From Planctomycetales bacterium (lineage in GTDB: Bacteria > 4484-113 > JAFGCY01): 32,000 nucleotides of DNA. The position numbers and the translations under genes were made by a program. Positions 1 through 32,000 of the stretch are shown piece after piece. The notes below the pieces were generated by a model, which saw only the letters and a list, made by a program, of their open reading frames with translations, made no database searches and was not told where the DNA came from. Location of the stretch: positions 2,040,001 through 2,072,000 of the forward strand of contig CP060262.1 in NCBI GenBank assembly GCA_022646745.1. Reading direction: 5' to 3'. How positions within the stretch are numbered: the first letter of the stretch is position 1; every line of letters starts with the position of its first letter.

Positions 1-1
1 G

Positions 2-2215
2 GACCAGGCCGTACTGGACAGCTTCGAGATCATCTCCGCCAGCGGCAGCGCAAGCGCACAGGGCGGGGCGACCTTCGACCCGGTGCGCTTCAATGCCGAC
101 GTTGACATCCGCAGCTTCGATGTGCAGATCCTGACGGCGCTGGCCGGTGGCACGGCGCTCGGTGAACTGCGCGGCCAGCTCAACGGCAGCATCCGCGCCA
201 GCGGCGGCACGGAAAGCTACAGCGCCGATGGCGACATCACGCTCAACAAGGGCCGCTTCGGCGACGTTGACATCTCCGAGCTGAAGGCCAGCCTGCGCAC
301 CCATCCGGACGGGATCGAGATCACCGGCGCACGGCTCACGGCCAGCGGCACGACACTGACGGCCAGCGGCATCATCGCCAGTGACCTGAACCACAGCCGG
401 GTCAGCGCCAAGGCCGAGCAGATCGACCTGTCGCTGTTCAACCCGCTGATGCCCAAGGGTGGGGCGCAGCTGGACGGCATCGTCAGCCTCGATGCCAAGC
501 TCAGCCCGTCCAAGGGCAACTACCCGGACGTGGATGTCACGATCGCTGACAAGGGCAGCGGGATCACGGTGGACGGCAGCCGGATTGACAAGCTGACGGC
601 CAAGCTGACACTGCGTGGCGACCAGGCCACGCTCAACCCACTGCGCATCGAGAAGGGCGGCAGCAGCCTGAATGTGGGCGGCAAGCTGGACTTAAGCCAG
701 CTCAAGCCCGGCAGCCGGCGCATCCCGCTGGACCTGAGCGTCACCGCCGACAGCTTCCAGCTTGACGACATCGCCGGCTTCCTGCCGGATGAAGCGGCCA
801 GCCAGATGCCTGGTGGCAACATCACCTGCAACATGTCGGTGAAGGGCAACTCGCTCAGCCCGGTGATGAATGGTGAGCTGGCGCTGAACATCCTGCGCAT
901 GCCGCCTGCCCTGCCGCTGGACCTCGCTGAGCTGCGCGCGCAGTTCAGCATGAAGAACAACGAGTTCAGCATCCGCAGCATGGACCTCGTGCCGAATGAC
1001 AGCAGCTACTACGCCACACGCGTGACCGGCTCAGCCCGGCTGGCATTCAATCCGCCGCGGGTTGCGGACGGTTCCGTCTCGATCGTGTTCTCCGAAGGTG
1101 GCAACCATTCGCGCATCTCGCTGCGCACGCCGAACGCACGCGGTGACCAGGTGAAGGCCTTCGAGGGCACGCTCGGCGGCACGATCCAGCTGCGCACCAG
1201 CCAGGACCTCGTGCACCCGGATGACGCCGGCACGCAGATCTGGGTGATCAGCGGCAACCCGGTGATCAACGGTGGTAGCGGCGAGAGCAACTTCCGCTAC
1301 GCGCCGGGCCCGAAGCGCGAGCCAAGCTCCGCCAAGGTGCCGCTCCGCTTTGACAACCTGACCGTGATGGTGATGCCGGGATCCAAGTTCACCACCGGCG
1401 ACGGCCTGCTGGAGATGGACTCCGCGATCCACACCGAGCCGCCGGGACTCGTGATCAACGGCATCCCGAATGCGCTGCTGGCCTCTGACCAGCTCAGCAT
1501 CCGCGGCAACGTGATCCTCGACCGCGGCACGCTGCGCGCATTCACCAACACCATGCGGCTGGATGAGTCCAGGCAGAACCGCCTGCACTTCACCGGCATG
1601 ACCACGAACACCGGCCTGTTCCCCTACCTGACGGCGCGCGCCAGCACCACGCTGAAGGGTGCGCTGCGCAATGAGCAGCAGAATGCGCTCGGGCCGACCA
1701 ACAACGACCTGAAGGTCAACTTCGACTTTGACAACGTCCAGCTGGACCCGGAAAGCGACATCATGAGCAAGGTGCGCCTGACCAGTGAACCGCCACGCTC
1801 GCCGAACCAGATCAAGGTCTACCTGCTGGGCGGTGTCGGCACGCTGCTGTCCGGTGAAGGTGAGCTGTCCGACGTCGCCCGTGAGGAGCTGCTCGGGCTC
1901 GGTGGCAACTTCCTCAGCGGCCAGCTGGAGAAGGGACTGGGGCTGGACAGCGTGACGATCGCCGGCAGTGGTGACATCAACAACCCCTTCCATGTCGGCG
2001 CGGAGAAGGATGTCAACGACCGGCTGCGGGTGGGCTACTTCCGCGACTTCTACGACTCACTGGGCACCAGCGAGGAGATCAGCTTCAAGTACAAGCTGTT
2101 CGAGGAGCAGCTCGGCAGCCGCTACAAGGGCGTCAACCTGCAGTTCAACGTGAAGGACGACGCGCTGCAGGGCAGTGGCAGCGAGATCATGCTGCAGTAT
2201 ACTTTCTCATTCTGA
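2..2215 (+). CDS. TamB/AsmA-like envelope translocation-assembly protein, C-terminal part (5' end upstream of window)
   Basis: The frame is open from the window edge to TGA 2213-2215, so GTG 83 is only the first in-window start. The product is long, G/S/T/N/D/L-rich and low in charge, a beta-type sequence with iterated L.G.L.L.G segments and an aromatic C-terminus (LQYTFSF). It resembles the DUF490 end of TamB-like proteins. Family call by eye only. Confidence 0.55.
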   Translation, partial: DQAVLDSFEIISASGSASAQGGATFDPVRFNADVDIRSFDVQILTALAGGTALGELRGQLNGSIRASGGTESYSADGDITLNKGRFGDVDISELKASLRTHPDGIEITGARLTASGTTLTASGIIASDLNHSRVSAKAEQIDLSLFNPLMPKGGAQLDGIVSLDAKLSPSKGNYPDVDVTIADKGSGITVDGSRIDKLTAKLTLRGDQATLNPLRIEKGGSSLNVGGKLDLSQLKPGSRRIPLDLSVTADSFQLDDIAGFLPDEAASQMPGGNITCNMSVKGNSLSPVMNGELALNILRMPPALPLDLAELRAQFSMKNNEFSIRSMDLVPNDSSYYATRVTGSARLAFNPPRVADGSVSIVFSEGGNHSRISLRTPNARGDQVKAFEGTLGGTIQLRTSQDLVHPDDAGTQIWVISGNPVINGGSGESNFRYAPGPKREPSSAKVPLRFDNLTVMVMPGSKFTTGDGLLEMDSAIHTEPPGLVINGIPNALLASDQLSIRGNVILDRGTLRAFTNTMRLDESRQNRLHFTGMTTNTGLFPYLTARASTTLKGALRNEQQNALGPTNNDLKVNFDFDNVQLDPESDIMSKVRLTSEPPRSPNQIKVYLLGGVGTLLSGEGELSDVAREELLGLGGNFLSGQLEKGLGLDSVTIAGSGDINNPFHVGAEKDVNDRLRVGYFRDFYDSLGTSEEISFKYKLFEEQLGSRYKGVNLQFNVKDDALQGSGSEIMLQYTFSF

Positions 2216-2748
2216 TGCCGCGCCACCGCATAGATCGCACGCCGCGCAGCCGGCAGGGTGAGCTGCCCGGGCCGCCACGCTTCAGCACCCAGCAGCTGAC
2301 AATCGCCGTGGTCGTGGTGTTCGCACTGTTCATCGGGATTTCCTGGTTCCTGAGCAACTACACTCCCGGCAGGCTGTCGCCAGACCGCAGCTATGTGCTG
2401 CCGGCCGGCTGGCCCTTTCCGGGGCTGGTGCCGCCGCGCGGTTCACAGGCGGCAGTGAGTCCTGACTTCCTTGCCATCTCAACTGCAGCCAGCGGATTGA
2501 GCTTTGAGACCACGGAAGATGGCGAACTGAAGCGCGGCATCAGCTTTGAGCACTCCGCGGAGCCGCAGCGGGTGGTCGACTACTTCGGCGAGATGCTTGC
2601 GGAGGCGAAGTATGTCAACGGTGGGCGCAAGTCCACCGGGCGCAATTCGGAGAATGTGCTGGCCGTCTGGAATTCGGAATACGACAACATCTCGATCGTG
2701 CTCAGCGGATTCGAGGGCCGCTACGAACTGGTCGTGATCGGCAACTGA
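2215..2748 (+). CDS. hypothetical single-pass membrane protein, translationally coupled to upstream gene
   Basis: Its ATG overlaps the upstream stop (TGATG at 2213-2217). It has an Arg-rich N-terminus followed by one hydrophobic segment (LTIAVVVVFALFIGISWFL) and then a soluble domain with normal composition. No family recognised. Confidence 0.6.
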   Translation: MPRHRIDRTPRSRQGELPGPPRFSTQQLTIAVVVVFALFIGISWFLSNYTPGRLSPDRSYVLPAGWPFPGLVPPRGSQAAVSPDFLAISTAASGLSFETTEDGELKRGISFEHSAEPQRVVDYFGEMLAEAKYVNGGRKSTGRNSENVLAVWNSEYDNISIVLSGFEGRYELVVIGN

Positions 2749-2901
2749 GCCGGAAGGTTGCAGTTTGGTGGTTGGAATGGGGAGGTTTGAAGGGATAAGC
2801 TCGATCATTTCCACCAGGTTTCCTGAATCAGCGCAATAATGTAATGCCCCTGTCATTGTTCGACTGGTTTCGCAGGGAAAGCTGATACTGGACGGAACAC
2901 C

Positions 2902-4572
2902 TTGATCGCACCACGGATCCTCAGGGATCTCAAGACATATGACTTGCCGACCTTCCGCGCCGACCTGCTGGCCGGCCTGAGTGTCGGCGTCGTGGCCCTG
3001 CCGTTGGCGATGGCGTTTGCGATTGCCAGCGGCCTGCCGCCGGAGCGCGGCCTGTTCACGGCCATCGTGGCTGGCCTGCTGATATCCGCACTTGGGGGCA
3101 GCAGCGTGCAGATCGGCGGGCCGACCGGAGCCTTCGTGGTGATCGTGGCCGGCATCAGCGCGCAGTTCGGCTACAACGGCCTTGTAATGGCAACGCTGAT
3201 GGCCGGCCTGCTGCTCTTGCTGTTCGGCATCTGCCGGATGGGGGACATGATCCGCTACATCCCCTTTCCGGTGGTGACCGGCTTCACCGCCGGTATCGCG
3301 CTGATCATCGGCTTCACCCAGCTGCGTGACCTGCTCGGCCTGCGGATGGAATCCCCCTCCGCCGAGTTCCTGCCGCGCCTGGCCGAATACCTCGCAGCCC
3401 TGCCGACGATGCAGCCTGCCTCGCTGGTGCTCGGTGTGGCAACGATTGTGCTGGTGTCGCTGGGGCGGCGCTACCTGCCTAAGTTCCCCACGATGCTCGC
3501 CGTGCTGGTGCTCATCAGCCTGGCGGCGCACTTCCTCGGCAGCGGGGTTGAGACAATCGCATCGCGCTTCGGAGAACTGCCGCGAGCTCTGCCGGCGCCG
3601 GCATTCCCGCTGTTTGACTACGAAATGCTGCGCCAACTGGTCGGCCCGGCCTTCACGATCGCAATGCTGGCTGCGATTGAGTCCCTGCTCAGTGCGACCG
3701 TGGCGGACGGCATGACCGGCGAAAGCCATGACCCGAACACCGAGCTCGCTGCGCAGGGGATTGCCAACATCGGTTCCGTGCTGCTGGGTGGCATCCCGGC
3801 CACGGGCGCGATTGCCCGCACGGCCACGAATGTGCACTGCGGCGCGCGCACCCCTGTCGCCGGCATCATCCACGCCATCAGCCTGGCGCTCCTGCTGGCC
3901 CTGCTGGCGCCGCTGGCCGGGCATATCCCGCTTTGTGCGCTGGCCGGAATCCTGTGCGTGATCGCCTGGAACATGTCTGAGCGGCAGCACTTCGCCCGCA
4001 TCCTGCGCGCCCCGCGCTCCGACAGTGCAGTGCTTGTGATCACCTTCCTGCTGACCGTGCTGGTTGACCTGACAGTGGCCGTGGAAGTTGGCATCGTGCT
4101 GGCCAGCCTGCTGTTCATCCGGCGCATGTCGGAGGTTTCCACGATCACAAGCCCTGGACAGCGCCGCAGCACCGACCCGCTGCCGGATGAGCAGGCGGAT
4201 GCCGCCGAGCAGGAACTGCCCGACGGAGTGGAGGAGTATGAGGTGCAGGGGGCGTTCTTCTTCGGGGCCGCCAGCCGCTTCCGCGAGACCCTGTTCATCG
4301 CCGGCCGCTCATCCCGTGTCGTCATCCTGCGCATGCGCAATGTCCCGGTGATGGATGCCACCGGCAGCCACCTGCTGCGGGAGTTCGCCGAGTCCTGCCA
4401 CAGGGCCGGACGCCAGCTGGTGCTGTCAGGCGTAGCACCGCAGCCGCTGTCGGTGCTGCAGCGCAGCGGAATGCTGGAGCTGATCGGAGCTGACAATGTG
4501 CTGGCCAGCTACACCGATGCTGTGCAGCGGGCGCGAGAGATCATCGATGGCAGCGGGGCGGAACGCGAGTAG
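2902..4572 (+). CDS. SulP-family inorganic anion (sulfate/bicarbonate) transporter with C-terminal STAS domain
   Basis: The N-terminal block RADLLAGLSVGVVALPLAMAFAIASGLPPERGLFTAIVAGLLISALGGSSVQIGGPTGAF is a SulP signature, and there are many TM segments. The C-terminal part (YEVQGAFFFGAASRF...VVILRMRNVPVMDATGSHLL) is STAS-like. The TTG start at 2902 is the first start in the ORF. Confidence 0.9.
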   Translation: MIAPRILRDLKTYDLPTFRADLLAGLSVGVVALPLAMAFAIASGLPPERGLFTAIVAGLLISALGGSSVQIGGPTGAFVVIVAGISAQFGYNGLVMATLMAGLLLLLFGICRMGDMIRYIPFPVVTGFTAGIALIIGFTQLRDLLGLRMESPSAEFLPRLAEYLAALPTMQPASLVLGVATIVLVSLGRRYLPKFPTMLAVLVLISLAAHFLGSGVETIASRFGELPRALPAPAFPLFDYEMLRQLVGPAFTIAMLAAIESLLSATVADGMTGESHDPNTELAAQGIANIGSVLLGGIPATGAIARTATNVHCGARTPVAGIIHAISLALLLALLAPLAGHIPLCALAGILCVIAWNMSERQHFARILRAPRSDSAVLVITFLLTVLVDLTVAVEVGIVLASLLFIRRMSEVSTITSPGQRRSTDPLPDEQADAAEQELPDGVEEYEVQGAFFFGAASRFRETLFIAGRSSRVVILRMRNVPVMDATGSHLLREFAESCHRAGRQLVLSGVAPQPLSVLQRSGMLELIGADNVLASYTDAVQRAREIIDGSGAERE

Positions 4573-4600
4573 TCAGTGGTCAGTGGTCAGAAGGCAGCCG
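4573..4600 (+). repeat. phased heptad array directly after SulP stop
   Basis: Units TCAGTGG TCAGTGG TCAGAAG GCAGCCG start at the base after TAG 4570-4572. This is the same CAGTGGN-type unit seen at 9461-9502, 11372-11434 and 29661-29702. Confidence 0.6.
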
Positions 4601-4646
4601 GCTTGTACCGTGCATCCGCTACAACCCACAACCTATGTCCCAGCTC

Positions 4647-5942
4647 CTAGTACGCCCCTTTCCTTGACAACACGGCGGGGATCGTGCGCAGGATGATCAA
4701 GAGGTCGAGCCCGAGGCTCCAGTTGTTGATGTAGTGCAGGTCGAAGTCGATGCGCTGCTGGTAGCTTGTGTCGCTTCTTCCACTGACCTGCCACAGCCCG
4801 GTCAGGCCCGGCGGCACGGTCAGCAAGAGCGTGGCCCACTGGCCGTACTTCTCCTGTTCCTTCTCGACGATCGCGCGCGGGCCGACCAGTGAGCAGTCGC
4901 CGCGAATGATGTTGATCAGCTGCGGCAGCTCATCGAGGCTGGTCTTGCGCATGATGCTGCCCCACTTCGTGATGCGCGGGTCGTGCTTCAGCTTGTACTT
5001 GTCGTCAAAGCCGTCAAGGTCCACCTTAACCTGCGCCGCGTTGGCAATCATCGAACGGAACTTCACGGCGCGGAAGCGGCGGCCGAACAGGCCCATCCGC
5101 TCGTGCGAGAAGAACACCGGCCCGGGCATCGTGACGAGGATGCCGAGGATGCACACCAGCCACAGCGGCAAGGTGAGGACCAGCAGCAGCGTGCCGAACA
5201 GCACGTCCACCACGCGCTTGATGCGGCGCATCTGCTCAAGGTCCGCGCTGTTCTTGACGTTCAGCACAGCCACGCCCTCGAGGTTGGCAACCGACAGCGC
5301 GCCCTGGGTGGAGGCCCGTGGCAGCAGGCTGATGCCGGCCCGCGGCGGGCTGTTGCCGAGCCGTTGCCACAGCGCTTCGGACTGGGCGGAGTCGCAGAAG
5401 ATCCAGTCGTAGCCATCCTCCGGCAATTGGCTGGCATCCTCGAAGTGGCCCGCCAGGCGGAAGCGCCCGCGGCCGGCCTCAAGCTGGCGCACGAGGTAGT
5501 CCGCCAGTTCGCTGCGTCCGAGCACGACGGCGGTGGCCCGGCCACCGAGCAGGCGGCGGCGGATGCGTCGTGTTGCCATCAGCAGCAGCCAGCTGAGGAA
5601 CACTGCCAGCAGCAGTGCCAGGCGGCTGTCCGGCAGCTCACGCATCGTGAAGGTCAGGATGATCGTGGCAACCAGTCCCTCGGCGACGGAATGCGTCAGT
5701 GAGGCCAGCTCGGCGGAGAAGTCCTGCTTGAGCCGTGCGTAGTACAGGCCGTGCAGGGAGAAGATGAACAGCCACAGCGGCAGCGAGTAGACGGCGAGCC
5801 GCATCCAGTCGGCCTGCGGGATGTCTCCGAGCGGCGCCGCGATCCAGCCGCTGCCGAAGCGGGCGAAGTGCGCCAGCCAGTAGCCGGCGAGGATCGCCAG
5901 TGCATCCACCAGGAGCAGGATCAGCTGTGGCCCGCGGGGCAT
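4647..5942 (-). CDS. polyprenyl-phosphate glycosyl-1-phosphate transferase (bacterial sugar transferase, WbaP/EPS-priming type)
   Basis: The C-terminal domain (KFRSM...KLKHDPRITKWGSIMRKTSLDELPQLINIIRGDCSLVGPRA...PPGLTGLWQVSGRSD) is the Bac_transf signature. It is preceded by 4-5 N-terminal TM segments. Confidence 0.9.
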   Translation of the reverse strand: MPRGPQLILLLVDALAILAGYWLAHFARFGSGWIAAPLGDIPQADWMRLAVYSLPLWLFIFSLHGLYYARLKQDFSAELASLTHSVAEGLVATIILTFTMRELPDSRLALLLAVFLSWLLLMATRRIRRRLLGGRATAVVLGRSELADYLVRQLEAGRGRFRLAGHFEDASQLPEDGYDWIFCDSAQSEALWQRLGNSPPRAGISLLPRASTQGALSVANLEGVAVLNVKNSADLEQMRRIKRVVDVLFGTLLLVLTLPLWLVCILGILVTMPGPVFFSHERMGLFGRRFRAVKFRSMIANAAQVKVDLDGFDDKYKLKHDPRITKWGSIMRKTSLDELPQLINIIRGDCSLVGPRAIVEKEQEKYGQWATLLLTVPPGLTGLWQVSGRSDTSYQQRIDFDLHYINNWSLGLDLLIILRTIPAVLSRKGAY

Positions 5943-5948
5943 GGGAGT

Positions 5949-5954
5949 ATTTTA
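5949..5954 (-). promoter_or_regulatory. candidate -10 box (TAAAAT) 6 nt upstream of sugar-transferase ATG
   Basis: The minus strand reads cccc TAAAAT actccc ATG. There is no SD between box and start, which fits a leaderless transcript. Confidence 0.25.
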
Positions 5955-5962
5955 GGGGAAGT

Positions 5963-5998
5963 GGGAATAGTTGGCGTAGTTTGAATAGTATTAATAGT
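5963..5998 (+). repeat. 9-nt periodic AATAGT array (4 units)
   Basis: Units GGGAATAGT TGGCGTAGT TTGAATAGT ATTAATAGT. The array is AT-rich in a GC-rich context and is inverted relative to the array at 6121-6149. Confidence 0.55.
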
Positions 5999-6120
5999 TC
6001 AGGGTGCCAGACATCAGCTTTCAGGGAAGAAGCAAGGCAGTACGTTGCCAAAGACTGATCTCGTGGTAACGGGTAACTTCGGAAGACAAGGATTCTCTGC
6101 TTCCCAATCCCAGATGGATT

Positions 6121-6149
6121 CCACTATTCGCACTATTCAGACTGTTAAG
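6121..6149 (-). repeat. 9-nt periodic AATAGT array (3 units, minus orientation)
   Basis: The plus strand reads ccACTATTCGC ACTATTCAG ACTGTTAAG, which is minus-strand CTTAACAGT CTGAATAGT GCGAATAGT. It lies just 3' of the GGAG/TGCGCA hairpin, as at 11471-11506 and 15040-15092. Confidence 0.55.
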
Positions 6150-6155
6150 ACGTGT

Positions 6156-6184
6156 CATTGTGCGCAAGCAAGTTGCGCACCTCC
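6156..6184 (-). repeat. GGAG/TGCGCA hairpin module (copy 1 of 4)
   Basis: The minus strand reads GGAGGTGCGCAACTTGCTTGCGCACAATG. Its first G is the last base of the stop codon TAG (6184-6186) of the upstream gene. The stem is 8 bp (GTGCGCAA/TTGCGCAC) around a 5-nt loop. Confidence 0.8.
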
Positions 6185-7095
6185 TAGCCGCCCTGTTCCG
6201 CCTGCTGCAGCTGCATTGCCAGGCGCTGCAGCATGCCGTTGAGCTGCGGCTGGTTCAGCGCTGCAATCTCCTGCATGATGCGGCCGGCCTCGCGCCGGTC
6301 GCCGCTCTGCAGCATCGCCTGCAGCAGGTTGAAGCCGACATTCGGGCCATGCACCTTCAGGTCGTACACCGGCAGTACCAGCTCCAGCATCTCGGCGGCC
6401 AGTCCGGCGCGTCCGAGGATGCCGCTCACCGCCAGCAGCGATTCCGCCGGACGTGCCTTGCCGGCCTCGATCGCCTCGGCAAGGGTCAGCAGAGCAGAGC
6501 CCTTGGCATCATCCTTCAGGTCAACCTCGGCCAGGCGTACGCGCGCCATGTAGGCTCCGGGAAGCTCAGCCACCTTCTCAAGCGCGTCAACGTAGGCATC
6601 CTCACCGCCGGTGCGGCCGGCGATACCGGCGTACCAGTACAGCGCGTTCTCCATGTTCGGCTCATGCTCCAGCGCTTCCCAGAGCAGCGCGCTGACCTCC
6701 GGTTCCGTCTCCGTGCCGGCCTTCTGCGCCGCCACCTGGGCCTGGTTGACGAGGATCACCGCACTCTTGCCGTGCGCCTTGATGTGGTCCTCCAGCAGCT
6801 TGCCGGCATTGGCGGCCGCCCCGTTGTGGATCAGGGCCTGGCTGTACAGCGCGGTGCCGCGGATCGGGTCGTCGTCAATCTCGAACAGGTGCTTGGCAGC
6901 CTCCAGCACCTCGCGGAACATGCGGTGCGTGAAGCCGTCCATGATCAGGTTGGCAAGCTCGCGCGGCTCATCCCAGGCTGCCTTCAGGTTGTCAGGCAGG
7001 ATCTCCGTGCGCCAGGCCTCGCGGTCCACCTGCAGGGGCAGGCCGTTGCCAAGCCGGATCGTGATCTGGTTTTCCTGTTGTGGCGTGCTGTCCAT
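6184..7095 (-). CDS. hypothetical helical-repeat (TPR-like) protein, paralogue of 7096-8097
   Basis: Amino-acid composition is balanced, unlike the R/L/A/H-rich plus-strand shadow ORFs. It shares these blocks with its neighbour: NxENxLxWYA, PVY(D/N)xxxHGPxVGxNLxQAM and ALNxPQ(L/F)N. Confidence 0.75.
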   Translation of the reverse strand: MDSTPQQENQITIRLGNGLPLQVDREAWRTEILPDNLKAAWDEPRELANLIMDGFTHRMFREVLEAAKHLFEIDDDPIRGTALYSQALIHNGAAANAGKLLEDHIKAHGKSAVILVNQAQVAAQKAGTETEPEVSALLWEALEHEPNMENALYWYAGIAGRTGGEDAYVDALEKVAELPGAYMARVRLAEVDLKDDAKGSALLTLAEAIEAGKARPAESLLAVSGILGRAGLAAEMLELVLPVYDLKVHGPNVGFNLLQAMLQSGDRREAGRIMQEIAALNQPQLNGMLQRLAMQLQQAEQGG

Positions 7096-8097
7096 CTACT
7101 GCTCACCGCCTTCGCCGGCCTCAGCATCACCGGCGTCCTCGTCCTCGATCCCGGCAGCCGCGTTGAACATCTGCCACCAGGGCTTCATGCGCCGCTCCTC
7201 CTGCTTGTCCATCGTGTCGAGGTACTCATTGAACTGCGGGTTGTTCAACGCGCGGATCGGCTTGACGATCTGGCGGGCGTCACTGTGGCGCCCGGCATCG
7301 GTCATTGCCTGGGCTAGGTTCATGCCGACGTATGGCCCATGCTTCTGGAAGTTGTACACCGGCGCCAGCATGTCGATCATCTCCTCGGTGAGGTGGTACT
7401 GCGCCATCGCGGAGCTGATCCCCAGCAGGATGTTGCCATCCCGGCGGGCCAGGTCGAGGATCGACTCGTACAGCTCGATCGCGCCCTCGTTGTCACCTTC
7501 CTCCAGCAGGATCCCGCCGAGGCGGATCTGCGGCAGGAAGCTGCCCGGGAAGTCACAGGCTTCACGCAGGCGGGCCTTCAGCCCGTCCATGCCGTCCTTC
7601 TTCTTCCCGTCCAGCGCGTACCAGTGCAGGGTGTTCTCGTTGTTGGGGCTGAGCTTCAGCGCCTCACGCAGCTGCTCGCTGACGTCGGCGTCCTTGTTGC
7701 GCTCCACCATCAGCTTGGCCTTGCCAGCCAGCATGTTGCCCGTCGGGCCGGCCACATCGATGAATTCATCGATCAGCTGCTCGCACTCATCGAGCTTGCC
7801 GAGCCTCAGCAGCACGTGCGCCAGCAGGCTGGTGCCGCGCTCGAGGTTGCGGTCGATCTCCTGCAGGTGCCAGGCGGCCTGCTCGATCTCAGCGTAGAAG
7901 CCCCCCTGGACAGCCTGCTGCAGCAGTGCGAACAGGGCATCCGGGTTCTTCCAGTGCAGCTTCACGTTCTGTGGGATAACGTGCTTGGCCCACTGTTCGC
8001 GGGAGAAGCGCACGCGCTGGCCCTTGTCGTTGAATGCGTAAAGGAACTGCTCCTGCGGTTCCTGCTTCGCCGTATCTGTTGGTGTCTGATCGCTCAT
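7096..8097 (-). CDS. hypothetical helical-repeat (TPR-like) protein, paralogue of 6184-7095
   Basis: I take the start as ATG 8097 (MSDQTPTDTAKQEPQ...). The longer track ORF up to 9291 is antisense to the acyl-CoA dehydrogenase gene. The stop at 7096-7098 abuts the ATG of the next gene (7093-7095). Confidence 0.75.
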   Translation of the reverse strand: MSDQTPTDTAKQEPQEQFLYAFNDKGQRVRFSREQWAKHVIPQNVKLHWKNPDALFALLQQAVQGGFYAEIEQAAWHLQEIDRNLERGTSLLAHVLLRLGKLDECEQLIDEFIDVAGPTGNMLAGKAKLMVERNKDADVSEQLREALKLSPNNENTLHWYALDGKKKDGMDGLKARLREACDFPGSFLPQIRLGGILLEEGDNEGAIELYESILDLARRDGNILLGISSAMAQYHLTEEMIDMLAPVYNFQKHGPYVGMNLAQAMTDAGRHSDARQIVKPIRALNNPQFNEYLDTMDKQEERRMKPWWQMFNAAAGIEDEDAGDAEAGEGGEQ

Positions 8098-8217
8098 TTG
8101 TTTCTCGCTGGATTGCAGGAATAGAACCTTACCAGCTACCGCGGGCTTTTGCCATTGCCGGGCAGTAAAGCACAAAGGGGGTCCAATGCCGCTTTGTACC
8201 GGGCGGTGCAGACTGCT

Positions 8218-8226
8218 TGCTAGAAT
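8218..8226 (+). promoter_or_regulatory. candidate extended -10 box TGCTAGAAT
   Basis: It matches TGnTAnAAT and sits 27 nt upstream of ATG 8254, in the 150-nt divergent spacer. Confidence 0.3.
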
Positions 8227-8253
8227 ATTCCGACCAACAGGACCGGTGTGAAC

Positions 8254-9435
8254 ATGAGCGAAATCGACAGTCAGTTCCTCATTCCGTTTACGGATGAGCA
8301 TGAAATGGTGCGTGAGACCGTGCGGGGGCTGGTCAACGACCGCATCGCCCCGCGCGCCATAAGCCTCGACGAGAGCCATGCGTTCCCGCATGAGGCGATG
8401 CAGGAACTGGCTGAGCTTGACCTGCTGGGCATCTACGTGCCTGAGGAATTCGGCGGGGCCGGGATGGACTTCGTGGCCTACGTGATCACGATGGAGGAGC
8501 TGGGCCGCGGCTGTGGTTCCACTGCGCTGACCTATACTGCACACACCGGACTGTGCATCACCCCGATCACCATCCTCGCCAGTGATGAGCAGAAGAAGCG
8601 CTGGCTGCCGGAGCTGTGCAGCGGCAAGAAATACGGCTGCTTCGGCCTCAGTGAGCCGGGCAGCGGTACCGATGCCGGTTCGCTGACCACCACCGCCGTG
8701 CGCGACGGCGACGACTACATCATCAACGGCACGAAGATGTGGATCACCAACGGCAAGTATGCCGGATATATGGTGACCACCTGCAAGACGGACCCCTCCC
8801 AGGGCCGCGGCAAGGGCATCAGCTCGCTTGTGGTGCCGATGGATTCCCCCGGCGTGAGCGTGATCAAGGAGGAGGACAAGCTTGGCCTGCGGGCCAGCTC
8901 CACCGCCCAGGTGTTCCTCGATAACGTACGCGTGCCGGCGGAGAACCTGATCGGTGAGGAGAATGACGGCTTCCCGGCCTTCATGAAGACGCTTGAGGGC
9001 GGGCGCATCGCGATTGCCGCGATGGCACTCGGCCTGGCGCAGAGCGCCTATGAGCGCAGCATCGAGTACGCCAAGCAGCGTGAGACCTTCGGCCGTCCTC
9101 TGGCCGGGCACCAGACGATCCAGAACTACCTCGCCGACATGGCGATGAAGATCGAGGCAGCCCGCCTGCTGGTCTACCGCGCGGCCTTCATGAAGGACGC
9201 CGGCCTGCCCTTCGGCAAGGAAGCCAGCATGGCCAAGCTGTTCACCACCGAGATGGCGATGGAAGTCACGAGCAATGCGATCCAGGTCCACGGCGGCTAC
9301 GGTTATGTGCGTGAGTTCGAGGTGGAGCGCATCTGGCGTGACGCCAAGCTGTGTACTATCGGAGAGGGCACAAGTGAGATCCAGCAGGTGATCATCGCCC
9401 GCAACATCCTCGGAGACGCGGCCAAGGCCGTCTGA
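8254..9435 (+). CDS. acyl-CoA dehydrogenase (short/branched-chain type)
   Basis: Full-length ACAD: FGLSEPGSGTDAGSL, KMWITNG, and the C-terminal QVHGGYGYVREFEVERIWRDAKLCTIGEGTSEIQ signature. GTG 8248 is an alternative start two codons upstream. Confidence 0.9.
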   Translation: MSEIDSQFLIPFTDEHEMVRETVRGLVNDRIAPRAISLDESHAFPHEAMQELAELDLLGIYVPEEFGGAGMDFVAYVITMEELGRGCGSTALTYTAHTGLCITPITILASDEQKKRWLPELCSGKKYGCFGLSEPGSGTDAGSLTTTAVRDGDDYIINGTKMWITNGKYAGYMVTTCKTDPSQGRGKGISSLVVPMDSPGVSVIKEEDKLGLRASSTAQVFLDNVRVPAENLIGEENDGFPAFMKTLEGGRIAIAAMALGLAQSAYERSIEYAKQRETFGRPLAGHQTIQNYLADMAMKIEAARLLVYRAAFMKDAGLPFGKEASMAKLFTTEMAMEVTSNAIQVHGGYGYVREFEVERIWRDAKLCTIGEGTSEIQQVIIARNILGDAAKAV

Positions 9436-9436
9436 T

Positions 9437-9467
9437 GGAGGCCAGACGAGAGTCTGGCAACATTGGG
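9437..9467 (+). repeat. post-stop GGAG/GNRA hairpin module (copy 1)
   Basis: It begins 1 nt after TGA 9433-9435. The sequence is GGAG GCCAGAC GAGA GTCTGGC AACATTGGG, a 7-bp stem with a GAGA loop. It is near-identical to 11348-11378. Confidence 0.7.
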
Positions 9468-9502
9468 CAGTAGTCGGTGGAAAGCGGTCAGATGACAGAC
9501 AT
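9468..9502 (+). repeat. degenerate heptad array
   Basis: Units CAGTAGT CGGTGGA AAGCGGT CAGATGA CAGACAT, in phase with the preceding CATTGGG. Confidence 0.4.
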
Positions 9503-9550
9503 CCATCTTGCCTTCAATTTAACCGGAATTTGCAACTTACCCGGTGTTAG

Positions 9551-9560
9551 TGGTATCAAT
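9551..9560 (+). promoter_or_regulatory. candidate extended -10-like box TGGTATCAAT
   Basis: It ends 5-6 nt before ATG 9566, and there is no SD. Confidence 0.2.
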
Positions 9561-9565
9561 TCTGT

Positions 9566-10330
9566 ATGCAGGATGTAGCAGGCAACGAGGGGCAACTGCT
9601 CGCACAATCCCACACCACCTTCCAGGCCTGGCGGGCGCAGTGGATCGTGCCGGTTACGCTGGCCGTTTACGACCATCGCTTTGATGAGGCGAGGGCGATG
9701 CTGGCTGCTGCTCAAGCGGAACTGGCTTCCGCAGAGCTGCCGGAGGATGTGCGTGAAGCGCTGGCCTACCTCATCATCCTGACGGACTGCCGCGTGGAAT
9801 GGCATCCGGACAGCCGCGGTTACACGAAGCAGGATTACGAAGCCGTGCTGGCGAGCCTCGATACTCCGGCGAAATCCTTCCTGGCGGACTGCATGCGGCG
9901 TAGCTACCTCGTCTTCATCCGCAGCAACGGCACATCCGATTCCCATGATGAACTGACCCGCGCCGAGCTCGAGGAGCTGCTGGCTCCGCTGCCGGAACAC
10001 CTGAGCACCCCGGCCTGGCAGCAGCTGGCTCGCTGGGCCTATGAGCACAATGACATGGAGATCCTCGAGCGGGCATACGAGGTCTTCCTGGAGCTGCCGG
10101 GAAACACCATGGCCCAGGCGAAATGGCAACGGGTCAGCCTGATGCATGGCCTGCTGTCAGGCAGTGCCACAGCAGCGGATGTGCGGAGTTACCTGGCGCT
10201 GCTGCACCTCAGGCCGCAGTTGCGTGAGTTCCGCAATGAGTTCTGGCCAAAATGCCTGGAGCTCGGACTGGTGGACGCTGGGCTGGAGACGATGCTGGTG
10301 CAGCGCGAAACTGCAGTCAATGGCAACTAG
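9566..10330 (+). CDS. hypothetical alpha-helical protein, paralogue of 10523-11341
   Basis: It is co-linear with its neighbour over the full length, including the first residues (DVAGN). Shared blocks: ARAMLAAA, CRVxWHPDSxGY, NGTSD, PAWQQxARWAxEHN, AKWQRVxLM, PQLREFxxEFWPxC, GLVD. Confidence 0.75.
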   Translation: MQDVAGNEGQLLAQSHTTFQAWRAQWIVPVTLAVYDHRFDEARAMLAAAQAELASAELPEDVREALAYLIILTDCRVEWHPDSRGYTKQDYEAVLASLDTPAKSFLADCMRRSYLVFIRSNGTSDSHDELTRAELEELLAPLPEHLSTPAWQQLARWAYEHNDMEILERAYEVFLELPGNTMAQAKWQRVSLMHGLLSGSATAADVRSYLALLHLRPQLREFRNEFWPKCLELGLVDAGLETMLVQRETAVNGN

Positions 10331-10522
10331 GCTCAACTGATAGCAGACCAGGCTGGTTTGATTGCCTTAACGGCATACTTCATTTCTGACATTCACTTGT
10401 CCTTTGCCTGACATTGGCAGCCTGCAACTGGGGAAAGTGCCCGTTGGCAGCCGCTAGACCCAGATTTAATCCATCATCGTTGCCAGCAGCACGATATTGG
10501 TGCCTGAATTCAGTTATATCTA

Positions 10523-11341
10523 TTGGACGTGGCAGGGAACCAGGCACAACAGGATCGCGACCTTGAGCAGTTGCTCGGGCCTTACCGCAAATGGCGCAAG
10601 CAGTGGATTGACGTGATTGCTCCCGCGATCAACAACCACAAGTTTGACGATGCCAGGGCAATGCTGGCTGCTGCACGGGAATCGGCCCGCTCATCCGAAC
10701 ATGCTGAGGAATTGCGTGAGGCGATGGAGTACCTTGTCGACTTCACGGAATGCCGTGTCAACTGGCATCCGGACAGCCATGGATACGGCCAGCGAGTGTA
10801 TGACGAGAAGATCCGCCGCTTCAGCAGGCCCGCGCGCGGTCGGCTGGGCGACTGCATCCGGCGCATGTACCTCGTCTACATCCGCTGCAACGGCACCTCA
10901 GACACATTTGACAACCTGACCAAGGGTGAGATCGAGGAAATCCTCGAACCGCTGCCCGAGCGGATGTCCGGCCCCGCCTGGCAGCAGATCGCCCGCTGGG
11001 CCTTCGAGCACAACGAGCTGGAAACGCTTGAGCGGGCCTTTGAGATGTTCCTGATCTACCCCGGCGAGGAGATGGGGCAGGCGAAATGGCAACGGGTCAA
11101 CCTGATGTACCAGCTGCTGTCCGGCAAGGCCACACGCCGCGATGTGTATGAGTCGATCATCCTGCTGGAGCTGAAGCCGCAGCTGCGTGAATTCAAGACT
11201 GAGTTCTGGCCGCGCTGCATTGCAATGGGGCTGGTTGACAGCGAACTGGAGCAGCTGCTGGCCGGGCGTGAGGCTGAGATCAGGTCCAGGGATTCCGTTG
11301 TCAAACCGGAAGCGAAGACCAAGTCACTGCTGGGGAAATAG
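10523..11341 (+). CDS. hypothetical alpha-helical protein, paralogue of 9566-10330
   Basis: The TTG start is placed by homology to the neighbour's N-terminus. It has the same conserved blocks and a K/S-rich C-terminal tail. Confidence 0.75.
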   Translation: MDVAGNQAQQDRDLEQLLGPYRKWRKQWIDVIAPAINNHKFDDARAMLAAARESARSSEHAEELREAMEYLVDFTECRVNWHPDSHGYGQRVYDEKIRRFSRPARGRLGDCIRRMYLVYIRCNGTSDTFDNLTKGEIEEILEPLPERMSGPAWQQIARWAFEHNELETLERAFEMFLIYPGEEMGQAKWQRVNLMYQLLSGKATRRDVYESIILLELKPQLREFKTEFWPRCIAMGLVDSELEQLLAGREAEIRSRDSVVKPEAKTKSLLGK

Positions 11342-11347
11342 CGGGCG

Positions 11348-11371
11348 GGAGGCCAGACGAAAGTCTGGCAA
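11348..11371 (+). repeat. post-stop GGAG/GNRA hairpin module (copy 2)
   Basis: Located 6 nt after TAG 11339-11341. The sequence is GGAG GCCAGAC GAAA GTCTGGC AA, and it runs straight into the heptad array. Confidence 0.75.
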
Positions 11372-11434
11372 CAGTGGGCAGTGGGCAGTTGTCAGTGGGC
11401 AATAGGCAGAAGGCAGTAGGCAGAAGGCAGCGGT
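11372..11434 (+). repeat. nine strictly phased heptads (CAGNNGG type)
   Basis: Units CAGTGGG CAGTGGG CAGTTGT CAGTGGG CAATAGG CAGAAGG CAGTAGG CAGAAGG CAGCGGT, with no phase slip. Confidence 0.9.
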
Positions 11435-11435
11435 C

Positions 11436-11464
11436 GGAGGTGCGCAACTTGTTTGCGCACAATG
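11436..11464 (+). repeat. GGAG/TGCGCA hairpin module (copy 2 of 4)
   Basis: GGAGGTGCGCAACTTGTTTGCGCACAATG. Confidence 0.85.
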
Positions 11465-11470
11465 TAGCGG

Positions 11471-11506
11471 TGGAGCAGTCTGAATGGTCCGAATAGTGCT
11501 AACAGT
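11471..11506 (+). repeat. 9-nt periodic array (AATAGT type)
   Basis: Units TGGAGCAGT CTGAATGGT CCGAATAGT GCTAACAGT, each ending in GT at 9-nt spacing. Confidence 0.5.
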
Positions 11507-11539
11507 TCCGGTGGCTGAACTAATAAACGATAACCTTTC

Positions 11540-11548
11540 TGCTATTCT
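11540..11548 (+). promoter_or_regulatory. candidate extended -10-like box TGCTATTCT
   Basis: It sits 7 nt upstream of ATG 11556, and there is no SD. Confidence 0.2.
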
Positions 11549-11555
11549 GCTGCTC

Positions 11556-12122
11556 ATGCTGGATTGGTTGTTCAACAGAAAGAAGCGTGAACCGGTTGAC
11601 CCGAATGATCTTGAGCCCCATTGGCAAAGGGACTGGCCCCTGGCAATACACCTGCCGAAGGGTGGCCATTTCGAGCGCGGCAAACCCTCGCACTACTTCA
11701 ACTGGAGCTTGCACCGTGATCATGTCGGGCCTGGTGGTTTCTACAACGTCGAGGGTGTGATGAATGTCTTCCCCGGTCGGCCGAAAGATGGTCCACTGCA
11801 TCCCCTGCTGCTGCCATTCATGATGATGGAGCTGTTTCCGCCGGAGGCACGCTACCTGAATGTTGGTGTGATGCTGCCGGCGGGAGGCAGAGAATGGACA
11901 GTGGTGCAGGCAATCCTGCCGAGTGATGGTGTGCGTGGCAACGAACCCGTGCGCCTTTTCTCCTGCATGACCGGTATGGAAGGGGAACCGGATCTGTTCG
12001 TATCTCTGCTGTGCATGCACTACCATCCCGAGGCACCGGATCTGCTTGAACGGCTGAAGGCCATGCTAGGCGGTGCTGATGGAGAATGGGACATGCGGCC
12101 GTGGCCTGAATCCAAGGTATGA
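11556..12122 (+). CDS. hypothetical protein
   Basis: I start it at ATG 11556 (MLDWLFNRKKREP...), because the upstream part of the track ORF (from 11484) runs through the repeat array. Composition looks like a normal soluble protein. No family recognised. Confidence 0.6.
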   Translation: MLDWLFNRKKREPVDPNDLEPHWQRDWPLAIHLPKGGHFERGKPSHYFNWSLHRDHVGPGGFYNVEGVMNVFPGRPKDGPLHPLLLPFMMMELFPPEARYLNVGVMLPAGGREWTVVQAILPSDGVRGNEPVRLFSCMTGMEGEPDLFVSLLCMHYHPEAPDLLERLKAMLGGADGEWDMRPWPESKV

Positions 12123-12175
12123 GTGGCAACTGGTATCTCATCCCCTGCCACCACGGGTTCGGCAAGCGCTGAATG

Positions 12176-13147
12176 CTACTCCCCTATATGCCGCATCATC
12201 ACCTGTTCGAAGCGGTCCATCTCACGCAGCAGTTCATCGCAGGCTGCTGGCCATTCCGATTCGTCAGATTGCCAACCGCCGCTGGGATAGTCGCAGCGGA
12301 TGCTGGCTGACATACTTTCCTCACGTGCATCCCAGGTCAGGGCCCCGCCGAATTCATGTTCAATATCTGTCTTGGCTGCCAGCAGTCTCTGAAATGCCTC
12401 CGTTGCCAGTTCCGGCTGGTTGCGATAGAACAGGTTCAGTTCAATTCTGCGGAACTCACCCATCAGGTGGAACACGAACCAGTGTCCGCTGATACCGCTG
12501 CTGTATTTCAGGTATTGCGAACCCGGCAGGTTGCCACTTCCGCCTATAAGGCGCTGGTACCACAGCCGGCCTGCTGCATCTGCCGGCCCATGGCCTTCCC
12601 ACGCCCGCTTCGACAGCAGCTCCCAGAATGAGCGGTAGTCCGCCTTGCGCTCCTCCAGTTCACGGCTGGCGCGCGCCGCCTGCTTCGTCTCGGGGCTGGG
12701 GCCATAGATCAGCGTTGGCAACAGCGCGGGCAGGCTGTCACCGATGCGGATCGCCTCCACCTGGACCAGGTAGAAGTCCGCCGGGAAATGCTCGTTCATC
12801 ACGCTGACGGCCTTGACGTGCTCGGCGCGCGCCTTCTCCACGATCCAGATCGCCACGTCGGCGTTCCAGGAGGCGTAGTAGCTGAGCAGCTGGCCGAGGT
12901 GCTTGTGGTCGCTGTCACCGAACTGGTTCTCGATCACCACGCTGCGCCCGCGTGCGTCGCTGGCGATGATGTCCACGCGAAAGTTCTCGAGCGTCTGCTC
13001 AATGCTTTCGAGGCTCAGCTCCAGCCCGACGAGCTCGCCGATCACATCAAGGTTCTGGGACAGCCAGGGGGTGAAGGCCAGCGCTTCATGTGGCCAGACA
13101 TCACGAACGGGAAGGCGCTCCACGCGCCCGGTCAGCGGAATGGACAT
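12176..13147 (-). CDS. PD-(D/E)XK-like N-terminal domain plus DUF4268-like C-terminal domain protein
   Basis: The N-terminus (FRVDIIASDARGRSVVIENQFGDSDHKHLGQLLSYY) has the D...(E)xQ/K restriction-endonuclease-like core seen in DUF4268-family proteins. The C-terminal half resembles DUF4268. Call by eye. Confidence 0.75.
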   Translation of the reverse strand: MSIPLTGRVERLPVRDVWPHEALAFTPWLSQNLDVIGELVGLELSLESIEQTLENFRVDIIASDARGRSVVIENQFGDSDHKHLGQLLSYYASWNADVAIWIVEKARAEHVKAVSVMNEHFPADFYLVQVEAIRIGDSLPALLPTLIYGPSPETKQAARASRELEERKADYRSFWELLSKRAWEGHGPADAAGRLWYQRLIGGSGNLPGSQYLKYSSGISGHWFVFHLMGEFRRIELNLFYRNQPELATEAFQRLLAAKTDIEHEFGGALTWDAREESMSASIRCDYPSGGWQSDESEWPAACDELLREMDRFEQVMMRHIGE

Positions 13148-13205
13148 GGGACTAAGGTAGCAGAGGGCAGTACGCTATCTGCCTCGCTTTATGCATATGC
13201 AGGAT

Positions 13206-13254
13206 CTACCGCTGAAGCAGGTAGCTCCTTGCCTGGCTTGCGCCAGACTCTCCC
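13206..13254 (-). repeat. post-stop GGAG/GNRA hairpin (stem-swapped variant) followed by GGAGCTACC hairpin variant
   Basis: After TAG (13257-13259) the minus strand reads GT GGGAGA GTCTGGC GCAA GCCAGGC AA GGAGCTACCTGCTTCAGCGGTAG. Confidence 0.65.
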
Positions 13255-13256
13255 AC

Positions 13257-14783
13257 CTACCTCACCACCGCCGGCACCGGCAGGCTTGAGCCGCCCTTCT
13301 CAGCCGTGGTCGACTTGATCACTTCGCGGCTCTTCACGATCAGCACATTGCTCACCGGGCGTTCGTTGCTTTCCGCGATGTTCATCAGCTGGCCGGCCAC
13401 CACCATCGCCGAGCTGCCGCCGCCGTCCAGGTTCATCGCCACGACCGCGCCCTCGTCGATCATGATCTGCGCCAGTGCTTCCAGTGTCACGCCGCCAAAG
13501 CCCTGGCTCTCCACTTCCTTGACCACCACGATCAGGAGCTGCCCGGAGGGGGTCAGACCGACCGCCGTACGGCTGCGCTCGCTCTTGGCGATGTCCGCCT
13601 GCACACTGTCCTCGGCGGAGGAGATGTAGACCTTGCCACCCTCCACGAGCATCGGCGCCCCTCCGATCGCCGAGCGCGCCGGGATCACATTGCCCAGCTT
13701 GTCCGTGATCACCGTCTGCAGCTTCACGTCGTCACCCTTGCGGATGTTGCGCAGCGGGTTGACCTCCGGCATGATGTCGCTCGCCACCAGCAGCTGCCCG
13801 CTGCCGAGGGTGATGCCGCTGGTCTTGGTGTCCACGTAGCGCATCGCGCCGCCTTCCAGCATGAAGTAGTAGATCCCGCTCTGCGGCAGGCTGTCCAGCG
13901 GGTAGCGCGAGTCATAGACCATCACCTTGCCGCTGACGTAGGGGTAGTTCTTCGCGGAGATCGGGATCTTGGCCTTTGGGCCGACGAGCGCGGTCTCGAT
14001 GTTGTAGCGGCCGATCGCCACCTGGCCGCCCTCGCTCACGATCAGCATCGGACGCGTCGGGTAGACCCCGGTGGCGCGGATCAGCCCATCCTCCACCAGT
14101 GTGGAAAGGTGCTCACCGGCGCGGCCGAAGAAGCCGCCGTTGATCACCACCTCCGCTCCCTCGCGGCGGGCGAAGCTGGAGGGGGCGCGTTTGCGGGTCT
14201 TGCCGTCATAGCGGTCGGCGGAGGCGGAGAAGATGTCCACGCCGAGCGCCGGGTCGATGCGCACGAGGTACAGCGTGAAGTTCTGGTTGCGGTAGGTGCT
14301 GTTCTTCTGCGAAAGGCTGATGCCATCGGCCAGCTGCGTGACCTGCTCGGAGCGGCTGGCCGTCGGGAAGCGCAGGAACCAGGAATTGCCGTCGTAGCGG
14401 ATGAAGGGCCGGTTGTACTGGTTGAGGTAAAAGCCGAGCGAGAGGTTGCCGTTGGCCGCGAACACGCTGACGCGGGTCAGCAGGTGGTGGTTGATGTTGC
14501 CCAGTTCCTCGATGCGCTGCGGTGTGAGTGAGGAGCCGCAGCCCTCGATGGTCAGCAGGTAGCGGTCCGGGTCGTAGCGAAATGACTCGGTGAGCGCCTT
14601 GGGGCGCGTGTCGAAGGCCAGCTCGACCTCGATGTAATAGCCGCTGCGGTTGACGTTCACTGCGCTGAGCTTGCTGGCCGCTTCGGCCGCGGCGGGCCTG
14701 AGCAGCACGCAGGCGCTGAGCAGCAGGCAGGCGAGAGCGCGCAGTGGCGCGAAGGTGGCGATTCGGGATACAGCCGTGATCAT
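13257..14783 (-). CDS. secreted phosphodiester glycosidase family protein (NAGPA/DUF2233-like) with N-terminal AMIN-like domain
   Basis: Family blocks are VVINGGFFG, AIGGAPMLVEGGKV, RTAVGLTPSGQLLIVVV and GVTLEALAQIMIDEGAVVAMNLDGGGSSAMVV. ATG 14783 gives a signal peptide (MITAVSRIATFAPLRALACLLLSACVLL) and has AGGA 5 nt upstream. ATG 14807 is the longer alternative. Confidence 0.85.
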   Translation of the reverse strand: MITAVSRIATFAPLRALACLLLSACVLLRPAAAEAASKLSAVNVNRSGYYIEVELAFDTRPKALTESFRYDPDRYLLTIEGCGSSLTPQRIEELGNINHHLLTRVSVFAANGNLSLGFYLNQYNRPFIRYDGNSWFLRFPTASRSEQVTQLADGISLSQKNSTYRNQNFTLYLVRIDPALGVDIFSASADRYDGKTRKRAPSSFARREGAEVVINGGFFGRAGEHLSTLVEDGLIRATGVYPTRPMLIVSEGGQVAIGRYNIETALVGPKAKIPISAKNYPYVSGKVMVYDSRYPLDSLPQSGIYYFMLEGGAMRYVDTKTSGITLGSGQLLVASDIMPEVNPLRNIRKGDDVKLQTVITDKLGNVIPARSAIGGAPMLVEGGKVYISSAEDSVQADIAKSERSRTAVGLTPSGQLLIVVVKEVESQGFGGVTLEALAQIMIDEGAVVAMNLDGGGSSAMVVAGQLMNIAESNERPVSNVLIVKSREVIKSTTAEKGGSSLPVPAVVR

Positions 14784-14870
14784 GTGCGTCCTGACAGATG
14801 AATACATTTCAATATTACCGGTCCCACTCCAGCATGGATATGATCGTAGCTTGTGGGGAGGGGAATAAAA

Positions 14871-14920
14871 GGGATCAGGGACCGGGGACCGGGAGCTACC
14901 TGCTTTAGCAGTAGTGGCTC
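14871..14920 (+). repeat. three heptads running in phase into GGAGCTACC hairpin module
   Basis: GGGATCA GGGACCG GGGACCG followed by GGAGCTACCTGCTTTAGCAGTAGTGGCTC (14892-14920). The same 29-mer occurs inverted at 28510-28538. Confidence 0.8.
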
Positions 14921-14927
14921 ACATTGG

Positions 14928-14968
14928 GGGATGTGGGATGGGGGATGGGCAGAAGGGATCGGGGAACA
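14928..14968 (+). repeat. phased heptad array (GGGATGN type)
   Basis: Units GGGATGT GGGATGG GGGATGG GCAGAAG GGATCGG GGAACAG. Confidence 0.8.
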
Positions 14969-14999
14969 GGGAACAGTAGCAGCGGCGTCCCCGCCGCTG
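14969..14999 (+). repeat. GGGAACAGTAG + CAGCGGCG hairpin module (copy 1)
   Basis: GGGAACAGTAGCAGCGGCGTCCCCGCCGCTG, with an 8-bp stem CAGCGGCG/CGCCGCTG. It repeats at 15093-15123 with one loop substitution. Confidence 0.8.
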
Positions 15000-15004
15000 T
15001 GATT

Positions 15005-15033
15005 GGAGGTGCTCAACTTGTTTGCGCACAATG
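15005..15033 (+). repeat. GGAG/TGCGCA hairpin module (copy 3 of 4)
   Basis: GGAGGTGCTCAACTTGTTTGCGCACAATG, with one mismatch in the left arm. Confidence 0.8.
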
Positions 15034-15039
15034 GAACGC

Positions 15040-15092
15040 CTGAATAGTCTCAATAGTTTGGATAGTGATGATAGTCGGGAAAGTCAGGAATA
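15040..15092 (+). repeat. 9-nt periodic AATAGT array (6 units)
   Basis: Units cTGAATAGT CTCAATAGT TTGGATAGT GATGATAGT CGGGAAAGT CAGGAATAG. Confidence 0.7.
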
Positions 15093-15123
15093 GGGAACAG
15101 TAGCAGCGGCGCCCCCGCCGCTG
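15093..15123 (+). repeat. GGGAACAGTAG + CAGCGGCG hairpin module (copy 2)
   Basis: GGGAACAGTAGCAGCGGCGCCCCCGCCGCTG. Confidence 0.8.
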
Positions 15124-15386
15124 GGTGGGCAGATCTCGTTACGGCTACATATCTCTTGAGGCATGCTCTGGCCGGGTCCTTGTCGTTGACTTTCAGCATT
15201 GCTTGATTTCCAGCGCTCGTGCCTAGCGCTGCTGCGCGGCCTCCGGCCTTGCCTGGATGAATGCTTGCCTGGCGGTTACTCAGCAACAATCACGAAGGGC
15301 AGCTTTGTGAACTCTGTACCCTGTGTGGTTAAACCGCTTTAGCACAGCTGATCAGTGCCTCCGATGGTGTAGCTTCGCAGCTCCTA

Positions 15387-15414
15387 CCCATCCCGCATCC
15401 CGCATCCCACATCC
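15387..15414 (-). repeat. phased heptad array (GGGATGN type, minus orientation)
   Basis: The plus strand reads CCCATCC CGCATCC CGCATCC CACATCC. On the minus strand it runs into TAGGAGCT-GCGA-AGCTAC (15386-15369), a weak GGAG/GNRA hairpin. Confidence 0.7.
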
Positions 15415-15426
15415 CGCAGTTTCCCC

Positions 15427-15435
15427 TGCTATAAT
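15427..15435 (+). promoter_or_regulatory. candidate extended -10 box TGCTATAAT
   Basis: It is a perfect TGnTATAAT located 10 nt upstream of the carA ATG (15446), with no SD in between. Confidence 0.35.
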
Positions 15436-15445
15436 TGCCATTTTG

Positions 15446-16720
15446 ATGCCGCAGACCTCTCACAACACCCCGATTCCCGCCTTCATCATGCTCGCCGACG
15501 GTTACATCGCGCGGGGCCGCCAGATCGGCAAGCCCGGCACCACACTCGGCAAGCTGGTGTTCAACACCTCGATGATGGGCTACCAGGAAATCCTCACCGA
15601 CCCTTCCTACGCCGGTGAGATCATCACCTTCACCTTCCCGCTGATCGGGATCTACGGCGTGGCCGAGGGCGACCACCAGAGCCGCCAGGTCTTCGCGCGC
15701 GGGGTGGTGGTAAGCGAGCTGAACGCGACCTCCGACAACTGGCGCGCAGACCGCACGCTCAACGACATGCTGATGCACCAGGGCGTGACCGGCATCAGCG
15801 GGGTGGACACCCGCCGCCTGACGCGGCACCTGCGTGAGCAGGGCGAGATGCCCGGCATCATCACGAGCGAGCTGTCCGTCGAGGAAGCACGCAAGCGCCT
15901 CGCGGAAGCGCCGGACTTCGGCAGCGTGGACTTCGTCAGCGAGGTCACCACGCCGCAGGCCTATGAGGTGCCGGCGATCGCCCCGGATGCGACGCGCTTC
16001 GGCGCGGTTGACAACCCGCGCAGCGACATCACGATGTACAGCGGGCGGGAATTCACCGTGGCGGCCTACGACTTCGGCATCAAGCGCGGCATCCTCGACT
16101 GCCTGGCGCAGCGCGGCTGCACGGTGCACGTCTTCCCAAGTAGCGCCACCGCGGACGAGCTGCTGGCGGTCAGGCCGGACGGGATCTTCCTCTCGAACGG
16201 CCCCGGCGACCCGGAGCGAATGGACTACGTGCTGCCGCATATCCAGCAGCTGTGCGAAAACCTGCCGGTGTTCGGCATCTGCCTCGGGCACCAGCTGATC
16301 GCGCGCGCAATGGGCCTGCCGACCTACAAGCTGAAGTTCGGCAACCGCGGTGGCAACCACCCGGTGCTGGACCTGACGGATGGCCGCGTGCACATCTCGG
16401 CGCAGAACCACAGCTATGCCGTGGCGCTCGCTGACGGGGCACAGGGCCGGCCGGCGGCAGCCGCCGATGGGCGCGAGCGCAGGCCGCTCGGTGACGACCG
16501 CCCGACGGGGCCGTATGCGCACCCGATGAACCCGCGCGTGCTGGTGACGCACCTCAATGTCAACGACGGCAGCTGTGAAGGCCTGATGCTGGCGGACCGC
16601 CCGGTGTTCTCGGTGCAGTACCACCCGGAAGGCAGCCCCGGCCCGCGTGACAACACCTACCTGTTTGACAACTTCTGCCGAAACATGGAAGCGGCGCAGG
16701 GCGCAGCCGTCGGGGGTTAG
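15446..16720 (+). CDS. carA: carbamoyl-phosphate synthase small (glutamine amidotransferase) subunit
   Basis: Signature blocks are VFNTSMMGYQEILTDPSYAGEII, GIFLSNGPGDPE, PVFGICLGHQL (the catalytic Cys) and VQYHPEGSPGPRD (His/Glu). I start it at ATG 15446, because the upstream part of the track ORF crosses the heptad repeats. Confidence 0.9.
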   Translation: MPQTSHNTPIPAFIMLADGYIARGRQIGKPGTTLGKLVFNTSMMGYQEILTDPSYAGEIITFTFPLIGIYGVAEGDHQSRQVFARGVVVSELNATSDNWRADRTLNDMLMHQGVTGISGVDTRRLTRHLREQGEMPGIITSELSVEEARKRLAEAPDFGSVDFVSEVTTPQAYEVPAIAPDATRFGAVDNPRSDITMYSGREFTVAAYDFGIKRGILDCLAQRGCTVHVFPSSATADELLAVRPDGIFLSNGPGDPERMDYVLPHIQQLCENLPVFGICLGHQLIARAMGLPTYKLKFGNRGGNHPVLDLTDGRVHISAQNHSYAVALADGAQGRPAAAADGRERRPLGDDRPTGPYAHPMNPRVLVTHLNVNDGSCEGLMLADRPVFSVQYHPEGSPGPRDNTYLFDNFCRNMEAAQGAAVGG

Positions 16721-18552
16721 TCAATTGCCCCGGTCCATCGCGGCTCAAGTTCCACGCTGAAGATCTGGTCACCTTCGCCATCATCAGGCTGCAGCCGGAT
16801 GCCATGCAGGCCGATCATGCTCAGCAGCATTTTGCTCTCGGTGTTAGTCTGCCAACCCGGACTGGTCATTACCATCTGCACCGAGTTTCCATTGGTGCCA
16901 TTGTTCATTTCCCAGTCCGATTGCCAGGGGGTGTTATCAAGCGGCAGGTAGGCCTCATAGACGACCTGACCATCCATGTCATATATGCGATGGCGGCAGC
17001 AGTCAGATGATGGCAGGTAGTTTGCGAAGATATCCAGGCCAGCAAGCAGCAGGGGAGCAGTGACCTCGAATCCATGCACAAAAGTCCTGTCGCCCACCAC
17101 CTGGCAGACCTGTGAGCGCTCTATCGGCCGGTAGAAGCTGCCCCTGATTTCATTGCCAACGCTTGAAACAAAGAAGTCCCGGCTGTCCATCCAGATCTGG
17201 GCTGCGTCACCAACCACCACAGCGGCATCGGTCATGGTACTGTCAACGAAGTTCAACCGGCCATCCCAGTCAATGGATATCAATTGCTGTCCGGTTCTTG
17301 CCAGTAAGATGAGGGTATTGCCATCATTGGCAGAGCCGCACAGATCCAGACTGTAATGCATGCGTTCCTCGCCGTACTCCCAGCAGATTGTTCCATCGAA
17401 ATCCAGGCAGCAGATCCGTCCGTTGCGCAGGATAAGCAGCCGCTGTCGCTCATTGTCAACAATCAGTGACTGTTGGAGGGGAACCGGCCTTGCGTACTCC
17501 GCCGCATACATTTGCTCAGGCAGCAATGATTGTTTTTCCAGCTTCAGGCCGGCTGCCGGGCGCATGTCACTGATTCTTTGCAGTTCCCTGCCGGATTCAT
17601 CCAGCAGCAGCAGTGTGGAGGTGCCCAGCTCCGTAGCCTGCTTGAGGGAGACGATGATCCGGCCGGGCAGCACTGCCATTTCAGCTTCCTCTATTTCAAG
17701 GCCGGGATCCATCCTGATTTCAGCAATCAGGTCAAGTTGGTCTTCCAGCAGCCAGAATGAACCCTGACCATCTGTTGCGATGAAAATGCCGGCGCTGAAG
17801 CAGAATGCGCTGACAAGATTGGAAGATGGACGAAAGCTTTTCTCCACCTGCAGATGTCTGCCAAGCAGCTCCAAGCTGCCATTCCTGACAGTGGCTACCA
17901 GCCCCTGTCCGATCAATTCCGTTGCCAGCGGGTCAACGCTTATCGAACCCTGGCTGTCCAGCCGGCCATCCCCGGATAGCCAGTGGAGATCGTGCTTGCC
18001 ATCGAGGAAGACCACATCGCCATCCGCACATAGGAACAGGTTTTCCTTCCAGGAGCTTGCCACGGAGGGGACATCCAGTTCCCAGCCCATTGTGCCCGCC
18101 TCATCATATTGATACAAACGGTCAGTCCCTTCGTCACCCGGTCTGGTGAACATCTCTTCGTAACCCGGCCTGATGAGCAATACGGAGCTGGCGGGTTCGA
18201 CGGGCTGGACCAGCTCCGTACCAGTTGGGGACTTAACTGTCCAGGCAGGCTGACCGTCACGCACGCCTCGCAGTTCGTGGCCATGCGTGACTCTCGTATT
18301 GCCTACATCTACGCTGGGGAAGAATTGAACTCTTCCGTGATACTGAATGTAGTGCCCCCAGTCGCGGTCCTGGCTCATTGTGTAGCTGACCCGGAATCCA
18401 AGGGATTCATTGGATCGTATTGCCGCTTCCCTGCCGGTTGTCAATGCAAGTGCACCAGCCAGCCAGGCCAGGCACAGCAGCAAGGCGGTCCGCCAGAGCG
18501 AACGCCTGAATCTGCTGGATGCACCTCCTGCCACTGCGCTCCAAGCATACAT
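16717..18552 (-). CDS. membrane-anchored beta-propeller-like repeat protein, paralogue 1 of 4
   Basis: The N-terminus has an RFRR motif plus a TM segment (ALLLCLAWLAGALALT). It contains iterated D/G-x-G-x-hydrophobic-W repeats such as DGQPAWTV, AGTMGWEL, DGTICWEY and DWDGRLNF. It shares DGQGSFWLL and the C-terminal MLLSMIGL motif with its neighbours. Confidence 0.8.
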   Translation of the reverse strand: MYAWSAVAGGASSRFRRSLWRTALLLCLAWLAGALALTTGREAAIRSNESLGFRVSYTMSQDRDWGHYIQYHGRVQFFPSVDVGNTRVTHGHELRGVRDGQPAWTVKSPTGTELVQPVEPASSVLLIRPGYEEMFTRPGDEGTDRLYQYDEAGTMGWELDVPSVASSWKENLFLCADGDVVFLDGKHDLHWLSGDGRLDSQGSISVDPLATELIGQGLVATVRNGSLELLGRHLQVEKSFRPSSNLVSAFCFSAGIFIATDGQGSFWLLEDQLDLIAEIRMDPGLEIEEAEMAVLPGRIIVSLKQATELGTSTLLLLDESGRELQRISDMRPAAGLKLEKQSLLPEQMYAAEYARPVPLQQSLIVDNERQRLLILRNGRICCLDFDGTICWEYGEERMHYSLDLCGSANDGNTLILLARTGQQLISIDWDGRLNFVDSTMTDAAVVVGDAAQIWMDSRDFFVSSVGNEIRGSFYRPIERSQVCQVVGDRTFVHGFEVTAPLLLAGLDIFANYLPSSDCCRHRIYDMDGQVVYEAYLPLDNTPWQSDWEMNNGTNGNSVQMVMTSPGWQTNTESKMLLSMIGLHGIRLQPDDGEGDQIFSVELEPRWTGAID

Positions 18553-18610
18553 CCCCGCAGGGAAGTGGGATCAGCCGGGGCTTGACTGTCGGATCTTCAG
18601 GGGAGGCAGG

Positions 18611-20356
18611 TCAGTCCGCCGCCAGCTTGGCGATCATCGTCAAGGGGCCATAGGGCAGGGCCGGGCCGCTGGCGTGGTTGCGGAAGCCCAGCAGGCTGAG
18701 CATCGTGTACTGGCGGAACCAGGCCGGCTGCTGCTGGCGGGATTCCACCTTGAGGAAGTTGTCACCCCAGCCCGACGAGATATTCGGCAGCTCACTGACT
18801 GCAATGCGTTGGCGGCTGAGCAGCGTGCCATGCGCATCCAGCAGGCTGTGTCGGCAGCAGTACTGTATGTAGTGGCTGGCGGACTTCCCCGGGACGCTGA
18901 ACAGCAGCGGGGTGACGTTGTCAATCGGCTCAAGCACATGCACGAACAGCCGGCCGCTACTGGACTGCGCATAGACCTGGCCGCCGCGCGGTACCGGGAT
19001 TGGCTCCAGCAGGCCCTCTGCAGTGCAGGCCTGCAGGGTCCCGGCATCACTGCGCCAGTAGCCGTATCCGCCATGGTACTGCGGTGACTGCCCGGTTTCC
19101 AGCCTGGACTGCCACAGCACATTTCCATCCCAGTCCATCGCCAGCAGCTCGCGCTCGTGGCTGAGCAGCAGCTGTCCCTCGTAGGGGAAGTAGTAGTCAT
19201 TGTCCAGCGCGGAACTACCCAGCGGGTTGGCGGTTTCCCAGAGGACATTCAGCTCACTGTCCAGGCCCACCAGCTTGCTGTCCGTCGCCAGCAGGTGGCG
19301 CTCGCCGGAGCTGTCAGAGACCAGGAAATCAGTCAGCTTAAGGCTGAATATGGAATTGATGGGAACATTAAAGTAATCCCATTCAAATGGCTCATTCTGG
19401 CATCCGCCATATTTGTCATAATCCATTTCGTCCTTTCGCCAGAGCACACCGGCCGCACTGTCAACCAGAAGCAGGCTGGAGTGGGCCGGGTCTGCGGCGT
19501 TCTCCAGGTGCACTGCGAAGCGCTCACCGGCGGCGCTGAGGCACATCCTGCCCGAAGCGGGAGTGTCAGTGCTGAACCTCGCCAGCTCCTGCAAAGCGCT
19601 GTCGAGGATCCAGAAGCTGCCGTGGCGATCCGTCACCAGCAGGCAGCCATTACTCACGGACAGCACCGGCTCATTCCCGGTGGGACATTGCCAGCTCGCC
19701 TGCGCGCGCATTTTCGGGGAATAGAGTCTGATGCCGGAGCCACTGCGTGTCACGATCCCGATGCCTGACAGCGGGAAGCTGTACTCAGGGTCCAGCTCGA
19801 CATCCGCGCCGTGGACATTGCCGGCTGCGTCAATGTACAGCATGCGTGGTTCAGTGGTGCAGATGAATACGCCGTCATCCGGGCCGGCCTCCGTGGACTG
19901 GATCGTGCTGCCCTCGCTGAAGCTGATGCTGCGTTGCCAGATCGCCCTGCCGGACAGGTCAAAGCCACTCAACTGACAGGATGCTTCGCCACTGGACTGG
20001 CCCAGCACCAGCACCGGGCCGGCCGCGCAGTCAAAGCGCGGGAAGTGACTGTCGGCCTCAACCGCTTGCCGCCAGAGTTCGTCCTGCCCACGGAAAGCCA
20101 CCAGCAGGCCGTTGCTGATGGTGAAGTACTGTTCTTCCGGCCCCTGGCAGAATCCATAGCGCACACGGGTAGCGGGCAGCGAGCAGATGAAACCGCCGGT
20201 GTTCGGCGGCGGGGCACTGGCTCCTTCGATCAGCATGTAGCGCACATGCTGCCCCGGGTCGCGCGGTGCGGAAAGCTTCAGCGGGACGAGTGCAAGGCTG
20301 CCCAAGAGCCAGATTGCCACAAACAGCATTGCCACCCGCTTCTGCAGCAGCCTCAT
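18611..20356 (-). CDS. membrane-anchored beta-propeller-like repeat protein, paralogue 2 of 4
   Basis: I take the start as ATG 20356 (MRLLQKRVAMLFVAIWLLGSLAL). The longer track ORF overlaps the upstream gene. Repeats include SGRAIWQRS, AGVLWRKD, LNVLWETA and DWDGNVLWQS. It also has DRHGSFWIL and MLSLLGF motifs. Confidence 0.8.
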   Translation of the reverse strand: MRLLQKRVAMLFVAIWLLGSLALVPLKLSAPRDPGQHVRYMLIEGASAPPPNTGGFICSLPATRVRYGFCQGPEEQYFTISNGLLVAFRGQDELWRQAVEADSHFPRFDCAAGPVLVLGQSSGEASCQLSGFDLSGRAIWQRSISFSEGSTIQSTEAGPDDGVFICTTEPRMLYIDAAGNVHGADVELDPEYSFPLSGIGIVTRSGSGIRLYSPKMRAQASWQCPTGNEPVLSVSNGCLLVTDRHGSFWILDSALQELARFSTDTPASGRMCLSAAGERFAVHLENAADPAHSSLLLVDSAAGVLWRKDEMDYDKYGGCQNEPFEWDYFNVPINSIFSLKLTDFLVSDSSGERHLLATDSKLVGLDSELNVLWETANPLGSSALDNDYYFPYEGQLLLSHERELLAMDWDGNVLWQSRLETGQSPQYHGGYGYWRSDAGTLQACTAEGLLEPIPVPRGGQVYAQSSSGRLFVHVLEPIDNVTPLLFSVPGKSASHYIQYCCRHSLLDAHGTLLSRQRIAVSELPNISSGWGDNFLKVESRQQQPAWFRQYTMLSLLGFRNHASGPALPYGPLTMIAKLAAD

Positions 20357-20439
20357 TCTGATGAGTGCAATGTCAAGACCCACAGGCAATGATACCCGCT
20401 TTGCCAATTCCTTGTGTGAAGACGGCCCCGCGAGCGGCG

Positions 20440-22233
20440 TCAGCGCTCTTCCAGCAGGAATTCGCAACGTGCAAATCCCTTGTGTGGGCCGCCTGTTCCG
20501 AGTGCCTTGCCAAAGCCTGCCAGGCTGAGCATGCTGCGGCTGCGTGCCCACGCTGGGATCGTGGCGGCGGATACTGAAGCGGGCACGCCGCCCCCGGCAT
20601 GCACAGCGCTGTCCACACTGAGGAATGGCAACCTGCCTCGATGCAATTCCTCGCCGGACAGATTGACAACCCGGTGCAGGATGCACAGTTGGTTCGAGCC
20701 TGAATGCGGCCTGTGCTGCATCAGTTCCATGAAGTAGTTCAACGGGCTGTTACAGGGCGTGTACTGGTGGACCAGCAGTTCCCCTTCCCACTCCTGGCAA
20801 CTGAAGCCGGTGCTGCCGATCGGCAGTCGGGGCTCCAGCAGCCTGCCGTCCTGCATCACCTGCAGCAGGCCGGAGCTGTGGATCCAGGCGCAGTAGCTGG
20901 TGCCAACAAATGCTTCCGAGTCCTTTGCAATGTCGTCATACCAGAGCAGTTCGCCAGCGGGGGAGACTGCCAGCAGCGGGTCACTGACCTGTGGATTGAA
21001 ACCGAAGACTTCAAACTGGACTCCACGCAGGATCAGGTTGTCATCCGGCAGGGGAATCCCGCTGGGCTGGAGCAGGCTGTCAATGCCGACCAGGGGCAGC
21101 TGCCAGCGCAGGCTGGTATCAGCACCGATGCAGGCCAGGCCATCGCGGCTCTGGATCAGCATGCTGCCATCATCCCAGCCCGGCACCAGCAGGTCCGCCA
21201 GCGGTGGATTCTCCAGCAGGTCATCACCTTCGCGCCATGTGTAGCTGTCCCATGGCCCGAAGGAGTAGTCAAAGTTGTGTGGCAGCTTCAGGCGTGGGGC
21301 GGTGATGGTCCAGCTGTGACGGCCGCTGCTGTCAAACATCCAGAGCTCGCCGTAGCCCAGTTGCAGTCCGTGCTCCTTGCCAAGCAGGATCGCGGTGCAA
21401 TCTCCCATTGAATAGACATGCAGCAGCTTGCTGAAGGCTGGATCAGCGCTGAAGCTGAACAGTTCCTCCAGCTGCATGTTGAGCCCCCAGTAGTGGCCAT
21501 CACCATCGTTGGCAATGATCACAGGTCCCTGGTAGTGCACCGAGTCAATCCGGCCTGTCGGGCTATGCCAGCTGTGCAGCTCCCGCATGTGCAGGTCATA
21601 GTATGCGAGCCTGTCCCCCACCGGTGTGATGATGCAGCGGTTGCGCACCAGCAGCGAATCGTGGATTGACATGCTCGCCGCGGGAACTGGCAACAGCCGT
21701 CCATCAGGAGCGACCGGCTGGATGTCTCCATCGTTCAGTAGCACCAGTGCAAAGCCGTCAGCCCCGACGCATACGCTAGCCTCCTGCGGATAATCATATT
21801 GTCCACCCAGCGGTGTGGTCCAGAGCAGCTCTCCATCGCTGCTGACGGCACTCAAGCTGGTCAGCTCCTTGTCACTGTCACGCTGCATTACGCGGAACTG
21901 CCTGTCCCCGAAATCTGATGAGACCAGCACGCTGTTTGCGGCGACCTCCAATCGCCATTGTTCCGTTCCGTCGTCAAGGTAAACGAGCTGGCCGTCGTCG
22001 ATGTAGTACTCGAGCTGTGGCCATTCGCCGTATTCAAGATCGTCAGTTTCCCAGAGTGAGGAATCTGAGTACCGGTATGCTTCGAATCGGTAAGTAATGT
22101 CCAGCTGTGACGGATCATGCTGCCGGGCCAGCCTCGCGACCCCGATCAGCAGGCAGCCTGTGAGCCACAGGGTAAAGAACAGCAAGCCGCAGCGCAGCAC
22201 AGTCCTTTGGAAGCGGGCCGCCCTGTCCCCCAT
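20440..22233 (-). CDS. membrane-anchored beta-propeller-like repeat protein, paralogue 3 of 4
   Basis: The start is ATG 22233 (MGDRAARFQRTVLRCGLLFFTLWL), with GGGAG 5 nt upstream and only 10 nt after the stop of the preceding gene. Repeats include DGELLWTT, TSLRWQLPL and AGELLWYD. It also has DGDGHYWGL and MLSLAGFG motifs. Confidence 0.8.
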   Translation of the reverse strand: MGDRAARFQRTVLRCGLLFFTLWLTGCLLIGVARLARQHDPSQLDITYRFEAYRYSDSSLWETDDLEYGEWPQLEYYIDDGQLVYLDDGTEQWRLEVAANSVLVSSDFGDRQFRVMQRDSDKELTSLSAVSSDGELLWTTPLGGQYDYPQEASVCVGADGFALVLLNDGDIQPVAPDGRLLPVPAASMSIHDSLLVRNRCIITPVGDRLAYYDLHMRELHSWHSPTGRIDSVHYQGPVIIANDGDGHYWGLNMQLEELFSFSADPAFSKLLHVYSMGDCTAILLGKEHGLQLGYGELWMFDSSGRHSWTITAPRLKLPHNFDYSFGPWDSYTWREGDDLLENPPLADLLVPGWDDGSMLIQSRDGLACIGADTSLRWQLPLVGIDSLLQPSGIPLPDDNLILRGVQFEVFGFNPQVSDPLLAVSPAGELLWYDDIAKDSEAFVGTSYCAWIHSSGLLQVMQDGRLLEPRLPIGSTGFSCQEWEGELLVHQYTPCNSPLNYFMELMQHRPHSGSNQLCILHRVVNLSGEELHRGRLPFLSVDSAVHAGGGVPASVSAATIPAWARSRSMLSLAGFGKALGTGGPHKGFARCEFLLEER

Positions 22234-22243
22234 GCCTGCTCCC

Positions 22244-23965
22244 TCAGCCCTGCGGCTGGCGGAAGATGAACTCCCATGTTTCGTAGCTGCTGCTGTATCC
22301 GCCGTATCCACCGTAGGCGGCGTAGCTTCGCTGCGGGTAGGCCACCACCGCCAGGCTGCCATCCGGCTGGCGGTGCAGCCGGTCGATGTCCATCCGTTCC
22401 GGCAGCAGGGCCCGCCACAAGCGCTCTCCCTGCTTGTCATAGCAGTCCACATAGGCCCGCTCGGAGAGGTCCAGCGCACGCCGCAGGTCGTCCAGCAGCC
22501 AGTTGTAGCCGGCGATCTCCTGGTTGGAGTTGCGCACGTAGATGTACTCGCCGTCCTTTGTCACGTTGTATTCGTCGCCTTCCGCCAGTTCGAGGTCCAG
22601 TACCAGCTCACCGCTGGAGTTGATCCCGCTCAGTCTGTTGTCAATCGTGCGGAAGGTGGTCAGGCCTCCGGCGCTGCTGACGACGCGCATCAGGCCGAAG
22701 CGGTCGGCCAGCTCATAGCGCCACTGCTCGTTGCCGTCCCAGTCCAGCGAGATCAGCTCGTGGTCGCGCACATGCACCACCAACCGCTCGTCATCGGAGC
22801 TGACAACCTCACCGGAGGGCCCGCAGTTCAGGCTCCACAGTTCACGCCACTGGCTGTCAACGCAGTACACGCTCTCCACGCCGGCCTTGAACACGCGCCG
22901 CCCGTCCGGCCCGCTGATGAAGTTCTCCGAGGCGCTGACGTCGCCAGGATAGCCGAAGTAGGGGTAGCCCTGGCCATGCCATAGCCGCTCACCCAGAGCC
23001 GAAATGACCATCCAGTCGCTGGTGTTGAAGAACAGGATTGTGAATCCATCGATTTCCTCGGCATGGAAATTGCTGGACTGCGTGCCATAGGCATCCGCAA
23101 TCGTCGGTGGCAGGCTGTCCTTCCAGGCCACATTGCCATTTCCGTCAAGGCAGTGCAGGCGCATCAGCCTGTCCCGTGCAATGATGCTCTGGCCAGCGGT
23201 GGCCGCAAACAGAATCTGTGTGCCATCGTCCGGCGTGTACTCCCAGTCCGGTTCAAAGGCGGCCGTCCAGCAGCGCAGCCGGCCCGTTCCGCCTTCCACC
23301 ATGAAGCGTCCAGCGTCCGGCAGCGGCTGTGTATGGCGCATGTCGGTGTCAAGCTGGAAGCGACGCAGGGCCTTGCCATCGGCACTGATCCAGGCCACGT
23401 TGCCGGACTCTCCGCAGACCGCCAGGGTGCCATCCGGACCGACGCTCGCCAGGCTGTCCAGCGGGGTCTGCAGTGGCAGTTGCCAGAGCAGTGCACCGCC
23501 GGGGCTGATGGCGCTTGCTGTGCAGTCGCCAGTCGCCGGGTCAAAGCCCAGCACCCTGATGTGCTCTGTCCCTCCCCAGGGCGTTGCCAGCCGCAGGTTG
23601 CCCGAGAGCGGCACTTCCCATGCCACGCTGCCATCCTTATCCAGCCTGACCAGTCCGCGCCCCATCACCCGCAGCGGGCCGCCCGACAGGCGGGGATCAT
23701 CTTCACTGGTCGTGAAGGAACCATAGGGGCTGTAGAAGCTGGAGCTGGCGATCTGGTAGTCGGTCTCGGGCATCGCCAGGCGCATCTCCGCCGGGGCCAG
23801 TGTCCGCACGCCATGCAGGCGGTGCCGGTTGGCCAGCCACAGCGGCAGGGCCACCAGCAGCCACAGCGCGGGAAGGCCCAGCAGCACCGTGCGCAGCTGG
23901 CGCACGAAGCGCAGGCGAGCGCTGAACTCACCGCCGGGCTGCATTGTGCTGTAATCCCACACCAT
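22244..23965 (-). CDS. membrane-anchored beta-propeller-like repeat protein, paralogue 4 of 4
   Basis: The N-terminus is ARLRFVRQLRTVLLGLPALWLLVALPLWL. There are nine or more repeats of type DGSVAWEVPL, GGALLWQLPL, GNVAWKDSL, DGNEQWRYEL and GERLWRALL, as in PQQ/BamB-like propellers. An alternative start is ATG 23944. Confidence 0.8.
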   Translation of the reverse strand: MVWDYSTMQPGGEFSARLRFVRQLRTVLLGLPALWLLVALPLWLANRHRLHGVRTLAPAEMRLAMPETDYQIASSSFYSPYGSFTTSEDDPRLSGGPLRVMGRGLVRLDKDGSVAWEVPLSGNLRLATPWGGTEHIRVLGFDPATGDCTASAISPGGALLWQLPLQTPLDSLASVGPDGTLAVCGESGNVAWISADGKALRRFQLDTDMRHTQPLPDAGRFMVEGGTGRLRCWTAAFEPDWEYTPDDGTQILFAATAGQSIIARDRLMRLHCLDGNGNVAWKDSLPPTIADAYGTQSSNFHAEEIDGFTILFFNTSDWMVISALGERLWHGQGYPYFGYPGDVSASENFISGPDGRRVFKAGVESVYCVDSQWRELWSLNCGPSGEVVSSDDERLVVHVRDHELISLDWDGNEQWRYELADRFGLMRVVSSAGGLTTFRTIDNRLSGINSSGELVLDLELAEGDEYNVTKDGEYIYVRNSNQEIAGYNWLLDDLRRALDLSERAYVDCYDKQGERLWRALLPERMDIDRLHRQPDGSLAVVAYPQRSYAAYGGYGGYSSSYETWEFIFRQPQG

Positions 23966-24013
23966 GCGCAGTATAACGGAGAGCCGCCCTCAGGCGTTCG
24001 ATCAGGCCACGGC

Positions 24014-27000
24014 TCAGCTGCGGCTGACCGAGTAGCGGAAGTCCATCCCGTCCACCTCGGTCTCCAGTGCCGTACCGGCCGGCTCGCCGCGCTCGAGGCT
24101 GTCAGCCAGGGTCTCCTGCATCACGTAGTCGCGGTGCACCTCAAGCGCCGCCGCCACCTCATCCGTGGAGCTGTACACCACCTTGATGCGGTCCTGGTAG
24201 TCCAGGTCGAGCGTCTTGCGCTGGCCCTGCAGGCGGTTGACAACCTCGCGCGCGAGGCCCTCCTTGCGCAGCTCATCGCTGATCTGTGTGTCCAGCACCA
24301 GAAGCAGGTTGCCATCGCGCTCGCAGACCGTGTCCGGCTTCTGCTCGAGGTGTACCTCGAAGCAGCTCTCGTCAATCACGAAGGTCTCGCCGCCAAGCTC
24401 GAACTCGACCCAGTTGAGCATCTGCCCGCTGCGGTCCAGCGCTTCCCGCGGGAAGTCACGGTGCGCCTCAAGCTGCGCGGTGATCTCCGCCGCATTGCCG
24501 GCGATCCAGTTGGCGACATCCTTGGCGGACTTGCCGAACAAGGGCCCGAGCTGGCGGAAGGCAGGTTTGTAGCTGTAGGAGACGTACTCCGTCTCATCCT
24601 CGGCCCACTCCAGCTGCTTGATGTTGAGCTCCTCATGCATGATGCCCAGGTAGCGCTCGATCGCCGGCTTGAGGTCCTCGTCGTGCGTGATCAGCGTGGC
24701 GCGGCTGAGCGGCTGGCGCACTCGCACCCCACTGGCCTTGCGGGCGGCATGCCCGAGGCTGACACTGCGGCGCACCTGGTCCATGCTGAACTCCAGCTCG
24801 TCGTCAGCCAGCTCCATGTCGGCCACGGGATAGCTGTCGAGGTGCACGCTCTGGGGCGCGTCGTCATTGAAGGGCAGCACCAGCTTCTGGTACAGCTCCT
24901 CTGCCAGGAATGGCGTGAAGGGCGCGACTGCGCGGCTCAAGGTGCAAAGCAGGTTGTACAGCGTCTGGTAGGCGGCCCACTTCTCGGTGTTCTTCTCGCC
25001 CTGCCAGAAGCGGCGCCGGCTGCGGCGCACGTACCAGTTGGTGGTGGCCTCCACCAGCTCCTCAAACTGCGCGGCAGCCTGGGTCAGCTCCAGGTTGTCA
25101 AGGTGGCGCGTGACGTTGTCAATGCAGCGGTTGAGCTTGATCGTGATCCAGCGGTCAAGGTCGGACAGCTCCTCCCAGGGCACGCTGTGCGCATTCGGGT
25201 CGTACTCGTCGATGTTGGCGTAGATCGTGAAGAAGCTGTACACGTTCCACAGCGGGATGATGAAGCGCTGCAGGCTCTCCACCACGCCGCTGTCACTGAA
25301 GCGCGCACCGCTGAACAGGTTGCCGCTGGAGTAGAAGTACCAGCGGAAGGCATCGGCACCGTGGCTGTTGATCACCTTCCAGGGATCCACCACGTTGCCA
25401 AGCCGCTTGCTCATTTTCTGGCCCTTCTCGTCGAGGATGTGGCCGAGCACGAGGCAGCTCTTGTAGCTGGGCTCGCCCTTGATGATCGTCGAGATCGCAT
25501 GCAGGGTGTAGAACCAGCCGCGGGTCTGGTCGACGGCCTCGGAGATGAAGTCCGCCGGGAACTGCCGGTGCTGGCCGTCGCCATCGATCAACTCACGGTT
25601 CTCGAAGGGGTAGTGGATCTGCGCGAAGGGCATGCTGCCGGCGTCGAACCAGGGGTCGAGGATGTAGCGCTCGCGCTCCTTCGTGCCCTTGCCGCACTCG
25701 CTGCATTCCCAGGTGAAGTCGTCGATGTAGGGCCGGTGCGGGTTGAACTGCGACTGGTCGTAGACATCCGTCACGTTGGCAAACCTGTCCGGGCAGCGCT
25801 CCTGCAGTTCGGCATAGCTGCCGAGGCATTCCTGGTGTCCGCAGGAGCTGCAGGTCCAGACCGGCAGCGGCGTGCCCCAGAAGCGGTCGCGCGACAGCGA
25901 CCAGTCCTTCACATCCTCCAGCCAGTTGCCGAAGCGGCCGTCGCGGATGTGCTCCGGCTGCCACCTGATCTTCTGGTTGTTGTCAATCAGCTCCTGCTGC
26001 AGCTCCGGCATGCGGATGAACCAGCTGTCCAGCGGGTAGCTCATCAGCGGCGCATCCGTGCGGTAGCAGTGCGGGTAGTTGTGTGCGTACTTCTGGCTCT
26101 TGAACAGCAGCCCGCGCTTCTTCAGGTCGGTGATCACGTCCGGGTCAACGTCCTTGAACCACTTGCCCGGTGCCAGCTTGACGCCCTCGACCGCGCGGCC
26201 CTCGGAGTTCATCGCGCACAGGATCGGCAGGTTCTCACGAAGGCCGATGCGGTAGTCGTCCTCACCGAAGGCCGGCGCGAGGTGCACGATGCCGGTTCCG
26301 TCCTCGAGCGTTACATAGGTGTCGGCCAGCACATGCCAGCCGTTCTTCATGCTCTGCTCGCGCAGCTGGCGCACGATGCTTTCGTTGTCACTTTCATTGC
26401 CCTGCGGCGCGGGGCGCACACCGCTCTCCTCCAGTTCACCGGGGGAGTAGCGGCGGATGTTGGGCACATCGTAGGCGAACAGGCGCTCGTAGGCCAGCCC
26501 GGCCAGCTCGCTGCCCTTCACGCGTGCCACGATGGGCTCGCTCTCCAGGCCGTTCTTGGCCAGCAGGCCCTCGGCCAGCACCAGGTGCTCCTGCACCTCG
26601 CGCGCCTTGTTGTACATGCTGACGACGACGTATTCGTAGTCCGGGTGCACGCAGAGCGCCACGTTGGACAGGAGCGTCCAGGGCGTGGTGGTCCACAGCA
26701 GCAGGTATGTGTTGTCACCGGCGGAGAAGTCGCCGATCCTCGTGCCCCGCGGCACATGTGCGCGCACGGTCACGCTCGGGTCCTTGACGGTCTGCCAGTT
26801 CTGCGCCACCTCGTGGCTGGACAGGCCGGTGCCGACCAGCGTGGAGTACCACTGGATCTTGTAGCCCTTGTACATCAGGCCGCGGTCGTGGATCTGCTTC
26901 AGCAGGTTCCAGACGCTCTCGACATACTTGTTCGTGAAGGTGAAGTAGGCGTTGTCATAGTCCAGCCAGAAGCCGATGCGGTTGGAGAGCTTGACCCACT

Positions 27001-27427
27001 CCGCCTCGTAGCGGCGCACGCTTTCGAAGCAGCGGCGGTTGAACTTCTCCATCCCGTAATTGAGGATGGCCTGCGGGCCGCTTTCGGTCATCTCGCCGCT
27101 TTCGATCAGCTCCTTCTCGACGGACAGCTCGACGGGCAGGCCATGGGTGTCCCAGCCGGCCTGGCGGCGCACGTAGTAGCCCTGCATGGTGCGGAAGCGC
27201 GGCAGGCAGTCCTTGATCACGCGCGTCAGCACGTGGCCGGGATGCGGCAGGGAGTTGGCCGTCGGCGGGCCCTCATAGAACACGAAGCTGCCCTGCGGCG
27301 CATCCTTCTCCAGGCTTTGCTGGAAGATCCGCTGGTCCTCCCAGAAGGACTGGATGGACTGCTCCATCGCCGGGAAGTTGTAGCTCGTGTCAACCTTCTC
27401 GAATCTGCTCTGTCGCTTGCTGGACAT
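24014..27427 (-). CDS. ileS: isoleucine--tRNA ligase, type 2 (long form)
   Basis: It has the HIGH-type motif PHPGHVLTRVIKD, the KMSKS motif KMSKRLGN, a CP1 editing domain and a Cys cluster (CSSCGH...CSECG). The N-terminus (FPAMEQSIQSFWEDQRIF) and the 1137-aa length fit the type-2 form. GGAG lies 9 nt upstream of the ATG. Confidence 0.95.
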   Translation of the reverse strand: MSSKRQSRFEKVDTSYNFPAMEQSIQSFWEDQRIFQQSLEKDAPQGSFVFYEGPPTANSLPHPGHVLTRVIKDCLPRFRTMQGYYVRRQAGWDTHGLPVELSVEKELIESGEMTESGPQAILNYGMEKFNRRCFESVRRYEAEWVKLSNRIGFWLDYDNAYFTFTNKYVESVWNLLKQIHDRGLMYKGYKIQWYSTLVGTGLSSHEVAQNWQTVKDPSVTVRAHVPRGTRIGDFSAGDNTYLLLWTTTPWTLLSNVALCVHPDYEYVVVSMYNKAREVQEHLVLAEGLLAKNGLESEPIVARVKGSELAGLAYERLFAYDVPNIRRYSPGELEESGVRPAPQGNESDNESIVRQLREQSMKNGWHVLADTYVTLEDGTGIVHLAPAFGEDDYRIGLRENLPILCAMNSEGRAVEGVKLAPGKWFKDVDPDVITDLKKRGLLFKSQKYAHNYPHCYRTDAPLMSYPLDSWFIRMPELQQELIDNNQKIRWQPEHIRDGRFGNWLEDVKDWSLSRDRFWGTPLPVWTCSSCGHQECLGSYAELQERCPDRFANVTDVYDQSQFNPHRPYIDDFTWECSECGKGTKERERYILDPWFDAGSMPFAQIHYPFENRELIDGDGQHRQFPADFISEAVDQTRGWFYTLHAISTIIKGEPSYKSCLVLGHILDEKGQKMSKRLGNVVDPWKVINSHGADAFRWYFYSSGNLFSGARFSDSGVVESLQRFIIPLWNVYSFFTIYANIDEYDPNAHSVPWEELSDLDRWITIKLNRCIDNVTRHLDNLELTQAAAQFEELVEATTNWYVRRSRRRFWQGEKNTEKWAAYQTLYNLLCTLSRAVAPFTPFLAEELYQKLVLPFNDDAPQSVHLDSYPVADMELADDELEFSMDQVRRSVSLGHAARKASGVRVRQPLSRATLITHDEDLKPAIERYLGIMHEELNIKQLEWAEDETEYVSYSYKPAFRQLGPLFGKSAKDVANWIAGNAAEITAQLEAHRDFPREALDRSGQMLNWVEFELGGETFVIDESCFEVHLEQKPDTVCERDGNLLLVLDTQISDELRKEGLAREVVNRLQGQRKTLDLDYQDRIKVVYSSTDEVAAALEVHRDYVMQETLADSLERGEPAGTALETEVDGMDFRYSVSRS

Positions 27428-27468
27428 TTACGATTACTCCACGTCACGCCCTGCGGCGGGACTGAATG

Positions 27469-27495
27469 AAAAAGCCCCCCGGAAATCCGAGGGGC
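27469..27495 (-). terminator. rho-independent terminator / attenuator between tRNA-Leu and ileS
   Basis: The minus strand reads GCCCCTCGG-ATTT-CCGGGGGGC followed by TTTTT. The stem is 9 bp with one G-U pair. It ends 41 nt upstream of the ileS ATG. Confidence 0.6.
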
Positions 27496-27504
27496 CTGAT
27501 GATT

Positions 27505-27578
27505 CTGATGTTGTGACGCACAGAACATCAGCCCCCAAGGGGGCGGATAATCTCGACTGTCATCGCTATTCTGTACAT
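27505..27578 (-). promoter_or_regulatory. candidate ileS leader: 16-codon Ile-containing ORF plus two hairpins
   Basis: The minus-strand ORF at 27578-27528 encodes MYRIAMTVEIIRPLGG, with Ile codons ATA, ATT and ATC. It is followed by GCCCCC-TT-GGGGGC (27544-27531) and CTGATGTT-N11-AACATCAG (27531-27505). Details are in the findings. Confidence 0.3.
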
Positions 27579-27608
27579 CTTCCTTCAGTGCGTCCCCGGA
27601 AATGAACC

Positions 27609-27690
27609 TGCCGGGAACCGGACTCGAACCGGTACGGGTTACCCCGGGAGATTTTAAGTCTCCTGCGTCTGCCAATTCCGCCATCCCGGC
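27609..27690 (-). tRNA. tRNA-Leu (anticodon UAA)
   Basis: The minus strand folds as a type-II cloverleaf. The acceptor is GCCGGGA/TCCCGGC with discriminator A, and the D-stem is 3 bp. The anticodon stem GGAGA/TCTCC carries loop CTTAAAA, there is a long variable arm, and the T-arm is ACCGG-TTCGAGT-CCGGT. No CCA is encoded. Confidence 0.9.
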
Positions 27691-27735
27691 GGCTGGGCGT
27701 CCTGCCCTGGCTGCATCTCCGGACTGACCCGTAGC

Positions 27736-28212
27736 CTAGCGGCCGCGGCGCTTCTTCGCCTTCTTCTTGTCTCCGCCGTTGCGCTTGCGCTCGATGTTGC
27801 GCTTGTTGTCCAGCAGGTTCTCCTCGCTGGAACGCTTGAAGCGCTTGAACATCATGTCAAACTCCATGCCGCGGGTGTTGTCGTCATAGAAGTTGAACTG
27901 CGGAGGCTCACCGAGGTATTCCACGGCGGGAAGGTGATTATGCTCACGCTCCTGCTTGGGCGGGCGGGTGTACTCCTGGTTTTCGGCCTGCTTGAGGGAA
28001 AGCTCAATCCTGCCGTCTTCCTTTACGGATAACACCTTGATCTTGACCTTCTGGTTCGGCTTGACCAGATTGTGGATGTCCTTGACGTAGTCGTCGCTGA
28101 TCTCACTGATGTGGATCAGGCCCTTGCGTCCGTCATCCAGCCAGACAAAGGCTCCGAAGTCCCGCACCTCTGCGATCCGACCTTGAATCACGTCATTGGC
28201 TGCGATACTCAT
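27736..28212 (-). CDS. S1 RNA-binding domain protein (YabR / general-stress-protein-13 like) with basic tail
   Basis: The S1 OB fold is GRIAEVRDFGAFVWLDDGRKGLIHISEISDDYVKDIHNLVKPNQKVKIKVLSVKEDGRIELSLKQ. The start is ATG 28212, preceded by AAGGAGGTG. The GTG at 28221 used by the track lies inside that SD. Confidence 0.85.
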   Translation of the reverse strand: MSIAANDVIQGRIAEVRDFGAFVWLDDGRKGLIHISEISDDYVKDIHNLVKPNQKVKIKVLSVKEDGRIELSLKQAENQEYTRPPKQEREHNHLPAVEYLGEPPQFNFYDDNTRGMEFDMMFKRFKRSSEENLLDNKRNIERKRNGGDKKKAKKRRGR

Positions 28213-28298
28213 GCTAATCACCTCCTTTTGCGCGCTGATTGCCTTTGCTCACACGAAACGGGAGTGCCCCGGTGCGGCGCAGTACTGCGCGAGCGAAG

Positions 28299-28307
28299 AT
28301 TCTACCA
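28299..28307 (-). promoter_or_regulatory. candidate extended -10 box TGGTAGAAT
   Basis: The minus strand reads tatGGTAGAAT, about 87 nt upstream of the S1-domain gene start and immediately downstream of the G-rich heptad array. Confidence 0.3.
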
Positions 28308-28315
28308 TAAATGGC

Positions 28316-28413
28316 GGGATGTGGGACGGGGGATGGGGGATGGGGGATGAGAAGGAGGGATCAGGGGCCAGGGACCGGGGTTCAGGTGGGATGGGGGAAG
28401 GAGGAGAGGAGGG
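28316..28413 (+). repeat. fourteen phased G-rich heptads (GGGATGN type)
   Basis: Units GGGATGT GGGACGG GGGATGG GGGATGG GGGATGA GAAGGAG GGATCAG GGGCCAG GGACCGG GGTTCAG GTGGGAT GGGGGAA GGAGGAG AGGAGGG. The array is followed by the hairpin GTCGATC-GCCG-GATCGAC (28413-28430). Confidence 0.85.
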
Positions 28414-28509
28414 TCGATCGCCGGATCGACCAGCGGAAGCCATTCCCAAGGAGTGGCATAGATTGGAAGTAGAAGCTTTTTTCCACAACGTACCACATTC
28501 GTCAGGTGC

Positions 28510-28538
28510 GAGCCACTACTGCTAAAGCAGGTAGCTCC
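28510..28538 (-). repeat. GGAGCTACC hairpin module (inverted copy)
   Basis: The plus strand reads GAGCCACTACTGCTAAAGCAGGTAGCTCC, the exact reverse complement of 14892-14920. Confidence 0.85.
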
Positions 28539-28608
28539 GATCTACGCATCCCACATCCCTCATCCTTCGTCCCTTCTGGTCCCCGGTCCCAGGTCCCTGT
28601 TCCCTGGA
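28539..28608 (-). repeat. ten phased heptads (G-rich on minus strand)
   Basis: The plus strand reads GATCTAC GCATCCC ACATCCC TCATCCT TCGTCCC TTCTGGT CCCCGGT CCCAGGT CCCTGTT CCCTGGA. On the minus strand the array runs in phase into the GGAGCTACC module. Confidence 0.8.
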
Positions 28609-29021
28609 TTTCACTGTGTCCCAATTACCCGGGCACAATTGTGTCTTTGTAAGCGGGCACAGTTCGGAAACAATATACGTGACGGTGGCACACTGTGCTT
28701 TCCCCGCCGGGTGGTGGGGCTGCAGGATGTACATACCTCTTGCACTTATCACCCCCTGTGGCCCGCCTTCGGTTCATCCGGATCCAGCGGAGGGGCACAG
28801 TTTACACCGTCATCACGGACAGCAGGCGCGGTGATGCTTCGGTCAGACGTCTTTCCTGACGGGCCGAATGAAGCTGGAGTGGACACGCACTGACCGCAAA
28901 AGCGATTACTGCATCTGCGCCCTGTCCGTGGCGTCCCCTGTCAGGGGACTTGCGGGTTATCCCGCAGGATAGTTGGATCGGGCCGGCTGACGGCCCCCTG
29001 GCACCGGAGCGCGACACGCCC

Positions 29022-29040
29022 GGAGGAAGCGAAAGCTTCC
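29022..29040 (+). repeat. isolated GGAG/GNRA hairpin
   Basis: GGAG GAAGC GAAA GCTTC C. It has the same GGAG-stem-GNRA-stem layout as the post-stop modules. Confidence 0.4.
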
Positions 29041-29139
29041 CCTTGCCGGAAACCGCCGCTTTGGGAAAGTGTGCCGGCAGCCAAGAGAACCGGTCGGATT
29101 ATGGATCCGGCCGGTTTCCGCTTTTCTGGCGGAGGTGCG

Positions 29140-29195
29140 GATCGGGTTTCGGGGATCCGGTTTCCGGTTTCGGGGAACGGGAACCTGGATCAGGG
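29140..29195 (+). repeat. eight phased heptads (NNNCNGG type)
   Basis: Units GATCGGG TTTCGGG GATCCGG TTTCCGG TTTCGGG GAACGGG AACCTGG ATCAGGG. The array is preceded by a truncated GGAGGTGCG (29131-29139) and runs in phase into the next module. Confidence 0.75.
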
Positions 29196-29198
29196 ATC

Positions 29199-29227
29199 GG
29201 AGGTGCGCAACTTGATTGCGCACAATG
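29199..29227 (+). repeat. GGAG/TGCGCA hairpin module (copy 4 of 4)
   Basis: GGAGGTGCGCAACTTGATTGCGCACAATG. Confidence 0.85.
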
Positions 29228-29631
29228 AAATGGTTGGCAAGGGCAGAAACAGAATGAGAAGCAGCTGGCCCTAGCTGCTGATTCCAGCAGCCTAACCACA
29301 AACCGTAGCGGCGCGCGCTTCGCTCGACTGGGAGTGCATGCTCCGAAGGATGCATGGCATACGGGATTGGCAATGAATGGAAAATCTCCGCGCCTCACTT
29401 CATACTCAGCGCCTCAGCGTCAACAAAACCAGACTGGCGAGCACGATGTCCCTCGCGCGACTGCGCGCCGAAGCGTCTCGCCTGCGCTCGGGCAAATACG
29501 AGCAGTGCTCGACGGTTTTATTGGCGCAGAGGCGCAGAGGAATATGGAGGCGCAGAGGAATACTGCAAGTGGGTTGGCAACATGCCCTCACTCACGATAC
29601 GCGTTGCGCAAGATGTTGCCACTCGCGTGCT

Positions 29632-29660
29632 GGCGTCGCGGGGCGCCGCCGCTACACGTT
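29632..29660 (-). repeat. degenerate GTAGCGGCGGCG hairpin module
   Basis: The minus strand reads AACGTGTAGCGGCGGCGCCCCGCGACGCC, which resembles AACAGTAGCAGCGGCGTCCCCGCCGCTG at 14971-14999. Confidence 0.4.
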
Positions 29661-29702
29661 CTACTGACCACTGACCACTGACTACTGCCCACTGACCACT
29701 GT
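29661..29702 (-). repeat. six phased heptads (CAGTGGN type, minus orientation)
   Basis: The minus strand reads ACAGTGG TCAGTGG GCAGTAG TCAGTGG TCAGTGG TCAGTAG. Confidence 0.85.
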
Positions 29703-29703
29703 T

Positions 29704-29739
29704 GCCAAGCTTACAGCTTGGCCTTCGCGCCTGGCCTCC
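29704..29739 (-). repeat. post-stop GGAGGCCAG module with alternative hairpin
   Basis: Directly after the polB stop the minus strand reads TAG GGAGGCCAGGCGCGAAG GCCAAGCT-GTA-AGCTTGGC AACAGTGG. It has the same GGAGGCCAG head and GGCAACAGTGG tail as 9437 and 11348. Confidence 0.65.
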
Positions 29740-31971
29740 CTAGCCAAACAGCCCGGCCTGGTTGTCAGGCACGTACTCCTTCACCTTCTTCAGGTTCTGC
29801 TCCAGCTTCTTCAGGTAGTACTTGATGTTGTAGTCCGGGTTCTGCGGATCGTACTGGCGGACCGGGCGCGCCTCCTCAAAGGCCTTCACCGTCGCCTTCT
29901 CGCCGGTGATGTAGTAGCGCACCTTGTCACCGGGGATCAGGTCTCGCGTGCTCTGCAGCGCCACCTCATAGGCCGCCGCCTTGTTGCGCTTGCCGGCGGC
30001 GATCTTGCCGCGGTAGACATCCAGCGACTCGATGATCGTATCCGTCTTGGCCAGCTCGCGGATGTCAATCCTGCGCTCGCTGATCTCCTGCTTCAGTTCC
30101 TCATAGCGGCGCTCAATGCCAGCCGGGTCGCCCTTCAAAAGCTCGGTGATTGCATTCTCGATGAAGCGGTGCAAGAACGGCTCTAGGCCGCGGCTCTTCA
30201 GGGCTGAGCCCTTGATCTGGATGTTGCCATTACTGTCCAGGAGCGCGTAGTTCTTGATCTTGACTGACAGCATCGCCGGGAAGCAGCCGCCGTACTCGAC
30301 GACGATCCCTTCCTTCAGCTTCGAGTTGAACCTGGCAACCAGTGCCTCACCCTCCTCATCGCTGATCGCGCCCCTGTCAAAGCGGAAGTAGATGCCATCC
30401 GTGTCGATCTCGATCACGTGCCCGCCTTCCTCCTCGACGAGCGTTGCCAGCTTCTGCACGATCTCCTGCCCGGTGGCGGTGATGTGCTCGGCGCTCGTCG
30501 GGTCGGCCCAGTGCATGCGGTTGGTGCCGAGGTAGCCAAAGAAGCTGTTGATGAACACCTTGAACGCGGCCTGGCGGGCATCCGCCAGTACACGCACCTT
30601 CTCGTCGCCACTTTCCCGCGCCAGGCGCTTGGCCTCCAGCCGCTGGCGGGTCAGCTCACGCAAGAGCGGCTGGAACACGCCGACGGTGTCGGAGTAGGGC
30701 GCGATCTCCTCCGTGAGCATGATGCTCGGGTACAGGCTGGCAATGTCAACGTTGAGCACATTGGCAATCAGGCCGCTTTCACGCATGTCGGTGAAGCCGC
30801 CGGGGAAGGTCATCGCATCACTCGGCTCGGGGATGCTCTCTCCGAGGCGCAGGTACTCACGCATGATCAGGTTGTTGATCTTCACGCCGTTGCCACGCAC
30901 CGCGCTGTCCTGCAGCGAGAATGGCAGCATCTGGCTCTGGGCGAAGTAGCTCGGCACAAGTGTGCGGAAGATGCGCTGCGTCGCCGCCAGTTCATTGTGC
31001 AGGTCGGCCTCCAGGGCACTGCGGTCTTTGTCCCACAGTGCAGCGTGGTCCCAGCTCTCCGCCAGCGGCGGCAGCTGGTTCTGCCTGTCGAGGTAGTTGG
31101 CAACGCTTGCCGCATCGAACTCCTCCAGTTCGCGCTTGACGATGTCGTAGAACACCGTCAGGAACCACGTGTCCACGAGATGCCTGCCAACAACGTCCGC
31201 GCGCGGGTACTCCAGCTGCTTCTCTGCGGCCGGCGCACGGCTCTTCCTGACCTTCACGATGCTGCCATCGCGTCCGAGATCCAGCTTGATGCGGTGCTTC
31301 TTGCAGCGCAGGAAGAAGTGGTTGAAGCTGAGCTTGAACAGGTCGTGCCCGACGATCACATCCGGGTCGATCTCCTTCAGGCGCTCAAGCGTGAGCTGCA
31401 GCAACTTCTTCTCATCGTCATGCTGCAAGAGCTCAGTTTCGCCGGTGGCGCTGTCTGCCAGCATCACCATCACGATCCGGTCGTCCAGCACGTTCGGGTC
31501 GGCATAGTCCGCCCCGGCGGAAGGGTAGGCCCGCAGGCCGAAGTAGACAGTGCGCACGTCATCCAGCGCCATGTCTGTGAAATGCGTCAGTCCCGTGTCC
31601 ATCAGGAACATGTTCACCGGGTCGGTGAACTTGATGAAGGGCTCGTGCTCGTAGTTGAGCTTATCCTGGCGGTAGAGCGCGGAGACGTGCTTCAGCACCT
31701 CCCTCTGGTCCTCCCAGGAATCACTGCGCACCCGGCAGCAATAATAGTTCTCGCCGGCGAGCTCCTCGATGTCCGGTGTCGGGGCGGCCTGGTCCAGTAG
31801 CTCGGCATGCGAGCAGAGGAACATCGGCCGGTAGTCCACATGCTCCGCCTCCACCTGGCCGTCGCGGCGCCACCACAGCGTCATTCCGGTGGCGTCCTCA
31901 GCGCATCCAACCAGGCCGGGACGGCCGTCACTGCCCCACAGCATCTCCAGTCTCTCGTCACTGTTGCTCAT
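29740..31971 (-). CDS. polB: family-B DNA polymerase, Pol II-like, with degenerate 3'-5' exonuclease motifs
   Basis: Polymerase motif A is NVDIASLYPSIM, motif B is KVFINSFFGYLG and motif C is IEIDTDGIYF. The IDPDVIVGHDLFKLSF block is collinear with E. coli Pol II YDPDVIIGWNVVQFDL. The C-terminus (QAGLFG) resembles the Pol II clamp-binding tail (QLGLF). Confidence 0.9.
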   Translation of the reverse strand: MSNSDERLEMLWGSDGRPGLVGCAEDATGMTLWWRRDGQVEAEHVDYRPMFLCSHAELLDQAAPTPDIEELAGENYYCCRVRSDSWEDQREVLKHVSALYRQDKLNYEHEPFIKFTDPVNMFLMDTGLTHFTDMALDDVRTVYFGLRAYPSAGADYADPNVLDDRIVMVMLADSATGETELLQHDDEKKLLQLTLERLKEIDPDVIVGHDLFKLSFNHFFLRCKKHRIKLDLGRDGSIVKVRKSRAPAAEKQLEYPRADVVGRHLVDTWFLTVFYDIVKRELEEFDAASVANYLDRQNQLPPLAESWDHAALWDKDRSALEADLHNELAATQRIFRTLVPSYFAQSQMLPFSLQDSAVRGNGVKINNLIMREYLRLGESIPEPSDAMTFPGGFTDMRESGLIANVLNVDIASLYPSIMLTEEIAPYSDTVGVFQPLLRELTRQRLEAKRLARESGDEKVRVLADARQAAFKVFINSFFGYLGTNRMHWADPTSAEHITATGQEIVQKLATLVEEEGGHVIEIDTDGIYFRFDRGAISDEEGEALVARFNSKLKEGIVVEYGGCFPAMLSVKIKNYALLDSNGNIQIKGSALKSRGLEPFLHRFIENAITELLKGDPAGIERRYEELKQEISERRIDIRELAKTDTIIESLDVYRGKIAAGKRNKAAAYEVALQSTRDLIPGDKVRYYITGEKATVKAFEEARPVRQYDPQNPDYNIKYYLKKLEQNLKKVKEYVPDNQAGLFG

Positions 31972-32000
31972 CTTTCGCCCTGCACTATCCTGATGGAGCT

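Follow-up and report, generated by a model that had tools for sequence, protein, structure and literature searches.

Organization of the locus

The sequence analyzed here, referred to as the window, is a stretch of 32 kb. Its DNA has a GC content of 62% and contains STRR-like heptads. The locus at 11342-11510 is located past the stop codon of ORF 10523-11341 and is composed of a GGAG-headed hairpin (A), nine in-phase heptads, a second GGAG-headed hairpin (B), and four 9-nt units. A modular string of this kind had been described in an earlier note on the same DNA, and its existence is confirmed by direct reading and by module counts above chance. Its parts are the following:

11339-11341 (+), TAG stop codon of ORF 10523-11341, followed by 6 nt and then hairpin A
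11348-11372 (+), REP of class A, GGAG-GCCAGAC-GAAA-GTCTGGC-AAC
11372-11434 (+), nine contiguous heptads of the CAGTRGN type, a microsatellite without a canonical G4 motif
11436-11464 (+), REP of class B, GGAGGTGCGCAACTTGTTTGCGCACAATG, separated from the heptads by one C
11471-11506 (+), four 9-nt units of the NNNAATAGT type, ending in (A/G)GT

The head of both hairpins is GGAG. In A, a 7-bp stem (GCCAGAC/GTCTGGC) closes the 4-nt loop GAAA and is followed by the tail AAC; in B, the stem comprises 8 bp (GTGCGCAA/TTGCGCAC), the loop is CTTGT (5 nt) and the tail AATG. Both are present in centroid folds, for RNA as well as for DNA. Analysis of the heptads with TRF returned 11372-11430 with period 7, 8.4 copies, and 0% indels, in agreement with the nine units without a phase slip that had been noted earlier. 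The 9-nt units end at 11479, 11488, 11497, and 11506; as it is not clear where, from 11484 onward, the next ORF begins, the 3' boundary of this array is uncertain. All module types at the locus far exceed chance, with four exact copies of module B and two copies of module A in the window, against none expected for either.

The same module types are found at the other sites to which the earlier note had assigned them:

4568-4600 (+), three to four heptads of the TCAGTGG type, beginning at the TAG stop (4570-4572) of a SulP gene, without a REP
6156-6184 (-), REP of class B, whose first G is shared with the TAG stop of ORF 6184-7095(-)
6150-6118 (-), 9-nt AATAGT array, after the REP B at 6156-6184
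9437-9461 (+), REP of class A, 1 nt past the TGA stop at 9433-9435; degenerate heptads then run to about 9495
13206-13253 (-), tandem REPs, 3 nt past the stop of ORF 13257-14807(-): an A-like REP at 13231-13253 (-) and a bulged class C REP, GGAGCTACCTGCTTCAGCGGTAG, at 13206-13228 (-)
14871-15123 (+), large mosaic in a divergent gap; first half: heptads, REP C (14892-14914), heptads (14925-14976), GTAG-headed REP (14976-14999); second half: REP B with one stem mismatch (15005-15033), 9-nt array (15034-15075), GTAG-headed REP (15100-15123)
15389-15418 (-), heptads of the GGGATGC type, antisense to carA and 27 nt upstream of its probable start (15446)
28311-28607 (both strands), convergent pair of composites; plus side: heptads 28311-28397 and a GGAG hairpin at 28408-28431; minus side: heptads 28607-28547 and REP C at 28538-28516
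29145-29227 (+), heptads of the GGTTTCN and GGGATC types, then REP B (29199-29227); a terminator-like hairpin (29087-29117) lies just upstream
29632-29739 (-), composite directly past the TAG stop (29740-29742) of a PolB gene: REP with GGAG and GCCAAGCT-GTA-AGCTTGGC (29739-29702), heptads (29701-29663), GTAG-headed REP (29655-29632)

The heads of classes A, B, and C are GGAG, and GTAG is found only in a fourth class (14976-14999, 15100-15123, and 29632-29655(-)), so that the earlier statement that every stem-loop module starts with GGAG does not hold. Contigs with the PolB gene of the window stop at the repeat, and all of these contigs are short.

GGAG hairpins are REPs with cognate RAYT genes in relatives

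A census of hairpins covered 131.5 kb (82% coding). The earlier note had called for genic and intergenic copies to be tabulated, and the GGAG hairpins proved to be nearly all intergenic (88 versus 9 genic). Hairpins with the control tags GCAG, GGTG, GGCG, and CTAC number 3-8 in intergenic and 7-22 in genic DNA of the same census. Most comparison loci were fetched for carrying module B or a RAYT gene; copy densities are therefore biased upward, with orientation and genic/intergenic ratios less affected. About 15 tagged hairpins are located in the 32-kb window.

In each copy, the unpaired GGAG head adjoins the 5' side of the palindrome, with no conservation farther upstream, and the stem is followed by AAT or AAC. 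The census demands pairing, and its count of different stems is for this reason partly circular. Pairing within class B stems amounts to 98.1%, both sides change in four of the eight pairs, and the covariation score was reached by none of 500 shuffles. Exact B is present in 3 of 185,579 species-representative genomes, all from this lineage (MAGs labelled UBP7 and AC1.30). A scan of metagenomes with a looser B pattern yielded 12 loci, of which only L013 and L017 are real; the other ten were rejected as chance matches within genes, such as those for ATP synthase and DnaK. The search of Rfam that the earlier note had proposed returned no relevant family, either for the whole window at gathering thresholds or for 11300-11560 and 28200-29760 in E-value mode.

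Classes A and B are two REP classes, each with its own RAYT in related genomes. We observe six RAYT genes in the relatives (UBP7 and AC1.30 MAGs), each placed between inverted copies of its own class of GGAG hairpin. A 220-residue ORF of L009 (P0001) is enclosed by two copies of module B, at 414-442(+) and 1162-1190(-). This ORF scores 89.3 bits against the NCBIfam model REP_Tyr_transpos (cutoff 80), with E-values of 7.5e-10 for Pfam Y1_Tnp and 1.2e-9 for PDB 4ER8, the E. coli TnpArep. Five further flanked paralogs are found at L026, L027, L028 (two genes), and L031. The flanking hairpins are of class B at L009, B variants at L026 and L028, and of A type at L027, L028, and L031. RAYT P0007 (L028) is flanked by the class A type, and P0009 (L031) by the GCCAAGCT class that is seen in the window at 29739-29702. 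The stem variant tracks the RAYT paralog, being GTGCGCAA, GCGCGCAA, or GTGCGACA. All six flanked RAYTs retain the HUH and catalytic Tyr motifs, and an alignment of eight RAYTs shows no variation in PNH(V/L)H and Y(I/V)xxNPV. Each paralog occupies a single locus per genome fragment examined. No RAYT gene is found within the window, and the cognate enzymes are therefore known from relatives only, the closest of which show 84-87% nucleotide identity. Distant RAYT loci provide a mixed picture as to a general link between RAYTs and heptads: one from Methylobacter (L032) is without heptads and one from Chloroflexota (L033) has some.

Modules turn over independently

Comparison of orthologous sites reveals gain and loss of REP copies. 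The SulP-gene site of the window (4568-4600) has three to four heptads and no REP, and its ortholog in L008 contains 17 heptads together with three copies of REP B. Likewise, L001 contains A, about 1.5 heptads, and B, while an apparently orthologous site in L005, with the upstream flank in common, contains two copies of A, 13 heptads, and B. The heptads are a 7-nt microsatellite that varies widely in copy number from one orthologous site to another.

The locus is probably a BIME-like cluster of independent small repeats and not a single element. The earlier note had taken it for the complete copy of one modular element; the modules are instead independent, occur in other combinations, and are inserted or deleted as wholes at orthologous sites. 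Its further suggestion of a BIME-like, non-autonomous mobile mosaic agrees well with REP hairpins that have cognate RAYT genes in relatives.

Placement past stop codons and a possible role at mRNA 3' ends

The informative tests of orientation are the nearest-gene-end test and the count of stop-adjacent REPs; tandem gene gaps taken alone provide about 6-7 sense and 3-4 antisense regions, too few for significance. REPs starting 0-6 nt past a stop codon are in sense in 11 cases and antisense in one, the latter being a RAYT flank. All five stop-adjacent REPs of the window are on the strand of the gene before them, be it plus or minus. Terminator-like sites (canonical hairpin and T-run) are no more frequent in the window than background. 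No T-run follows A or B, and the terminator scan lists neither hairpin. CRISPR arrays have repeats of 24-48 nt and unique spacers, whereas here the units are contiguous and of 7 or 9 nt, and hairpins A and B differ. We agree with the earlier view that the modules are not coding, not CRISPR, and not U-tract terminators.

The position of the composite 0-6 nt past stops in sense, together with the scarcity of canonical terminators, suggests that it is probably transcribed as 3' UTR. In that case, its GC-rich hairpins would serve as barriers to 3' exonucleases or aid the end of transcription, as in E. coli, where effects of REPs on mRNA stability and termination are summarized in PMC3733652 and PMC2817692. 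By this analogy, the modules might act as stabilizers or terminators at mRNA 3' ends, which we propose more guardedly than the action of RAYTs discussed below.

One may go further and regard the modules as, primarily, selected cis-acting RNAs of the 3' UTR (U-tract-less terminators, 3'-exonuclease blocks, or processing sites), with the RAYT link being secondary. We consider this possible but rather doubtful. In its favor are the sense bias of stop-adjacent REPs (11 versus 1), the presence of heptads on the sense strand after stops at 18 of 30 loci, the background level of canonical terminators in the window, the stability of the hairpins in RNA folds, and the reported effects of E. coli REPs on mRNA (PMC3733652, PMC2817692). 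However, six RAYT genes are bracketed by these same hairpins, orthologous sites differ by the presence of whole modules, and 8 of the 30 heptad loci as well as many REPs are located upstream of starts or in the divergent gap. Composites that are antisense upstream of starts or within a divergent gap fit a pure 3' UTR role poorly. Furthermore, a palindromic hairpin folds in either orientation, so an RNA hairpin function alone fails to explain the sense bias. A function as 3' UTR RNA is compatible with the REP mosaic as an added, exapted one.

Heptad arrays

The window contains 11 period-7 arrays of at least three copies, compared with 0.15 on average, and never more than 1, in 40 dinucleotide shuffles. 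In the census, such arrays are intergenic in 51 cases and genic in 11. An array and its REP point the same way in 23 of 23 cases, the heptads sharing the strand of the REP head. The type of heptad does not depend on the class of REP. Relative to GGAG, the heptads are in different phases at different loci, and the in-phase run into GGAG that the earlier note had described is therefore no rule.

Relative to the nearest gene ends, arrays at 30 loci are placed 3' in sense (18), 5' in antisense (8), or otherwise (4); the position rule published for GGGNATC repeats (PMC4692102) is obeyed by 26 of the 30. CAGTGGN arrays had been said to lie always in sense after a stop. For CAGTRGN arrays, this is true of all four sites in the window and of most sites in relatives, with exceptions at L005 (6376-6422) and L010 (2759-2783). 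Other heptad types are also found upstream of starts in antisense, as at 14871-15123 and 15389-15418 in a divergent gap.

Could the heptads of the sense strand serve as a G-quadruplex-forming element, like the GGGNATC repeats of Xanthomonas? Canonical G4 motifs are more frequent in intergenic (13) than in genic DNA (4), those inspected in the window and in intergenic gaps fall in GGGNNNN-type arrays, and similar units form G4 structures in vitro (PMC4692102). Yet CAGTGGG- and CAGAAGG-like units provide three G3 runs and no canonical motif. This is the case for the array at 11372-11434, for which G4 formation was rejected, and likewise for most CAGTRGN arrays. A role of the array as a G-quadruplex element is improbable.

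Modules probably do not move or read as one unit

A single composite MITE-like transposon, non-autonomous and moving A, heptads, B, and 9-mers together, would explain why the order of stop, A-type REP, heptads, and REP B recurs at window position 11342, L001, L002, L004, and L005. However, upstream flanks are common to L001 and L005 and to L002 and L004, which suggests orthologous sites and not independent insertions. Lone modules also occur (heptads only at 4568-4600, B directly at a stop at 6156-6184), other orders and combinations are present in L013, L003, and the window at 14871-15123, and a given heptad type is not restricted to one REP class. Among the sequences examined, the 9-nt array is found in the window only. 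The composite has no evident terminal inverted repeats or target-site duplications, and its length and content vary across loci and orthologous sites, unlike those of a MITE. A transposon of this kind is thus quite improbable, and a cluster of independent repeats remains the preferred reading.

Highly improbable is a translation signal in which the hairpin of B joins GGAGGTG, a perfect Shine-Dalgarno match, to ATG and opens a small ORF with the 9-nt repeats as codons: although B begins and ends accordingly, the host apparently uses GGAGG as Shine-Dalgarno sequence (AAGGAGGTGATTAGCATG at the S1 gene), and a period of 9 nt would allow coding (M(T/E)RLNSLNS... in two of the copies), the ATG at 11462 directly abuts a TAG, ORFs past other B copies have 1 to about 60 codons and no common sequence, and the ATG of the L009 copy is not in frame with the RAYT gene, so that this mini-ORF was rejected for want of a conserved reading frame.

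Comparison with known systems

Cyanobacterial STRR heptamers, the only analogue known to the earlier note, are grouped with the G-rich heptamer repeats. They are not the sole counterpart, since REP/RAYT systems match the hairpins, and both the heptads and the rule for their placement have a match in the G-rich heptamers of Xanthomonas and Nostoc (PMC4692102).

As here, the palindromes of the REPtrons known from Escherichia, Pseudomonas, Stenotrophomonas, and Xanthomonas (PMC2817692, PMC3333891, PMC8266576) are GC-rich, measure 22-29 nt, and carry an unpaired tetranucleotide on the 5' side, and a RAYT gene is located between inverted REPs. Those REPs are extragenic and abundant, as are the hairpins described here in the loci sampled. 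Several RAYT/REP pairs per lineage, co-evolution of stem and paralog, and syntenic RAYT loci are also common to both. In contrast to the GT(A/G)G head of REPtrons, the head here is GGAG; the GT(A/G)G+GA heads of Xanthomonas and Pseudomonas do contain GGAG beside the palindrome. Further differences are the conserved AAY tail, the mostly head-to-tail and gene-sense arrangement of copies, and the host, which belongs to an uncultured lineage labelled UBP7 and not to the Proteobacteria. Classes A, B, and C lack the heads that define the GTAG and CGTC REP superfamilies (Di Nocera 2013, PMC3733652).

BIMEs are similarly intergenic clusters of REP classes and short linkers, often at the 3' ends of transcription units. 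Classical BIMEs have alternating REP orientation and fixed linkers, whereas at 11342-11510 both REPs are on the plus strand and the heptad linker is variable; inverted REP doublets are present at L002, L004, and L010. In Pseudomonas fluorescens, REPINs also consist of REPs with vertically inherited, non-duplicated RAYTs (PMC5581495, PMC8049555), but they are defined by the inverted doublet, and the REPs described here are mostly singlets or head-to-tail strings, with some inverted doublets.

The heptamers GGGNATC and GGGGA(C/T)T of Xanthomonas and Nostoc (PMC4692102) share with the present arrays tandem 7-nt units over-represented in intergenic DNA, a position in sense just past stops or antisense just before starts, convergent pairs, and a copy number that varies among relatives. 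They are capable of G4 formation (Rehm 2015, PMC4692102), as are the GGGNNNN-type arrays here, while the CAGTRGN units, without four G3 tracts, are not of this type. For those heptamers, no association with mobile elements was reported (PMC4692102), whereas the heptads described here are physically linked to REPs and share their orientation in every case. Finally, the subterminal hairpins of IS200/IS605 elements likewise combine a hairpin with a 5' guide tetranucleotide for a Y1 HUH transposase acting on single-stranded DNA; the REPs here are dispersed without a transposase gene.

Proposed mechanism

From the biochemistry of RAYTs and IS200/IS605 elements, we propose that the REP hairpin would fold in single-stranded DNA and that the RAYT would recognize the stem-loop together with the unpaired GGAG tetranucleotide. 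The E. coli counterpart of this head is GTAG, which serves as recognition and guide sequence. The enzyme would cleave at a nearby dinucleotide and copy REPs in trans, and the heptads would expand and contract by slippage.

The arrays lie on the head (5') side of the REP, co-oriented with it and abutting the flanking gene, and the CAGT(A/G)GN unit can be written as CA + GT[AG]G. CA is a dinucleotide cleaved by a RAYT, and GT[AG]G is the classical guide head of REPs. The arrays could therefore be tandem copies of cleavage site and guide, produced by repeated cleavage and strand transfer. That the RAYT/REP system makes or maintains the heptad microsatellites, which would then not be independent filler, is an unlikely proposal. 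If true, it would provide a mechanistic origin for the long-unexplained heptamers (STRR, GGGNATC) of cyanobacteria and Xanthomonas, which also carry RAYT-type or GTAG-tagged REPs, and it would define a polar unit of heptads and REP.

Implications

The repeats described here belong to known kinds, REP/RAYT repeats and heptamer microsatellites, in an uncultured lineage. Beyond what we found described are the GGAG head in place of GTAG, the co-orientation of heptads and REPs (23 of 23), and the sense placement of REPs 0-6 nt past stops (11 versus 1). Such repeats break metagenome assemblies and can mislead gene callers at ORF ends.

REP/RAYT systems are hereby extended to the UBP7-labelled lineage, with several RAYT paralogs. 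The use of GGAG instead of GTAG as head offers a natural test of the guide-tetranucleotide model for the choice of cleavage site, which for GGAG would predict CT or CC. Heptamer repeats have been known in cyanobacteria for decades; the physical and directional coupling of heptamer microsatellites to REPs, of which this is apparently the first case, provides a lead on their origin.

Architecture of the repeat cluster

Our reading of positions 11100-11700 agrees base by base with the earlier note's description of the locus 11342-11510, whose features, together with the preceding stop codon, are listed below.

Features of the locus (window positions)
11339-11341, plus strand: TAG stop closing ORF 10523-11341; CGGGCG follows
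11348-11372, plus strand: module A, GGAG-GCCAGAC-GAAA-GTCTGGC-AAC
11372-11434, plus strand: nine contiguous 7-nt units (heptads); a single C follows the array
11436-11464, plus strand: module B, GGAGGTGCGCAACTTGTTTGCGCACAATG
11471-11506, plus strand: four 9-nt-spaced units ending in (A/G)GT

Tandem Repeats Finder assigns the heptad array a period of 7, 8.4 copies and zero indels. RNA and DNA folding alike put both hairpins in the centroid structure and leave the heptads unpaired. The recurrence of modules and arrays in the window is not due to chance: the 29-nt module B has four exact copies and module A two, with zero expected for each, and period-7 arrays with three or more copies number 11, versus an average of 0.15 after dinucleotide shuffling. 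The other sites listed in the earlier note carry the same module types. The Rfam search proposed there was run and returned no match to the repeats.

Hairpin modules and their transposases

In the comparison locus L009, an inverted pair of module B, 414-442(+) and 1162-1190(-), brackets a 220-aa ORF. This ORF scores 89.3 bits against NCBIfam REP_Tyr_transpos (cutoff 80) and matches Pfam Y1_Tnp (7.5e-10) and E. coli TnpArep (PDB 4ER8; 1.2e-9); these matches identify it as a REP-associated tyrosine transposase (RAYT). A homologue search found RAYT paralogs in the same group of MAGs, all retaining the HUH and tyrosine motifs, and every locus is likewise arranged, each with its own hairpin class.

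RAYT paralogs and their flanking hairpins
P0003 (L026): GGAG-GCGCGCAA-CTTGT-TTGCGCGC
P0002 (L028): GGAG-GTGCGACA-CTTGY-TGTCGCAC
P0012 (L027): GGAG-GTCACCC-GNNA-GGGTGAC
P0007 (L028): GGAG-G(C/T)CAG(A/T)CC-CAY-..., module A type
P0009 (L031, AC1.30): GGAG-GCCAAGCT-GTA-AGCTTGGC; class also found in the window at 29702-29722(-)

A RAYT bracketed by its own hairpin class is the defining architecture of the REPtron (PMC2817692, PMC3333891). The hairpin modules are repetitive extragenic palindromes (REPs) with cognate RAYTs in relatives; the window itself contains no RAYT gene. P0003 (L026 4033-5624) and P0002 (L028 3950-5624) have a common neighbourhood in two genomes, with genes for a HAD hydrolase, AspRS, thioredoxin and a ParA-like protein, as would be expected of RAYTs that are domesticated and passed on vertically. 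In L028, 1.2 kb separates two different RAYTs.

The modules have the REP traits of stem covariation and extragenic location. Compensated pair changes in the B-type stems go along with the RAYT paralog: pairing is 98.1%, four of eight pairs differ on both sides, and none of 500 shuffles attains the observed covariation score. Across 131.5 kb of the window and related loci, 82% of it coding, GGAG-tagged hairpins number 88 intergenic versus 9 genic, while the control tetranucleotides GCAG, GGTG, GGCG and CTAC give 3-8 intergenic versus 7-22 genic. The hairpin consensus is GGAG, G(C/T)N..., loop, ...N(G/A)C, AAY. One class, C, contains a bulge (GGAGCTACCTGCTTTAGCAGTAG), and a fourth has the classical GTAG head, so that the proposal that every stem-loop begins with GGAG holds for nearly all of them.

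A 67% G+C metagenome contig (L034 55-1000) encodes a RAYT, P0018 (38% identical), and carries GGAG-GCCCGAC-TTCA-GTCGGGC hairpins and a 12-nt tandem repeat, GGAGGCGCCCTC; GGAG heads may not be limited to the UBP7-labelled MAGs. In a Chloroflexota MAG (L033 5124-6000 and 6650-7420), RAYT P0043 lies between GTAC-headed palindromes, CGCGACAT..ATGTCGCG, and both adjacent intergenic gaps contain heptad arrays that are not G-rich.

Heptad and 9-nt arrays

The repeat length typical of intergenic DNA here is 7 nt, arrays of this period numbering 51 intergenic versus 11 genic; period-6 and period-9 arrays are for the most part genic. The heptad units fall into two families. GGGNNNN types are G-quadruplex-capable, and canonical G4 motifs number 13 intergenic versus 4 genic; CAGT(A/G)GN types, including the array 11372-11434, have no such capacity. 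In 26 of the 30 intergenic arrays, the G-rich strand has its 5' end towards the nearest gene: 18 arrays follow a stop in sense, and 8 precede a start in antisense. The same placement rule has been published for GGGNATC/GGGGAYT heptamers in Xanthomonas and Nostoc (PMC4692102).

REPs and heptads turn over at orthologous sites, and heptad copy number shifts fast. The SulP/sugar-transferase gap holds three heptads and zero REPs in the window, and 17 heptads with two tandem and one inverted B in L008; behind a common upstream flank lie A, about 1.5 heptads and B in L001, and two A, 13 heptads and B in L005. The phase of the heptads relative to the GGAG head, earlier described as constant, varies between loci.

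The 9-nt NNNAATAGT arrays are confined, among the sequences examined, to four sites in the window, 5965-5999(+), 6118-6150(-), 11471-11506(+) and 15034-15075(+), and three of them directly follow REP B; relatives have instead 6-nt CAGAAN arrays (also at window 29240-29262) or 9-nt CACAGAGGA arrays. The longest carA ORF (GTG start, 15323) would include the heptad array 15389-15418, which is most likely intergenic since the carA Pfam domain starts only with residue 55 and no in-frame ATG precedes 15446.

Polarity and stop codons

Heptad arrays and REPs are co-oriented in 23 of 23 cases, with the REP at the 3' end of the array's G-rich strand in 19 and at the 5' end in 4. REPs beginning 0-6 nt past a stop codon are sense in 11 instances versus one antisense, a RAYT flank, and five TAG stops share their G with the GGAG head. 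The five stop-adjacent REPs of the window take the direction of their gene whichever strand it is on, indicating that polarity tracks genes rather than a single replication direction. Both the co-orientation and the stop-adjacent sense placement go beyond the descriptions we found in the literature. Among 98 stop codons of called genes in the window and L001-L028 (TAG 36, TGA 48, TAA 14), the TAG share seems high for a 62% G+C genome. The termini of GTAG REPs are known to supply TAG stops (PMC3733652).

Host and distribution

The window (62% G+C) was mapped by codon-position GC and Pfam, with gene calls from a simple in-house model plus Pfam. Its genes include those for TamB, a SulP permease, a sugar transferase, acyl-CoA dehydrogenase, CarA, IleRS, an S1-domain protein, a family B DNA polymerase (PolB) and tRNA-Leu. 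On the minus strand at 18611-23965, three long predicted ORFs (18611-20686, 20440-22479 and 22244-23965) overlap their neighbours by about 240 nt; the real starts are probably further downstream, and two have weak PQQ/beta-propeller matches.

When one genome per species was scanned (185,579 species), exact module B turned up in no more than three MAGs, of which two bear the label UBP7 and the third is AC1.30; the AC1.30 locus L008 shows synteny to window 2822-5962, with 84-87% identity. This places the window in an uncultured relative of AC1.30 and not in a cyanobacterium. The comparison loci were mostly picked for carrying module B or a RAYT. Three contigs with the window's PolB gene (L023-L025), from separate assemblies, stop no more than a few hundred bases from its 3' end, where the repeat cluster begins, consistent with repeats breaking short-read assemblies.

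Proposed mechanism and function

By analogy with RAYT/IS200-IS605 biochemistry (PMC8266576), the hairpin would fold in single-stranded DNA and be recognised by a RAYT through its stem-loop and tetranucleotide head. The head would also help to choose a nearby cleavage dinucleotide, CT or CC for GGAG under the published cross-complementarity rule (PMC8266576), and REPs would be copied in trans. Heptad number may be altered by slippage.

Terminators made of a hairpin plus T-run do not rise above background level, and the composites lie in sense right after stops. The composites are therefore probably transcribed and work as stabilising or terminating 3' structures, a role reported for E. coli REPs. 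A hairpin a few bases past the stop might also be in the way of the ribosome at termination; for E. coli REPs, Liang, Rudd and Deutscher (2015) reportedly described an expression effect of this kind. A divergent gap (14871-15418) also contains composites, and a tandem gap (28311-28607) contains convergent pairs, so a 3' UTR role is not the whole story.

The window's only textbook intrinsic terminator, 27472-27497(-), follows tRNA-Leu(TAA), 27609-27690(-); the host can thus use hairpin plus U-run terminators, though most genes here are without them. The 1.5 kb at 28222-29739 have no convincing gene and no Rfam match in E-value mode. To judge from a strong terminator-like hairpin and T-run at 29087-29117(+), a plus-strand transcript, either a small ORF (28639-28893) or an ncRNA, may have escaped annotation there.

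Relation to known systems

The locus is not a classical bacterial interspersed mosaic element, because both REPs point in the same direction and the linker is a microsatellite. The hairpins agree with REPs and REPtrons in their palindromic stem-loop, the conserved tetranucleotide before it, the bracketed RAYTs of relatives and the RAYT motifs, except that the head is GGAG, known heads being GTAG or CGTC; in the GT(A/G)G+GA heads of Xanthomonas and Pseudomonas, GGAG adjoins the palindrome. The heptads likewise agree with Rehm-type heptamer repeats, except for the G4 capacity of the 11372-11434 array. The CAGT(A/G)GN unit is readable as CA plus a GT[AG]G head, CA being a RAYT cleavage dinucleotide in Marinomonas, and the possibility that the arrays arose through a RAYT deserves a test; support for it was not consistent across the few distant RAYT loci sampled.

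The finding is a REP/RAYT mosaic together with heptamer microsatellites, both of known kinds. To our knowledge, neither has been described before in this lineage, and the strict heptad-REP polarity is the sole feature that might exceed what is known of either kind.

Follow-up and report, generated by a model that had tools for sequence, protein, structure and literature searches.

A 32,000-nt stretch of DNA (hereafter the window) from an uncultured wastewater bacterium carries four consecutive minus-strand genes between ileS and carA. The original prediction described them as four divergent tandem paralogues of a membrane-anchored, propeller-like protein, co-directional with and directly after ileS, and possibly diversifying. 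The locus raises the question of whether the four genes form one family, what their products look like and might do, and whether they are equivalent copies under selection to change. We note that the depositors' label for the source, UBP7, is at odds with UBP7 as currently described (0.83-1.39 Mb, 36-53% GC; PMC11382960), and the phylum assignment is therefore not relied on here.

Four full-length homologues directly downstream of ileS

The features of the locus, in the order in which the minus strand is read, are as follows.

24014-27427, minus strand: ileS, ORF of 1137 aa, isoleucyl-tRNA synthetase, upstream gene of a putative operon
23966-24013, minus strand: ileS-G1 spacer, 48 nt, terminator-like element absent by scan
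22244-23965, minus strand: G1, 573 aa, conserved core member, a predicted N-terminally anchored PQQ-like beta-propeller repeat protein
23831-23890, minus strand: predicted G1 hydrophobic helix, residues 26-45, preceded by the R-F box (R19 F20)
20440-22233, minus strand: G2, 597 aa, accessory paralogue
22135-22191, minus strand: G2 hydrophobic stretch, residues 15-33, ending in a lipobox-like L-T-G-C
18611-20356, minus strand: G3, 581 aa (590 aa possible from GTG at 20383), accessory paralogue
20279-20335, minus strand: predicted G3 hydrophobic helix, residues 8-26
16717-18552, minus strand: G4, 611 aa, accessory paralogue, the most divergent and lowest in GC3
18436-18489, minus strand: predicted G4 hydrophobic helix, residues 22-39
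15446-16720, plus strand: carA (Pfam CPSase_sm_chain and GATase), convergent, conserved right-hand border of the variable slot

All four ORFs are intact and begin with ATG, and both the gene lengths and the spacers given originally are reproduced (48 nt for ileS-G1, 10 nt for G1-G2, 83 nt for G2-G3 and 58 nt for G3-G4). The ileS product matches Pfam tRNA-synt_1, Anticodon_1 and DUF5915, as annotated on a public protein of identical sequence, and carA overlaps the end of G4 by 4 nt. The start codons differ in how firmly they can be placed. The ATG of G2 is GTG in the conspecific strain L007, at a conserved position. G3 has two possible starts: L007 has TTG where the window has the ATG at 20356, and the GTG at 20383, common to both haplotypes, would leave a 56-nt spacer to G2. 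For G4, in-frame conservation of the N-terminus speaks for the start at 18552 (MYAWSAVAG..SRFR..LLLCL.WLAG) in L007. Public gene calls shorten G4 to 478-573 aa, and it is truncated in every record seen.

G2, G3 and G4 align with one another end to end (blastp E 1e-8 to 1e-19), and the G1 family aligns with the G2-G4 family (hhalign probability 99.6%, E 1e-23) over 500 collinear columns that start at the R-F box and end close to the C-terminus. These alignments show that G1-G4 are full-length homologues, with paralogy far beyond chance. Together with the ORFs and the structural models described below, they bear out the tandem arrangement as originally proposed.

Each protein contains exactly one hydrophobic stretch, of 18-20 residues, which is N-terminal and preceded by Arg residues, as expected for the Arg box and single transmembrane helix first noticed by eye; in the AlphaFold models of G3 and G4 this stretch is a helix. 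Within it, the column of G1 W35 is invariant in 14/14 sequences across both subfamilies, and the column of G1 F20, in the box before it, holds F in 12/14. Identity is 0.30-0.33 in the helix versus 0.17-0.20 in the ectodomain. The conserved element of the box is R-F, not R-R. The Tat motif S/T-R-R-x-F-L-K is not conserved, since an RR pair occurs only in G4 of the window (SRFRRSLW), is R-H in the L007 orthologue and is missing from G1-G3. A lipobox-like end of the hydrophobic stretch is restricted to G2 (LTGC), its L007 orthologue (LAGC) and the accessory copy of L013 (LLGC), and G2 may thus be a lipoprotein instead of being helix-anchored. No lipobox Cys ends the stretch in G1, G3 or G4. Small-x-small motifs occur in G3 (SLA) and G4 (ALA), where the stretch may be a cleavable signal peptide and not a signal anchor. 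Two further Cys columns, G1 C368 (11/14) and C508 (13/14), both lacking in the L013 accessory copy, are consistent with an extracytoplasmic disulfide.

The family-specific motifs said to occur in three members are indeed found in three, although only two members carry each in exact form: DGxGSFW[LI]L is exact in G3 and G4 with the variant DGDGHYWGL in G2, and MLSLxGF is exact in G2 and G3 with the variant LLSMIGL in G4. Similarly, the description of many short repeats proves somewhat generous. Each protein has 2-3 copies of the strict propeller motif and 7-12 of a looser version, while profile methods do find multiple PQQ-like blades.

Profiles and models point to PQQ-like propeller blades

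Pfam PQQ_2 (PF13360) matches G1 at 62 bits, above the gathering score of 27.6, and the G1 orthologues of L013 and L010 at 61 and 73 bits. G2 (15.3 bits) and G3 (22 bits) fall below this threshold, and the Pfam search of G4 gave no match. At the profile level, G2-G4 match the designed Cake and Bagel propellers in the PDB (E 2e-14 to 1e-5), which, with their alignment to the G1 family, ties them to the PQQ_2 superfamily indirectly, and G1 matches Cake, Scone, YxaL and 3hxj, an entry deposited as 'Pyrrolo-quinoline quinone'. The best PDB profile matches are mostly designed, cofactor-free Cake, Bagel and Scone propellers.

AlphaFold gives all-beta models for G3 (pLDDT 57; helix at residues 2-28, the remainder all-beta) and G4 (pLDDT 64.8, pTM 0.58, core at 74-92), each with ~38-44 short strands. 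In Foldseek searches with these two models, every one of the best 50 listed matches is a propeller, at TM-scores of 0.2-0.46, and those of G4 include Cake9/10, BamB, EMC1 and tandem propellers. These moderate-confidence models and the profile matches support the view that G1-G4 are built from PQQ-like beta-propeller blades, and the fold expected from the repeats alone is thus upheld for the two proteins modelled. The blades would number roughly 9-10 and may close into one large propeller or two, at the moderate confidence that the models allow (pLDDT 57 and 65).

These matches bring two named functions into consideration. The first is that G1, and perhaps the others, is the lineage's BamB-type outer-membrane assembly factor, as the IMG automatic name of P0006, the positional orthologue of G4 in L010, suggests. 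The Pfam family PQQ_2 takes its name from BamB, Foldseek lists BamB structures among its matches, and the host is probably diderm given a TamB-like gene in the window. However, G1 scores 20 bits against the NCBIfam equivalog TIGR03300, for which the cut-off is 285, and G2-G4 do not match it. TM-scores to BamB are only 0.3-0.4. G1 also lacks a lipobox with its Cys, and would instead be anchored in the inner membrane by a helix of 20 residues; at 570-610 aa and ~9-10 predicted blades, the proteins exceed BamB (~390 aa, 8 blades). We consider this identity very unlikely.

The second is that G1-G4 are PQQ-dependent (quinoprotein) dehydrogenases, which we find hardly credible. The NCBI name for G1 is 'PQQ-binding-like beta-propeller repeat protein', and one quinoprotein, 4mh1, stands at rank 42 among the best 50 Foldseek matches listed for the G3 model. 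Yet the PQQ enzyme repeat (PF01011) and the NCBIfam dehydrogenase models are unmatched, the PDB sequence searches return no quinoprotein dehydrogenase, and most of the best matches are the cofactor-free designs named above. The proposal that no characterised family beyond the repeat type is recognisable holds as well, the sole curated match being the generic PQQ_2, to which no known function is attached.

G1 is a conserved core copy beside a variable accessory slot

A word-indexed homologue search returned next to nothing beyond the query itself and an 87% orthologue, and missed the other paralogues of the window even with an alignment as query. It is uninformative on the breadth of the family, and an exhaustive profile search was used instead. 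Over 1.84 billion representatives (~15 billion proteins), this search finds five full-length clusters and a 120-aa fragment (P0008). The remaining matches are at blade level only and fall on generic SBBP, DUF5122 or PQQ_2 proteins. The full-length relatives are confined to one narrow uncultured lineage, and G2-G4 are a very rare accessory subfamily, with about five clusters among ~15 billion proteins. G4-type patterns searched in genome contigs and metagenome contigs gave no match, and literature searches yielded no description of the G1-G4 family.

We compared the window with five related loci, in genomes recovered by G1 alignment only: L007, L010, L012, L013 (the locus of P0007) and L014. 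G1 lies directly after ileS in all five, at 97% identity in L007, 39% in L010, 53% in L012, 52% in L013 and 44% in L014, and carA borders the far side of the slot in these loci as in the window. What lies between G1 and carA varies. The window and L007 have three accessory genes, L010 and L013 have one, L012 has a HigB toxin-antitoxin pair (HigB/HTH-M78) and no accessory copy, and in L014 the slot is empty. In a neighbour-joining tree, the G1 clade and the clade of G4 with its L010 orthologue each have 100/100 bootstrap support. G1 is thus shown to be the conserved core copy, and G2-G4 are accessory copies in a variable G1-carA slot (3, 1 or 0). The four-paralogue set proposed originally is therefore homologous, but its members are not equivalent: G1 is a core orthologue, and G2-G4 form a separate, fast-evolving and copy-variable subfamily.

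As the original prediction had it, the three distal genes are richer in AT than ileS and carA (GC 0.605 in G2, 0.627 in G3 and 0.563 in G4, versus 0.641 and 0.676; G1 0.651). GC3 is 0.82 in G1, 0.73 in G2, 0.79 in G3 and 0.645 in G4, with 0.91 in ileS and 0.90 in carA, and the departure of GC3 and codon usage from the genome norm rises in the order G1 < G3 < G2 < G4.

G2-G4 change faster than their neighbours

Between the window and L007, amino-acid identity is 98.4% for ileS, 92.3% for G2, 87.3% for G3 and 80.1% for G4; between the window and L010 it is 81.9% for ileS and 27% for G4. On a comparison of two haplotypes (the window and L007), the amino-acid sequences of G2-G4 change 5-12 times faster than those of the flanking housekeeping genes. 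Their gene-wide dN/dS of ~0.15-0.35 (G2 0.27-0.34, G3 0.15-0.25) is about threefold that of the flanking genes, and G1 stands at 0.06-0.10. Sliding-window maxima of ~0.7-1.0 fall on G3 residues 61-210 and G4 residues 31-90. No well-supported window exceeds 1, and the few G2 windows that do rest on 4-5 substitutions. Of the term 'diversifying', fast divergence stands; positive selection is not demonstrated, because gene-wide dN/dS stays this low.

Synonymous change is raised as well, with dS of 0.29-0.35 in G3 and G4 versus about 0.09. Weak codon bias alone is insufficient to explain this, because the low-GC3 neighbour o11484 has a dS of 0.078. The region is otherwise 97-100% identical between the two haplotypes, with mosaic patches that drop to 75-83% at the nucleotide level; in carA, identity is abruptly back at 97-99%. 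A search for DNA repeats shared by the paralogues found only 16-31 nt codon-level matches (e.g. MLSLxGF), and gene conversion among them is rejected.

One explanation of these rates is that G2-G4, as redundant duplicates of G1, have come under relaxed constraint and are heading for loss, with weak selection and low expression accounting for both their speed and their low GC3. Their absence from L012 and L014, their single copy in L010 and L013, the drift in codon usage and the threefold dN/dS all fit it. Against this, dN/dS is clearly under 1, indels are in frame throughout, and neither haplotype has a broken reading frame although 8-20% of the amino acids differ. The invariant residues (W, G, D, C, H) and the subfamily motifs are kept, and a G4-type positional orthologue persists across a split at which ileS has fallen to 82% identity. 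We give decay towards loss only a small probability, although fast evolution and loss in two lineages would likewise fit G2-G4 being of little functional importance.

Another explanation makes G2-G4 an array that diversifies for recognition or immunity, in which membrane-tethered periplasmic propellers bind changing foreign molecules (interbacterial toxins, phage or predator factors, variable substrates) and selection for novelty drives both speed of change and copy-number variation. The divergence gradient within an otherwise near-identical region, the raised dS and dN, the local dN/dS maxima and a slot that holds a toxin-antitoxin pair in L012 and 0-3 copies elsewhere are what such an array might leave. 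But gene-wide dN/dS of 0.15-0.34 is well under 1, and the pattern is based on two haplotypes only. PADLOC finds nothing among G1-G4, and the sole PHROG match, weak (E 4e-4) and to a generic beta-propeller repeat protein, is to G1, which lies outside the proposed array. No effector, T6SS or phage gene adjoins the genes, whose neighbours are housekeeping or unrelated, and periplasmic proteins tethered to the inner membrane would not be surface-exposed in a diderm. We judge such an array unlikely. Improbable, too, is the broader idea that the G1-carA slot is a dedicated diversification site for periplasmic recognition or immunity, pairing G1 with changing paralogues that share a tail and transmembrane docking motif, which would amount to a hitherto undescribed module for envelope conflict or recognition. 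A known anti-phage defence or toxin-immunity system was rejected on the same PADLOC and PHROG results and the want of an adjoining effector or toxin gene.

Possible co-transcription with ileS

A terminator scan from ileS to G4 found none, and the spacers show signals for terminators, promoters or structured RNA no more often than chance would give. The ileS-G1 spacer has a fold z-score of +0.89 and is thus no more structured than shuffled sequence; the sole match of an Rfam scan is a tRNA. With no terminator or structured spacer, and with ileS-G1 adjacency kept in five lineages that share general synteny, co-transcription of ileS and G1 is a plausible prediction, although adjacency among such syntenic relatives is no proof that the two genes are coupled in function or transcription. 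In E. coli and many other bacteria, ileS stands in an operon with lspA. The likeness is that a gene for an envelope-related membrane protein lies immediately 3' of ileS and co-directional with it, whereas here the 3' gene encodes a putative propeller protein and not signal peptidase II, and the analogy is positional only.

A proposed family of envelope propellers

The reading we favour, and hold to be fairly probable, is that G1-G4 make up a single family of envelope proteins, restricted to this lineage and alike in architecture, in which G1 has a constant function and G2-G4 have dispensable, changing specificities. Each protein would begin with a short Arg-rich cytoplasmic tail containing the conserved R-F, followed by one hydrophobic helix with the invariant Trp (W-L-x-G/V-x-L), an extracytoplasmic domain of ~520 residues with roughly 9-10 PQQ-like blades, and a short C-terminal tail that the models render poorly. 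The positive-inside rule predicts that the propellers lie on the periplasmic side of the inner membrane, to which they would be tethered. Since no cofactor or catalytic signature appears at the family-profile level, they would most likely be envelope scaffolds that bind proteins or ligands and have no enzymatic role, by analogy with BamB, YxaL and EMC1. The unusual conservation of tail and helix suggests docking, either to a membrane partner that all of them share or of the proteins to one another; the conserved neighbourhood shows no interaction partner. G1, probably co-transcribed with ileS, would supply the constant function, and G2-G4 the rapidly changing specificities.

Comparison with known proteins places this family among, but apart from, other PQQ-like repeat proteins (the PF13360 / Beta-prop_ACSF4 PF13570 clan and the Cake, Bagel and Scone templates). 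The blade pattern D/G-G-x-h-x-W is shared, and G1 and its orthologues pass the PQQ_2 threshold. In contrast, G2-G4 do not, and the family is marked by an R-F...W helix and by motifs (DWDG, C-x-D, CCRH / VDCYD, MLSLxGF / WEFxFRxP) peculiar to it, a length of ~580 aa and a single narrow lineage. BamB (YfgL) is, as proposed for G1-G4, a non-enzymatic, membrane-tethered PQQ-like propeller and periplasmic protein-interaction scaffold, but it is an outer-membrane lipoprotein of the BAM complex, whereas G1-G4 are ~200 residues longer, with a predicted hydrophobic-helix anchor and no lipobox in G1, G3 and G4. YxaL of Bacillus (PDB 7dxn / 7eq5 / 7evf) is a cofactor-free extracytoplasmic PQQ-like propeller with profile matches at E 1e-4 to 1e-6; these span just 60-110 residues, and YxaL is a secreted, single 8-bladed propeller of ~370-415 aa. 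EMC1 of the eukaryotic ER membrane protein complex resembles the arrangement proposed for G1-G4, being a scaffold with a large luminal PQQ_2-related propeller on a single-TM tether. Its TM helix is C-terminal, however, and it is part of a multi-subunit insertase; Beta-prop_EMC1_N has no Pfam match in G1-G4, and the resemblance is at the level of the fold only.

PQQ-like propeller proteins without known function are very common, and no long-standing question is opened here: this is a lineage-specific family of interest, not a new kind of system, and nothing points to a new mechanism. If our reading is true, the locus offers a clean natural core-plus-accessory paralogue set, with a constant envelope propeller tied to an essential gene and optional copies that outpace their neighbours 5-12-fold and are gained or lost between close relatives. 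It would also be a tractable case for repeat-protein binder diversification in an uncultured lineage. Public annotation is corrected at two points, the truncation of G4 and the over-naming of P0006 as 'BamB'.

Organization of the ileS-carA interval

The four propeller-like genes follow ileS on the minus strand as intact open reading frames:

24014-27427, minus strand: ileS, directly upstream of G1
22244-23965, minus strand: G1, 573 aa
20440-22233, minus strand: G2, 597 aa
18611-20356, minus strand: G3, 581 aa
16717-18552, minus strand: G4, 611 aa

The ileS-G1, G1-G2, G2-G3 and G3-G4 spacers measure 48, 10, 83 and 58 nt, and the convergent carA overlaps the G4 stop by 4 nt. Terminator scanning and folding of the spacers from ileS to G4 revealed neither a terminator-like element nor an exceptionally stable structure in any of them, and G1 is probably co-transcribed with ileS. 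The sole Rfam match is a tRNA-Leu(TAA) gene upstream of ileS (27609-27690, minus strand), followed by a terminator-like hairpin (27497-27472) about 45 nt before the ileS start. Because this hairpin separates the tRNA from ileS, the latter probably has its own promoter or depends on read-through.

L007, the sister haplotype, served as the reference for start codons. It preserves in frame both the ATG of G4 at 18552, which gives 611 aa, and the N-terminal helix encoded from there; in public records (L001-L009), G4 and its orthologues are called at 478, 538, 553 and 573 aa, in every case without the conserved R-F...W helix. The ATG of G2 is GTG in L007 and that of G3 is TTG. Since a GTG upstream of G3 (20383) is conserved in both haplotypes, G3 may be 590 aa long. 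We also note that the G2-G3 spacer (20357-20439) and the G3 start are about 96% identical between haplotypes, above the coding sequence on both sides, and that this region holds a perfect TTGACA hexamer, which is ATGACA in L007.

Shared architecture and propeller-type fold

G2, G3 and G4 align with one another end to end at 21-22% identity (blastp E 1e-8 to 1e-19), and G1 gives weak pairwise blastp matches to them. When a profile of six G1 orthologues is aligned by hhalign with one of eleven G2-4-type sequences, the two are linked at 99.6% probability (E 1e-23); the 500 aligned columns are collinear and reach from the N-terminal box almost to the C-terminus. One architecture is therefore common to all four, as expected of the tandem paralogues originally predicted. 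Blade repeats occur 7-12 times per protein in a looser form, the strict motif just 2-3 times, and the signatures DGxGSFW[LI]L and MLSLxGF, each attributed to three members, are exact in two and variant in the third.

The Pfam PQQ_2 model matches G1 at 62 bits (cut-off 27.6) and G2 and G3 below threshold, with no match in G4. In PDB profile searches, both subfamilies match designed propellers (Cake, Bagel and Scone), YxaL and an entry named 'Cell surface protein'; only G1 queries also reach 3hxj, which carries the deposited name 'Pyrrolo-quinoline quinone'. Despite such names, it is extremely unlikely that these are quinoprotein dehydrogenases: PF01011 has no match, and no quinoprotein is among the PDB sequence-search matches.

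AlphaFold models of G3 (pLDDT 57, pTM 0.45; 4-sequence alignment) and G4 (pLDDT 64.8, core 74-92, pTM 0.58; 11-sequence alignment) contain an N-terminal helix followed by some 38-44 short strands, which can be read as roughly 9-10 four-stranded units. For both models the top 50 Foldseek PDB matches listed are propellers throughout (2ymu, Cake9/10, BamB, YxaL, EMC1 and tandem WD propellers), in keeping with the predicted fold, at TM-scores of only 0.2-0.46, a propeller-type likeness that does not fix the overall ring topology. BamB is thus among the structural matches, and a BamB analogue is a very unlikely identity: TIGR03300 gives 20 bits where 285 are required, G1, G3 and G4 lack a lipobox, and BamB is about 200 residues shorter.

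A constant G1 and a variable accessory slot

An exhaustive search with the G2-G4 profile, in which 1.84 billion representatives stood for about 15 billion proteins, returned only five full-length clusters and a 120-aa fragment, P0008. Three of the clusters are the window genes or orthologues 80-92% identical to them; the other two are the accessory proteins P0006 and P0007 of two relatives. All remaining matches are multi-stretch and blade-level, to generic SBBP, DUF5122 or PQQ_2 proteins. NCBI names G1 a 'PQQ-binding-like beta-propeller repeat protein' and G2-G4 'hypothetical'. Uncharacterised proteins with PQQ-like propellers are a well-known and very large class, in which we regard G1-G4 as a new, narrow subfamily.

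Related loci share a constant backbone, ileS - G1 - [slot] - carA (convergent), around an interval of changing content.

Table. Contents of the slot between G1 and carA
Window and L007: three accessory genes
L010: one accessory gene, P0006
L013 (12424-14181): one accessory gene, P0007
L012 ('bacterium AC1.30'; 11816-13220): no propeller paralogue; HigB-like toxin (PF05015) and an overlapping 383-aa HTH_3 + Peptidase_M78 (ImmA/IrrE-type) gene
L014: empty; G1 adjoins carA

In a neighbour-joining tree the G1 clade separates from the accessory clade in 100/100 bootstraps, and G4 joins P0006 in 100/100; P0007 groups with G2 in just 54/100, so that the tree does not fix its placement. The tree, with its pairing of G4 and P0006, and the slot contents argue that the G2/G3/G4 splits are old and that copies were lost in other lineages.

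Evolutionary rates

L007 is related at the conspecific level (flanks 97-100% nucleotide identity), and the two haplotypes reveal a gradient of divergence from G1 to G4. For reference, NAGPA is 98.8% identical to L007 and polB 80.4% to L010 at the amino acid level.

Table. Amino acid identity to L007 and to L010; dN/dS between the two haplotypes (NG86/YN00)
ileS: 98.4%; 81.9%; 0.11/0.03
carA: 98.6%; 80.7%; 0.09/0.04
G1: 97.2%; 39.4%; 0.10/0.06
G2: 92.3%; no counterpart; 0.34/0.27
G3: 87.3%; no counterpart; 0.25/0.15
G4: 80.1%; 27.1%; 0.31/0.29

Nucleotide identity is mosaic, with 75-83% patches at the G2 N-terminus, in mid-G3 and at the G4 N-terminus, and rises abruptly to 97-99% in carA. dS is raised in G3 (0.29) and G4 (0.35) against about 0.09 (NG86). 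The distal genes are AT-richer, as originally described, more strongly so at third codon positions (GC3 0.91 in ileS, 0.90 in carA, 0.82 in G1, 0.73 in G2, 0.79 in G3 and 0.645 in G4), and codon-usage distance from the local housekeeping set increases in parallel. Other hypothetical genes of the window also have reduced GC3, so accessory genes here generally share it. Weak codon bias alone is insufficient to explain the dS rise, since the neighbour o11484 combines a GC3 of 0.62 with a dS of 0.078.

In parts of G3 and G4, dN/dS climbs locally to about 0.7-1.0, and no sliding window between the two haplotypes convincingly exceeds 1. Of the proposal that the paralogues are diversifying, fast divergence is upheld; gene-wide dN/dS is 0.15-0.34, with well-supported values above 1 nowhere. 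Diversifying selection on G2-G4 is possible, and a diversifying recognition or immunity array, which the rapid change might suggest, is an unlikely reading; no PADLOC defence model matched, and the one match among phage families (PHROGs) is a weak one of G1 to a generic beta-propeller repeat protein (E 4e-4). All indels between haplotypes are in frame, and we conclude that G2-G4 change rapidly while purifying selection, though weakened, still acts on them. That they are redundant duplicates in decay, as relaxed constraint and lost copies might imply, seems quite improbable. The observation and main interpretation of the original prediction were correct; they are extended here by separating core from accessory genes, by quantifying the rate gradient and by describing the variable slot.

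Probable membrane anchor and proposed role

Each protein has exactly one N-terminal hydrophobic stretch, of 18-20 residues preceded by Arg, as first described. The conserved element is R-F, not the R-R of a Tat substrate. Of the 14 sequences from the two subfamilies, 12 keep a Phe in the cytoplasmic tail and all 14 a mid-helix Trp, and identity is higher in the helix (0.30-0.33) than in the ectodomain (0.17-0.20). Because ordinary signal peptides lack such conservation, we infer that the anchor stays uncleaved and interacts specifically, whether with a partner shared by the family or from one member to another. In G2 (residues 15-33, 22135-22191), its L007 orthologue and P0007, the hydrophobic stretch closes with a lipobox-like L-[T/A/L]-G-C; the remaining members carry S, A, L or V in place of the Cys. 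The first three may be lipoproteins, which suggests that members of the family are attached to the membrane in different ways. Two further Cys columns are conserved, G1 C368 in 11/14 sequences and C508 in 13/14, and both are lost jointly in P0007, consistent with a predicted extracytoplasmic disulfide.

Most likely, G1-G4 would be N-in, C-out envelope proteins whose periplasmic propellers bind or scaffold without being enzymes, with G1 serving a constant function and G2-G4 being dispensable, quickly changing variants. The C-terminal portion of TamB (PF04357) is matched by an ORF that enters from near the window start (83-2215); this match indicates a diderm envelope for the host.

Genomic context

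The parent contig (4.11 Mb) is deposited as 'Planctomycetales bacterium'. Related MAGs from Hong Kong saline activated sludge were labelled 'UBP7' by their depositors (PMC8495973), a label found in the L011 and L013 record titles. It does not fit, because the genome has 4.11 Mb and about 62% GC against 0.83-1.39 Mb and 36-53% in the current UBP7 (Ca. Bimafiota) (PMC11382960).

Within a 2.2-kb tract (8500-10700) the window and L007 are 100% identical in nucleotide sequence, with neighbouring segments at 92-98%, which points to recent recombination or transfer between strains. Alignment of the haplotypes collapses beyond about 29400. A family-B DNA polymerase is encoded upstream of the S1-domain gene in the window (29740-31971) and in L010; at this position L007 has a 1017-aa PKD/PQQ_2 protein instead (window 28450-30500 versus L007 1-2100).
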